A DNA stretch of 62,616 bases, counting the filler, from Aduncisulcus paluster (taxonomy: Eukaryota), in NCBI GenBank assembly GCA_024181965.1. It is 7 parts of 7 records of this genome, joined end to end, with 100 filler letters (N's around TTAATTAATTAA, not from the genome) between each part and the next. Parts side by side here need not be neighbours in the genome. Positions count along the whole stretch, not along the records: positions 1 to 9,468 come from BQXS01010901.1; 6 more parts are not named here. One strand, written 5' to 3'. This document shows positions 1-62,616 of the stretch, piece after piece. The notes below the pieces were generated by a model. The model worked only from the letters and a program-made list of their open reading frames with translations. It ran no database searches and was not told where the DNA came from. Every line of letters starts with the position of its first letter. Positions within the stretch are counted from its first letter, which is position 1. Position numbers and translations under genes: made by a program.

Positions 1-742
1 TATGGACCCATAATGAAATTAAAGCTAGATAAATTTTATTTTGAAGAGATATTAAGGAAAAAAAGAGGAGGAAAAACGGTATTTTCAATTTTACACAATC
101 ATTTAAAAAAGACGCTACGTTTTCTGAAATGCATGCGGATAATCCCAATCTTCCTCCTCTTCTCTTGTATTCTCGAAACTTCCGGATAAACAATAGATAT
201 TCAGTTCTTTCAAATAGTTCAAGCACTGGAGGGCTCTCCACCGGTAATAATTGAGTCAGTACTTCCGAATCACCAGATTGCGACTGTACAATCGGGTTTT
301 CATCACCACACATGATCCTCGACTTCAAGTGTCCTAATGACAATTTCGACACTTCTTTTTCCTCTTTAGACCCTTCACCGGAACTTTTTTCTTCCTCTTC
401 TCCCTCTTCATCCTCATCATAAGACTTTTCAAGCTTTTTTCCTGCACTCCCTAATCTCGTTTCCAAATCTGCAAACCTTCTCTCATTTTCTTCTTCCATT
501 CTACTCAATTTCATCATAATCCTTCCTAAAGTATCTTCCATCATCTTTTTAACGCTCTGCTCATCTTCCCGTTCACTTTTCTCAACGTCATCCATAACAT
601 TACTATTCTGCTCTAATCCCAACTCTAAAGGTCGCTTACTAATCGGCGTCTGGGCTCCACTGACCACCGAATCAATCATAGACATCCCAGAGCCGCCCAA
701 ATTGCGCTCCGCCGTCTCTCTTGCTCTTCTTTTTTTCCCCAT
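1..742 (-). mobile_element. Gag-like ORF of an LTR retrotransposon; runs off the window start, so it is not in the ORF track
   Basis: Manual translation from ATG at 742: MGKKRRARET...PPVLELFERTEYLLFIRKFREYKRRGGRLGLSACIS. This aligns by eye with IPYLETLNPETWRKFSRDFKHYKALGGKRTWPTLCS of ORF 8840-9468. It lies in a contig full of Ty3/Gypsy relics. Confidence 0.55.
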
Positions 743-875
743 ACAAAATTAAATTAAAAGGAAAATTTTCAGTTGTAATACACTAAATAATATTATTTTA
801 GATCTTTCAAGAATATGAAAGGGGCCAAATTTACTGTTTCAAATAAAATCAATTTCCATTTTCAAGCAATCAAAA

Positions 876-2437
876 TTGCTTACATCACGAAAAGACACAG
901 TTTCAATATTGTTGGAAACTTCACGAAAGTTTTTATTTTTAAACGATTTTGGGCAAATATTTTGTAAAGAATGTGAATCAACATTCGTTAACTCCAAATT
1001 TGCTTTATGTAGCCATATTCTTTCAACAAAACATATATCATTACTCAAGAAGACTATGACTCCCAAAAACAAAGAAATTAAAGACTTTCGACATTTACTA
1101 TTAGAAAAAGCAACAATAACACAGACTCCTCTATATCGAATGACAAAAATAATCGATCAAAAATTAATTTCCTTCATTTTGTCTCACCCCCATATTCTAC
1201 CATCCCATCATCCACTTTATACTACGAAGAATCTATTTATCTCGAGGAAGAAATGGATAAATTAGATGATTTCCTCCTAAACAAACAGATATCGATTATT
1301 CTTGATAAAGGCCACATTTCAAGGGCAGAAAAAACTTGCTATCGTTGTCAAAACGCCAAATAAGATTTATTCTTTGGATTATATCAATGTAACTGAGGTA
1401 AAATCAAAATCTTCAATTTTGAAGCAATATTATGAACAATATGCAATATCAAAAAAAGCACCCGTTTAATTGAACATTCTATTGATTTTCAGAATATTTA
1501 TTCCATTACAAGCGATAGAGAGCCAATGATGATTTCGTTATGTGAAGAAATTATAAGATGTGGGGTTGGAAAATTCTGGTGTGGGTGTATCTCTCATATT
1601 TTGAATAGTATAATTGAACATTATTTTTCATATTTATTTCCATCAATTAAGAAGTTTTTATTAATTTTAAATTCATTATTTCGATTTGGTAGCGTTGTAG
1701 ATTTAGATTTATTTTCTAGGCATAATTGTCCAAAGATTAAATATTGTGGCATACGTTGGACGAGTATATTAACCGAATTTTTAAAAGTATGTAATAATTG
1801 GGATAATTATAGAGTGGCGATTTCGGCATTTCCAAAGAAAACTGCAAAGACAAAATTTTGTCTTGATTTTCTCAAGTCAAAATCATATTTAAAGTTTGTT
1901 AAAGAATTAAAAACACATTTTATTCCTCTTGCTATATCAGCAATACGAGCATCCCAATCAAATTTTTTATCATTTTCGAATTATTTATTATTAATTAAGT
2001 TCAAAGCCAAACTTAGAATATCATGGCAGGCTTTATAAATTCCAACTGATATTTTCTCCAAGACATGGGCTGAATTAGAAAAAACCATTGAAATAACCTA
2101 TCTCTCAGTGGTATTTCGGATTCCAAATGAATCATTTAAGAACCCCATTTCCAGCATTTCAATTCCACGAATTTTAGAATTTCTAAAATTTTCACAGATA
2201 TCAAAACAAATGATGGTTAAAGGTGTAAGGTCATATAAGCAAGCAATTGAGAGAGGAGGTTTTGACAAAAAGAATTGGGAACTCGATTTTAGTGAGTTTG
2301 GAATCTTCGTTCAGCGTTGTCTTTCTATATCAGCCAGTGGAGCCTGTATCGAAAGATTATTTAAGACTTGCAGAGAATTTTGCACTCCTTTACGTGGTGT
2401 TCAGACTATTGATATTGCTTTCAAAGGCTTTTGTTAA
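876..2437 (+). mobile_element. Degenerate hAT-superfamily transposase (frameshifts and stops)
   Basis: Three collinear ORF pieces: an N-terminal zinc finger (CKEC...HILSTKH), the hAT CxxH motif (WCGCISHILN), and the C-terminal dimerisation motif (LSISASGACIERLFK). No TIR or 8-bp TSD identified. Confidence 0.75.
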
Positions 2438-2715
2438 GTATAATTATTGGGTAAATGTTGAATAAATATATACAATATAACTTTTAAATAAGATTAAACA
2501 TTTTGCAATAAATCCATTTGCGATCAAAAAACTGAAATCAGATTTAGATCCATTTCTACAAACTCATATCTTGCAGTTTTATCGGAAGTTCAGATATCGT
2601 ATCAAATATAATAATAGTATTTATTCATCAAATAAATGAATTAAATGATTTTGGATCATAAATATTGCTTTTTCGCAAGGACATATTTTGGAAACTGTGA
2701 TTTGTTGTTGATGTC

Positions 2716-3383
2716 TGGAATAAGATAAATACCAAACTTGAGCCACTATAGGTAGTGATAGTGGTAAAAGGATTAATTTGCAAGTTGAATTATCGGTTGG
2801 CAGCTGTTTAAAAGATTCTTTGTTTGCTCTTATACCTCCGCTTGGCGAGCCGGTCATCATCATAACCAACCTCGGATGAATGCTGATTCTCTTGTACGAG
2901 GCTTAATTCGAGTCATGCTCCAGACAAGATCAGGCAATATCTGGGATTTGTGTGATATTGAGGATTCTCAAGGAAGACGATGGGCGGGTCGTCATCTGAG
3001 GATCATAGTGTGTCAACATGACATAATAGGAGATAATACNNNNNNNNNNNNNNNNNNNNTGGAATAAGATAAATACCTAACTTGAGCCACTATAGGTAGT
3101 GATAGTGGTAAAAGGATTAATTTGCAAGTTGAATGATCGGTTGGCAGCTGTTTAAAAGATTCTTTGTTTGCTCTTATACCTCCGCTTGGCGAGCCGGTCA
3201 TCATCATAACCAACCTCGGATGAATGCTGATTCTCTTGTACGAGGCTTAATTCGAGTCATGCTCCAGACAAGATCAGGCAATATCTGGGATTTGTGTGAT
3301 ATTGAGGATTCTCAAGGAAGACGATGGGCGGGTCGTCATCTGAGGATCATAGTGTGTCAACATGACATAATAGGAGATAATAC
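2716..3383. repeat. 324-bp direct duplication flanking a 20-N gap (2716-3039 and 3060-3383)
   Basis: The copies are identical apart from 2 substitutions seen (accaaactt/acctaactt; aattatcgg/aatgatcgg). Probably uncollapsed overlap or haplotype at a scaffold gap. Confidence 0.9.
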
Positions 3384-3539
3384 TCCTTCATAAATAGCTG
3401 CCGTTGAATGTCAACAAATAACAGATGTTTGTATTGCTGATGATTTACTTACAGACGATGAAATAATCGTAAGGATCCGAACTGGCCCCCATCGAGCTTA
3501 TTTTCCTGACGGAGAAGCAACATCATCTGCATTATTAGC

Positions 3540-4106
3540 ATGTGGATGCGGATTGTTCAATCAGAACAAACAATAAGAGAACAGCTCGCCGCAATTGAAA
3601 ATGTCCCTCGCGAAGTTCAGGCTGTTCGTACCGCTTTTCATGATTTACAAACGGCAAGAAAGCATGCAACAGTTAATATTACTGTGGCAGTTGCCTTCAA
3701 TGTTGTTGGAGAACTTGGGCCACAAATTGAGCAATACATTTTCGATAAAACTCATGAAATACGAGAAAGACGGAGCCATGAGATTTATCTTGGTTATGAT
3801 GTACATGAAATACTTCAAACACAAAGAGAAACAGTGACACGTTCTGGTGTTGGCCCTATTCTGGAGGCTGATCATGAAGGGTCTCCATTGTCTGAGGGGA
3901 AGTGGATCAAATGGGTCAAGAACTTGAACAAGGAGAAGAAGAGAATCATGCAGCCCAAGAAGAGGAAGTGGGTCAAGAACTTGAAGAAAGAGAAGTGGAC
4001 TGATTCTAAAAATACTTTATTCAACAAGAACTTGGCCACTTCCATTTTACATTTTAATTTAAAGATCAACAACTTTAATATTTTTACTGAAACATACTAT
4101 GTTTAG
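3540..4106 (+). pseudogene. Unidentified degenerate coding remnant
   Basis: Protein-like first ~110 aa, followed by a repeated WVKNL..EK segment. Upstream broken frames suggest a longer decayed gene. No family recognised. Confidence 0.25.
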
Positions 4107-4141
4107 TATATACTATATATGTCGTAGTAGTACTACGGACC

Positions 4142-5968
4142 TTACATCTCCGATTCATGTTTCAACTTCTTGCGGTCTGGATTATCTTTTAGATAGTCAT
4201 CGAGCTTATCCAAGTCCTTCACATCCTTATACTGTAACCAAATGTTGGAATCCTCATCATATCCAACTCATGATACTAAAAATTCAATGGATTTCTTTGA
4301 TGGACCTCTATGTTCTAAAACCTTGTCTACAAAATATTCTTCGCCATCAGCTGCCCTTGCCACCTTCTCCTGTTCTTCCGACGCATCGGAATGGTACTTT
4401 CTTAGACGAGATACATGCACGGAGTTATTCTTTCCGCCATTAATATCCTTGATGATATAATAAAACTTACTTTTTCTCCTTACGATTTCAAACGGCCCCA
4501 TATTTACCGGATCGGTCTTCCTGCCTCTAATTACTCTCATCAACAGCACTTTCTCTCCAACATCAAACGAATCTTCGGCTGAGGAATTTGTTTTTGCCGT
4601 CAATACTGCTCTTTGTCGGGTCTCAGCAATTTCTGTCCTCCTCTCCAACTTTTTATCGAACAAACTCACATAATTCTTCCACATCTCCTTCGTCTCTTCT
4701 TCTGATATTGAAGCTAAATCATCAATATCGCCTTTTCTCAGGTGTTTCAATAAATTGTACTGTTCCATACAGAAGTTCTCTTGGCGAGTGCCCCGTCACT
4801 GAGTTCTTAATTCCATTCAAGATACAAGAAATGATCGGAATTGCTTGCCACCAGTTGTGTCTTTCCAATCCTGCAGCAAAAAACTTTCGAAGAAGTTCAC
4901 CAATAAACCTTTGTCTCTGATCCTTCGGATGGTTTCCGTTTGAGAAGCATGTCCGACTGTGCTGTTGTGGAAGGTCGAAAGCATTTCGCGGAATAATGGT
5001 TTATCTGCTGCTGGTACCACGATTTTCCCTTTTCCATCTATAATGTAGGTGTCCATGATTTCGGTGTTAAGTTTTTCTTCCTCGCTGAGATTTTTGTTGG
5101 TGATTGTTGAGGTGTTAATCTCATAGCTTTGACATGTCCTACGCGAGACAGAGCAGCGGCTACTGGATTGTCTGCCCCTGCAACATGTTCGATATCGATG
5201 TCGAACTCGTTCAGGTATAGTCGCCAACGAATTACCTTCACTGAACTGGACAAATATAAGAAATTCTTGTGATCAGTTCTAATCGTGAAATGTACTCCCC
5301 TTAGGTATTGTTCGCATACTGACACAGTATTTGATCGCAAACATCTCTTGTTCATTTGTAGTCCATCGTCTTTCAGTTGGGTTCAGGGTTTTGGATAGAA
5401 ACGCGATAGTTCTTGGCTCGCCGTCAACTTCCTGAAATAAAATGCCACCAACTCCAAGGTTTGAGGGATCCGTTTGTAGGATTATTGGATAGTTATAGTC
5501 GATGTGGGCTAGGATTGATCGTGAAGCGAGGTATGATTTCAGTTCCATGAGCTCTTATCCGCTTGCTCCGTCCATTTAAAGGTTTTCGCTCGTAGCATGC
5601 TTTGTATTGGTTCGATAACCTCAGCATAGTGTTCAATGTTCTTCTTATAGTGGTTGAAAAGTCACACACTTGCCTTACCCCTTTGAGATTGTTTGGAGGT
5701 CTAAGTGTGAGGATGTCTGAAATTCGACTTTTGGACACTCTTATACCATCTAAGGATATTTCCCTGCCTAAATATTCTAATTTAGGTGCTTCGATAACAC
5801 ATCACGGTGCATTATAACGAAGATTCAGTTCTTTTATACTATAAACGTAGTACGTTTAAAAACTATTTCTAAGTTTTTAAATAATTCATCGTCTGAGTTG
5901 GCGAAGACCACAATATCATCGATGAATATGTTACATTGCTTATCGACTAAGTCTTTCCAGATTCTCGA
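4142..5968 (-). mobile_element. Ty3/Gypsy chromodomain-bearing pol relic (RT C-half, RNase H, partial integrase, chromodomain)
   Basis: RT FIDDIVVF (~5905-5930); RNase H ILQTDPSNLGVGGIL and FTIRTDHKN; integrase zinc finger start FHNSTVGH; GPF motif. The chromodomain EEYFVDKVLEHR...EFLVS*VGYDEDSNIW continues past a TGA to a stop at 4142. The integrase core is partly deleted near 4905. Confidence 0.9.
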
Positions 5969-6745
5969 AAATAACAGTGGGGATGTGTCCGGGTGGACAG
6001 ATCCTCAGCTTCAGGGATACTTCTGTAATGAACAATAATCCAAGGATTGAGGTTTATCATTTTTATTTTCGTTTAATCACTTTTTATATTTTGGTTTATT
6101 GAATATATGGGAATATAGACTGCAGGGAGTTTGTTGTTTAAACTCCCGAAACAATCATCTGAACAAATAAATTTGGCCACATTAAAGTTTAAAAGATTTT
6201 ATTTCTGCCCCTCTATAGTATTTTAGATAAATTTATCTACTTTTTATTAATTTATAACAGTCAGAATGGATATTCGCTCTTTTGCAAGCGTAAAAACTGC
6301 ACTGGACGAGATTCTTGCTAATATTTGCAATTATTTTTATTCCCAAAAAGAATTATTACAAGATTATAGATTCTTGTGACCAGATAATAATTGAAGCTGG
6401 AAAACAGGTAAAAACCAGAACCGTCGGATCAAGGAGTGTCAAGTTAGGGGTTCTGGCGTCTCAACATAATCTGGTTACAATGTCCTCTCCGGCTGATCTG
6501 AGTTGTACTCACAGCACGTTGGAGATCTGGCTCTTCTGTTAAACCTTATATTAATCTGACGTGGAAATGTAATACATTTTGACGTGATTTTTTGTACAAA
6601 CTTGATATAAAATTTGTATAAATGTCGCAATAGTCATTGTAACATGCAATTTTAATATTTTAAAAGCACAAAACAATAATAAAACATACTAATTCATAAT
6701 TTTTTGTGGATTTTTTCGGAAAATATCTGTGTACTAATAAATTTT

Positions 6746-8750
6746 TTAAAATCCGTTATCAAGACTCTGACAACTCTGAAACATCTCATTTACGTTAAAA
6801 AGAGGTATAATTATAGTAAATCTAGAGAAATCATCAACTGCCACTAGGAAATGTTTGAAATTATTCCTACTAGGACCAATAGTATTGGTATCCAAAGGGC
6901 CCACTGTGTCAACTGACACGCGTTCAAAAACGTACGATGCCCGCAAATGAGCGATCGAATTGGGGGTTTTTCCCTTCTTGGATTTTTGGCAAATCAAGCA
7001 TGTTTTCCCGATCATTTCCGCATCCTTTTGGATGTTTTTCCATTTATATCCCCGCTCTTTTAGGACTTTCACCATCAAGTTGGGTGAAGCGTGGCCAAGT
7101 TCTACATGGATTTTCTCCACTATGAGCCTGTTTGAATCACGAAGAACTGGCTGTATTGAAAATGAAAATCCAGTTTGCTTGGATGTTAATAAAGGTCTGT
7201 CTGGCTCTGTAAACTCATCCAGGCGAGACAGGAAATTATACCGTATTAGTGGTTCCTGGAATGTGTTTGATTGTGAACGAAAATTGATGTAATTTCATTC
7301 TCCATCTAATCACCTTGGGAACTTCGCTCTTGAAAATGAAACCGAGATTCCTGTGGTCAGTTTCAACCAGGAATTCTTTTCCTACTAGGAATTTATTAGT
7401 AATAAAAAGTATGCATTAGAAATAATTCCATAGACCATTCCGAAGGCCTCCTGTTCATAAGTACTCCATCTTGTCTCGGTACGATTGAATTTTCTGGCGA
7501 AAAGATTGATCAATCTCTCCTTACCGAGTGGATCGACTTGTATCAAAATCCCCCCGATTCCAGAGTTTGAAGCATCTGTTCGGACAATAAATTTCCCTTC
7601 AGGGGAGGCATGACACAGTGTAAGACGACGTTCCAATGTGTTAAAATGTTATTCCACGCCTGTGATTGTTCCGAACCCATGCTGTTTTCTTATAAGGTTT
7701 CTTCATTATTCTCGTTATAGGCTCCGCACTCCGTGAGTTGTCTGGAATAAACTCGCGCAGATAATTTAACTTTTCAATCATTCTCTGGACTTCTTTCAGG
7801 GAAGATGGGAGCGTCAAACTCCGCAAGTTGCCCAACTTCTTGGAGTCAATTTTTCTGCCTTCTCCGGAAATAATGAAACCCAAATATTTAACTTTGTGCA
7901 TACCTATTTTGCATTTCGCCAGGTTTAAACAGAAGTTGAAATCCGCCAAGCGATCCAAAACCCTTTTCAAATTCGTGAGGAATTCCACATTGTCTTTTCC
8001 AAAGACAAGTATATCGTCCAAATAAATCAGACAGGCACAGGGTACGAGGTCTTTGAAAATGCTATTAATGCACCTTTGGAAGTGAGCTGGGGCTGTTTTT
8101 AGCCCAAAAGGCATACGATTCCACTGATATAAGCCCCACGGTGTTATGAACGCCGTGATGTGTTTCGTTGGTTCGGCCACTTCTATGTTGAAATACCCTC
8201 TGCGTAAATCCAATGCTCCAAATACCGTTTTGCCTGATAAAGCTGTAAAAAGTGAGTCTTGCCTGGGGATAGGGTATTGGTCATTCGGGGAAATTCTGTT
8301 CAACCTTGTAAAGTCGCAGCACAGCCTCAGTTGGCCGTTACCTCTTCTTGCCAATACTATTGGAGCCGCAAACGGACTTTTGGAGGGCGAAATAAAATTA
8401 AATTCCAGCAGTTCATCGATAAGGGCCTTCACTTCTTCCTGTAAATGGAAAGGAATTCTTCTGGCTTTTGACGCTGGTGGAGTGTTATCCGGCGGAAAGG
8501 CTAAGGTGAAAGCTGGAACTTTCGCTGGTTTTCTTTTATCAATCCTGGCAAGGTAGGGTTCCAAAAGGCGTTTTTGCCGTATGATCTCTGGTCTGAGATC
8601 CTCAATTTCGCAGATCCATTCCGAGCTAGTGTCATCCAGAGGAGAGACAATTTCTTCGTTCAAATCTTCCTCGATAAACTTGGAATCTTCTTCTGGGTTT
8701 GGTTCCGGCCAATCGAGTAAAGAATTGTTGGGAATCCTTAGATTCTCAAG
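6746..8750 (-). mobile_element. Second Ty3/Gypsy pol relic (RT, RNase H, integrase N-half)
   Basis: RT motifs LRLCCDFTRLN, ALDLRRGYF, RMPFGLKTAP, YLDDILV; RNase H VRTDASNSGIGG; integrase H-x4-H...CLIC and VSVDTVGP...VAVDDFSRF. Several frameshifts. Confidence 0.93.
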
Positions 8751-8839
8751 GTCTAATTATAGACTCTGGATCCATTGTGTTTATTTAATAAATTGTATCA
8801 AACAATTCTTACTATAAACTACAATAGTACTATTGAGAG

Positions 8840-9468
8840 ATGGGAAAGATTGTTAGAAACAAGAAATCCGATCAGGACTCTCGTATGACAGGAATACAAA
8901 TTCCTTACCTGGAAACGCTTAACCCTGAAACGTGGAGGAAATTCTCAAGGGATTTCAAACACTACAAAGCGTTAGGAGGCAAACGAACTTGGCCGACATT
9001 ATGTTCAGCGACTGCATTGCGTGTCGTGAAGATTCTTTCTGGAGTGACACATTTTACGACTCGAAAGAACTGCCGCTCGGCAAAACTCAGCCTTAACAAG
9101 GTGTTTAAGGTTACTTCGCCTTTAGGTCTCAGTGATCGCTTAAAAGATACCTGTATGAAGACCGACCTAACCATCAAGGCATTATCTCTTTATGTGGACA
9201 AGTTTGTCGAACTTGTGGAGGCCGCACCGAAAGCTTTGGAGAATAAGACCCTTGTACAACTATTTATTCGAGGTTTGTTCACTAAGCGATTAAGAGTCCG
9301 GGTTCTTACCGCGGTAGGACCTGACTGTGAGGAATACGATGAAACAATCAAAGTATCCTTCACTCAGCTGTCTTCCCTGCTGAGTAGTCTGGAAGAAAGC
9401 GAAGCTGTGCAGAAACAAATGGCTTTTGAACGGAAACAAGGCAACAGATTTACTCAAGAAAGAAAACG
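8840..9468 (+). mobile_element. Gag-like ORF, truncated by the contig end
   Basis: Retrotransposon-gag-like helical pattern (LSLYVDKFVELV...LVQLFIRGL...LRVRV). Shares a motif with ORF 1-742 and is adjacent to a pol relic. Confidence 0.6.
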
Positions 9469-9568
9469 NNNNNNNNNNNNNNNNNNNNNNNNNNNNNNNN
9501 NNNNNNNNNNNNTTAATTAATTAANNNNNNNNNNNNNNNNNNNNNNNNNNNNNNNNNNNNNNNNNNNN
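9469..9568. other. Artificial contig linker (N44-TTAATTAATTAA-N44); also at 24186-24285, 34180-34279, 40475-40574, 46631-46730 and 56706-56805
   Basis: The identical 100-nt spacer with six-frame stops occurs six times, and genes are truncated at it. Confidence 0.98.
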
Positions 9569-10971
9569 CATCGACTCCCATGCAACATGCTCAACCCATG
9601 CAACATCATGCTCAGCCCAGCTCTATCAGTCCCATCACACACTCTGTGCCGTCATCTTTATCTTCTTCATCCGCTGTTTATCACAATGCTCCTCAAAAGT
9701 CCAAAATGGCTATCCCAATTGACGAGGATCTTGAATATCTCCCCTCTTCCAAGACCCAAAAGATGTTGGCATCTCACCCTCCCTCCAGCACCCTCCCAGG
9801 TCATATCCACTCGATCCCTGCTTCATCAGTTCAAAGATCTCCGTACCCTCGGCCACAACAATCAACCCCTATGGCACAATCCCAAGCCTCCTCTTCATCT
9901 AATCCCATGAACGTAACCGTGAGTGCCATCCAGGCTGACGTCATCCAATGCATCAATCACATCAATAAGCTTTATCAAATCCAATCGACGTCGTTTTCTC
10001 GCCTGCAGAAAGATGTTTCCGATCATGCCTCCAAATTCGCTTCTTTCTCTCCCACCTCAATTATCAAGAAAGATTTCGACAGGGTGATGGAATATTTTAA
10101 AAAATTGATCGCCAAGGAGGTTGGTACCCTCAAAACCCAACAAAATAACAGCGGGAAAACCCTTGACAAACTTTTATCCTCAATGGAGCTTCGGTGGGAA
10201 GAGAAAGAGAAGAAAGACGAGCTTATGAGACAAGAGTTGGAGCATGAAAAGGAAAGACAGAGACAACTAATTCTGGGTGCCATCGAAACAGGACAACCGA
10301 TTGTACCCCCTTCCTCCTCCTCTTCTTCCTCTTCTTCTCCTGCTTCCTCGATATATAAACTGTTTGCGACTGTGATGCACGAAGTATCGAAGAGTGTGGA
10401 TTCTGCAAAAGATGATATGTTCAAGGAAGTTGAGAAAGTCCGGGCTGATATTCATGGACATGGTGTCATTGATCAATTATCGATAAAAATAGAACATCTT
10501 GAGAAGAAAATGGAGCATGCTGAGAAAAGAGAGAAAGAACTGATTCAGAAAATTGAAGGAGATCGCAAGAAGAGTTTTGATGCTTATAGAGGCAAGATTG
10601 TCCACCTTGAACAAAAGCTTGAGAAGGAAAAAGAAGAGAGATCTTCTCTCAAAAAGAGTATTTCGAGTGTCTTGGGCCAGTTTTCTTTGCTGAAACAATC
10701 TTTTGAAACCTTCCAGAAGCAAAAAGAAGCCGATCAAAAGAAAGCAGAAGAGAGGAGAAAAGAGGAGAAAGAAAGTGGAAAGAGGCGCCATGCTGAAGAG
10801 CCCATGGAGGATATTATTCATCGTCAAATGTCAGAGGTTGAGAGGAGGTTGCGAGTTATGGTCAGTGAAAATGAAAAACAAACCACCGTCCAGTTTCGAA
10901 AGTTTAATTTCCATTTAGTTCAGCTACAAAAAGCTATCCAAAAGTGCTCCTCTAGTTTTGAATCCAAGTAA
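9569..10971 (+). CDS. Hypothetical coiled-coil protein (5'-partial)
   Basis: 463-aa ORF with an S/P/Q-rich N-terminus and an E/K-rich heptad C-half. Open from the contig start. Confidence 0.75.
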
Positions 10972-11020
10972 TTATTATTTCCCCATCAATATAACATTAA
11001 CAGAAATGTAGAAGTATTTT

Positions 11021-11110
11021 CTATACTGTACTATACTGTACTACTATACTATACTGTACTATACTATACTGTACTATACATAATACTGTACTGATTACTG
11101 TACTCTACTG
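11021..11110. repeat. Pentanucleotide microsatellite (TACTA/TACTG units)
   Basis: ctatactgtactatactgtactactatactatactgtact... Confidence 0.9.
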
Positions 11111-11789
11111 AATTTGAACCGGTTTGAATCATAGTTTTTGTCATGTAAATTAGTTAATGATCTCTCTATTTTGTCATAATGGATAATTGTATGTAAAATG
11201 CTCGATTTTGCGGACAAACTTTCTATTATGCGTTAGGATTTCATGAAATAGTGCTAAAACAATGATTCCTTTAAATGTTTTCCAAGGTTATACTGTCATT
11301 GCCTTGATTAATAAACTCTGGCAACTAACACACAACGAGACAATTATATAGTCTCTTCAATGATAGAAAGTCGAAAAGCTACGATACGAGTTGCTGTACA
11401 GTTGATATCTTAAGTAACAGATAAAAAAGTTTATAATATAAACAGCATTAAATAGATTAATAATTCATAACAATCACAAATAGGATAGATTTTACTTTCA
11501 TTGATGAACCGGTAATTTGCCGTTGCTGAGTCGCCGAAATTTTCAAATTTCAAAAATTGAGTTTGTTTAGGATTCTAAAAGATCTTTGACTTGATTATTT
11601 AACATTTGATATGTTATCACATGTTCGTTAGTTTTATTTTTCATTTTGATGCGATTTTGGTTCTTCCAGAACTGTTCTGGCAGAACAACATGTGTATAAA
11701 TAATTATAAAATAATTATTCTGACTTATATGTAATTGAAAACTTCCTTTTCCTTGCTTTTGATTTAATTCAACAATATTTCAAAACCAG

Positions 11790-14700
11790 ATGACTTCTGA
11801 GACTCAACCCCTCTCAATTTTCCTTGAACTTGAGAAGAGAAAATATCCAGAGTATTTCTTCTCAATCCGATGTATCTGTGCTTTATAAGTCGTCTACTCA
11901 TCGTATTAAGGATATTTTTTCCAAGTACTCTTCCTCAGACTCTGAGATAAAAACCCATCGAGAAATTTTGACTCTTTGTTTCAAATGTTTATCTTTCTTC
12001 ATAAAACATGAAGCTATTCCCTCTGAATCCCTTGTTTCCGGTGATTCTCACAGTCCTGGTAAAACTGAGAATGTGGAAACCGTTATTCTTGATAATGCAA
12101 GTATCAAAGAGTTATTTGATACTTTTCTTGCTAATATGCTTCGTGTAGAGGTTGTATTAAGAAGCTCTGTTCTGTATGGTAAAAGAAGAGTATCTTCTGT
12201 TGTCTCACCCTCTGAAACCGAAGCAGTTGAAACTCTTGAAAAAGAAAAGGGCTATTATGGAGTGAACACCATTACAAAGAGTTTGTTTAAGATTGTTTTC
12301 GTCTCTTTATCCAATGTACCCTCCCTTGGCCGTGAAATCTTCCCCTTATTCTCTCCACTTCTCTCTGACATTCTTGCTATTGGCCTACGCGATGAATTTG
12401 ACCTCATTCATCCATCATATTCTTGGAATCATCGAATTTTTTTCTAATATTCAAGATGACTCCATCAAAGATTCCCTTTTATCTCTTCTTCTCCCTCATA
12501 TTCTGCCTTGGATGAAAAAATATTCAGACAAGCAGTACATGTCTTGGATGTCCATCTTTGAGTTTTTATCTTATGATAAAAATTGTGATCTTCCTCATGA
12601 AGGCCGTTGCTCACAACTTTGGTTCCTATTCCATCCTGTCTTGGATATTATCAAGAGTATCTCTTTCGAAGATAGTGTTGACATCTCCATTATGGAACAT
12701 TCCTTTGAATTCTTTGCCTGTCTCTCCTGTATTTCTGTCCGAGCCGTGCATATTTATGAAAATATAAAGGGTGAACTTCTCGATCGTTGGTTAACCTTTT
12801 TACAGGAAAACAAAGAAGATCAGGAACTTCTTTTTGATTATTTTTTTAGCCTTATTTCCATGCTTTCCACAGATCCAGTTCTTATTCCTCTCTTAAAGTC
12901 TCCTGAGTTCGAATATTCCCTTAAACTTTGTTCATTTACGGGTTATTTGCACTTTATTCGCAACTGTTATCCTGAGTTTATTAAATGGACTGAATTGATC
13001 TCCACTGTAAAGGCCTGTGATGATTCCGAGACCTTATCAAAACTCTACCATGAACATCGAACAGATATTCTCTCAGTTTTTACTGCTCTCAAGTCCCCAA
13101 CAACGATTCTTGCTCATAAAACGGAACTTGAACTTTGCTTTATTTGCTTGAAATTTCTCGCTGGCCATGATATTGATGGTGATTCCATCTCCCTCTCTTA
13201 TCCTGATTTCAATGATCTTATTGACACGTTCTTTGTGCATTTATCGAGCGTTGAAAATGTGTTGGAGAAGGTTGTTGATGAAGAGTATTGCTACATACTT
13301 TATGTGTGGTATTCACAAGTGGAAATTCCAATTGATCAATTGAATTCCCCGTTTTTTAAAGTGTCTCCAACCCTCCAACGTATTCTGAAAATAAGTATAA
13401 AAGAGATTTTGTGTGATGACATTTTGTCATCTTTATTGCTCATCTTTCAGCGATGTTCTGATTCTTCATCTTTGACAGTTAAAGTCGCTTTGTTTGACCT
13501 TTTTCAACCATATTTAAAAGATTGGTTGAGAGCTCATAGTTCAAGGAAAGAGATATCTGAATATCTTGGAGATTGGATGACAGTTCTTTCAAATTCCACC
13601 TACAATAACGAAATACTTCCTGGACCTCTTCCGAGATCTGAATTATCGCTTTATTCCAGAGCTTGGACAATATTCCAAGACACCATTCTTGACGTTATCA
13701 AAACTCAGTTTGTTGGAGAAAAGATTCTTGATAATCGCCATTTTTTTGCCCTTGGCCTTTTAGGCAACTTGAGCTTGGATCCAACTTGTACGGTTCAACT
13801 ATTTAATTCCATCGAAGATTTTATTGAACCCTGGTTTGAATTGATGATTAGAAAGAAGCATAGAAACGGAATGGACTTTTTGATGGTGATGATTGCTAGA
13901 TTATCATGCTATACTCCTTCAATCATTCCCCGTCTGGCCAAATTCGACCAATATATGCATTATAAACCAAATATCCCAGACTGGGAATTTGTTTATTCAC
14001 TTTACATTGAAAAATGTTTCCCTCCCTTAAAAAAATGGACCGAGTTAGCCTTTGAGATCCATGGTACCCCCATCCCTTGGTTTGTATCCACTCTATTCCA
14101 AAAACATAAAGAGTCCATTCTCTCAACGTTGCTACAACACCAATCGACAAGTCAAATTATGCAACACAAAAACGAGATAAAATTATGTTTCCAATGTCTC
14201 AGTCAGTTTGTTTGCCATGACACTATTGATGGTACGGAAGTGGCTCTCCCCCTATCTGATCTTAATGTTCTCATTAGCACATTCATTGGTCATCTATCAA
14301 GAATTACAGAGGTATTAAAAGGAGCTGTTGACGAAGAATATGTTGAAATTTGTCAGAAATATTTCGCTATCTCCGATAATAAGGGTGTAGATTCCTTATT
14401 TCCCAAGGTTGTCCCTATTTTACAACAGATTCTAGAGGGGGAAATGGACGAAGACTTCAACGCTAGTCTTATTTCCAACTTATTGCTGTGTTTCCGCGAA
14501 GTATCGAAATCGCCCTCTTTGGACACTCGATCTGATCTTATTACTGTTGTAAAACACGCCACAGATTGGATAAGCAAGTTCTCGATTGGTCACAGTGATT
14601 GGATGTATATCTTGTCACATGCAACATTTGATAATAGTCATCAAGAACCCACTGTATCGATTTGTGCTGAAGCTTGGTCCCTCTTTCCAGCTGTTCTTGA

Positions 14701-17035
14701 AATTGTTCAGGAGGAATTTGTCGGAGAGGATATTACAGAAGAAAACAATATTGAAGTTTTGCGATTTTTCAGTAATTTGTGCTGTGATCCAACTCACGCT
14801 CTTGAAGTTTACGCCGGGGTTAAAGACTTCCTCAGTGGATGGTTTGTATTGTTCAAAGATAAACAGTTTACCCATGGTATTTTGGCTTGGGCTAATCTCA
14901 TTTCTATGCTTTCCACTTGTCCTTCCCTTGTTCCTAATTTGTCCCCAAAATTTGACTCGGAAATGGAATATAGACACAAAAATGGTCCCATGAATGCTGA
15001 TTATACACGATTTATGTCCAATTGTCGCTCTTCTGTCAGTACTGTATCTTCGAAAACTATCTCGACGGTCCCTTCGATCATTGAAATATTGAGTGAATTA
15101 CCAAGGAAAATTCAATCATGCTCAAATTCTTTGTCTGTTTCAAATTTGTATCACGAATCTCGAAAATTTCTTCTCTCTGTTTTTCTTGATTCACCAACTA
15201 ACGATCTGATTGAGAAGAATTTGCCAAAGATTCTCCAAGTTTCTCAATGTTTAAATCTATTTGCTATTTCTGGGAAGAATCAATATTTTTCCATGGTCAA
15301 TCTCATTAATCTTGTTGGTATTTTTGTTCCACACATGTCCAGAGTTGTTAACTTAAATGATAGTATTGATAAAGAATATTGTTGGATTTGTATGAATTAT
15401 TCTTCCAAATTCGAGAAGTCTGACCAGAGTCCTCAAATTAGTGAACTCTTACCCAAAATTTCCTCAGCTTTGGATCATATTCTTCTGAGGGGAGAAAAAG
15501 CGCTATTGCCAGCAAATACTGCAATTCCTTTGTTACATACACTTAAGAACATCTCTAACATCAATAGTTCTTCCATTCGACGCTCCATTTTCACGCTGGC
15601 CAAACCTCATATTTCAAAATGGTTAAATAGTCATAGGGAATTAACTGCTGATTGGTTTTATTTTCTCGCTAAGGTAACATCATCTGGAGAAATGGATGCT
15701 CCAAACAAAGATATTTGCGCTGAAGCTTGGGATGTCTTTCGCCCTATTCTCGATGTTGTGTGGAAAGCTTATGTTGGAGATCAAATTTTTGAGAGTGATA
15801 TTTCCTTTTTTGTTATCCGATTCTTCTCCAATTTGTGTTGTAATGCCACTCATACTGTTGAAATCCATGAAAATATCAAATATCTTCTCAGTGGTTGGTT
15901 TGAAGCCATTAAGAAAGCGCATCAAAGAGAACCTTGTCAATTCTGGTCCAGGTTGATTTCAATGCTTGTAACTGTTCCATCTCTTGTTTCCCAGTTATCC
16001 CCTAAATTTGACGAAGATATTAAATGGTGCCATGGAAATGGGATGATGATGAGTGAAGATTATTCGAGATATTTGAGTTGTTGCGGTAGTTCTGTTAAAT
16101 CATGGTTCGATTTATGTTCTTCAATCAACAAATGTCCTGATTCCGAATCTACTTCGAAACTCTACCTGAAACATCGCCCAGCCTTGTTTTCATCCTTGGT
16201 TAAATTCCAATCAAAAAGTCAAATAGAGGAGCATAAACGTGAAATTATTCTATGTTGTCAGTGCTTGAAGTGGTTTGTTAGGCACACCTCCTTCAGTGGT
16301 GAAGTTTTCCTTCCCCTTTCTGAGCTTAATGATCTTTTCAGTGTTTTCATTGATCATTTATCCAGAATAGAGGAGGTATTGGGCGGAGAAATTGGCGACG
16401 AGTTTTGTTCAATTTGCATGTTTTACGCTTATATTACCCATAATTATGCAGCAGTTTTCAGCAGAACATCTCCCGCATTGAAAAGAATTTTGGAAAGGGG
16501 AAGTAAGCAAAGGTTGGAAGGTAAGTACTATATTTTGTTCATTAAAATCCTTGATTTAATATCTCGTTCGCCAATCATTTCTGTTAGATCAGCTCTCCTC
16601 TCTCTCATCAAACCATACCTCAAGGATTGGTTGAGAATTTATAAAAACAGTGATTGTTATGGAGATTGGATGTGTATTGTGTCCCATATCACAAGAGCAG
16701 ATAAAGAAGAAATACCTAACAAGGCCTTATGTGCCGAAGCGTGGCCTCTCTTCCGTCCTATCCTTGCTCTTGTCCAAAGAGAGTTTGTTGGAGAGAGGAT
16801 TGTTTTGGGTCAGTATTTTTATGTTTTACGATTCTTCTCCAATTTGTGTTGTGATGCAGCGCATGCCCTTACAATTCATAACAATGTGAAGGATTTATTA
16901 AGTGATTGGGTTAAAGCTATCCATGATGTGAAACACACTCAAGCGAACCAATATTTGGTTGAACTTACCTCAATGTTGGCCACGGTTCCATTCCTAATCA
17001 CCCTCCTCTCTCCCAAAACAACTGAAAAGGAATAA
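11790..17035 (+). CDS. Large alpha-solenoid (ARM/HEAT-like) protein of about five ~330-350-aa repeats; two frameshifts near the 5' end (~11835 and ~12400)
   Basis: Recurring motifs LCFxCLxxF, DWM.ILS, CAEAW.LF, VLRFFSNLCCD, LISMLST.PSL. ATG 11790 (MTSETQPLSIFLEL) joins ORF 11824 and then ORF 12293 through +1 shifts that restore the repeat consensus. Confidence 0.75.
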
Positions 17036-17371
17036 CCCTGGTTTTATTTGTTTTGTTTTTTTTACTTTCAAGAATAGATCTCTTTTTCTGATAAGATCTA
17101 TGAATTTGTATTTTTGTTTGTTTTTTTTGGATAATAGAAAATTGTTATTGCTCAGGTGTGCGATTAGTTGTTACTTGTTGTTTCTGATCATATTTGCTGT
17201 CATATCCAATTCTATTGGACTAAGTCCACTGGACTTTCTTGTCCAATTCTGATTGGCAATGCCAATGCATGATTATGATATTTGGAATTTGAAGTCAGAT
17301 GAATTGTTTGATATCGTCAAATCATGGTTCAAGTGAAAATAAAATGGAATTTAATTAACTATATCATAGAA

Positions 17372-17968
17372 TCACTCTTTATAATCTCTAAATACACCTT
17401 CAATATGAGCCAAAAGTCTATCTCTTTCTTTATCTTCTCGCTTTTGACGTAAATCGGATTTCTTTTCCCTCCATTCAGCCTCTGACATCAGAACACGAAT
17501 TCCATAGAGACATGGATGAAGTCCATCTCCTCTTTTTCTCCCCTCAATCTCAAATTTTACAACATTTTCGAGATCAACAGGTAAAAAAAACCATTCAAAT
17601 TTATCCACATGATGGAAAAGGTGATATTCCTTCTGTGATATTTGTTCATCGATGTGAGTGAAATTAATAATCATATTTTCGGGGATTGAATCAATGTGGG
17701 TACAAACATAAATCCCGGAAATAGAGCTTGGAGATATAATAGGGAGAGTTATAAGAGAATAACATACAGCTCCTTTACCCTTAAGCATTGAATGAATAAA
17801 AAATGTTGATAACTTTTCACGATACAAAACTATGGACTTTTTTACGTCTATTTTTACAATTTTAGGATCATCAAGGGTGAAAGGAGGATGACATCCTAGA
17901 GGCTCAGTACCTGGTAAATATTTCCAGGGACTGCATCCTTTCTTAATAAAAGTTGCTTGAATATTCAT
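17372..17968 (-). CDS. Stand-alone single copy of the ~190-aa domain found in the kinase family
   Basis: MLKGKGAVCYSLITLPIISPSSISGIYVC and KEY...FEWFFLPVDLENVVKFEIEGRK match MLKGE..V.LSHLSIPF.SPSPMKGAYICV and EWHFLPIDL.DVVLCEIEGKG of the kinase-linked copies. Confidence 0.75.
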   Translation of the reverse strand: MNIQATFIKKGCSPWKYLPGTEPLGCHPPFTLDDPKIVKIDVKKSIVLYREKLSTFFIHSMLKGKGAVCYSLITLPIISPSSISGIYVCTHIDSIPENMIINFTHIDEQISQKEYHLFHHVDKFEWFFLPVDLENVVKFEIEGRKRGDGLHPCLYGIRVLMSEAEWREKKSDLRQKREDKERDRLLAHIEGVFRDYKE

Positions 17969-18781
17969 CTAGAGAAACATTGATGTTATAGAAATTTGGA
18001 ACCGTGCCGAAAAAAGAAAAAAGATGTTAATTTTTGATACTCAAAGATAATTATGACATCATTGATTATTTCATACCATAACAAGATATTAATGTCAATA
18101 AGAACCAATTTTTTTTTTCATTATTCAGATAGCAGACTTCTACTGTTTTGTTTGCAGATCAACTTAAATTACGAGATTTATTAGCCTCAAATTGTCGAAT
18201 TCAGACAAGTATTTGCAAATATGTCTCAAAAATTTACTTGTTTTTTTTCGATTTTAGACGTATTCAAAGTTTCTTGACTCCATTGAGACCCAGTCAAACA
18301 TTCTAATAAGACCCTAAAGGAACAGATTGCATTGATTCTGTTTAGAAGTTTTTGTGGCAATATTCTAATATTTTTGTCAAATACTTCGAGAAATACATCA
18401 TGTGCAGAATCTGGATTTTAAATCCAGGATTTATTAATAAGGCCCATACTAATTTCTCGCGTTTACCAAGTAAGAAAACTCTAAAAATGATCAAAAATTT
18501 ATACTCACAAATGATAAGTTTGAAACTAGCACTTTTATTAATTGAAAAATCGGCAAAAAAAAAGTGATTGATAAAAAATATTTTGATGGTTGATTTTCAT
18601 TTAAGAGATATTTCAGCGAATAAATATTATATAAATATTATATTTAAAATATATAATTTTGATAGCGAGGGTTGAATTGTAAAATATTTTACAGAGAATC
18701 GACATAGATTGATATGAGTGTGAGATAAAAAGAATTCAAATTGATTTTTTGTTCTTCCATTTAATTGTTCATGATATATTT

Positions 18782-21700
18782 TCATATCATTTCACGCTTT
18801 TTACATCCAATACAGACCATTTTACATTTCCTTTTCTCTTCCTCTTCCTTCATCAACAAATCATTGACTCGTTGTTTGGATTTTCTGCTCGTGTACATGA
18901 AAATGATAAGCAAATCAATTCCAACCACAACCACAACAAATAGAATAAGCGTTGAATATGTTTGACCACAGTTATTCTCCCTAACATCACCACACCAACC
19001 AAGAGCTTTGTCAACACCACAAGCTGTGGCCAACTCACAGATGGATCCCTGCAAGTTGTGGGCACTGAATGGACAATCAAAATGATGGATGCTCATAACA
19101 TCTTGAATGCCATAAGAATCTATCCATCGGATAGCATCATAGAGTGGAACCACAGCGAGAACATTCTTCCATAGCGTATTATGATCAACATCAAACTTCC
19201 GAGAATTCAAATGCTGGCCAGGTTGAGAGAAAGTTACACTCCTGATATCTTGAGCAGCAGCAACCAAGGAAGCAATAAAGCCACCGAGACTGTGTCCAAC
19301 AACAATAACTTCTTCATCAGGACGCTGTTCTTTCACATATTGGACATATCTCTCTGTTTCTGCCTGATATATGCCACCATAACGTTGTCCAGACAAGATA
19401 TACTGAAGGAACCCTTCAATTTGGAAAGAAAATGCTCCAAAGTTTCTGTTCAGATCACGTGTCATGGGAGCAAATGGAACAAATGCATTGTATATCAAAC
19501 AATCAAAGAATATGATGACATCTTCAAATACATCCATCATATTCCAGGTCCCTCGAACAGAAACGACCGAAAGGTTGCGATCTGGGAAGTGGAAATCCAT
19601 CAAATATGCGATCTCAGGCTGAATATCACTGGGAACAGATTCATCAGTGCTGGGTTCAGTGAGAATTACATTCTCCGTTGAGAAGTATGAGTCTGTGATG
19701 GCCGTTGCATTCTGCATTGTCCGATAAGGTATCTCAGACAGCACAGCATAATCAACAATATTCAGCCAATCTGTGTTCTCCCCTGGGAGTGTAACGGTGC
19801 ATGTCGTATAATCATGATCTCCGTAACTCGAGGTGCTATAAGATCCATCAAGAGCAGAGAGATACGCAGATGAAGTAGATTTTATGGAACTTGATGAGGA
19901 AGTGTTCAAGGATTCAGAATGAACAGATTTTCTTGAACAACACAAGTTAACCTGCTCAAAGAGATAATCGTGTGCAGCCTTGACTTCACCGACAATGAGG
20001 AAATCTTTAGCCACAAATATGTTCTCTTCTTGGAGAGAATTCCCATCAATCCTTCTGTTCCCACTTCCTTGTAACAATTCTTCCTTCATTTCCCATACAA
20101 TATCTGTTATTCTCTCTAGCATCCTTTCTCTCTGGCGTTTTGTAGTGCCCGTAGTGTGAGTGAAAGTGTGGATAAGTGTATGTAAGCTTTCCACATGCGT
20201 GTGGGGAATGGGAAGAGAGAGATCAAGGGAAGGAGACGAATGATGAAGACCATCGTATGCATAAGAAGAAGACGATGAAGAGAATGAGGAATGGTCTATA
20301 TTTGTCGAGTGAGAAGAATATGTGTGTTCAGAATCACACAAAGGACAGTCAAGAGAGGGTGAACTGTGACTGTTGAATGAGAATAGAGAGGATGCAATAG
20401 CTGAGGATGAATCTGTTCTATCGGCTTTGGCAGCCTGCATAGCAAGCAAAAATATACTACAAGTGAATAACAGGCCCACCAATGAACACACGACAAGCAT
20501 AACTGCACTAACGAAGGCATTAATAGAAGGGTGCATCGCCAGAAGCTCTTCAAGAGGATTACCAAGCTGTTCGGCAGTTTCTTTGAATGTCTGGAGAGTA
20601 TTGAAAGAGAGAACCCCCGAACTTAATGATCCAGGCTCAACCTTCGATGTATTGGAGCTTTCTCCACTGAGAGTACTGGAATCTGAAGGAGAACTATGCA
20701 AGACAGCATCACGTTTAGTTGTATTCTCAACAGCAAGAGATACAGTAGTCTTCTTACCAACAGTTTCTTCAATAACCATATCCATACCAGACTTATCTTG
20801 ACTTCCAGCTTCCAAATGGCCAGAGGAAGGTCTTGGAGGCAATCTCCCATCCTTCCCGTCTGGAATACCAGGTCCATAGGTAACATGAAAGGAAGATGAA
20901 GAGAAGAGAGGAGAATTGGAACCTTCAGCAGACGATGAAGAAGAGATAGAGCTCCTCTGACTCACAGACCCAGTTTCAGATGATCTTCTAGCTGTGTCGG
21001 CAACAATACCAACATCTTCATCAGGCTTGTCAGCTGTGACAGGCTGTGATGCAACCTCGACACCAACCTCGAATACCACTTCTTGCTGTTGTTTTTCAGC
21101 TGTCTCATCAGTTGGAACCAGACTCAGAGGTTTCAAACTCATCGGAAGTGCTCGAGGAAGATGGCGACGAATAGAATCCATAGGATCACTCTCTTTCTCG
21201 GAAGAATCATGAGTTTCACCAGGGATATCCTCAATATCATCCCGAGTGGCACTGAGAGTTGCCAGGGAAGAATGCTGTGATATTGACATGAGTTTCTTAC
21301 GAAGAGCAATTTCTCCACTGGAATCTCTGGATTTTGTCAACTCTGGACGCTCTAAACGCATCTTATTGACATCGATAGCATCGTATATATGACCTTTAAC
21401 AAGTTCTCGTCGATTGCGCCTCTCCACTGTCCTCCTGTACCGTTCCATCTCTCCTTCTTCTCCCCAGAGGAATTCTTCACTGTCACACATCACGCAACCA
21501 CACACACAATCACAACCGGTATTTTCCCGGCCACAGGCGACGTGTGGAGGAACAGATCCTACGGCAACAGGTCTGATTCTAAATGGCTTAAAAGATGCAG
21601 AAATGAGGAAAATAATGGAAATCCAGATAAACATGAGTAATATAGACATTCCTACCTGGAAGGGAGTCTTAGTTTCTCTACTATCAGGATCACGAAGGAG

Positions 21701-22744
21701 GAATATAGAACCTATGATATACATCAAAAAGGTCAAGAAATAAGCAGCTATAAAGACGATAAAGGGAGTCGAACGGTATTTGAAGATAGCTTTAATAACT
21801 ATAGATAGTCTTGATCCGCAAGAATTACTGGAAGAAACGGGAGAGAAGTCATCGACAGTATTCTCGGCAGAAGCAGTCTGATTTCCATCATCAGTGCTAC
21901 AAGGCTCAGTTCCACAGATATAGGAACACTTCGGGGAACGTGGAGCAGATTCCTGAGCATCAGCAGGAATAATCGTGCTATCCGTGTCTCCAGCTGGAAG
22001 AGGAGCAGCTGTTGACTTCTTTGAGAACCACTTCACACTATTTCTAGAACTAGATGGAGCGCTCTTGCGGTTTTCGGCAAACTTCCTCCTCATTTTGATC
22101 CACCAACCCTCTCTTTTCTTCACGCTTTCATCGCCAAATTCAACTCCCTTTGAAACCAATTTAATACGTTTCACAGAGAATTCGATACATCTACCATACA
22201 GAACAACCATACTAATTAGACAGCAAACAGTAAAAGATAGTGAGATCATGATGGCAAGAGGTTTAGTGGTGTCCGTATGTTCATTTCCATAGTTTGAAAT
22301 GATGAAAAACAATCCAAAAAACAGACTGGCGAGGAACAAACAAAATTCTCCAGCAATAGCACGAAGAGAAACAATTGCAAGGCGACAACGCCAACAAAAT
22401 GTATAAACATAAACGAGCATCGCATAAGAAACATAATAAAATAGAGTAATGCACGTAAATACAACGGCAGGCACATTCAAAAAGTATGATAGAGCATTTT
22501 GGATAAAAACGATGGAAAACAAGGGAGATGTAATAATACTAAGGAGTAATAACATTAATAAGAATCCTGAAGTAATATATATCCATTGAAACATAAATAT
22601 AAGAGCTTTGATGAGTGTAAACGACATTTCCGTCCCTCTCTGATGTTGAACCTGACGAATTTGAGATGGAGTGTAAGTTTTAAGCCAAAGCTTTTTAAAC
22701 TTTTTCATTTGTTGCTCTTCATCCCACTCAAATATGCTGTTCAT
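18782..22744 (-). CDS. Multi-pass membrane protein with a C-terminal class-3 lipase (alpha/beta hydrolase) domain
   Basis: Several N-terminal hydrophobic helices; VVSVRGT and VVGHSLGG nucleophile elbow, SVTFSQPG, and a C-terminal TM segment. The likely start is the ATG at 22744. Confidence 0.85.
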   Translation of the reverse strand: MNSIFEWDEEQQMKKFKKLWLKTYTPSQIRQVQHQRGTEMSFTLIKALIFMFQWIYITSGFLLMLLLLSIITSPLFSIVFIQNALSYFLNVPAVVFTCITLFYYVSYAMLVYVYTFCWRCRLAIVSLRAIAGEFCLFLASLFFGLFFIISNYGNEHTDTTKPLAIMISLSFTVCCLISMVVLYGRCIEFSVKRIKLVSKGVEFGDESVKKREGWWIKMRRKFAENRKSAPSSSRNSVKWFSKKSTAAPLPAGDTDSTIIPADAQESAPRSPKCSYICGTEPCSTDDGNQTASAENTVDDFSPVSSSNSCGSRLSIVIKAIFKYRSTPFIVFIAAYFLTFLMYIIGSIFLLRDPDSRETKTPFQVGMSILLMFIWISIIFLISASFKPFRIRPVAVGSVPPHVACGRENTGCDCVCGCVMCDSEEFLWGEEGEMERYRRTVERRNRRELVKGHIYDAIDVNKMRLERPELTKSRDSSGEIALRKKLMSISQHSSLATLSATRDDIEDIPGETHDSSEKESDPMDSIRRHLPRALPMSLKPLSLVPTDETAEKQQQEVVFEVGVEVASQPVTADKPDEDVGIVADTARRSSETGSVSQRSSISSSSSAEGSNSPLFSSSSFHVTYGPGIPDGKDGRLPPRPSSGHLEAGSQDKSGMDMVIEETVGKKTTVSLAVENTTKRDAVLHSSPSDSSTLSGESSNTSKVEPGSLSSGVLSFNTLQTFKETAEQLGNPLEELLAMHPSINAFVSAVMLVVCSLVGLLFTCSIFLLAMQAAKADRTDSSSAIASSLFSFNSHSSPSLDCPLCDSEHTYSSHSTNIDHSSFSSSSSSYAYDGLHHSSPSLDLSLPIPHTHVESLHTLIHTFTHTTGTTKRQRERMLERITDIVWEMKEELLQGSGNRRIDGNSLQEENIFVAKDFLIVGEVKAAHDYLFEQVNLCCSRKSVHSESLNTSSSSSIKSTSSAYLSALDGSYSTSSYGDHDYTTCTVTLPGENTDWLNIVDYAVLSEIPYRTMQNATAITDSYFSTENVILTEPSTDESVPSDIQPEIAYLMDFHFPDRNLSVVSVRGTWNMMDVFEDVIIFFDCLIYNAFVPFAPMTRDLNRNFGAFSFQIEGFLQYILSGQRYGGIYQAETERYVQYVKEQRPDEEVIVVGHSLGGFIASLVAAAQDIRSVTFSQPGQHLNSRKFDVDHNTLWKNVLAVVPLYDAIRWIDSYGIQDVMSIHHFDCPFSAHNLQGSICELATACGVDKALGWCGDVRENNCGQTYSTLILFVVVVVGIDLLIIFMYTSRKSKQRVNDLLMKEEEEKRKCKMVCIGCKKREMI

Positions 22745-23058
22745 TGTATAAGTTATCAAAAACGTTGCTGAAGATCGAATCTATCCCCAACGTGAATCAC
22801 ATTGCCAATTTGGCGATTGAAAAGCTTTTTTATATAATTAGGGCATCGATTTTGTTTTTGGATTTTTGAATTAGATTCAATATTCATCTAGTTCGGTATT
22901 TCAAGGTGATATTATCTTAACTTCCAAACAAGTATGAATACATTGATATACAACATAATTTTGGAATTTATTTTAACTTTTATTATTCCCTACATCATTT
23001 TTAAATTCCTAGCACATCCTAAAACAATTTTGGATTTCGGACATCATTTTGCACAACA

Positions 23059-24185
23059 ATGTTGGATGAATCAAAGAAGTTACTTACGAGAATCGACGAT
23101 TTAAGAGAACTAGACATTCAAATTCTCGCAACAAAACAAATTTATACCTTTATTGAAGGATTTATCAATGCCAGAAAGAAAATTGAACATATCAGATTGA
23201 GTATAAATATTTCAAGGAATTTATCAAAGAAAACAATTAAACTCTTTTGTCAAGCTGCCTTTGAAATCAAATCTATTTTGTCATCTCTATCTTTTGATAT
23301 TGTGACTGTTTGTAGTCCTCGATTGGTTGAAAAGACCGATGCCATTGTCTCAAGCTTTATCCAATATGCCCTTAAAACAATTTCTTTTATTAGTTCCAAA
23401 TTTGGATCCATATTCCCTCCCGATTTTGTGTTTTGTTCAGCCCTCTTATCCCCTTTATGTAAGGATATTTTAGAAGTCTATTACCTTCTAGTCGAGTGTT
23501 CTAATATTCTTAAGGCCCCTAAAACTTTTGTTGCCCACTCATTTTGTGAGTTGTTAAAGATTAAAATTCTTGGTGATGCTTTTAGCAGCACAGCTGGTGA
23601 TATTGGTTCAATTAAATGGTTTATTCATAGCATGGATGTTATTAAACGTGGCTATTATGAATTATGCTCTTATCTTACCTCAGCTACTTTTTCAGCTACT
23701 TCCTGTCCAATTGAATGGATTCACCACTTTTGTTGGAGCATAAAAGAGATTATCAAGGACATTGTGTGTATTCAGTTCGCCGTTAATATGTGTTTCCTTC
23801 TTCTTCCTGAAAGTCATGCTATGTATTATTCGAAACGCCATTTCCCCCAGTTCCATCGCCTTTTATACAGAGGCAACAATTATTCCTCATCCCCTTCTTC
23901 CTCTAGAAGTCCTTCTTCAAAATCTAGTGTACCCCAAGATGATAGTGTGACCCAATTACATCTCTCTGACCGTCGACTATATATGGGACTCCCTCAGACC
24001 GGTTTACGTGCTCATCTTCTTAAAATATTCCAAGAACAGACCCCTGATCTAGCAGATACCTCATTAATAGCGACAGTACCTTCTCCCTTCGCTTCAGAAG
24101 CTCCTGTTGCTTCCTTATCGACGGTTAAAGATGCCCGTGATCCAGATTCAATGTATCAAACAACAGATTCAGAGAAAGATCAGGA
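23059..24185 (+). CDS. Hypothetical helical protein (3'-partial)
   Basis: Uninterrupted ORF of ~375 codons to the contig end. No family recognised. Confidence 0.65.
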
Positions 24186-24692
24186 NNNNNNNNNNNNNNN
24201 NNNNNNNNNNNNNNNNNNNNNNNNNNNNNTTAATTAATTAANNNNNNNNNNNNNNNNNNNNNNNNNNNNNNNNNNNNNNNNNNNNAGTACACTAATTTTT
24301 TTTAAGAATTCACTATATGATTCAAAGTCGGGAGTTATGGAAAAAAACATAGCCAGGAGTGTAATACCAAAGGGGAATCCAATATCTCGATAATAAGAAT
24401 TCGAAAATAGAATGATATTGATATATTCAACAATATAATCGTCTTCTTATTATTCAATAGGTAGTTTGGAATTTTCTATCTTCTTCTCATGTTTTGAAAA
24501 GAAATTCATTGTTTATTGTAAGTCTAGAATCATATATAAATGCCAATGATTTCATTTTATACAATACCATCTTATCTTTCTCGTCAATTGATTGTCCATG
24601 TTTTATTTTATTTTTCGGCTTGAAAATGACATCAAATTGTTGGACAATGTACATAAACCATGCATGGAATTACATGAATTGTTTAAATAAGA

Positions 24693-27600
24693 TTATATAT
24701 GAGCCGATGACCTTGTTTCTTCACTTCCATCATTCGTTGATGATTTTCCAGCAATATCAGCGACAGGTTGAGGTGGAATCGTGGCATGCAATAGAGATAG
24801 ATCGTCAGATGTGGTCACATTTGTTTGTAGAATTGATGTGGATGAAGAAATGTCTGGTTTTTCCTGGCCAATGTCAAACCCAGCTGATGTAGATTTGTTA
24901 GAGCTGCGCGAATAAGTGCTATAAAACGATTCAACGTCAGCAGGTTTAATTAAAGAGGATTTTTCCATCCGTAACAATTCTTCTAAACTGTCCTTTTCTC
25001 GATCGTTGTCCTTTTTTATCTTAATACGACGAATTAGACAAGTGACAAGGATAACAATAATGATTATGGCTGCAATTTCAATACAAATGATAATGACTTT
25101 GTTATGGCTGCATGAATCACCAAACCAATATCCCGAACAATTGCATGAAGTTTCGACGTTATTTTTATCACTTAAGGTTTTCTCACTTAATAAAACACAC
25201 ACGCCATGACCACTACAAACATTTTGGGGATCACACAAAATCTCACAAGCGTCGTCTAAATAAATCTCTTCACAGACACATTCACGGGATATAACATTGC
25301 AACTTCCATGGTCTGATCCTGAACACTCAAGACCATTGATTGGCGAAATGGGACAAGCGGCTGAACAAGAATCACCAAACCATCCATCATAACATGAACA
25401 AATCGGAGAACTGGTGGCAGAAGAAGAAAAAGAATAGTCTGAGTAGTCTTCAAAATATGAATCACCGCTAATACTGCTGGTCATGGTATTGGTTATCTCG
25501 CACTGACCATGGTCTCCATAACAACCCAAGCACTCGTCATTTGAAGCAAGAACGCAAGATCCATCGGAATCTTGATAATAGCCAGCTCCACAGATACACT
25601 CTTCCGTAATACCGTCAGATTCCAAGGCACATACAAGGAAAGAGTCGGTATAATCACATTGATATGAAGAATCATTTCCTCCACACGTAAGGTCTTCATT
25701 TAGATAGACAATTGTAATGCCAAAAGACTCAGACAACGCTTCACAAGGGTCTTCGTCTATCGTATCAGACGTGTCAAGTTCAAGAAAGATACCAGCATCA
25801 ACAGCAGCAATAGTATCAGAAGAATTACATGGAAGTTTGTTATAAGAGACATCAATGTAACTAATGTTAGGGAGAGAATTGATCAATATCTCGACAAGAC
25901 CAGGATCCCCAATGTCATTCCCACTCAGATCAATGGAATACACGCCAGATAATGATAATACCTGTCCAATGAATGAAGGGTCTCGAATATTATTCCCAGA
26001 TAACACAATATCTGTCAGAGTTACAGAAAGAGGGTATATAGACGAATAATTAGAGCACACCCCACAGCAGATAGCTAGGTTATCAAAGGTAGACACGAAT
26101 AGAGAGAAAGCGTAGAAAGAATAATATTTTATCGAGCTTCCATCGACTTCTTCAGTGTTTTGAACAATGCCAGGTGTGTTAGAAACTTCAATACTTCTTA
26201 GATTACACAATCCAACACAGATTGTCTTTGTTGAATCGAAATCGTCCATGGATTCGACATAATTCTTCAAGGAAGATATCTCATTTGTCAGAGTTGTAAT
26301 CAAATTGTAATCCATTTTGGTTAGAGAGTCAAATGTCAGCGAATATAAGGAAGAAAGATAAGCGATAGGAGAGAGATCAAATATGTATTCATTGCCAGCC
26401 TCAAATATTAACACTTCAAGACTTGACGCGTTCTCAAGACCATCAAGAGTCTTCACATTATTAGGAATGGACAAATAGGTAACACTAGTCAATTGTTCAA
26501 CAGTAATACCATAATACACAGATGTTTTTTTACACGTGTCAGTGTCATACAGTTGTGAACAGATGGCTTGAACAAGATTCTGATTCATACCTTGATCAAT
26601 CAGTGTGGCACCGGTTGTTATGGAACATAAGAATCCCGTATGGCCTGACGAGGTGCATGTACAAACGTGAGACAATGCGTCACATCCGTTACAATACTCA
26701 CCATGGCAACGTTGTCCATTAACATCCTCAGGACATTTCGAAGAACAATCGGAACCATACCATCCATATAAACACGACAAACCCAAGTAATCAGCATCAA
26801 CATTTGACACAAGGGTAGACTCAGCCCCAATGCAGGTCATGTTATTAAGAAGACCGTCATAGCACAGCTCAAACATGTTTTTGTTGACTATAGGATCAAA
26901 TATAACACACGAATCGTCAGAAACTTCACCAAATGGATTCATAACATTATGATACGATACACTAGAACAAGAAATCACAAATGTGTTCGGCCAAGACTCG
27001 ATGCAAACAAGAGATTTGAATGAGTATGGTGATGTTTGGTTGAATGAAGTTGAACCAGCTAATGATAACTGTTCGCATTTACATGAATTATTATCAAAGA
27101 CAAAAGATGGGTTCTCTGCAGAGAAATGGGATGAAAACTCGATCAAACCATACGAATCCATCCCACAAATGAAATTGCCACTCATGTCAAGAGTTTCTAA
27201 CGTGTTTGAGAAGACATATAGAGGGGTAGGGTCAGAAAATACATTGTTGGAAATGGAAAGGGATTTCAAATGTGATAGATTTGTAAATGGCATCATAGAA
27301 ATAACATCATTGGAAGACGTGAAGGTCATTCCCATGTTATTCAGAGACAGATAGATTACGTGTGAGATGGAATCTAGATCTGCAGATGAGATATCAGTGA
27401 GATATTTACAATCGTCTGCAATGAGAGTAACAACAGAAGGAATAACGCCAGTAAATGACGAAATAGTTGTGTCGGAAACGTTAAGTGATTTCAAAAAAAA
27501 CAACCCTTTGCCATCTGGACCGCATAAGTTGTCAAAGAAATCAGGGAAAGCCAATAAGCAACACGACGATACATTTAAATCAATCAAAGTATTGGGGAAC

Positions 27601-30600
27601 AAATTGGGAACACTCAAAGAATACATATCATTCTTCGACAAATCAAGGGAATATAAAGTAATAAAACGTGAGAAATCGGTATTAGGCTGTATTCTTTCGT
27701 TAATAAGAGATAAATACTTAATCGAGAGAGGGATTAAATCAATAGAATCGCTAGAAAGTGAGATACTGCCGTCGCCTGTTATTTCAAGGGTTTCAAGATT
27801 TGAAGCAAATGATAAACCAACCAAGGAATCAACAGGGTTAGAAATCACGAGAGAAGTAATGGATTCAAGGTCAGATATGGTCAAATCACACCCTGAGGCA
27901 TATGATAGAGTGTCACAAATGACATTGTGAAGATTATCATTCGGAATAGAAACATATTCACATTGATCTCCATAAAATACCCCTTCTTCACAAACACACT
28001 CACGGGAATCAGAGTCACAATCACCATGCCCATTGCACAAAACACCATCGAATAAAGGACACAGATATGTACAATCGTCACCGTATCTCCCAATTGGACA
28101 ACCACATTGTACAGTGTAACTTGATTCTTCCAGCACTGGGATAACTCCCAGCTGAGTGCATACGACAGACTCAATGTACTCGTTATCATCAGTCACATGG
28201 ACACAGAGGTTGTTTTCAATGTCCAAATAATACCCTTCAAAACACACAATATCATATATGCCACTGAAAGGAGACAATTCACGGCAGGTTTTATGCTCAG
28301 CAAATGATACATCTCCTTCACACATGCATGGCTGTTGTGAGTCAGCAATGACAGTGAAAGCATCGTTTGTGAAATAGTCGTTTAGAGCATCAATAACTCC
28401 GTCAATATCACAGATATAATTGTTGCTAATATCAAGAGTCTCAAGGGTGTCCGCTGGGAAAAGTTTATCACTGATGAGCAAAGAAACATCCGAAATAAAG
28501 TTGTTTGAGAGATCTAAATGCTGAAATCTGTAGGGGCTGACTTTGATAGACCCAGTAGTTGATGTCAAAATAGGTGGGTAAAATTGGATGATATCTTCGA
28601 TGGAATGTACCAGACAGTTAGAAACTGATAGAGTTGTCAGACCACTTGATAAATATCCATAATCGAAGTGTTGAGCCAAAGTTTTCAGAACAAATTGGTC
28701 ATATTGAACACGATAATCTGACCCATACAAAGCATAACCGTCCAACGAGAGCTCTGAAATACCAACATTAGTAACACCATCACTGGCAATTCCCATGGCA
28801 TACTCAAGTCCCTGAAGAGTTGTTATTGATGTCAGGTCATCTACAATGTCGCTGAGATCGAGAGAAGAGCAAGTCAAACCACTTCGCATGGTAGCAATGC
28901 TAATGATTCCATTAGACTCTGGCACAGCTCCACAGCTATCGATCAAATAAGCACGAATAGTATCATCATGAACAGTGAAACACTCACCATTCTCTCCTTC
29001 TTTGGCAATGAAAGAGCATTGCTTTCTCTCGTCCACATTATTATAGACTTCATTCAAGATAACTGATGGGCATTCAGAAACGACAGAAGGATCACAATTA
29101 TACGTTGCATCATCTTCGTTGCTCTTGTTCTTGTCATTGTTCCCATTGTCTTTGTTCGAAGAGGAGGAATTCAGAGGACATGATGTCTGAAGAATATTGT
29201 TGGCTTTTAATGATATTTTGCTCAGTGGTGAGCTATAAATAGAATCGGTATCATCAGAGAGATCAAGGACAGGAAGGACAGAGGACATGAACTGTAAGAA
29301 AGTGTCTGAATCCTCAGAATGGCAAAGAGGAATAGAAATTCCATCATCATCCGATAGAATCAAAGAATTGAGGCAAATATTCCTATACAATACAGAAATA
29401 TCAAATAAATGAGCATTCCCATAGACAATAGAGTCTATTATTCTCGAGGAAAAAACAAGGGAATTAATGGTGCTCACATCAATCTGGTAATCATCTCCAT
29501 ATGACACATTGGAATATGCAAAGAAAGAACCAATTCCAGATATTCCTGCGATATAGGAGATATCATCAATGGGGACATTACCCAAAAAGAACTGATATAT
29601 AGCCTTACAATATTGAAGGCCATAAAGAACATGAACATCACTTTTGGCAATGATACCAAAGTCAATCACTGTTCCCATTCCGAACTCGGTTGCATCACAC
29701 GTATGCAAAAGCTGAGTTTGATTGATGGCACTGCAAGCATACTTTCTGAACATCTCATCGGGGAAAAACAAGGAGTAAGGCGTTGTGCATGAATCACCAT
29801 ACCAAGCATACTCACAATCACAATCAATGGTGCTTTCGCCAGGGTTGAGCGTTGTCATTTGATTGACAAGGGCACCACAAACACCATTTCTGACAGCATC
29901 GTCAACAGAAGTCAAAGCTTCAACACAGTTCAACGATCCATCAAGTTCATAACCTTTTTCACATATTTTGGAGCAGGAATAATCATTCTTATTCAAGAAA
30001 TATCCATCAATGCATTCAATTGCCCATTTTCCTTCTTCAAGCTTGCGACATACCTTGTGCTCAGTAAATGATACATCTCCTTCACACATGCATGGCTGTT
30101 GTGAGTCAGCAATGACAGTGAAAGCATCGTTCGTGAAATAGTCGTTTAGAGCATCAATAACTCCGTCAATATCACAGATATAATTGTTGCTAATATCAAG
30201 AGTCTCAAGGGTGTCCGCTGGGAAAAGTTTATCACTGATGAGCAAAGAAACATCCGAAATAAAGTTGTTTGAGAGATCTAAATGCTGGATTTTGAACGGC
30301 TGCGTATAATTGTCCATATCTTTTCCTTCAATATTAGAATCGAAGATATCACTAAGTCTTGTCACACCACACTTATTCAATGATAGTGATGTGAGGCCAC
30401 AATCAATCGTCTTATCAAAAGTTGAATAATATATACTTCTTGAGAGTTTACGGATCACAAGAAGATCCATTTCATATGATTCATTGATATCTCCACTCAA
30501 GTCATACCCATCAAGGGTCAGAGATGTCAGACTTAATGGCATAGATGATTTATAGTCAGTATAGTCAGTATTCTGCGAGCTTGAACCAGAGGTTGAGTTA

Positions 30601-32072
30601 ATTAAAGGACTTTGTGCATACTCAAGTCCCTGAAGAGTTGTTATTGATGTCAGGTCATCTACAATGTCGCTGAGATCGAGAGAAGAGCAAGTCAAACCAC
30701 TTCGCATGGTAGCAATGCTAATGACTCCATTAGACTCTGGCACAGCTCCACAGCTATCGATCAAGTAAGCACGAATAGTATCATCATGAACAGTGAAACA
30801 CTCACCGTTCTCTCCTTCTTTGGCAATGAAAGAGCATTGCTTTTCGGCAGTAAACACGTTATAGACTTCATTCAAGATTGCAGATGGACAATAAATACCA
30901 TCACAAAAAAAGGGACTCCGAGCTGGATATTCATTCAACGGACAAATATTGGGAATGTATGATTCGATAACATTTGAATAATCACAATCGTGGAATGGGA
31001 ACACCGTTGACATGTACTCCCAATAATCGTTATCGTCCTCTGAATGACATAACGGGATGAATGAGTGCAACTGAGGGTTAGCTATAGTCAATGATTGCAT
31101 CATTATGTTACCGTAAAGTGGGGATATGTCGTAAATATGAATGTTTCCATTAATTGACATATTTAAGAGACGAGATCCAAGGAAAAAATCGGTGAGATCT
31201 GAAACATCAATGGAAAAACTCTCTGGAATGGAGTTCTGCATAATAATTGAAGGCAATCCGGGCATATACTGGAGTTGAGAAATATCATCAATTGGATTGT
31301 CGCTAATATCTATCGCTGATACACTTTTCAACCACTGAATACCCTCAAGACACTCAATGTTCGCAGAACTGGCATCAAAGGTATCAGAGAGGATATACAT
31401 ATCAAAATAAGACACGTTACAGACCGGAGAAGTGTAGCCTGTAGCTTCACAGATCAATTTTCTGAGGTTACTATCAGGAATATTGACTCCGAAGGCAGTT
31501 GACTGGGTAGTTGGTTGGAATAAAGAAATATCAGATGCAATATCAAGGTCTTCAACATTATTGTTGGGTTGGGATGGGTTAAGTTGGTGTGGATAGGCTG
31601 GTATAAAGAAGATAGGGAGAATCAGTAGAAAAAGTGGTATAATTGTTTTCATGGATTTGTAATAGGTAGGAAATAGGCGTAAAATAGAAGATAAAATGCA
31701 GGAAATGGTACTAATAATGGATTTAAATAATTTAGAAATGAAAGAAGTCAATTCAAGGATCCTGGATATTATGGTATGATTAAATGGGAAAATGGACAAA
31801 ATACTGATATAAAGTAAATAATAAATCAACCTTGAATTATTGAAAGGATATAGAATTTTCGAATAAGAGGTAGAACATTGATTAGACCCTTTTCTTTGAC
31901 AATGAGCATAGAGAACACTTTCTTCAATGGCTACATCGTGAAATAAATAGTAACTAAGTTGGTAAATATCAGGGATAATAATAAATAAAATGAAAGCAAG
32001 ATAAAAAAGGGAAGTCAGAGTGAAAACTTGTTTGGGTTCAAAACTCGTTCGGTATGACATATTGATGGTCAT
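24693..32072 (-). CDS. Type-I membrane LRR + EGF-like cysteine-rich surface protein
   Basis: Internalin-like caps (IPDSNLRKLIC, FPDEMFRKYAC, IPNDNLHNVIC), LRRs (LDLSNNFISDVS, LDISNNYICDI), EGF modules (CxCxxGWxGxxC), and a TM helix IIICIEIAAIIIIVILVTCLIRR. The signal-peptide-like MKTIIPLFLLILPIFFIP at 31652 may be the true start. Confidence 0.9.
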   Translation of the reverse strand: MTINMSYRTSFEPKQVFTLTSLFYLAFILFIIIPDIYQLSYYLFHDVAIEESVLYAHCQRKGSNQCSTSYSKILYPFNNSRLIYYLLYISILSIFPFNHTIISRILELTSFISKLFKSIISTISCILSSILRLFPTYYKSMKTIIPLFLLILPIFFIPAYPHQLNPSQPNNNVEDLDIASDISLFQPTTQSTAFGVNIPDSNLRKLICEATGYTSPVCNVSYFDMYILSDTFDASSANIECLEGIQWLKSVSAIDISDNPIDDISQLQYMPGLPSIIMQNSIPESFSIDVSDLTDFFLGSRLLNMSINGNIHIYDISPLYGNIMMQSLTIANPQLHSFIPLCHSEDDNDYWEYMSTVFPFHDCDYSNVIESYIPNICPLNEYPARSPFFCDGIYCPSAILNEVYNVFTAEKQCSFIAKEGENGECFTVHDDTIRAYLIDSCGAVPESNGVISIATMRSGLTCSSLDLSDIVDDLTSITTLQGLEYAQSPLINSTSGSSSQNTDYTDYKSSMPLSLTSLTLDGYDLSGDINESYEMDLLVIRKLSRSIYYSTFDKTIDCGLTSLSLNKCGVTRLSDIFDSNIEGKDMDNYTQPFKIQHLDLSNNFISDVSLLISDKLFPADTLETLDISNNYICDIDGVIDALNDYFTNDAFTVIADSQQPCMCEGDVSFTEHKVCRKLEEGKWAIECIDGYFLNKNDYSCSKICEKGYELDGSLNCVEALTSVDDAVRNGVCGALVNQMTTLNPGESTIDCDCEYAWYGDSCTTPYSLFFPDEMFRKYACSAINQTQLLHTCDATEFGMGTVIDFGIIAKSDVHVLYGLQYCKAIYQFFLGNVPIDDISYIAGISGIGSFFAYSNVSYGDDYQIDVSTINSLVFSSRIIDSIVYGNAHLFDISVLYRNICLNSLILSDDDGISIPLCHSEDSDTFLQFMSSVLPVLDLSDDTDSIYSSPLSKISLKANNILQTSCPLNSSSSNKDNGNNDKNKSNEDDATYNCDPSVVSECPSVILNEVYNNVDERKQCSFIAKEGENGECFTVHDDTIRAYLIDSCGAVPESNGIISIATMRSGLTCSSLDLSDIVDDLTSITTLQGLEYAMGIASDGVTNVGISELSLDGYALYGSDYRVQYDQFVLKTLAQHFDYGYLSSGLTTLSVSNCLVHSIEDIIQFYPPILTSTTGSIKVSPYRFQHLDLSNNFISDVSLLISDKLFPADTLETLDISNNYICDIDGVIDALNDYFTNDAFTVIADSQQPCMCEGDVSFAEHKTCRELSPFSGIYDIVCFEGYYLDIENNLCVHVTDDNEYIESVVCTQLGVIPVLEESSYTVQCGCPIGRYGDDCTYLCPLFDGVLCNGHGDCDSDSRECVCEEGVFYGDQCEYVSIPNDNLHNVICDTLSYASGCDLTISDLESITSLVISNPVDSLVGLSFASNLETLEITGDGSISLSSDSIDLIPLSIKYLSLINERIQPNTDFSRFITLYSLDLSKNDMYSLSVPNLFPNTLIDLNVSSCCLLAFPDFFDNLCGPDGKGLFFLKSLNVSDTTISSFTGVIPSVVTLIADDCKYLTDISSADLDSISHVIYLSLNNMGMTFTSSNDVISMMPFTNLSHLKSLSISNNVFSDPTPLYVFSNTLETLDMSGNFICGMDSYGLIEFSSHFSAENPSFVFDNNSCKCEQLSLAGSTSFNQTSPYSFKSLVCIESWPNTFVISCSSVSYHNVMNPFGEVSDDSCVIFDPIVNKNMFELCYDGLLNNMTCIGAESTLVSNVDADYLGLSCLYGWYGSDCSSKCPEDVNGQRCHGEYCNGCDALSHVCTCTSSGHTGFLCSITTGATLIDQGMNQNLVQAICSQLYDTDTCKKTSVYYGITVEQLTSVTYLSIPNNVKTLDGLENASSLEVLIFEAGNEYIFDLSPIAYLSSLYSLTFDSLTKMDYNLITTLTNEISSLKNYVESMDDFDSTKTICVGLCNLRSIEVSNTPGIVQNTEEVDGSSIKYYSFYAFSLFVSTFDNLAICCGVCSNYSSIYPLSVTLTDIVLSGNNIRDPSFIGQVLSLSGVYSIDLSGNDIGDPGLVEILINSLPNISYIDVSYNKLPCNSSDTIAAVDAGIFLELDTSDTIDEDPCEALSESFGITIVYLNEDLTCGGNDSSYQCDYTDSFLVCALESDGITEECICGAGYYQDSDGSCVLASNDECLGCYGDHGQCEITNTMTSSISGDSYFEDYSDYSFSSSATSSPICSCYDGWFGDSCSAACPISPINGLECSGSDHGSCNVISRECVCEEIYLDDACEILCDPQNVCSGHGVCVLLSEKTLSDKNNVETSCNCSGYWFGDSCSHNKVIIICIEIAAIIIIVILVTCLIRRIKIKKDNDREKDSLEELLRMEKSSLIKPADVESFYSTYSRSSNKSTSAGFDIGQEKPDISSSTSILQTNVTTSDDLSLLHATIPPQPVADIAGKSSTNDGSEETRSSAHI
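28294..30843. repeat. Two pairs of near-identical ~230-bp internal repeats (28294-28523 = 30058-30287; 28798-29025 = 30616-30843)
   Basis: Direct nucleotide comparison shows only a few substitutions per pair, while the intervening sequence is diverged. Confidence 0.9.
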
Positions 32073-32433
32073 TACTGGTAATAAATTGCAATATATATTT
32101 CAAAATGTAAGTATGGTCAGAAAAAAAGTTGCAAAGTAGACAATAGTCGATCCATTCGTATACTGTGTGATATGGTGAGTATTGTGTAATTAATATTTCT
32201 GGAAAATATTTTTGAAATATTGTACATAAATTTTTATAAATTTATTAATTCCATATATGGTCCAATCAATCACTTTCAACTATCTCTATGGGAGATTCGA
32301 CCAGACTCTAATATTGTGAGTCACAGTTATTTATATCAAAATATAAATACGTTTTCGTTATGAAAATAGAAAAATTTTGGGAGAAAATTTGGCGAAATGA
32401 AAATTTGATTTTTTTCGCTCAAAGCAACAAGTT

Positions 32434-34179
32434 ATGTATGAAAACAGTTTTTCTGTTACTTTATATGTATTGAATAGTAGCAAAAATGGGTGGATTGAGG
32501 CCGAACAAATCGCATCTTCTTTACCACCGTCTCATCGTCCCAAACAGACGCTTCATTTTTTTTGTAATGCTTCCAACCAACCATTATTATCAACAATAGA
32601 CATGATATGTGGAAATTCGATAGTTTTTACGGCGGGTCCAAGTTTTTCCTTTAATTTTATGAATTCAACAGCCATTGCGATTATAGACAGGCATGGAAGT
32701 TATGTCTGTGATTTCGAAGATAAATCTGAGGCCCAAAGTGCATATAAATTTCTAATAGCCTTCAATAAGAGTTTTGTAAGGTCTCCCCCTCCCCCACCAC
32801 CTGCTGATCATAAACGCATGCAAGATGATAGTTATCTTGGCATTGAATCCACTTTAGAGGGTCAATACGAACCTCATACAACAAAGATATCCCCTGAGAC
32901 TCCGGTTGCTCTGACTCCTGATGATGTGAGTTCAGTTGAAAGAGAACCATATCAATCTCCTGAAGAATACATTATGCATGAAAAACATGATGAATTGATT
33001 GATCCCGTTGAACAAAAACGTCTTGCAAAGATCGCTCAAGCAGAAGAGAAGAAACGGAAGAAAGAAGAAGAAAAAAGGAAGAAAGAAGAAGAAAAAAGGA
33101 AGAAAGAAGAGGCAAAACGCCATGCTGCTGAGAACAAACGTCGTAGAGCTCGTGGACTCCCAACTCTATCGGGAAGAAGAAGAAGAAGCTCAATATGCTG
33201 AACAAGACCATGGCAACAATACAACCGGTATTGACACTGAATCTAAGATATCTGATGCCCATTCTGAACCCTTTTCTGGTCCCATGTATGTTGATTATCA
33301 AGATGAATCGAGTCAAGAGCATGAACCAGCATATACCCCTCTCACAGCCGCTGCTCTAAAACGAATTAATAGTGGGGAGATCCAAGCAATGTCGTTGGAT
33401 GCCAGACCAGATCCTGATTCAATGCTTCCTCCTCCTCTTTCTCCCTCACATCGAATGTCACAGCTCTCTCATCATTCAACCGCTGTCCATGACCAATCGT
33501 CACAAGCACCGATTGGTGGGTCAAACAATATGGATATGTCTTCTCGCCCTTCTCAACTGGCACATGAATACGAATCCACTGATCCACCTCATCTGGTCTC
33601 CAATCCTTTGTTTACACATGTTCTTGACCTCGAAAAGGAGAGACAGTGGCTTGGAGAGTCAGGAAAAGAGGGTGGAAAAGGAAGAGAGAGACAATGGGAA
33701 ACATCAAGACTTAAACAGCGGCTCAATCGTAGTGAAAGGCAACGTGATAATCAAGAGTATACTGAAGAACATGCTCCAAAAACTGTATCATCAACGGCAG
33801 AGGTTGATAGGAAAAGTGCTGACATGCAACATACCACAGACTCAACTGATAATGGTCAACATACTTCAAGTAGGATGGGTATAAGCACAACGAGCACCAC
33901 AGGTACAACGGACGGAACAACAACGGATGGAACGAGTGAGGTTGATAGTATGTACACTTTCAGGCGTCGTATAGGTCATTACGACCCTCTCTCTGACGAA
34001 TGGGGCAGTGTGGTTGGTGTCACTGGCAGTGCCATTGATGGAGAGAGAGAAACCATGGGAATTGATGGCACACGTGATATTCCTGTTGATCTCACACATG
34101 AAGGAATGGAAAGGCAAGAACAACAGGAAGAGAAATGTGTCGATGGTACAGTTGTTGCCCAAGATTCAAATATTGTGGA
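32434..34179 (+). CDS. EVH1/PH-like domain protein with polyproline, a K/E coil and a disordered tail; one frameshift at ~33170; 3'-partial
   Basis: The N-terminal VTLYVLNSSKNGW...YVCDFEDKSEAQSAYKFL pattern resembles the WH1/RanBD/PH fold and is followed by PPPPPP. Removing one G in tcggg joins GLPTLS to EEEEAQY of ORF 32999. Confidence 0.55.
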
Positions 34180-34279
34180 NNNNNNNNNNNNNNNNNNNNN
34201 NNNNNNNNNNNNNNNNNNNNNNNTTAATTAATTAANNNNNNNNNNNNNNNNNNNNNNNNNNNNNNNNNNNNNNNNNNNN

Positions 34280-36200
34280 CACTCATACGCTCATCTTCAT
34301 CGAGTTGGGTGAGTCCTGTGAAAACTTCATTCAAACATGCATGAACAGGTTGGAATTTACCTCCTTCAATGGTTAATAAAGATCGAAACAAGGGAGATCG
34401 GAGAAGAGATGGAGACATTATTTTCCATCAGATCAATAAGAGTTTTCATGATTCTAACAACTTCTCTGAATAATGGCAATGAAACAAAGGGATGTTCACA
34501 TATGAATAAAGCGAGAATCGACATTCCAAGAGAATATCCATCACTCTTCTGAGTTTGAGTTCCAGCAAAAAGTGTTTCATAGGAATTGTACACAAGAGTT
34601 ACACATTTGGAGGCTTTTTGTTTCGAGGTTTCCTTTTTTTCTTTCTTTTCAAACTCAATGGGTTGAATCAAACCTGATTTGGTAGTTGATGAAGATGATA
34701 TAGAATCTAAGATCTGTGCCAATCCAAGATCAGAGAGAACAACAGTACATTTCTTTGAATCAGGATCAAAACGAACAAGGAAGTTGTCAGGTTTAATATC
34801 TCGATGGATAAGTCTCCTATTTGCTGTAAACACATCATCAAGACACTCAATCATCCCAACACAGAGAGCACTCACTCTCAGAGGATTCAGTGTCATGGGA
34901 TCAATATGAGTTGTGTCATGTTCACTCTTGGAAGAAGAAGAAGAATATTCGGATTCAGAATATTCCTCATCATTTTCACTCTCATCTCTAACATCCTTTG
35001 CTTTTAAATACTTGCCATCAGCACACCAACTCCTTGCAAAGTCCCTAACACTACCTCCAGCACAATATTCCATGATAAATCCATATATACCTTTCATATC
35101 TGCATCAAGAAGATCAAGAATATACAAAGGACGTGGGATACGATTGAAATATTCTGGGCAGTTAAACAACCTTTGTTGCATCTTGAACTCCTTTCGACAT
35201 CCGTTGACAACCCATTCATCAGCTTCACGGAGCATTTTCTTCAGAACACAAGGAATAGGAATACCTTCAACCTTGACAAGAATAACTTCACCAATCCACC
35301 ATGACCAATGATGCACTGAGGAGTGATGGTTGCAGAGGAAGTGAGAGTGAAGGAGTCATGTTTGATAAGTTTGGAAGAATCGGATGGGAGAGGAGGAATA
35401 CCATCACTTGTGATGAAAATAAGGGATTTGATTTGAAAAGATCGACGGTTTTTCTCTCTCCGCCTTCCTTTTCCTTGAATCTCACATAAAACAACATTTA
35501 GCAAATCAATAGGAAGGAAGTGACATTCATAGCCATGTTTAGGTTTTGTAAATTCATACTTTTTGGAAATCTTCTTACCATCAGAAAGAGTAAAAGTGAA
35601 GAGAAGAGAGGGTGAACTACCATCTTAATCCACACAAATATAAGCACCTATAATTGGGCTTGGTGCTGGAAAAGGAATGGAAATATGGGATAAGCTGACA
35701 GCCCCTTCTCCTTTTAACATTCTTTGTGCTTCGAAACTCTTATATTGACTTAATTCCTTCCTATTTGAATCATCTTTTGCCTTTACCAATTCAAATGAAG
35801 GATTAATTATTGCTGAATTATCACGGGGAATAGGAATAAAATCATCTTTCCAGTATTCATGAATTCTGGCTTAGAAATTGGCTGAAATTTGATACAAAAA
35901 TCATTGAAATATAATAAAGCAAATAAAAAAAAACACAAGAATCATAAGATTTGTGAATAAATTAAAGGTTTCCCTTCAATATTTATAAACAAACAAATAA
36001 GTAAAAACATACAGTTTCTGCCCAGCAACGTTCATGCACTTCACGAGCAGTACGTTCCTCGGAGGTTTCTTCTCGGATAAAAACAAGAGATTCTATGTTA
36101 AATACTCGACTATTTTTCTTTTCCCACGTTCCTTCCCTCGAATCCCACACTATTCGACATCAGCCAAATCAATAGGAAGAAAGAACCATTCATGAGTGAA
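34280..36200 (-). pseudogene. Domain-plus-kinase family pseudogene with one intron (35882-36012)
   Basis: HRDIKPDN and DLG kinase motifs; a 1-nt deletion in the Gly loop (~35293); a frameshift at ~34420; an in-frame TAA at 35625-35627; upstream domain remnants (HEWFFLPIDLADV; MLKGEGAVSLSHISIP). Confidence 0.85.
35882..36012 (-). other. Spliceosomal intron, 131 nt, GTATGT...CAG, phase 0
   Basis: Removal joins CWAET|PISKPEF, matching the paralog LWSEAPVVKPEF. Confidence 0.85.
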
Positions 36201-36352
36201 ACAATTTCCGCAATACTCCCCTTTAATCACTTATCTTGGGCATCAAGAAGAAGCCCAAAAATAATCATAAAGACAAATATAGAAGATAAATACCAACGCC
36301 CAAAGTCAATCATTAAAATCGAACCAGAATATTCAGATAGATATCATGCGAT

Positions 36353-39300
36353 TCACAATTCCTCGAGTTTTTGCAGAAGTATAGCAAGCGATGGCATTTC
36401 TTCTTGCGAAACGTACATTGAATCCCTTATGGAAAACAAATCTGAACGAAGGTGAGATGCCTTGTCGTCTAGATTCAGTCTTATGAAAGCATCTAAACAC
36501 AAATTAAGCGTATTACGGAAGCAAATAATATCAGCCAAAAATGGATCAGGCAATAAAGAAGACTGTATCATTGATATATCAGACCGAACAACTCCGGATG
36601 AGCTTCCATGCCGTTCAGATATCGAAGATGATGGGGATCGTGATTCTCTGAAACTCTGGGAACACATGATGGGGGATGTAGAAAGCGGGCGAAGAGCAAT
36701 TGACGAACAACATCGTTTTTCAAAGTCTGTCAAAATACCATTTCCGTCACAATCTATTAAAATATTTTCAGGAGTAACGTTGCCGTGAGGTATTTTTTGA
36801 TCATGAAGGTGTTTTAAACCCTTCAAAGCACATATGAACACATGGATCAATGCCTTATGCGAGTCAATACAAAACAATCCTTCATCAGACAAAGACGAGG
36901 AAGAACTCCTTTCTATACAAGAGCTAATATTTCCATTACGATAATAAGGTAATGCGAGATATATACCAAGAGAGGAAGAGAATGTATCTTCTTTATCATC
37001 GGGATGAGTATCACAGAAGGAAAAGAGAATGGGAGGGAGATATTTACATTCAAAAGGTCGAGCTCTATAAATAGATATATTGAGAAGATTCTTGAGAAAT
37101 TCATCGAGAGAATATTCCTTTGTACCAATCATTGATAAGTTTGATTTTGATTTTGGATGAATAAACTTCAGAACAAACAAATTTTCATTTATATCAGTGA
37201 CAACCCAAGTATTTCTTTGTGTCGTATCTATTTTATCAAGTTTGGGGAAAATCCCTTTCAAAGGAAGTTTAAATATTAATGGCGAGAGTTGTTCCTTCTC
37301 GGCAACTTCCTTCTCGGCCACTTCCTCCGAAGTTGATCGAATGAAAGAACGAATGTCAAGACTTGACGGGAGTTTTATGGCCATACTTGACAATATATTA
37401 GCACTAACCTGAAGATGGAAAGAATCAGCAAACATACGAAAAACATGAGGGTAGAGAAGATCCAACCTTTTCTTACATCTAGCTAATTCATTCCGGTTGT
37501 ATTCAGCCTCCTCTTCAGAAGGCTCATCTGAAATATCCTTACACAAATCAATTTGCCTTTCGGAACGGGAGATTTTAGCAGAGTCTTTCTTAATAGATTT
37601 ACAATTCTTTTCAATGGAAGAAAGCTCACTACATTCTTCCGATACTCTCTCAATATCACCAAAAATAGAACAAGAATGGAATAAATGCAAAGTAACATAG
37701 GTTGAATAAATCATTTTTTTCGATAGAATCAGAATATCTCCAACCATATTCCAGAGAAAATCAAGGATTCTGTCAACCAAAATAGAAACATCAGGATCAA
37801 CAGATGTACATTCGGCCCAATCAACCCATTCAAAGTTGAATAAACTCTGAAAGTTATGAAATGGTACCGATTCAGTTTCAGAACGAGCACGATCAATTAT
37901 CTTTTCCAAAATACTCAACGAATCTTGTAATCGTGGAGGGGAAGAACTCGACTCAGAAGAACTGGCCGAGGTTTGTGATGGCGGTTTCTTATTTAAGAAT
38001 GTCGGAAAATAACGATCTAGATCCTGGACAACCGGATTAAGAAAATTAAATAACGAGGTTTCAAGCTTGGTTTCTCTTCTCTTCTCATCCCTTCCAAACC
38101 TTGTTCTCAAGGAACGAATCAACAAATAGATATCCAAAGGTGTATTGTTATACAAATAAGAAAATTGCGAGAGTAAGTCTGTATCAGGGAGACTTGACTC
38201 GTGATCGTCAATAATCCTAGAATCTATATCCAATTCCTCCTCAGTGGTGTCATCTCCTTGCTTCTTAAAGACTTGCTGGAATACAGTATCACTAAATGAA
38301 CACTTGAAGGGGATTCCATGTTTCTTGAGAAGAGAAACCTTTGGAGCATCTTTCTCTTTCTCTTTTCTTTCTTTCTCCTCTTTTTCTTTTTCCTTGTGAA
38401 TGTGATTTTCACTCATCAGATTCCAATGTCCAATTGTTTTCTTAGAGAATTCTTCCATTGAAGAAAAAAAATCAATTAAACCATTAATCAGCGAGACACA
38501 AGAGTTTTGATCATATTTGGAAATATCTACATGAAAGACTGAGGAAAGATAAACCAAAATACAATAAAGAATGTCACAAACAAGTGATAAATAATAATTA
38601 AATACTTTTTTGGAATGATTGGAAACAGATAAACTCTCTCCAAACTCGGAAACAGTGGGCCTCTGGTATTCTTTGAGTGAATCCTTAACACCTTTCACAA
38701 CAGCCGGAGTTGACTTTTCTTGACTTTCGCCAATTAATTCCTCAATCTTAAATATTTTAGAAGCATCTAATCTCAATTGGCCAATAAAACCAGACCCAGA
38801 CACGTATTTATCCTCAGATTCGACAATAGATTCAGATTCATCCTCAGATTCCTCTTCACAAACCGAGTCCCTTTCCCTGGTGGATACAACAACCGTGGAT
38901 TCTTGTCCGACTGCAAACCAATTCTGGGTTTTCGAAATTTTCTTCACAAGATCCTTGCCATATTCTGAAAAAAGCGCAAACAACTCATGCATATTCTCAG
39001 GATTTGCATATGGTAAAAAGAGAATCTCTTGGAACGTATTTTCGTCGAAGAAACCAATGGCGGGGTTAGCTCCTTGATTTGAAGCGAGTTGCACCAATTG
39101 AAAAAAAGGATATTTTAGAACGGGCTCTGAAAAACGTTTTCCCTCTTGAGGTTTGAGAAATTCAACGCTAAAAGATGAAGATTGTTGTTGAGTTAGAGAA
39201 AAATTGGAGAGTTTATGTTCGACGAGTGCAACTCGATCAAAAAGGGATTTCACAGCATCAGAAAGTTGTTTTGGATTCGAATAAGTACTAACATCGGCTT

Positions 39301-39835
39301 CACTTTCATCATGAAATTCAAAATGAATATCTTTGACAATACAATAATCATAAAGTGGATCAGTCCTTAATTTTCGAATAAAGTCAAATTCCAATCGATA
39401 ATATGGCTTATCAGAACGAATTTGTGGAATATCACGGATTTGTATCCATTCTCCCCTTCCTCTATTGATAAAATACTTTAAACATAGCTGATTTATAGTG
39501 ACTACAATAATCTGGGGGAAATGAGTACCACTTTGCATACATATATCTATTCCAGAAACTGATTTTTCTATGGGAACTAAATATTCGATACGTGAGCAAA
39601 AAACTGGACATTTACGACGGGAAAACCCAGATATTTCAGAATATGGGCGTCTTTTCCCATGATGGGAAACAGAACAATCCCATTCTGAATCAATAGACAA
39701 GTTTTCTGTTTTTTTGTCGATAGTCCTCGATCTATTAATTCTTATCATGATCAAAAATGTCCACTTAAAATTTATTTGTTTGTAAATCAACTCATAAGAC
39801 ATTAATGATAAAATATAAATAAAAAATAGATACAA
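36353..39835 (-). CDS. Large protein with a C-terminal pseudokinase-like domain
   Basis: FVLKF, ALPYYRNGNI, LKGLKHLHDQKIPHGNVTPENILID...ILTDFE. The catalytic HRD is replaced by HGN and DFG by DFE. The start is probably a downstream ATG. Confidence 0.75.
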   Translation of the reverse strand: MYLFFIYILSLMSYELIYKQINFKWTFLIMIRINRSRTIDKKTENLSIDSEWDCSVSHHGKRRPYSEISGFSRRKCPVFCSRIEYLVPIEKSVSGIDICMQSGTHFPQIIVVTINQLCLKYFINRGRGEWIQIRDIPQIRSDKPYYRLEFDFIRKLRTDPLYDYCIVKDIHFEFHDESEADVSTYSNPKQLSDAVKSLFDRVALVEHKLSNFSLTQQQSSSFSVEFLKPQEGKRFSEPVLKYPFFQLVQLASNQGANPAIGFFDENTFQEILFLPYANPENMHELFALFSEYGKDLVKKISKTQNWFAVGQESTVVVSTRERDSVCEEESEDESESIVESEDKYVSGSGFIGQLRLDASKIFKIEELIGESQEKSTPAVVKGVKDSLKEYQRPTVSEFGESLSVSNHSKKVFNYYLSLVCDILYCILVYLSSVFHVDISKYDQNSCVSLINGLIDFFSSMEEFSKKTIGHWNLMSENHIHKEKEKEEKERKEKEKDAPKVSLLKKHGIPFKCSFSDTVFQQVFKKQGDDTTEEELDIDSRIIDDHESSLPDTDLLSQFSYLYNNTPLDIYLLIRSLRTRFGRDEKRRETKLETSLFNFLNPVVQDLDRYFPTFLNKKPPSQTSASSSESSSSPPRLQDSLSILEKIIDRARSETESVPFHNFQSLFNFEWVDWAECTSVDPDVSILVDRILDFLWNMVGDILILSKKMIYSTYVTLHLFHSCSIFGDIERVSEECSELSSIEKNCKSIKKDSAKISRSERQIDLCKDISDEPSEEEAEYNRNELARCKKRLDLLYPHVFRMFADSFHLQVSANILSSMAIKLPSSLDIRSFIRSTSEEVAEKEVAEKEQLSPLIFKLPLKGIFPKLDKIDTTQRNTWVVTDINENLFVLKFIHPKSKSNLSMIGTKEYSLDEFLKNLLNISIYRARPFECKYLPPILFSFCDTHPDDKEDTFSSSLGIYLALPYYRNGNISSCIERSSSSSLSDEGLFCIDSHKALIHVFICALKGLKHLHDQKIPHGNVTPENILIDCDGNGILTDFEKRCCSSIALRPLSTSPIMCSQSFRESRSPSSSISERHGSSSGVVRSDISMIQSSLLPDPFLADIICFRNTLNLCLDAFIRLNLDDKASHLRSDLFSIRDSMYVSQEEMPSLAILLQKLEEL

Positions 39836-40166
39836 TTATCTATTTGTGGATATTAATGAACAAATTATTTGTCAGAAGAAGAGAGAGAGAGGAATCTTTG
39901 TAACTTGTTATTGACACCAGAAATAAATAAATTTTTATTACTTTTAATTTAATTTTGCTACTCTTATATGAAATTTATTATTACGGGATCTGGAAATCTT
40001 CATTTCTTCGTCGTGATGTCTTCGTTTCTCCTTGAATGGAGCAGGTTTATTTATAGGACGTAACAGGTTCTCGCTAAATTTTTAAACACTAGGATTTTAC
40101 GATAAATTGTTTCAGTAAAATTGGGTTTAATTTGCGAGATTTTTGGGTGTTTTTTGGCTGAAAGAA

Positions 40167-40474
40167 CTAAAAGCTTAGGTGACTACCCTTGCTCTTTGGT
40201 TCTTTCTTTTGGATTAAATTCCAGCTGTAAGACGATACACAAGTCGCTTCTCTTATACACAGGCCTCTTCCAAGCCCACATAGAAGGGTAGATGCCCATC
40301 TACGTGATCTCTCTTCTCTGGTTCGGCCAGGTACCATGAAATCGGTTCCATTCCTCCGTACATGCTCAATAAACTCCCAAGCTTTCTCTCCAATGGCTCC
40401 AATTGTTGTCAAGGCGAAGGGTATCAAAAGATAGGGTTGGTGCTTTTTAGCACAGCCTGTGTCAACAATATTGG
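40167..40474 (-). mobile_element. C-terminal restriction-like endonuclease fragment of a non-LTR retrotransposon (CRE/R2-like)
   Basis: ...AKKHQPYLLIPFALTTIGAIGEKAWEFI... resembles the FxPFAxxTxGxxGxxAxxF tail of RLE-type non-LTR elements. Cut by the contig end. Confidence 0.55.
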
Positions 40475-40574
40475 NNNNNNNNNNNNNNNNNNNNNNNNNN
40501 NNNNNNNNNNNNNNNNNNTTAATTAATTAANNNNNNNNNNNNNNNNNNNNNNNNNNNNNNNNNNNNNNNNNNNN

Positions 40575-41209
40575 ATAATAGCAATATCAATAGACGAGGC
40601 TCCTCCCTCAACAACTCCTTCCAACGCACCAATAATAAGTTTAATCGCAGAATCACCCTCGGGAGGCGTCTCAATGTCATATTCTTTCTCTAGATATTCC
40701 GTCACAGGCTTGTCACTACGACCAAGGGCGGCGGCATAACAGCCGGTCCAGGTACCGGCGGGATTGGTTCGGAACAGGCGTGGCTCCTCTCCATGGGGGT
40801 CAAAACCTGCAATAAGACAAGAAACTCCGAAGGGCCGAACTCCACCACTTTGGGTGAATTTCTGTTGTAAATCGGCAACATAACGGGTAACATGGATAAC
40901 GGTTGGTGCATCTTCATAGTTCCTACGATGTGTTTGGCATTCTAAACGGGCTTTAACAACAATAACTCTTGAATCGGCTGTCCATCCTGCGGAAGCCAAT
41001 GCAATCCCATCGTCGAGAGAATAAATCTTTTTCATTGTACGGGGATCCTGTAGTTTAGCAGCTGCTTTCCTTTCAACTCCAATAACAACGGAATCTTTCC
41101 CTTTTAAAGCAACACATGTATTACCCTTACTAACAGCTTGTAGGGCATATTCAACTTGAAACAATCTCCCATCGGGAGAGAATACAGTTAGAGCTCGGTC
41201 GTATGACAT
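40575..41209 (-). CDS. PSMA7: 20S proteasome subunit alpha4 (3'-partial)
   Basis: MSYDRALTVFSPDGRLFQVEYA signature, VERKAAAKLQDPRT and QQKFTQSGGVRPFGVS. The true start is the ATG at 41209. Confidence 0.92.
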
Positions 41210-41310
41210 TTTCCAAGGAAGAAATGATCCCTTTTCATAATAGCAATATAATAACACTAACATAGTAATATCAATAGACGAGGCTCCTTCTAAATGTATA
41301 TTCAAACAGC

Positions 41311-44300
41311 TTACTTCTTTCCTTGAGTTACTTTCTGAAACTTACTGGGTCTTCTTTTGGGACTTTTCTGCTTCTTAGGTGACATAACCTTGTTCATCCA
41401 ACTATTCACAGAATATGACAAAATATCTCGACTATCGCTGACAGTGCTGTGTGATACGGAGCTGTGGCTGAGTGATGGAGCTTTCCTTGAATATCCTGAG
41501 GAGAATCGTGTTGGCCTAGATCTCTCTTTGAGGGGTTTCTGAATTGTGGGTTTGGTTTTACGACTAAATCCATCACTATTAAGGCAAAACGATCGAAGGT
41601 CTCGTTCATCGCTTTCTGTACTTTGTTTAGTAGAGGTTTGGCTGGATATTTCTTTGCTTAGTGGTATCTTTGGAATTATTCGCCGGTGAGATCCATCTCC
41701 TTCAATTGAAAATGAGTAATCACCTCGGTGATCACCAACAGTACTCTGTTTGGTAGAGGTTTGACTTGATGAAGATATCATGGAGCTGTTTATCTTTGGA
41801 ATTACTTTCCTACGAGATCCATCTCCTTCAACTACAAATGAATAAACATCTCGGTGATCACCAACAGTGCTTTGTTTTGTTGATGAATCTTGACTAAGTG
41901 GAACTGGACCATTAGAGATTGAGGACTCTGAATAACTTCTTCTTTCATCATCGCTTCCACTCCTTCCCTCCTCTTCTTCCTCTTTCTCTTCTCCTTCCTC
42001 TTTCTCTTCTTTCTCTGCTCCTTCATCTGGATAACGATTTTCAACTCGGTCAATACGAACAGGATAATAAGTGTTTGGAAATGCACTTCGCTGTGCATTG
42101 TTCATATTCAGCAGAGGTTTTGGAGTACCATGCAAACTTAAATAGCTCTCAATACAATCCTCGATACTGGGACATTTCCAAGCATCACCAATCTCAGGCA
42201 GGAGATATTTGATATGTTGTAATTCCTCACGTGCTTGATGAAAACTCATCCGTTTGCCACGATCATGCTGGGTTAAACCTGTGAATACTTCATTAAAGAC
42301 ATTGAAAATAGGTTTATAACGACCGCCATCGAGGGTTAATAGCGATTGGAAGAGGGGAGAAGAATGAGATAGGTTCTGACAATGGTTATCTTCCATCATT
42401 TGAATTATCATGTTCATGGTTTCATTTTTTTTGAGCATTCCTCTGCGAACTTGTCTTGCAACTTCTCTATATCCGGGAATTGTTACAAAAGGAGCATTAC
42501 CTAAAAATAATGCAAGAACTGACATTCCAAGAGAATATCCATCGGTCTTTTGGTTTTGAATGCCATGTCGAAGAGTTTCATAAGAATTATATACGAGGGT
42601 TCCACTCCGAGAAGGTCTTTGTTTTGATGTTTTCCTTTTCTTTTTTGCTTGGGATGATTTAGAAGAGTCAAAATCAACAAAACCTTTGGAAGATGTTGAA
42701 GATAATATTGAATCCATAATCTGAACTAATCCGAGATCAGAGAGAACAACAGTGCATTTCTTTGAATCAGGATCAACACGAACAAGGAAGTTGTCAGGTT
42801 TAATATCTCGATGGACAAGACTTGGATTTGCTAAAAATACATCATCAAGACATTCAATCATTCCAACACAAAGAGCAGCAACTTTCACAGGATTCAATGT
42901 CATGGTATCAATATATGGAGAATCATAAACATCGGCATACTTTCCATCAGAACACCACCTCACAGAAAAGTCTTTCACACTGCCTCCAATACAATATTCC
43001 ATCAAAAATCCATAAACACCTCTGAATTTTGCATCAAGGAGGTTAACAATATACAAGGGACGTGGGATACGATTAAGACATTTGGGATCATTGAACAACT
43101 TTCTTTGTACCTTAAACTCCCTTTGACAATCTTTCATAACCTTTTCATCCGTTTTACGAAGCATCTTCTTCAGAACACAAGGAATGGGAATACCTTCAAC
43201 CTTGACAAGAAGAACTTCACCAAAGCCACCATGACCAATGATACATTGAAGGGTAATCGCCGAAGCGGAAGTAAGAGTTAATTTGTCATATTTTGATTGT
43301 TTTGGAACCTTTGAGGAATCTGAAGGAAGGGCAGGAATATCACTGCCTTGGATAAAAACAAGAGAACCAAGATAAAAACGACGACTATTCTTCTCTCCCC
43401 ATCTTCCTTTTCCATTTATCTCACACAAAACAACATCAGGCAAATCAATAGTCAGGAAGAACCATTCATACCAATGTTGAGATCTTGTAAATTCATACCT
43501 TCTGGACGATTGCATTCCATTTGAATGAGTGAAAGAGAAAAGGAGAGAAGGAGAGCTAAAATAATTGTGAACACAGATATAAACTCCTTTCATAGGACTT
43601 GGTGATGAAAAGGGGATGGAAAGATGGGATAAGTATACCCCACATTTCCCTTTTAACATTTCTTGCACAGAGTGTTGAAGATCATCACATTTAGATTGGG
43701 GACTCAAGAGATCATCCTTGCCCAAAACTCTATCAAATGTAGGACTTATAATTGCTGGATCATCGTTTGATATCGGGATAGCTTCAATAAAGCCTCCAAC
43801 AATAAACTTTGGATATATTAATTCAGCTTCACGCCACTGAGTACTAAGAGTAGATTCTTTGAATTGACGATCAATCGATTCTTTGGGACTTTCTCCTCTA
43901 AAGAAAAGAAGTGAATAAATTATAAAATAATCCCTAATTCCCTTTCCTTCAATCTCACACAAAACAAGATCAGTGAGATCAATTGGAAGAGAAAACCAAC
44001 CAATACCATCAATCTTTGAAAAATTATACCTTTTGGATGTTTTTTGCTTTCTTGAAGATGTAAAAGTGAAAGTGAGATGAGATGGAGGTGCATTAGAGAA
44101 CATGTCACAACCAACACATATATAAACTCCCTTTATGGGGACAGATGGAGAGAAAGGGAGGGAAATATGGGTCAAATATCCATTATAATACTCTCCTTGA
44201 AATATTTTCTGTATATTCAAGCTTTGGTCATATTTTGGATCGTTTTCATTAAGAGTTGCATTCATTGCCTTGATATTTGATATGATGGGGCACAGACTTG

Positions 44301-45708
44301 ATGGATCATCTCTTGAAATTGGAATACATTCAAAATTTCCTTCAGAAATAAAAGTAGGAATTATTTCACGAAAAGCATCCTTCTCGATTACACTTGGCAC
44401 ATCCTTGATTGGGCCAGCGATTAAAGGTGGAGGTACATCGAATTTTAGAATCTGATTTCGAATAATTTCATCCAAAGTGGGACATTTCCAATCTGAACCA
44501 ATCTTTGGCAATAAAAATTTGATACCTCGAACCATTTCGCTTGCTTCATGAACGCTCATACGATCATCCACAGTAAATCGAGTTAAACCCTCAAACACTT
44601 TGTGTAGACATTGATAAACCGGTTGATACTTTCCATCTTCAATAAACTTTATGCTTCTCCACTATTTGAATCTCTAAAGAAATGTCGATAAATTCGATTT
44701 TTCCAGAAACTTCATTAATGTACGTCTAAATTCAGCAGGATCAACAATACCACTGAAATGAGGATGATTCAAGAAAGGGACGCGACCAAGAAACAAAGCA
44801 AGAATAGAGATTCCAAGAGAATATGCATCACTTTTTTGACTTTGAATACCTTCACGAAGGGATTCATAGGAATTGAATCCAATGGTACCAATAATGGAAG
44901 TAGGAGACATTTGAGCATTTGGATTTCCTTTCTCTCTTCCCATGGCCGTTTCGGATGAGAATGAATCAAAAGAGTCTGACTGTGAAGCGTTAATCATATC
45001 TTGGATGCTTAACAATCCAAGATGAGCCAAAACAACAGTACATTCTCCATCTTCAGAAGCAACACGAACAAGGAAGTTGTCAGGTTTTATATCTCGATGG
45101 ACAAGGCCTTTCTTTGCCTTGAACACAGCATCGAGGCATTCAATCATTTCAACACACAAGGCACTCACTTTCACAGGGTTTAATGTCATGGGATCATCTT
45201 CCGAAGAAGAAGAGTATTCGCTATCATAGCTGGATTCAGAGTCATCTCCACGATCTAAATCGTCACCAATTCGCTTTCTACACCAACTCTTGGAAAAATC
45301 TGAAATATTTCCACCAGCACAGAATTCCATTATAATTCCATACATGCCTTTGAATTCGTCATCAAGAAGATCAAGAATATACAAGGGACGCGGGATACGA
45401 TTGAAACATTTGGGATTATTGAATAACTTGAGTTGCATTTGAAACTCCTTTTGACAATATTTGACAACTCTTCTATTACCAACCTCAAATAACTTCTTCA
45501 AAACACATGGCATGGGAATACTTTCAATCTCAATATCAACGAGGATAACTTCCCTACTTATAAAACATTTTTGTTTAATGGCTGCAGAGGACGATAAGGT
45601 TGGCAACTCATATTTAATGGGATCATGTGGTTTTCTTTGTTGAGTTGATGATACAGAATCCATCGGTTTGGGATTCAAGTCCCATGAAAAGTCTGAAACT
45701 ATACTCAT
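41311..45708 (-). CDS. Tandem kinase: kinase 1, two novel domains, kinase 2, repeat tail; interrupted by a 33-bp inversion at 44647-44679
   Basis: ORFs 44674-45708 and 41311-44598 are in the same frame, and both kinases have HRDIKPDN. The linker reads FIEDGKYQPVYQCLHKVFEGLTRF, the family kinase C-lobe. Kinase 1 lacks the Gly loop and has HLG for DLG. Confidence 0.85.
41420..41890 (-). repeat. About 40-aa tandem repeats (STKQSTVGDHR..YSF..EGDGS.R..IPKI, 3-4 copies) in the kinase tail
   Basis: Seen in the translation of ORF 41311-44598. Confidence 0.8.
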
Positions 45709-45791
45709 ATTTAGAGTTTAGTTAAAAGACCTATTTTTGAATAAATATTGTTTTTATAAAGAATTTTATGCAATTAGCGAAAATTCAACAA

Positions 45792-45808
45792 TTTCAAGGG
45801 AGGAAATG
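45792..45808 (-). promoter_or_regulatory. Candidate upstream element shared by kinase paralogs (also 61812-61827)
   Basis: tttcaagggaggaaatg versus tttcaaggaggaaatg, each ~85-100 nt upstream of the paralog ATG. Confidence 0.45.
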
Positions 45809-46189
45809 TGACAGTATACATAAAACACGTAATAGGTAAATAAAATGGAACAATAATGCATAAAATAGAATTGATTGCACATTGATTGTGCTGGGGCGAC
45901 ATACGATATATACTATGAAGGTCTGTAAAGTACCAAGAATGGGAGATCCGTCAAGTGCGGTCATTTGGTCATCGTTTTCGAAAAAGACGAAAATAAAATT
46001 CCATAAAATGGTCAGGTAAATACAATGATTAATATTATTCTAACGATTAATTCTTTCATGAATGAACAAGAAAAATTGATTATTAACTTTCACTTTTTCT
46101 TCCTTTCTTTTGATCACCGTTTGGATTGATATCAACTTTATGAATCTTTAGTAATTTATTGGCGCTCGGAAATGTTATACCCTGAGAAG

Positions 46190-46630
46190 TCACGTAACTC
46201 TAGCACCCGAAATAGTAGAAAAAAGTGGATTCATCGACATGCTGGATTTGCTTATGGTTTCTGCCAGCGGAGCCGATAACCATTGTTTTGAAAGTGCCTT
46301 GTTGATAGCACTTGGTGAAATCAACGTTGAAGAAATGGAATCAGCTGACAGTCGAACTAAGACCACAGAATTATACAATCCAGGATTCTCTCGTTGTGTA
46401 TTGTAAAGCCACGTACAAAGACTACATTCAACCTCAATTCGGATTCAGTGACGAGAAATTTATTTATGCAGCATGCCATGTGAAGAAAGCATACCTATCC
46501 GTCTTTGGAACACCTCTATCGAGCCCTGGAAACTACGAGTACAAGTTTTATCACATTAATCATTATAAACGATGCATCACGCTTCCATTTAGGGACAACC
46601 ATAAAACATTAAACGGTCAATTTCGGCGAT
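46190..46630 (+). pseudogene. Frameshifted OTU-like cysteine protease fragment
   Basis: A Cys-box-like SGADNHCFESALLIAL (Cys 46284-46286) in one frame, then GFSDEKFIYAACHVKKAYLSVF and a His-box-like FYHINHY in the next frame. Confidence 0.4.
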
Positions 46631-46888
46631 NNNNNNNNNNNNNNNNNNNNNNNNNNNNNNNNNNNNNNNNNNNNTTAATTAATTAANNNNNNNNNNNNNN
46701 NNNNNNNNNNNNNNNNNNNNNNNNNNNNNNAATTCAATTAATTGCATTGTATTGCATTGCATTGCATATTGGCCAAAGTAGCATTGTTTATTTCTCCATA
46801 TAAAACTATTCGTGTTTATTTCAAATTCATTCGGGGATCAGTTCAATCAGCATTAAAATATTAACACTCAAAATACCCCCCATCTAAC

Positions 46889-49800
46889 TCACAAATCTGG
46901 AGTCCATAAATACAGAGCAGCACTCCGTCTGTAATATTCCCTGACATCGCCTTCCACAGCTTGTTCTGTTGTAAGAACCAACAGTTTCCTGTCTTCATCC
47001 AGATATACAGGCAGAGACATGTTACTTCTCACATCTTTCTCTTCTTCTTCCTGCTTGGATTTTTCTCCCTTCATCCACCTAATAAAGACACCTCCTTCAA
47101 CATTTTGGATGATTGTATCGCCCACGGACAACACTCCATCCTTTACGCATGCTCCACAAAGAGCAGATCCAACAATACGAACCCATTCACCACCTTCCCG
47201 ATGATCATCTTTGGTTACATCACCGAAACACACCTCAAGAACAAGAGTTTCGAGAGCAGCAGTAAGCTTACGAGCAGCAGCTTGACGAAGAGCAGTAAGG
47301 AAGGCTCCAGGCTGAGACATCCCTCCCAACCAGCAAGAAATGAATGCGGTGTGATCATCTCCACCTTTCTCCATACTCTTGACTTCGGCATAAAGTTTAA
47401 TAAGCCTATCCTTTCTTCTCTTCAAGTCAGTCACGAACATAACAGGGGAACTATGAGCAAGTGGTAATGTTGTGTGAAGTGCATCTTTCCAACGATCAGG
47501 GATCATTCCTCCGTTCAATGAAGTCGTTAAGGATAAAAGTTCATTTGAAACCTGGGTTGTGTGCATAAGCAAATGAAGATCATCTTTAACAACGTGAACT
47601 GCTTCAAGAACATTCTCACACTCACTCAAAATAGAACGGAGAAGAGGAGCAAGTCGCACAGATGCTGAAGAACCAGATTGAGTCAAAGTCTCTCTTTGTC
47701 CATGGAGAAGTTTCTTGATTTCATCAGTGTGTGGCAACAAAGACATCCAGAAGCTGGCTGATGAGAGCAAAGAAGCAGAAACCACAAGACTCTCTCCTTC
47801 TTTCTCTTCTCCCTCATCTGTCTCGAGTTCCTCGAGTTCCATCTCATCTTCAACATTTGGAGAATTTCCACCACTTTCCTCAGTGCCTCCACATAGGAGA
47901 ACTCCAATTCCTTCCTGCACAATCCTTCCACTACGGCCAAGGACAAGACGGGTGGCTGAATGAGGCAGGTAGATCAGAGATGGGTCACTGTCTGTGAGGT
48001 TGGAAGCCCATTGGAGCTGAGCGGCAGGAGAGAATGATGAAGGAAGGGGAGGGAGTGTTGCAGATCCCTCAATAGCTCCGACAAGCTGGAATGACTCTTC
48101 AAAGGCTTCGACACAAAGGGAAGAGTCGACAAAAGTCTTCAGAATTCGAGCATCGGGGTCATTGTCAATCCTTCCACCAAGACACACTTCACACAGTAAA
48201 CTCCTGAGAGCAATCCAAGGAATATCATTGTTGATGTCAATACTCTTACGATCTCCACAAGAATCCCTAATCCATTTCTCAGCAGTTCGCAGTGCCGCTT
48301 CGAGATCACTATTGGAGAATTCAATATTCTTGCTCCAACCGAGAGGAGTGTAGGCACGTCTGGATACAACTACACTGTATACGAAGCAAATAAGAAACAA
48401 AATATGCCTGGCTTGGTGAGGCAATGTTTTGACATCACATACAGATTGGTAGGTTTTAATAGACCGTTGAAGCTGGGTCTTGACACCATTTGGAGCCTCG
48501 ACAGCGAATGAGAGAGACATTTCAAGCAGCAAGGAAGGTAAGGAAGGTGTTGATACGGATGTGATAAACAAACGGAATGTTGAATCACTCTTAATGCTAT
48601 CACACACGTTCTTACATACAGAAGCAAACGATTGAAGCCATACTTTGTCTGCAAGATGAAGATTCGTCACGAGAACCCACTGTCCTTTCTGCATACTCTT
48701 ATGTAAAACTCTGCGTACACTTTCAACACGCTGAGCTTCTTCGCTTCCAACACTGACATGAACTATCCCAGGACGAGTCTTCTGTTTGTTGTAGGCACTC
48801 GTAACAGAGGCAGAGGCATCGAAACCAGGCTCAGATAAAAGAAGAATGGGTCTGTTCCCACCAGCGAATGATGATAGAGTTGTCACAGATGTGTTGTCGG
48901 GAAGACTCATGAAAGAAGATCCAAGAGTGGATTGAAGGGTGAAACGCACAGCACCTGACAACAAATCAGGTCTCACAATACTTATAATCACACAAATAAC
49001 CAACAAATGCTGCATGAACTCAACAGATGTATTGTTTAATTGACTCAATCTAACTCTAGAAGCACGAGAATGTTGCTCAGGGACTTCAGACTCCTCTTGT
49101 TCATCAACGTCTTCCGTCTTAGCAGCATTCTTGAAGGCCAAGAAAGCATCATCGATATCCAATCCTTCAATTCCCACCTTAGAGCACGTGAAAGATTCAA
49201 TTACTCCCTTTACATCAGCGCTAACACCCATAATCTTCATGAACACATCACTGTTCTCACACAAAAGGGATACATATGATGAAAGGACAGGTGTGGACGA
49301 AAGAGCTCCAAGCAGTTCATGAGAATGAGGAGGAAGAGATACCATAGGTTCAGTAATATCTTCTCCAATGAATATATCACTCTCTTTATCGATGGGAAGC
49401 ACTGCACGAGCTCCCGCACCGTGTAAAGGTCCATGGGATATCAATCCACACATTGAATGCAATTTCTCTTGCCACTCCATGGAATCTCCACCTCTTTCCC
49501 TCTCGCTCTCACAAACATACAAGATAGCCAATGAAAGAGCCAGTGCAAGACGATGTTTCTGCGGTAATCCCACACCTGCATATGACCATACCTTCTCACA
49601 CAAACGTTGACAAAGACGACGCATCCGGTTGATAACCTTGATATCACTCAATTCGATTTCAGTGGATTTGATAGTACCCCGATCACTCAAGGAACCTTCA
49701 GCCTGTTTCTGAGAGAGTATCTTCTCTCCATCCACCCCCACTGTAAACAACTCAGACTCGAAGATCTGGATAAAGCTCAAGACATCCCACTTCTGAGTAG

Positions 49801-52800
49801 CATCGAGTCGACTGAGATTTAGCAGAAGGAAATACAAATTGGCAGAGAACTGAGCAGTTGGAGTATAAATACAAGAACACTCATCAAGGGACTTACGAAG
49901 CTCTATGGCCTTCTTCTCCTGCTCAGTGACTTCAATGGCTTCGTTCTTGATCTTTTGCAGTGCAGAGATAACCTTATCATCTTCGAGAAGATTTCCTTCA
50001 GAGTTGACAAGGAGTTGCAACAACCCTTCTTCAAGTTCATCAAGTTTTGCTTGTAACTGACGCTCTTCTTGCATGACTTCCTGTCTCTTAGATCCAACGT
50101 CTGGACGTTCATACTTGAGGATTCTTGATAGAGTCTGTCCTTGGAGTGATGAAGGCGTGATTGAGAAGTTGATCATCGTTACACGAGACACCAGATCTGG
50201 AGGAAGCATCGAAGAGGAGTTGGAGGTCGACAATATCAGTCGAAAAGAGGGAGATAAGTCGATAGTCTTGGAACCTATGCTAACGACCATGCCTCCTCCT
50301 CCTCCTCCTCCTTTTCTTCCCTCACGATTCAACACAGGATTCAGGATTGGATCTAATCGTTCACAGTTCTTCACAAGGAGAGGAAGACCGAATCTCAGGG
50401 CCTGTTCGAGGTTACGTTGGAAGTTATTCTCAGTGCACGATGTCACAATGATTCTCTTCTCTTTGTAATAACTCAACAACCAATCCACAGCATTGTCTGT
50501 GGGGTCAATAATGAGAGGATATCTGGGTTCGTAACAGTCAAATATAGACCCATTTGTGATAGAAAGAGGGTCGTCACCAAGTCCATGATCAACCATCTCT
50601 CTTCTCTTATCTGGACTCAAGAGGAATTCATGGACAACAAGGTCATCAGAGAAGGCAATGTTATAGTTATCCAACTTACCTTGCCATCTCAACATCAGAC
50701 TTCTCCTTCCTTTCTCATCATACATTCCTCCATAGCTAACAAGACAAGAGCTGAGAACACAATCTCCAAGCAGAGCTGTGGCCTGATCTTCAAGAGAAAT
50801 ACTTTGGCCATCCCAACGGTCTTTCTCACCGCCAAGAGAGGACAATAAGGCTTCAGAACGCTTCACCTTAGCCTCAACCATTTCCATTTCAACTCGAAGA
50901 CGTTCACTTTCCTTCAATTGAGTCGTGTATTGATGCTTCAATCGAGAGACTTCATCTTCAATTTGCTGTAAATTCTGAGCGACTTCATTGGCTTCTTTTT
51001 CAGCGGCCATAGCCTTCTCTCGTAGCCCTTTCACTTCAAGACGAAGAGGCTCAACCTGTTTCTTGATTCTGGCATACTCGATCTGACTCTGAACCCACTT
51101 AACCATAGGACCGGCACATCTAGATGCACGATTGACAGCCTCAAAACTGAACTCGGGGGAGGATAGATAGTCTTTCTGAATGATTCTCAACACCTTTGGA
51201 GATGGGAGAGCTTTGCAATGGACAATCTTACTCAGGAATGAATCGCTACGCATCACACGACGAATGTTGCTCCAGTCACATGCAGAAGGAGAAACGGCTC
51301 CAATAAACATACATGTGGCTTCAAGGGCCATCCTGACACCATTCGGAGGACGAGCAAGAGCTCTCAGCTCATCAAGTTGTGATTTCTTGATGGAGGACAG
51401 AGATTTCTTAGCCTCTTCAACTGCGGGTTCAACCTTTGCGAGTTGTTCTTGGGCTCCAGATTCTCTTTCAGCAATCCTAGTTTGTTGTTCCTTAACATCC
51501 TTTTGCAGACGTTCGGCTTCCCTTCTCCTCACTTCAGCTGTTTCTTGGCGTGAGACAACTTCCTTTAGCATCTTATCAGCACGCTGGGCTTGTTCATCGA
51601 GTTGTCTTCTCTTTGCAGCCAACTCCACTTGCATCTCAGACACTTTGCTACTGGTCATGTCAAGTCTCTTAAGACCACGTTTAACAGTGTGCAACTTCTT
51701 TGCTCTCTCCTCTTGGCGTTGTTTCATAAGACGTTGAAGTAAGTCCAATGTATGCAAGAAATGGCGAGGAGACACGTGACGACAGGCATCCAAAACACCT
51801 CCAGCTTTGCTAACAACTTTACCTTCAACCTTGGTTACATTGTGGATATCAGCCAACGCTTCACAGAGAGTTTGTCTCTTGTTATCAGCGTCAGAAGAGG
51901 ATCCAAGCCTGGATGGAGAAGTGAGAGAAGAGGCAGAGAGAGAGGTTGAGGCAGCCAAGTCTTGAATACCCATAGCTGCAGTAACGTCCAATCCTCCCAA
52001 ACGTTTGACACTGACTTGAACAAGAGCATCCCTTCCCCAATCTCCAAACCAATCAACAACACAACGATTGAACAACGCGGGAGAAGTCGATGCACGTTTT
52101 CTCATGGCTTCTGCACTCTCTTCAGGGGTGCTACCGGCAGGATTCATAGTCATGACAACATGTAAGTTCCTAGAAACTCGAGAGATGAAGAATTTATACA
52201 AGGCATCAGTGTCATCTCGTTCTGGGAGGTTGATAGATATGCGTGCCTGCTTTGCTTTGATGGTTTGAACACAATGTTGCATCTGTTTTATAAGATCATT
52301 CCAATGTTCAGGGGCATCGAACAAACCAGGAATCTCACCACTTGCGAGCAAAGCATTCATATGTTCTAGGAAAGAAGTCTTGAGTGCATTACTCTCATCG
52401 AAAATGAACACAATCTTCTCACCCTTTACACCACTTCTCAGCATGACACTTCTCAAGTCCTCCTCGAAGTCATCCAACGTGTATCCACTGTGTACCTTGC
52501 ATTGGAATGTACTGTATCCATTAATCCAGGCAATAAACCTTGATAGAATAGTTTTTCCAGCTCCAGGAGATCCCACAAGAAGGAGATGTCCTAAAGGTTG
52601 TCTCAGCACACGATCAATGCGGGTGGCATGTTCAAGAGCTTCATCAAAGAACACAAGAGGAACATCGACATCCTCTTCTCGGAAAGACCTCAGACGTCTT
52701 GTAAGGAATTGTCTGAGTGAGTCTCTATCACTCAATGAATAGTGACCATCCAACCAAGGAGTATACAAGGGAGAGAGAGAACTGAAGTGATCATCCAAAA

Positions 52801-55800
52801 TATCTTCAATATTACAGACATCTCCAAAGGAAGACACAACGGTATTGTTAAGGAGATCAAAGGTCCATTCACGTTCGTTCGTTCCGACAAGACGATCGAA
52901 GAACAACCTGAGACCTTCATGGTAGAATAACAAAGCAAGATTCAGAATTGGGTTGGAAGAAAGTGAAGATCCCAGTTCAGAATTTCCACCTCCTCCGGCA
53001 CCAACATCACCCAGGCCATCCTCATCATCGTCCAATCTCTCCTTGAGTCCCTCACTCATGGCTCTGACCCAACGAGTGAGTTCCCTGGGAGAATAGACGT
53101 AATGGGGTTGCAGGGCGGGTGTGAGTTTCCTTCTGCTCTTCTCATAGACCTCAACCATTCCCCATGTAAGGCTATTCACACTCTCACTGAGGTCAGGTCT
53201 TCCACGGAGTACGGCGTCATTGAAGGATGAGTAGATCGTCATCAAACTCTCTCGACCAGGGAAATCGACAAGAACAACAGGACAATGACGGAGGAAACGA
53301 GGACAGAGGGGAGTACGACCGGGATCAGAGGGTGGATTACAAGCTCCAACGAACACTACCTTTCTCACGTCCACCCAAGCACTGTGCTCAACACTCCAGA
53401 ATCCACTATGCTCAGTGAGTTGACGAACAAGAGAAATGACACATTGAGTTCCAAATGCATCTGGTTCAGGCAGGTTGATCTCATCACACAGAACAACAAG
53501 AGCATGAACACTCTTGTTCTTTGGCGTGGCAATGAAACCTCTTGGTGTGTGTTTGATGTCACAATATCTCTTGATAGTATCATAAATGATGGCAGGGGAT
53601 GTCGAAGATGAGAAGTTGAGGGCAACGAAATCATATTTCTTCCTTCCATCAATGCCTTCGCCTTCAAGAACCATAGCATTAGATTCTTCGACAGTTTCAG
53701 ATCCATTTTCTCCACCAACATTTCCAATAACACTGTGCAGACTCATAGATTTTCCAGAACCTGGAGGTCCACAAAGGATGAACGGTGTATAAGACAGGAG
53801 CCAGGCTGAGATAAGTTGCTCGTGTCTCGCAGTATCAACGGTTGGGATAACGACATGTCCGACATCTTGTTCATTCACACGGACATGTGGGATATCCATC
53901 TCCCAAAGTTGCCATTGGGGCGGAAGAGAAGATAAGAGGTTGCCAGAGGATGAGGATGAAGAATTGGTTTGAGATGGAAGGGGTACAACATAGTGGATAA
54001 GAGCATCACCTTCGTGGAAATCAAGCTCAGACAGAACACGAAGGTGTGAGCTTGAAGGCCTCGTTGTGGCAATATCGCCTCTATCTTCACTCTCTTCATC
54101 GTCTTCAGAACGACTCAGAACGAGCCCACTCCTTCTGGCTTCCTTCCCAAGATCATCTTCCTTTTTCTCCCAAGGTGGAGGGAGAAGAGAAGAGGTCCAG
54201 GGGAATGAAGAACATTGTTCCCAAATAACTCGGGAAACAAACAAACGTCCGTCAAGGTCAAGGGAGGAAGACAAAGACCAAACGAGTGAGAAAATGCAGT
54301 GAGAAACAAAGAATGATGATAACTGTGCCATGTAAGCAGCCGTGAGAGATCTTCCTGTATCTCCATGGGAGGATTGTTCGAGCTTGAAGGCATATTCAGA
54401 TATCGATTGAATTGAAGCATTAATCAGAGAGAACAATGTACCAATTAAACGAGCTCCATCTCTCTCCATCACATCAACATGGGTGTTTGGAGGCAACGTT
54501 GAGAGGATTTCGAGGATCCGAGGCACCAAAGCTCTCTTAGAAAAGTCATCAACAGTGGCTCCAGTGGCGCTTGATTGTCTCTGTTCTTCACTTTCGGCCA
54601 AGGGAATGCCAATGCCTCCCACAGCTTTGTTTGAGAATAAAGGCAACAAAGCCTTATGAGCAATGCTATTGACTTCATTTTTGATTATTTGGAATCGAGA
54701 TAACTTCTGTTCGACAGCTTCTTTCTTCTTTTTGTTCTCAGTTTCATCGACATCTCTTCCCATCCTCCTCTTATCGATAGGTTCAATCAGGGAACTCTGA
54801 CCGGCAGTCTCAACAGATTTCATGAATCCTTCACAAAGAACGTCCATTCCAACGGTATCTTCACTGCACCAAACGGTTCCACAACGAGACACAGTAGCCG
54901 GGGTGGCATGTTCGAGTTCACGAACCTCAAAAGCTAATGTTACGTTGGGTGGTAACAGGATACGTTCACCTGATGGCAAAACAAGTAATTTGTTATCATC
55001 CAGACAAGCATTCAACTGTTCAATCCACTCTGGATCACAGTCACAGTCAAATACAATCCAATACAAGGGTTCATTGGGGATTTCAAAGTTCAATTCATTG
55101 GGAATTCTCCCCCCGTTCTTCTTCTTAATGTCAACCAACTCTCTGTTCTTATCCTTTCGCTTCTCATTCTCTTCACAAACTTTCCTCAAAATACTTGTCA
55201 AGATTCCATCTTTCCATTCACGCGTGTTATTATCCAACACACCGTAAACTCCACTCTTACCAAGACTCTTTGCGTCTATAACATAACTTATACAGTGACG
55301 CTTAAGCATTCTCGCCTGAGCTTCGAGCAACACACGCCAGCATGTACTCTTTCCACATCCAGCACCTCCAACAATGAGGATTCCGTGATGCAATGAAGAG
55401 GTTCTGCTCAATTGAAGCACTTTAGACACGAAGGATACAGAGGGAATGAGGGAGAATTGGTCACACACATCAATAATGTGTCTCTTTAAGGCCCAATCTT
55501 CACAGGAAGAGAGATTTGACTCAGGGAACACATCAGTGAGAAGAGGAGTGATCAGTTTGAGGTCAGAAGCAACCAATTTGGGAACAACAGTGTCAATGAT
55601 AGATTTAACAAGGATATCGAGTTCTTCAGTCGGGGTGAGAATTACACCGCCATCAGCTGAGGAGTTAACAGATCCTTCCTTCTTCTCCTTCATTACCGAC
55701 CGCAATAAGAACCCGGCACTTCCCAACACTGCCTTCAAGGCTCGAAGTCCGAAATCGTAATGGCTCTGACGACTGAGTTGTTCTTTGCAGAGTTTGAAAA

Positions 55801-56705
55801 GAGGAACAACTTTTGTACTCAGAAGCTCGGCAGTTCTGAATCCCTGAGAGAAGAGAGTGACCTGAGCAATGAGTTCTCTATCTGGAACAATCATACTAAT
55901 CGGTCTGAACAAAGCCTTCAAGTTATCAGGCAATTCACGACGGCCTTTATATCCAGGGTTCATAGTGATGAATATACCGACGCCTTCCTTGAGTTTTGTC
56001 TTTGTTCCACTGATCAGAACATCCTCTTTCCCTTCTTCTAGAGCTTCTTGAATCTGAGCAATGACACAACTCACACCAGACAGAACAATCTCATCCAAAC
56101 GATTGAATTCATCATAACATCCAAAGGCTCCACAAGCACAGAGCCCACTCAGAGTTCGAGACACAGCGTTGGCGTCGAAATTCTCATCACAACAAACAAC
56201 CTGACAGAGTCTTCCGAGGTGTTGGGCAAGCATCTTCACAGATTCAGTCTTACCTGTTCCAGCCGGTCCAGCCGGTGATCCTCCTTTTCTTTGAGCCAGT
56301 GCTTGAGTCAAAATAAGGAAACATTTATCAGTCAGTGGGGTTTGAACCAATCTATCAGCAGAACCCCACCATTCATAACCATAAGTGAATTCTGTATCAG
56401 CCACTCTCACAGCCACAATTGGATAGTCATGGACAGTGGCGTTGGTGACTTCAATGTGATCGAACAACGATTGTGACCCGGGAACTTTCTTCCATTCCTT
56501 GACCTCGAATTCTTTTTCATTATAATTCACACATTTGGAAGGCTCAATAAGATAGTGACGCATTTGTGCCTGCCACATAAATGGGATTTGAACTTTCTCA
56601 ATATCTTCAGATGATTTTTGTGATTGTTTTGAGGAGAGTTCAGTTTCTTTCATGGACACAGACAAACGATCAGTCAAATCACGGAGACGAATGAGCTCAG
56701 TCAAT
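46889..56705 (-). CDS. DYNC1H1: Cytoplasmic dynein 1 heavy chain, motor domain (5'-partial)
   Basis: P-loops GPAGTGKT, GGAGCGKS, GPPGSGKS, GSPGAGKT and a stalk coiled coil. Dynein-1-type motifs RLVQTPLTD, LRQPLGHLLLVG and TSPALFNRCVVDWFGDW. Confidence 0.95.
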
Positions 56706-56805
56706 NNNNNNNNNNNNNNNNNNNNNNNNNNNNNNNNNNNNNNNNNNNNTTAATTAATTAANNNNNNNNNNNNNNNNNNNNNNNNNNNNNNNNNNNNNNN
56801 NNNNN

Positions 56806-57238
56806 CCATGAAGTGTGAAGACCAATCTCGTCCTCCTTCAAGGAAAACATCCCGGGATGTGTCGAAGGCGATTTTACGTCGAAGCAGGTCCGCAGCGGCG
56901 AAGGCATAAGTGAACTCCTCGAATAGTGTGTCCAGCAACTCCTTAGTAAAGGGTCCACGCATAAGTTCTTCGGAGAAAACTCTCCGCATCTCATCGAGAC
57001 GTTCCAGGAGAAGCGTACCGGCGGGGGATAGACCCCACTCCTTTCTTTTCTCTCTTTCGTCCCTTCTGATTGTCCTTTCCCGAAGTATGAGCACTTCTTT
57101 TCGTAAGAGTTCGATTTCAGACATTTTGTCCTCCTCAGGAGGCTCAGCTCGGGCTGTGGTCGCAGAACCCGTTTGGGTTGGTAAGACCTCCTCTTGGGAG
57201 GTTTCATGTGACAATGAGCTTTCGTTATCATTATTCAT
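56806..57238 (-). CDS. Hypothetical protein, 3'-partial, possibly a retroelement ORF1
   Basis: GC-richer than its neighbours, with a coiled-coil-like N-terminus, at the contig edge. No diagnostic motif. Confidence 0.35.
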
Positions 57239-57326
57239 TATTTAAGAAACAACTATGCAGTCGATAATTAGATTAAATAAGCAAATCATAAATCATATTT
57301 TATTAATTCTGCATTCCGACATCGAA

Positions 57327-60300
57327 TCAAATGTATGTATCAGTTTTCTCCTTCAAGATCCATCGTATCTTCATAAATTGTGGAACTTGAGCAATATAAA
57401 GGAAGAATATGAAGGAAAATAATGATTTCCTGAACTCTTCATACTTCTTTCTTCTTTGATCCTTTCTTTCCTTGCTTGACAATTCTTTTTTCTTTTCTTC
57501 CTGTTTCACCTTTCTAGCTCCCATATCACAGATGCTTGATGAACTTGAAGATTGTGACAGAATCGATCGAATTTCATCTCCTTTCTTCATCCCCAATTCT
57601 GAGGAAATTGGTGAAATAAATGGAAAAATGTGAGTATCATGAGCCTTATCATGGTCTTTGTCATGGTCTAACGATTGAACTTGTGTAACATGAATTGAAC
57701 TCATAGAACTAAGAGGTGAAGCACTGAATGAGGAAGAAGCAGGAGGGAAAAGATGTTTTCCAGAACCATCCACAAACGCATCTTGATCTTTCTTATCAAT
57801 TGAAGTCCGTTTAGAAGGAAAAGAATGAGCGAATGAGTCTTTTTTAACGATTTGAGTTTGATACATTCTTCCTTCTTCCACCTTTGGGTTTATACTATTT
57901 CCACTAAGAGTTGAACTTGAAGGAAATGATGCGATTCCATCCTGCTCTCTTCCATCATCATTATATGAAGAAATGGTACGATTTTCATTCTCCTTGTTTT
58001 GTTGTTCAAATGGAAACAAATCTTGATCATCAATCTTTTCTTTCTCACTTTCATCTTCCTCTCCATATGAGGTTTTCTCATCATATTGACCACCTTTTTT
58101 TTCTTTCTCAAGCCCATCTTTCCTATTTAAAAATCCAGAACCAATTTTTCGATACTGCGCTTTCTTACGTTTACCTTCCTCTCCAATGCATCCAGGATTA
58201 CCTCCATATTTTGCAAGCTGAGTCTTCACAATATCATCAATGGATGGACATTCAAAACCTTCTCCAATCTCTGGCAATAAATCTTTGACAGTTTTAACCT
58301 TTTCACGAGCTTCATGAACACTCATGCGTTCATCTTCATCAAATTTGGTGAGACCTGTGAATACTTCATTCAAACATGCATGAACAGATCGAAATTCACC
58401 CTTTTCAATTGACAATAAGGATTTGAAGAGAGGAGATTCTTTTAATGTTGGACCCATATCACCTTTGAGAATTCGACATAGTTCTAGAACAAAGTCCGAT
58501 CGATTGTAAATTCCTCTTAAACCAGGCATATTTGTGAAAGGGTGATCTCCCATGAACAGAGCAAGAATAGACATTCCAAGAGAGTAAGCATCACTCTTTT
58601 GAGACTGATACCCTCGAAGAGCTTCATATGAGTTGTACACAAGTGTTCCACAGATGGAACGTTGAGGTTCAGGTTTTCCCCCCTTTTCAGCAATCTTTGA
58701 GGAGTGAGAAGACACTTTTGTTACCCCACTTGAAGTTAGTCGTGATGAAAGAGAATCTAAGATCTGGACCATTCCAAGATCAGAGAGAACAACAGTGCAT
58801 TCTCCATCTTTGGGATCAACACGAACAAGGAAGTTATCAGGTTTAATATCTCGATGCACAAGTTTTGGTTTAGCAGTGAACACATCATCGAGGCACTCAA
58901 TCATTCCAACACATAAGGCACTCACTTTCAAAGGGTTCAATGACATTAGATCAAAATCTTTGTGATCATCACTATCTTCTTCTGAAGATGAGCATTCTTC
59001 TTCTTCTTCTTCTTTTCCATCTCCTTGAAGTTGACTTTCAGACTTATCAACAACACACCATTTCTTGGCAAATGAACTCACACTGCCTCCGATACAAAAC
59101 TCCATAAGGAATCCATAAACTCCCTTTAAATCTGCATCAAGAAGATCAAGAATATACAAAGGACGTGATATACGATTGAAACATTTGGGGTTGTTAAATA
59201 ACTTGAGTTGCACCTTAAACTCCTTGCGACATGTCTTGACAACTTTTTCATCAGCTTCATGGAGCATCTTCTTCAGAACACAGGGAATGGAAATACCTTC
59301 AACCTTGACAAGAAGAACTTCACCAAATCCACCATGACCAATGATGCACTGAGGAGTGATGGTTGCCGAGGAAGTGAGAGTGAAAGAATCGCGTCTCAGG
59401 GGAACACCTTCACCTATGAAAATAAGGGAATCTATTCTAAAAATCCGACTATCATGTCTCCACATTACATTTCCTTGAATCTCAACACTCAATACAGCCT
59501 TGGGCAAATCAATAGAAAGGAAATGCCATTCAGGATGAACGAAATGGGGTGATAAACTAGTTTGGTTTATGAATTCATATTTTTTGGATATCTTCTTATC
59601 ATCAGAAAGAGTGAAAGTGAAGAGAAGAGCAGGAGCTCGATACTCATCAAAACGAATATATACATCTTTAATTAAACTTGGGGAGAAAGGGATGGAAAGC
59701 CAAGATAATTTCACACCATGAGCTTCCCCTTTTAACATTTTTTGTACTTTTAAATTCTGATCATACTTCTCAGATTCCTTACAATATACATCATTTTTTC
59801 CCTGAACATCTGAAAATAAAGGATTTATGATTGAAGGATCAAGTCGAGAGGGAATATCACCCCATTTCTTAATTTTAGATTGAATGGGTGAAGATTTCAA
59901 CCATCGTTCTTCCAACAATATTTTTCTCTTTTCTCGATCAATCTCTTCGTCAGGAGTTTCTTCTCGATAAAAAGCAAGGGAATGAATAGGAAAATTATCT
60001 CCTATCCTTCCGTCCTTTACCCTTTTACCTTCGATCTCACACAAAATAACATCGGGGAGATCAATTGAAAGGTCATACCAAGATGTATTAGTCACATCAC
60101 TAAACTCATCAAATTTAAATAAATAAAATGTTTTTTTGTTTCCATTTAAAGAAGTGAAAGTAAATAAAAGAGAAGATACAATCTCTTTATCAATTAAACA
60201 AATATAAGCTCTTTTGATAGACGCAGAAGATTTGAAGGGAATTGAAATATGAGAAAAGTCTACATAATTACACTCTCCTTTCATCATATTTTGAACTTGA

Positions 60301-61714
60301 TTACTCACATCATATTCAGAATCATCTTGTAATTTGCTTTTTGCTTTAATTGCAGAAAAATCTGGACTGATAAATGTTGGATCATCTCGAGGGATTGGAA
60401 TACATGAAAAGTGACCAGAGTATTTGAGTTCAACCTTTCCCAATACAATACGTTGTTGAAGGAAAACTAATGAATCAATAATAAAACAGCGACTATTCTT
60501 CTCTCCCCATGTTCCTTTCCCTTCAATCTCACACAATTCAATATTATTCAAATCAATAGGAAGGAAGTGTCATTCAAATATATGTTTCAATCCTGGTTCT
60601 GTCTTGGGTTTTGGGAATTCATATTTCTTGTATATTTTCTTACCATCAGAATCGGTGAAAGTGAAGAGAAGAGAGGGTGAACTGGAATAATTATTAACAC
60701 AGATATAAGCACCTTTCATTGGACTAGGTGAAGGGAAAGGAATGGAAAGCTGGGATAATGTCACAACGCTTTCCCCCTTTAACATTTCTTGTGCTTCTGA
60801 ACACTTATCATAAAACTCGGATTCCTTACAATACGAATTATTCTTGCACTGAACCAATGAGAAAGAAGGATTTATAAGTTTGGGATGATCGCGAGGAATG
60901 GGAATAGAATCTCTACCTTGAAATTTTGTGCCCCCTTCCTTTAAAAACTCTGGTTTCACAACTGGAGCTTCAGACCATAGTTTCTCTCTGGCTTCACGAG
61001 ATGTGATTTCTTCAGAGGTTTCTTCTCTACTAATGAAAACAAGGGAGCGGATTCCAAAATACTCTTCTTCTCTTCCTTTCCCTGTAATCTCACAAAGGAC
61101 AACATCAGAGAGATCAATAGGGAGATAATACCAATGATAACCTTCGAATTCAGGAAATTCATATTTTTCAACCATTTTCTCCCCATTTGAAGATGTAAAA
61201 GAGAAGATAAGGTGTGATGTAAGTTGCCAGCTAAAAAGAGAATATCCTTTTATGCAGATATAAGCACCTTTAAAGGGAGTAGATGTGGAGAAAGAAAGGG
61301 AGATATCTGTAAATTCTCCCTGATTATTCTCTCCTTTCATCATCTTTTGTGCATGAAAACTCATATCATGGTCTTCATCACCTTCTTCCTTGGGCCAATA
61401 TGACCAAGTATTCTTGGCTTCAATAGCAGTTATATCAGGACTCTTAACATTTGGGGAATCTCGAGGAATTGGAGAGCAAAGGTAATTTCCTTCATGAATA
61501 AACTTTGGTTTAACTTCTTGAATCTAACAAATTAATTGAGTTTTTGGTGGAAATAAAGCAATAAAAAATACCCGAAAGAGAAAAGGAGTTATGAAAGCAA
61601 TATGGGCATTATTTTTCAAATTAATTATGTCAAACATCATAAAATGTATAAATTCGAAAACTTTCAGAAACATACAATATCTTGGCCACTTTCTGAGCTT
61701 GGTTTCGGATCCAT
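57327..61714 (-). CDS. Four novel domains plus Ser/Thr-type kinase; exon 1 61676-61714, intron 61524-61675, one in-frame TGA at 60570-60572
   Basis: MDPKPSSESGQDI|IQEVKPKFIHEG... is continuous with ORF 60570-61364, then FE*HFLPIDL leads in frame into ORF 57327-60551. Kinase motifs GHGGFGEV, CVLKK, KEF, HRDIKPDN, DLG, GTLVYNSYE. Confidence 0.85.
61524..61675 (-). other. Spliceosomal intron, 152 nt, GTATGT...TAG, phase 0
   Basis: Supplies an ATG exon to an open frame that otherwise begins mid-domain after ttgttag. Confidence 0.85.
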
Positions 61715-62081
61715 TATGTTCTAGATGGTTTATGGCAAGACTATGAACAACAATAAAACAATATGACATTTTAACAAAGAATTTTGACACGATTATCGAA
61801 CATTTAGTGAGTTTCAAGGAGGAAATGACGACAAAAACAGCCAGCGAGAGAACCAGTGAATAAAACAGGGTGATTATGGATTGACAAGAAGTTAATATCT
61901 AATAAACGAAAAATTATGACATACAATATTTTCGATATTTCTTTTACAACGGGAAGAAATGAAGTTTTGTTGTTTGATAAGTTCCTTACCAATAATTTTC
62001 AGCCCCGCTCGAAAAATACTGGTGAACGCTATATATACATAAGGAAATTATTAGGAAGTTTTTATTAAATTCTTTCTAAAA

Positions 62082-62616
62082 ATGGCGCAAGAGACCGTTG
62101 ATGTTTCTTCCCCTCCTGGTACAGCTACTCTGGAATCCCTACACACTAAAATTTGTGTTGCAGGATACAGCGGATCATTAGAAAATTTAGTTGCAATTCT
62201 GGATCTTCCGGTTGAAACTGATTTTCCAATTAATGGCCCATATACCCAAACTCTCTCTGATGGTTCAACCTTAAAGCACCCTATTCCCAAGAAAATGGAA
62301 ATGTTGAAGGCTATAGCCTCTTTTCATGACGAAGGGATTGCCAATGACATCATTGACGTGGATGCACGTTTGATCATCAACAACAACGCACTTCAGAATT
62401 TTAATAGGAAAATATTATTATCTATGCTTAAATCAATACTTAGATACCCCTCTTATCCTCCTAAAGTGTCAGGGAACCTCATTTCAAACCCCGATGGGGG
62501 AATCCCTTCAAGATTGATCCAATACATCATACAAGATGGTTCGATGCCTATGCGCATTACCCTCTCTGGACCTCAAATCACACTGTCTTCGCGGCAGACA
62601 CGTACTGCTGACAAGG
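62082..62616 (+). CDS. Hypothetical protein (3'-partial, runs off the window)
   Basis: Manual translation MAQETVDVSSPPGTATLESLHTKICVAGYSGS... stays open to the window end. It is divergent from the kinase gene. Confidence 0.6.
   Translation, partial: MAQETVDVSSPPGTATLESLHTKICVAGYSGSLENLVAILDLPVETDFPINGPYTQTLSDGSTLKHPIPKKMEMLKAIASFHDEGIANDIIDVDARLIINNNALQNFNRKILLSMLKSILRYPSYPPKVSGNLISNPDGGIPSRLIQYIIQDGSMPMRITLSGPQITLSSRQTRTADK

Follow-up and report, generated by a model that had tools for sequence, protein, structure and literature searches.

The stretch of DNA considered here, called the window below, spans 62,616 nucleotides, filler included, in seven joined parts from Aduncisulcus paluster (assembly GCA_024181965.1), its first 9,468 nucleotides coming from the record BQXS01010901.1. 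This 9.5-kb contig carries two relics of retroelement pol genes and five short inserts, distributed over four loci, that we call scars. The features are listed below in order of position, with arm lengths counted with the TA included.

4090..4108, no strand: scar S4A, the later of two nested events; insert 4097-4108 (12 nt), left arm 7 nt, right side only TA-G-TA (arm 2 nt), arms overlapping by 1 nt.
4107..4137, no strand: scar S4B, the earlier nested event; insert 4113-4132 (20 nt), left arm 9 nt without S4A, right arm 7 nt, no overlap.
4268..6004, minus strand: relic B, a Ty3/gypsy-type pol drawn from Pfam matches and the ORF map; bears S1.
5833..5858, no strand: scar S1; insert 5839-5852 (14 nt), C at 5839 with left arm 6 nt, G at 5850 with right arm 8 nt, arms overlapping by 4 nt (microhomology TAAA).
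6746..8756, minus strand: relic A, a Ty3/gypsy-type pol with reverse transcriptase, RNase H, integrase zinc finger and the start of the integrase core; bears S2 and S3.
6865..6889, no strand: scar S2; insert 6870-6884 (15 nt, in frame), C at 6870 with left arm 5 nt, G at 6882 with right arm 7 nt, arms overlapping by 1 nt.
7379..7406, no strand: scar S3; insert 7385-7401 (17 nt), C at 7385 with left arm 6 nt, G at 7399 with right arm 7 nt, no overlap.

Relic A is truncated at both ends and matches RVT_1 (3.3e-33), RT_RNaseH_2 (6e-16) and Integrase_H2C2 (7e-08) in Pfam. Relic B is more decayed, with several frameshifts and an in-frame TGA, and matches RVT_1 (5.9e-4), RT_RNaseH_2 (3.3e-21) and Integrase_p58_C (7.4e-5); the nested S4 scars lie just past its 3' end. 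All five events lie in a 3.3-kb stretch of retroelement relics.

The scars share one grammar, X-TA-C-TA-rc(X)/rc(Y)-TA-G-TA-Y, where X and Y are the two flanks and rc denotes the reverse complement. It is read directly at 5833-5858, 6865-6889 and 7379-7406, and twice, nested, at 4090-4137, which gives five events and ten ends with a common geometry. At every one of the ten ends, TA is followed by a single fixed base and then by the reverse complement of the TA and of that end's own flank, a palindromic addition of the P type whose arm measures 5-9 nt at nine ends and 2 nt at the tenth. The C always stands on the left and the G on the right, no pair being found in the mirror order. Once the inserts are removed, the duplicated target is TA only (2 bp); apart from the one fixed base per side, the letters of the inserts are derived from the flanks and differ at each site, and all that the scars would expose of an element is its initial C and its final G. 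Because the inner halves run rc(left) and then rc(right), an order that inverting the entire site would not give, each scar holds two separate fold-backs, and a single inversion or template switch was rejected. Tiny introns were also discarded, since the coding strand reads CTA...TAG in place of the GT...AG of introns (a GT..AG occurs by chance in S1 only) and the genes are dead.

An earlier note on this DNA had placed three inserts of 14, 15 and 17 nt, and their positions are confirmed here, together with the structure it described: true insertions with a duplicated TA, a fixed C and G, and flank-derived palindromes on both sides. The length given for these palindromes (5-7 nt) is slightly short, as the arms at the three sites measure 5-8 nt with the TA included, and a fourth locus with two nested events, at 4090-4137, had been missed. 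The note also held that deleting the inserts restores the pol protein, which is what we observe: deletion by coordinates leaves one open pol frame across S1, where the minus-strand reverse-transcriptase frame is joined as ...IVFKR/IKELNLRYNAP..., and one across S3, where a single frame, ...NAYFLLGKEFLVETDHRNL..., unites two ORFs with Pfam-matched RNase H domains. S2 amounts to five in-frame codons in the integrase core, and these 15 nt are missing from all 29 informative relatives (29/29). A diverged copy in the sequencing run X1 is likewise exactly 15 nt shorter between two conserved anchors around S2, with a loose end before 6893.

At the S4 locus, the same rule applied twice reproduces every letter. 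S4A sits at the first TA of a run ...AAACA-TA-TA-TA-C..., and its deletion (4097-4108) extends the arm of the adjacent C at 4113 from 6 to 9 nt, which makes S4B the earlier event and S4A the later one. In a related X1 copy, present at about three times the single-copy depth, 12 other letters stand between 4096 and 4140; this copy differs from S4 with both inserts deleted by one substitution and one indel only, and thus has the empty site of the nested pair.

Chance is a poor explanation of this pattern. In the window, TA-x-TA palindromes with an arm of at least 5 nt comprise six centred on C and five centred on G, and form four C-then-G pairs within 30 nt, against a mean of 0.5-0.7 single palindromes and no pair at all in 200 Markov-shuffled sequences (order 1 and order 3, 100 each). 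When self-complementary dinucleotides and orders of the centres were combined in all 16 ways, the four pairs came from TA with C before G and the other 15 combinations gave none. The five events are confined to a set of 237 TA sites, and no scar occurs at 1100 TA sites that lie outside long host ORFs (P about 2e-4), a clustering compatible with local hopping. Five events on a single 9.5-kb contig make a small sample.

Palindromic copies of flanking DNA are well known from several families of transposases. Flank hairpins are described as demonstrated for hAT, Transib, RAG and MULE (PMC5499845), and palindromic P elements as arising by hairpin opening and fill-in (PMC13041557). Excision of hAT, Transib/RAG and Mutator-like elements likewise leaves palindromic flank copies at the vacated donor site, a product that PMC5499845 explains by an attack of the flank 3'-OH on the opposite strand and an off-centre opening of the resulting hairpin. 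The duplications given for these families differ from the 2-bp TA of the scars, with 8 bp for hAT and 8-9 bp for MULE (PMC5499845, PMC6004678). The centre of the scar palindromes, one apparently element-derived base, also sets them apart from hAT and RAG products. In hAT, the nick lies 1 nt outside the element and, in RAG, at the border, which yields a flank-derived centre or an even palindrome. Transib elements duplicate 5 bp, and the usual P-type arms, of 1-4 nt, are shorter than the scar arms of 5-9 nt.

Tc1/mariner/IS630 elements share with the scars the TA duplication, the element bases retained on the flank (the 5' strand being cut inside the element) and ends that are often C...G. Their canonical footprint consists of TA, 2-3 end bases per terminus and TA, whereas the scars keep one element base and a flank palindrome of 5-9 nt per side; moreover, Tc1/mariner is reported to make double-strand cuts without a hairpin (PMC5499845; PMC5714172). 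The earlier note took TA duplication with C...G ends as typical of Tc1/mariner. A 2-bp duplication with such ends is not diagnostic, since CAC...GTG ends are combined with 2-bp duplications in some CACTA/Mirage/Chapaev (CMC) elements (PMC6004678), which hence have the same first and last bases and duplication length as the scars; the passages of that source on CMC elements do not state whether the duplication is TA. No transposase of CMC type and no CMC element was seen in the window. CMC elements are grouped with Transib/RAG-like chemistry on footprint evidence, and we know of no biochemical demonstration of a flank hairpin for them.

A donor could be sought in the window itself, and the search for full elements suggested by the earlier note returned none there. 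With 16-nt inverted ends in the form TA/C...G/TA, only three weak pairs (13/16) were retrieved; TA-flanked 14-nt inverted ends at most 3 kb apart gave 23 candidates, none above 12/14, a count taken without a shuffle control, and none of the general inverted repeats in 1-12000 was bounded by TA/C...G/TA. The neighbouring ORFs at 819-2437, which we considered as a candidate hairpin-forming, hAT-like transposase because of a motif, had no Pfam match even at E<=5 and no homologue among longer proteins, and were dropped as evidence.

The reading that we favor, and to which we give about even chances, is that a cut-and-paste DNA transposon left the five inserts behind as footprints of its excision; it would duplicate TA, have ends 5'-C...G-3' and hairpin its flanks, and the breaks would be joined by a Ku-independent pathway. 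The transposase of this hypothetical donor would nick the non-transferred strand within the element, one base from its end, so that the C would remain on the 3' end of the flank. The 3'-OH of the flank would then attack the opposite strand at the boundary between element and TA, freeing the element with an exact 3' end and sealing each flank as a covalent hairpin, X-TA-C-TA-rc(X). A host nuclease would open the hairpins 3' of the tip, at a distance of 5-9 nt for nine ends and of 1-2 nt for the tenth, after which the overhangs would be filled in and the ends joined through 0-4 nt of microhomology. Such a 3'-OH attack across the duplex is expected to give a palindrome of odd length, centred on one base. 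We infer Ku-independent joining from the repair genes of the clade: in a survey of ten metamonads, A. paluster not being among them, Ku70 and Artemis are reported as not found, Mre11 as present in most, and PolQ in three of the ten, including Kipferlia and Carpediemonas (PMC8516963).

The long palindromic additions are compatible with a host devoid of Artemis and DNA-PK. In scid V(D)J coding joints, which form in the deficiency of DNA-PKcs/Artemis, hairpins are opened far from the tip without a dedicated opener and long P insertions result. These joints belong to a vertebrate immune locus and the scars would belong to transposon donor sites, in a clade whose surveyed members lack Artemis and Ku. 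A fuller version of the favored reading, plausible although somewhat short of even chances, would thus combine a TA-specific cut-and-paste transposase, making its first nick one base inside the element and cleaving the second strand via a covalent flank hairpin, with a host that lost Ku, DNA-PKcs and Artemis. It would join a Tc1/mariner-like target to hAT/RAG-like chemistry, and opening far from the tip followed by alternative joining would have left a readable natural record of repair.

Apart from the small sample, a window in which no inverted-repeat element with TA/C...G/TA ends was found and a repair-gene survey that does not include A. paluster, three further points weigh against the flank-hairpin reading. 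Hairpin opening would always have occurred on the 3' side of the tip, and since Mre11-type nucleases incise hairpin loops on their 5' side, the opening nuclease is hard to name. Secondly, footprints with short palindromes, which the same chemistry is sometimes expected to leave, are not enriched: TAC[T/TA][A/TA]GTA had 11 matches against 7.4 +/- 2.7 expected, six of them in one tandem array. Thirdly, to our knowledge, no TA-duplicating superfamily hairpins its flanks. A search of the full-text literature, which leaves most subscription-journal papers outside its reach, returned neither a report of flank-derived double palindromes at TA nor a flank hairpin for a TA-duplicating element.

The strongest competing explanation, which we judge rather unlikely, retains a TA-duplicating transposon and ascribes the palindromes to polymerase. 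A mariner-like staggered cut would leave on each flank a 3-nt 3' overhang, CTA, from element ends 5'-CTA...TAG-3', and alternative end joining of the Pol theta type (SD-MMEJ) would follow. The terminal TA would prime on the duplicated TA, either on the same strand or on an identical end from the sister or homologous chromatid, 3-7 nt of the end's own flank would be copied backwards, and the two extended ends would be joined. Snap-back synthesis primed by inverted repeats of 1-4 nt near a break is documented, with TA/AT among the most-used primers at I-SceI breaks in Drosophila, and SD-MMEJ, which does not need Ku, likewise inserts inverted copies of break-proximal flank when a break is repaired (PMC5728401). 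The presence of PolQ in some of the surveyed metamonads favors this scheme, as do the TA duplication and the nick inside the 5' end, which are given as Tc1/mariner traits (PMC5499845; ISY100 study). Polarity would also be automatic, the C being kept on the 3' strand at all ten ends, and the right side of S4A, with TA-G-TA only, resembles an unextended CTA overhang. However, the TA/TA primer pair exists only if the element starts with CTA, with a spacer of 1 nt, and in cis the single C between primer and template would have to form a 1-nt loop at ten ends out of ten, for which reason we rank this scheme below a hairpin formed by transesterification. Pairing in trans would demand two identical broken ends simultaneously. 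Primer positions normally vary, whereas the spacer here is fixed; both ends are extended in four of the five scars, with microhomology absent at two of the five junctions, which is unusual for synthesis followed by annealing. The two alternatives raised in the earlier note, a hairpin-forming TA transposase or snap-back synthesis with end joining, therefore remain the two best, with the hairpin now placed first; its description of an excision/repair system is fair, and a system apart from an ordinary transposon is not needed.

Improbable, too, is a scheme with no transposon, in which a site-specific nuclease, of the host or domesticated, would cut repeat DNA at TA time and again, with a 2-nt stagger, and close the ends into hairpins, the scars recording its action on silenced retroelements. 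The location of all five events in 3.3 kb of retroelement relics, and a window in which the donor element is not seen, would suit such a nuclease. However, the simplest source of the untemplated C and G would be the two termini of an inverted-repeat element, and a nuclease cutting plain TA offers none; the window is mostly coding, and scars elsewhere in it would be selected against; and no candidate gene was seen. Still less credit can be given to replication template switching, or to strand switching by reverse transcriptase while copies were made, which we regard as very improbable: the inserts are indeed copy-specific and template switches can make short inverted duplications, but one switch yields one contiguous inverted segment in place of the two fold-backs per site, and would have had to duplicate TA and to add a C and a G without template on five occasions, both in non-coding flank and in two relics unrelated to each other.

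An artefact of assembly or library is almost certainly not the cause, for although the draft assembly is fragmented and based on short reads only (PMC9933649), and X1, the sole run found, may be its source data, so that the support may not be independent, X1 contigs at single-copy depth (about 1240-1270) cover 4000-4298, 4875-5965 and 6489-7040, hence S4, S1 and S2, with 0 differences and with no insert-free variant at these sites among the matches listed, and a fixed TA-C/G grammar is not expected from chimeric reads. At S3, depth bins cover the site, with no spanning contig piece among the matches listed.

Three known routes of second-strand cleavage sort the cut-and-paste transposases, and TA-duplicating elements are the textbook case of hairpin-free excision. 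Footprints with flank palindromes at TA therefore point either to an undescribed combination of target and chemistry or to an unusually regular fold-back repair by polymerase. Either outcome provides a handle on the processing of breaks and hairpins in metamonads, a clade reported to be without classical end joining. If the scars are indeed the work of a transposon, a cut-and-paste element would have been at work in a free-living relative of Giardia that has received little study, and the hairpin chemistry, if true, would be new for TA-targeting elements.

Each scar consists of two odd palindromes in a row: the left flank (X), TA, C, TA and the reverse complement of that flank, then the reverse complement of the right flank (Y), TA, G, TA and the right flank itself. 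The three sites for which the earlier note had described this grammar fit it exactly:

5833-5858, unstranded, scar S1 (14-nt insert): TTTATA-C-TATAAA overlapping TAAACGTA-G-TACGTTTA
6865-6889, unstranded, scar S2 (15-nt insert): TCCTA-C-TAGGA adjoining ACCAATA-G-TATTGGT
7379-7406, unstranded, scar S3 (17-nt insert): TTCCTA-C-TAGGAA adjoining TTTATTA-G-TAATAAA

A scan of the whole window yielded one further locus, S4 (4090-4137), where three TA-x-TA palindromes stand in a row and which the same rule explains if applied twice. Without 4097-4108 (12 nt) the C at 4113 has an arm of 9 instead of 6, and deleting 4113-4132 (20 nt) in addition leaves ...AAACATATATACTACGGACC...; since the arm at 4113 grows once 4097-4108 is removed, the third TA was hit before the first TA, where the later event split the left arm of the earlier one. 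The reads hold a related copy at about 3x single-copy depth, in which 12 other letters stand between 4096 and 4140, and which departs from the twice-emptied sequence at one substitution and one indel. With this nested pair, S1 to S3 make five events and ten ends, all confined to the first piece (1-9468). The flank palindrome measures 5-9 nt at nine of the ten ends and 1-2 nt at the remaining one, and the junctions of the five events overlap by 4, 1, 0, 0 and 1 nt.

An excess of the grammar over simulated sequence, on which the earlier note depended, was indeed observed in the window scan. Six C-centred and five G-centred TA-x-TA palindromes with an arm of at least 5 form four C-then-G pairs within 30 nt, whereas Markov controls (order 1, n = 100; order 3, n = 100) gave a mean of 0.5-0.7 single palindromes and no pairs. 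Among 16 combinations of self-complementary dinucleotide (TA, AT, CG, GC) and centre order, pairs came from a single one, TA with C ahead of G (four versus none in the other 15, mirror G-then-C included). Two single palindromes belong to ordinary coding sequence, at 8357 (open RT frame) and 53577 (dynein gene), and short-palindrome footprints showed no enrichment in the window. All five events fall within 237 TA sites, against none in 1100 TA sites not covered by long host ORFs (P ~2e-4, the two nested events being non-independent), a clustering suggestive of local hopping or of a stretch that is locally old and unconstrained. At 11021-11110 lies a microsatellite-like tandem array (unit CTATACTGTA, ~9 copies) with six TACTGTA heptamers, a word known as the canonical footprint that Tc1-type elements leave when their ends are CAG...CTG.

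The ORF map and Pfam place two decayed Ty3/gypsy-type pol genes at 4268-8756, both on the minus strand:

6746-8756, minus strand, relic A: Pfam RVT_1 (3.3e-33), RT_RNaseH_2 (6e-16), Integrase_H2C2 (7e-08)
4268-6004, minus strand, relic B: Pfam RT_RNaseH_2 (3.3e-21); the RT and integrase C-terminal domains match less strongly

S2 and S3 lie in relic A, S1 in relic B and S4 just past the 3' end of the latter. At S1 and S3, taking out C...G and one TA by coordinates only restores the pol frame, as the earlier note had stated (junction marked by a slash: RT frame ...EIVFKR/IKELNLRYNAP..., RNase H frame ...NAYFLL/GKEFLVETDHRNL...). The 15-nt insert of S2 is in frame and adds five residues. Searched against 1.84 billion representative proteins, the 182-residue integrase ORF gave 796 matches at E<=1e-3; 30 of the 150 listed were aligned, hand-picked from the top 65, mostly with one matched stretch across the site. 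The empty site anticipated in relatives appeared in all 29 homologues that reach it, as a gap of at least five residues exactly opposite the five extra ones, the 30th stopping short. A diverged read copy, whose fit is lost before 6893, has 29 nt between two conserved anchors versus 44 in the window, a distance read from the contig table.

Read contigs were drawn from the single public run holding matching DNA, at 80% likeness. Contigs with zero differences and single-copy depth (~1240-1270) cover 4000-4298 (S4), 4875-5965 (S1) and 6489-7040 (S2); at S3 the depth bins are covered, and none of the eight pieces listed (181 more exist) spans the site. As the run may be the source data of the assembly, an assembly slip is excluded for the read-supported scars, a library-level artefact is not.

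Several other features surround the relics. In relic B, an in-frame TGA (5802-5804, minus strand) between ...LRYNAP and CVIEAPKLEYLG..., where relatives lead one to expect a sense codon, is taken as decay. Word depth rises to ~39x single copy at 8669-8800, where relic A gives way to a gag-like ORF that starts MGK (8840-9468, plus strand); a similar MGK... ORF (2-748, minus strand) leaves the other contig end in the opposite direction. These ORFs match Pfam Retrotrans_gag at E=0.1 only and probably represent a high-copy retroelement family. Near-identical copies at 2716-3039 and 3060-3383, flanking a 20-N assembly gap, form a ~324-nt direct duplication, which may be a tandem repeat or else the product of an assembly join.

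We read the scars as excision footprints of a cut-and-paste DNA transposon whose flanks were sealed as hairpins. The simplest source of the repeated TA is a 2-bp target duplication, and that of the unvarying C and G the outermost base at either end of an inverted-repeat element; inner halves made of the reverse complement of the left flank, then of the right, point to two independent fold-backs rather than one inverted segment. The first nick would fall one base inside the element, the flank strand keeping the terminal C and attacking the other strand where element and flanking TA meet; such an attack would leave an odd palindrome centred on a single base, from X-TA-C on the top strand and TA-rc(X), the reverse complement of X, on the bottom strand. 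Opening of the hairpin 3' of its tip, then fill-in and joining, would produce the observed sequence; 5'-side opening with fill-in would place G on the left, which is never seen. Flank-hairpin chemistry is shown for hAT, Transib, RAG and MULE (PMC5499845). What would set the scars apart is the first nick, one base within the element instead of flush with its end or a base further out. Long palindromic additions would be expected where Artemis/DNA-PK is missing, an analogy drawn from the coding joints of scid cells. The role of Artemis described in PMC13041557 offers a second analogy.

A. paluster is a free-living fornicate with a short-read draft genome of 29.4 Mb and N50 of 4.6 kb (PMC9933649). 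PMC8516963 reports metamonads to be devoid of Ku70-Ku80, of DNA-PKcs and of accessory factors, and describes alternative end joining as complete in some of them and missing from parasitic diplomonads; its Supplementary Data 2 leaves Ku70 and Artemis blank in 10/10 metamonads (A. paluster not among them), with Mre11 in most of the ten and PolQ in Carpediemonas, Kipferlia and Trepomonas. Elsewhere in the window, the proteasome alpha subunit (40577-41209, minus strand) is 100% identical to an NCBI A. paluster protein, the next best matches reaching ~60%, which assigns the window to this species or one very closely related. Paralogous protein kinases, all on the minus strand, occupy four stretches (34366-35355, 41311-44661, 44674-45717, 57327-60569), share near-identical motifs (e.g., ...VKVEGIPIPCVLKKML...), in some cases have repeated N-terminal modules without Pfam match, and look like a lineage-specific expanded family. 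Six spacers of 44 N, TTAATTAATTAA and 44 N (9469-9568, 24186-24285, 34180-34279, 40475-40574, 46631-46730, 56706-56805) cut the window into seven pieces, so that gene neighbourhoods across them are not real.

Second to hairpin-sealed excision we rank a mariner-like staggered cut with CTA overhangs, from which a polymerase would snap back. PMC5728401 documents snap-back primed by short inverted repeats, TA among them. At the scars, primer and template TA stand one base apart at 10/10 ends; with this spacing, folding back in cis takes a 1-nt loop and pairing in trans a second, identical broken end, and the element would have to start CTA. A transposon-free nuclease, template switching during replication or reverse transcription, and artefact each account for less of the grammar.

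No convincing TA/C...G/TA element was found within the window. Decayed ORFs at 819-2437 (plus strand) contain a zinc-finger-like stretch (CxxC...HxxxxH) and, towards the C-terminus, an ...ERLF... motif, reminiscent of hAT transposases; Pfam at E<=5 gave no match, and the longer proteins searched no homologue. A 27-nt inverted repeat (818-844/6157-6183, 78%) brackets 818-6183. The earlier note held TA duplication with C...G ends to be typical of Tc1/mariner, which they do fit, but they also fit some CACTA/Mirage/Chapaev elements, with C...G ends and a 2-bp duplication (PMC6004678).

Footprints with flank palindromes are an already known kind. A full-text search of partial coverage did not find the combination of TA duplication, one central element base, 5-9-nt arms left and right, and a host clade that lacks classical end joining.

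Follow-up and report, generated by a model that had tools for sequence, protein, structure and literature searches.

A 33-bp microinversion breaks a pseudokinase–kinase gene of Aduncisulcus paluster

A 33-bp stretch of the Aduncisulcus paluster genome is inverted in place within the coding sequence of a kinase gene. The stretch is confirmed as a genuine inversion and puts two stop codons into a reading frame that is otherwise open. We consider it very probable that this was a young, one-off microinversion, guided by an inverted repeat and belonging to the known 17–33-nt class, that turned one copy of the architecture pseudokinase–X–X–kinase (X being an unnamed domain) into a pseudogene. The event seems to be a recent and unexceptional error of copying or repair in a single family member, not an on/off switch. 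Its features are listed in Table 1, with positions counted along the window, the whole stretch of 62,616 nucleotides, filler included, that was analysed.

Table 1. Features of the inversion and of the gene that it breaks, in window positions
Feature	Position	Strand	Evidence or remark
Microinversion, widest equivalent extent, 33 bp (arms and core)	44647–44679		Profile scan, sister comparison
Inverted-repeat arm CTTTA, 5 bp, perfect	44647–44651	+	Sequence
Inverted core, 23 bp, smallest extent explaining the data	44652–44674		An extent of 21 bp or less leaves a stop
Inverted-repeat arm TAAAG, 5 bp, perfect	44675–44679	+	Sequence
Premature stop 1, TAG, codon 345	44674–44676	-	
Premature stop 2, TAG, codon 349	44662–44664	-	
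Whole broken gene, 1465 codons, pseudokinase–X–X–kinase–low-complexity tail	41311–45708	-	Contig G000:C10905 (window 40575–46630)
ORF of 344 aa that remains on the upstream side, kinase 1 cut short before its C-lobe ends	44674–45708	-	
Kinase 1, degenerate	44461–45600	-	Glycine loop lost (about 45547–45567); DFG Asp replaced by His (45022–45024)
X domain 1	43885–44370	-	No Pfam match; as a lead, language-model features liken it to F5/8 type C
X domain 2	43339–43818	-	
Kinase 2, with GxGxxG loop, Lys, HRD and DLG intact	42154–43290	-	
Downstream open frame from Met384 (first in-frame ATG past the inversion), X–X–kinase–tail	41311–44559	-	Needs a separate start for translation

On the minus strand, which is the coding strand, the inverted stretch reads L*RFK*WRSIK (asterisks, stops); on the plus strand it reads LYASPLFESLK, a reverse-complement match to a motif of the family, in place and in register. 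The three paralogous motifs to which the original prediction likened it, LLRSPLFRSLL, LKESPLFKSLL and SHSSPLFQSLL, are indeed present, at 34397, 58436 and 42360. At the inversion site the sister paralogue on contig G000:C12721 reads NYLIDSPLFESLRVIEGG, and the broken gene, un-inverted, would read TFLYASPLFESLKFIEDG; compared by eye, the plus strand is identical to the sister at 18 of 20 nucleotides from the Ser codon. When 183 kinase copies were scanned with leave-one-out profiles, the reversed site took the top score of +30.6 bits (median 10.5), and a first profile scan gave the forward orientation -20.1 bits; these scores place the inversion beyond chance. Apart from its terminal stop, the minus-strand frame 45708–41311 is interrupted only by the two predicted stops, both inside the inverted stretch, and it is open over 1465 aa once that stretch is taken from the other strand, so the claim that a flip would fuse two ORFs into one stands. 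No indel accompanies the inversion, and frame and register are preserved on both sides.

The inverted repeat had been predicted too; it is perfect and exactly 5 bp, with no outward extension. Because of these arms, symmetric boundaries from 23 to 33 bp yield identical sequences and are indistinguishable. Among larger extents, 37 bp gives a stop, and 35 or 39–43 bp leave the frame open but would put the ends outside the repeat; a 39-bp inversion suits the Lys-Leu of the family but fits the sister gene less well. A terminal inverted repeat of at least 5 bp occurs in just 256 of 163,319 family 33-mers, which ties the repeat to the inversion event. Both arms end inward in TA (44650–44651 and 44675–44676), in DNA of 36% GC in which TA is common.

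The orientation of the stretch was read from the contigs of two runs of one sample, possibly the source of the assembly itself: X1, which is DNA-like, and X2, which we guess to be RNA-like because its depths are out of step with copy number in X1 (pieces near 1220–1320 in X1 have 30–97 in X2). A 548-nt contig (44323–44870) spans the inversion with 0 differences in both runs, and the broken (OFF) orientation is the only one seen (2 of 2 runs), in contigs that drop rare variants. The depth of this contig in X1 is 1300, against 1241.5, 1260.1 and 1272.8 for neighbouring exact pieces, and no other contig in the runs lies over the two bins at 44544–44727. Since both runs carry the broken orientation and the DNA-like run carries it at single-copy depth, the inversion is probably not an assembly error. 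The original prediction had proposed counting both orientations, reads that were all ON being the outcome that would count against it; the run contigs show the opposite, for the majority orientation to which contigs speak. Upstream of the gene, X2 contig depth rises to about 60,000 at 46200–46475, compared with about 100 over the gene, with only 3–6 copies in X1; this may be a repeated, possibly highly transcribed element. X2 is without cover at 45648–45923, where X1 is covered (one run only). At 45873–45909, an X1 contig of two-copy depth departs from the window at 13 clustered places, for which no inversion accounts.

The gene belongs to a family that combines a Ser/Thr kinase (PF00069) with repeats of the X domain. 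The X domain resembles F5/8 type C domains with a language-model score of 0.90, a lead only, obtained on the domain of a paralogue that is 91% identical to X domain 1. The family is very large, with at least 138 kinase-1 matches (125 of 412 candidates scored), and the source names every one of the 100 relatives of the downstream ORF and of the 35 relatives of the upstream ORF as an Aduncisulcus paluster protein. Copies that score well are over-represented in the survey, which scored 125 of 412 and 150 of 331 candidates. When 8 ORF variants of the broken gene were looked up as exact sequences, none matched (three began one codon off a Met), and the gene's own product is absent from both homologue-search listings. 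In a frameshift-aware alignment of 139 copies, 15 of the 122 near-full copies are broken, or 12 of 119 once one weakly aligned copy and two that lie at N gaps are left out, in a sample that favours intact copies and in which some breaks may be sequence errors. With about one kinase copy in ten broken, the loss of one member is unremarkable.

Several other loci have features worth recording. The family member with the LLRSPLFRSLL motif (34152–35396, contig G000:C10904) has two frameshifts in its kinase domain and carries the motif in the shifted frame. By eye, an ORF with X domains (60570–61364) stops in mid-domain and another (57327–60551) resumes the same domain in a different frame, so that 57327–61364 is probably one gene with a frameshift or a small intron. 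In-frame insertions of 190–310 nt lie within the kinase domains of three copies (L004:1159-2751, L111:2846-4360 and L132:1146-2624) and are possibly internal duplications. A proteasome subunit (40575–41305) adjoins the broken gene on the same contig; elsewhere there is a reverse transcriptase ORF (7641–8663) and, on another contig, a dynein heavy chain (46889–56704). The N runs at 9469, 24186, 34180, 40475, 46631 and 56706, paired runs of 44 N around a 12-base spacer, join separate contigs, and genes across them are thus not true neighbours.

The predicted layout of kinase, two domains and kinase holds, but the term tandem kinase does not, since kinase 1 lacks the marks of an active kinase, the GxGxxG loop and the DFG Asp. 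Its glycine loop is replaced and shortened; the VAIK Lys and the HRD Asp are retained. In 101 aligned copies, the DFG column shows Asp 99 times, is gapped in a single truncated copy and has His in kinase 1 of the broken gene alone (the 101 come from 139 copies after leaving out 15 frameshifted ones, those below 1000 or above 1400 nt and one poor alignment). Of 90 conserved columns, kinase 1 also deviates at 7, where the median is 1.5, and its tree branch measures 0.43, compared with a median of 0.15. Kinase 2 keeps the full motif set expected of an active kinase, GxGxxG loop, Lys, HRD Asp and DFG Asp, and the intact product would have been a pseudokinase–X–X–kinase.

The sister gene (P0001) is intact and has the same kinase–X–X–kinase layout, and its kinase 1 is the sister of the broken gene's kinase 1 in a tree of 102 copies (support 0.986). 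Synonymous divergence between the two genes falls from 1.0–1.4 in kinase 1 to 0.12–0.22 in X–X–kinase 2, with the drop located at 44370–44461 (about codon 440), although the kinase-1 domains are sisters in the tree; the pattern suggests gene conversion or partial duplication of the downstream half.

The same comparison bears on the order of events. A non-synonymous excess on the kinase-1 branch (105/44, against 62/42 on the sister's) is not significant (Fisher p 0.07–0.26, four outgroup sets), and kinase 2 has no such excess on its branch; the argument that kinase 1 died first therefore draws on the motif losses and the open frame. Of all single-base changes in the gene, 5.0% would create a stop, yet none is found outside the inversion in 1465 codons. 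Neutral divergence since the break should thus be less than about 0.014 if the whole gene has been free to drift, or 0.06 if only the upstream part has, compared with a dS of 0.12–0.22 to the sister in the downstream half. The gene has a disabling lesion, an intact paralogue and little further decay, as a young pseudogene should. In the simplest order, catalysis by kinase 1 would most likely have been lost first, at a time when the downstream domains still required its frame, and the inversion would have followed; with the looser bound of 0.06, some of the decay of kinase 1 could postdate the break.

The features of the site lend no support to a reversible element. At the homologous place, none of 81 paralogous 33-mers has a 5-bp terminal repeat (60, 10, 5, 4 and 2 copies have 0, 1, 2, 3 and 4 bp, respectively). 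The arms are ordinary Leu-Tyr and Leu-Lys codon pairs, and because Tyr stands there in at most 1 of 81 paralogues and Ser in 46, the fifth base of the repeat may be new. The hairpin at the inversion, at -1.5 and 0 kcal/mol, is no better than shuffles. Scanning 183 kinase and 213 X-domain copies (330 kb) with leave-one-out profiles, as the original prediction had proposed for the family, gave no convincing inversion besides this one, at a sensitivity of 55–70% (artificially introduced flips of 23 and 33 nt scored at least 20 bits in 42/60, 39/60, 31/56 and 38/56 trials), so that some family inversions would be missed. The best X-domain score was 19.5 bits. The runners-up were rejected: L079 (24.5 bits) has the normal SRCGTLVYN motif on its forward strand, where a natural quasi-palindrome adjoins a frameshift, and the others (22.1 bits or less) are acidic linkers of low complexity. 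The natural quasi-palindrome at the SRCGTL motif, at the end of the kinase activation segment, is found in L079, L148 and L054, and the frameshift of L079 lies just upstream of it. The assembly has 19 matches to tyrosine recombinases (PF00589) and 3 to resolvases (PF00239), none of them on the contig of the broken gene. The 23-bp core is below the size for recombinase synapsis by a criterion argued in the available text of a primate study, which holds recombinase inversion to be physically impossible below about 33 bp (PMC8755829). With a single orientation in the contigs of both runs, arms conserved in no paralogue, a core too small for synapsis and no second inversion in 396 domains, the idea of phase variation finds no support, and the gene is better said to be broken than switched off.

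A plain accident explains these observations. By chance, a Leu-Tyr and a Leu-Lys codon pair of the kinase C-lobe would have made up an inverted repeat of 5 bp with 23 bp between its arms. A polymerase may have switched to the opposite strand at one arm, replicated the core in reverse and switched back at the second; alternatively, a break within the core may have been mended through microhomology, with the same product. The antisense text contains the two TAG codons, and the frame is kept because the inversion preserves length. An mRNA from the normal start would then give a 344-aa fragment of a dead kinase, with the X–X–kinase half not reached. Such a loss may have been tolerated because kinase 1 was likely already dead, the sister is intact and there are over 100 relatives. 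The original prediction preferred template switching; the size, the arms and the in-register reversal agree with a repeat-guided inversion that knocked the gene out, and template switching and break repair give the same product. Against template switching in particular, the available text of PMC8755829 argues that very short arms suit it poorly, and spacer inversions in yeast coding genes are described, in the text available, only with arms over 9 bp and spacers of 2–5 bp (PMC8604942). Against the explanation as a whole stands the nature of the runs, which are not independent strains and, as contigs, are blind to rare alleles.

Readings that would spare the protein without any flip were rejected. 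On paper, 26 frame-keeping GT..AG pairs could splice out the stops, but the X2 contig is colinear over the site; the only joint across it, from 44535 to 44784, has ends that are not GT/AG and is present in X1 at single-copy depth, and it was read as a paralogue rather than an intron. Stop readthrough or another genetic code is at odds with 150 scored C-lobe matches, of which only the inverted one has a TAG and one other a TGA; the text between the two stops is, moreover, unlike the family. That the gene was split rather than lost, the inversion having severed a dead pseudokinase from an X–X–kinase half that lives on from Met384, Met392 or Met482, seems to us unlikely. Kinase 1 is degenerate and kinase 2 intact, X domains with one kinase are the layout of many relatives, and the downstream frame is open, contains in-frame ATGs, has a dN/dS of 0.34–0.39 relative to the sister and shows no excess along its branch. 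A recent knockout, however, predicts an equally intact downstream half, and the lack of decay there fits a recent break and a still-used half gene alike. Met384 is preceded, past the inversion, by three ATGs in other frames, and re-initiation after an ORF as long as 344 codons is poor in eukaryotes.

The remaining readings turn on the orientation that the contigs display. Short inversions at micro-repeats are a known type of chimera in amplified libraries, and both runs come from one sample; the same orientation nevertheless recurs with 0 differences in two separately filed runs, at full single-copy depth in the DNA-like one, and a 5-bp repeat cannot confuse an assembler that uses 31-letter words, so an artefact of library making, amplification or assembly has a nearly negligible probability. 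An intact allele beside the inverted one, in a heterozygous or mixed culture, could have been collapsed, given that contig builders remove bubbles and the run data are contigs. Among 23,235 assembly contigs, however, neither the 33-mer (with up to 3 mismatches allowed) nor its flank occurs a second time, and the spanning contig is not shallower than its surroundings (1300 versus 1241–1273), a weak point since an even split lowers depth by only about 5%; we regard such an allele as very unlikely. A recombinase-free toggle, in which replication slips flip the 23-bp core through the 5-bp repeat and a minority of cells make the full protein, is extremely unlikely. The repeat is perfect and survives a flip, a single flip restores the 1465 aa, contigs drop rare variants, and yeast spacer inversions have reversed over evolutionary time (PMC8604942, in the available text). 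Yet only OFF was seen in either run, the hairpin is negligible, the repeat is unconserved, the 396 domains hold no second convincing case, and a restored kinase 1 would remain catalytically defective; the available text of PMC8755829 further estimates the rate of such microinversions in primates at about 2e-13 per nucleotide per generation.

The preferred reading, a one-off microinversion that made a pseudogene, provides a clean example of a known but rare mutation type, caught within a coding domain of a free-living fornicate protist; among the papers listed by a literature search, none dealt with such microinversions in Fornicata. It also corrects the annotation: the two ORFs are one broken gene, the first kinase of which, going by its motifs, was probably already dead. 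Should the restored orientation be found in culture, the locus would represent recombinase-free phase variation in a eukaryote and would add stochastic variation to the large receptor-like kinase repertoire of a free-living fornicate; should the downstream half be expressed alone, it would be a case of gene fission by microinversion.

Pseudogenisation through birth and death is an established concept for large paralogous families, and this family conforms to it, with about one kinase copy in ten broken and an intact sister present; the lesion here is an inversion, whereas frameshifts or point stops account for the rest of the broken copies. In the available text on yeast coding genes, spacer inversions take place between arms over 9 bp with spacers of 2–5 bp, swap amino acids and have been reversed over evolutionary time (PMC8604942). 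As there, a spacer between perfect arms has been reversed within a gene, and a second event could in principle reverse it; unlike there, the arms are 5 bp, the spacer is 23 bp and the outcome is nonsense. Bacterial intragenic invertons, in the text available, are defined by both orientations in reads and ascribed to invertases, one of them being 57 bp (PMC10028968). They share with the Aduncisulcus case an intragenic flip between inverted repeats, a premature stop and one ORF split in two, and differ from it in that here one orientation is seen in the contigs, the 5-bp arms are unconserved, no recombinase match lies on the contig of the gene and the host is a eukaryote. As far as the available text of that study goes, every one of 59 human–chimpanzee microinversions of 17–33 nt has flanking inverted repeats, of 4–8 nt in half of the cases, and none lies in coding sequence (PMC8755829). 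The Aduncisulcus inversion resembles that set in its size, its clean in-place reversal, its short edge repeats and, as far as its own contig goes, the lack of any recombinase sign, and it departs from it in lying within a coding domain, in bringing two stops into the frame and in occurring in a fornicate protist.
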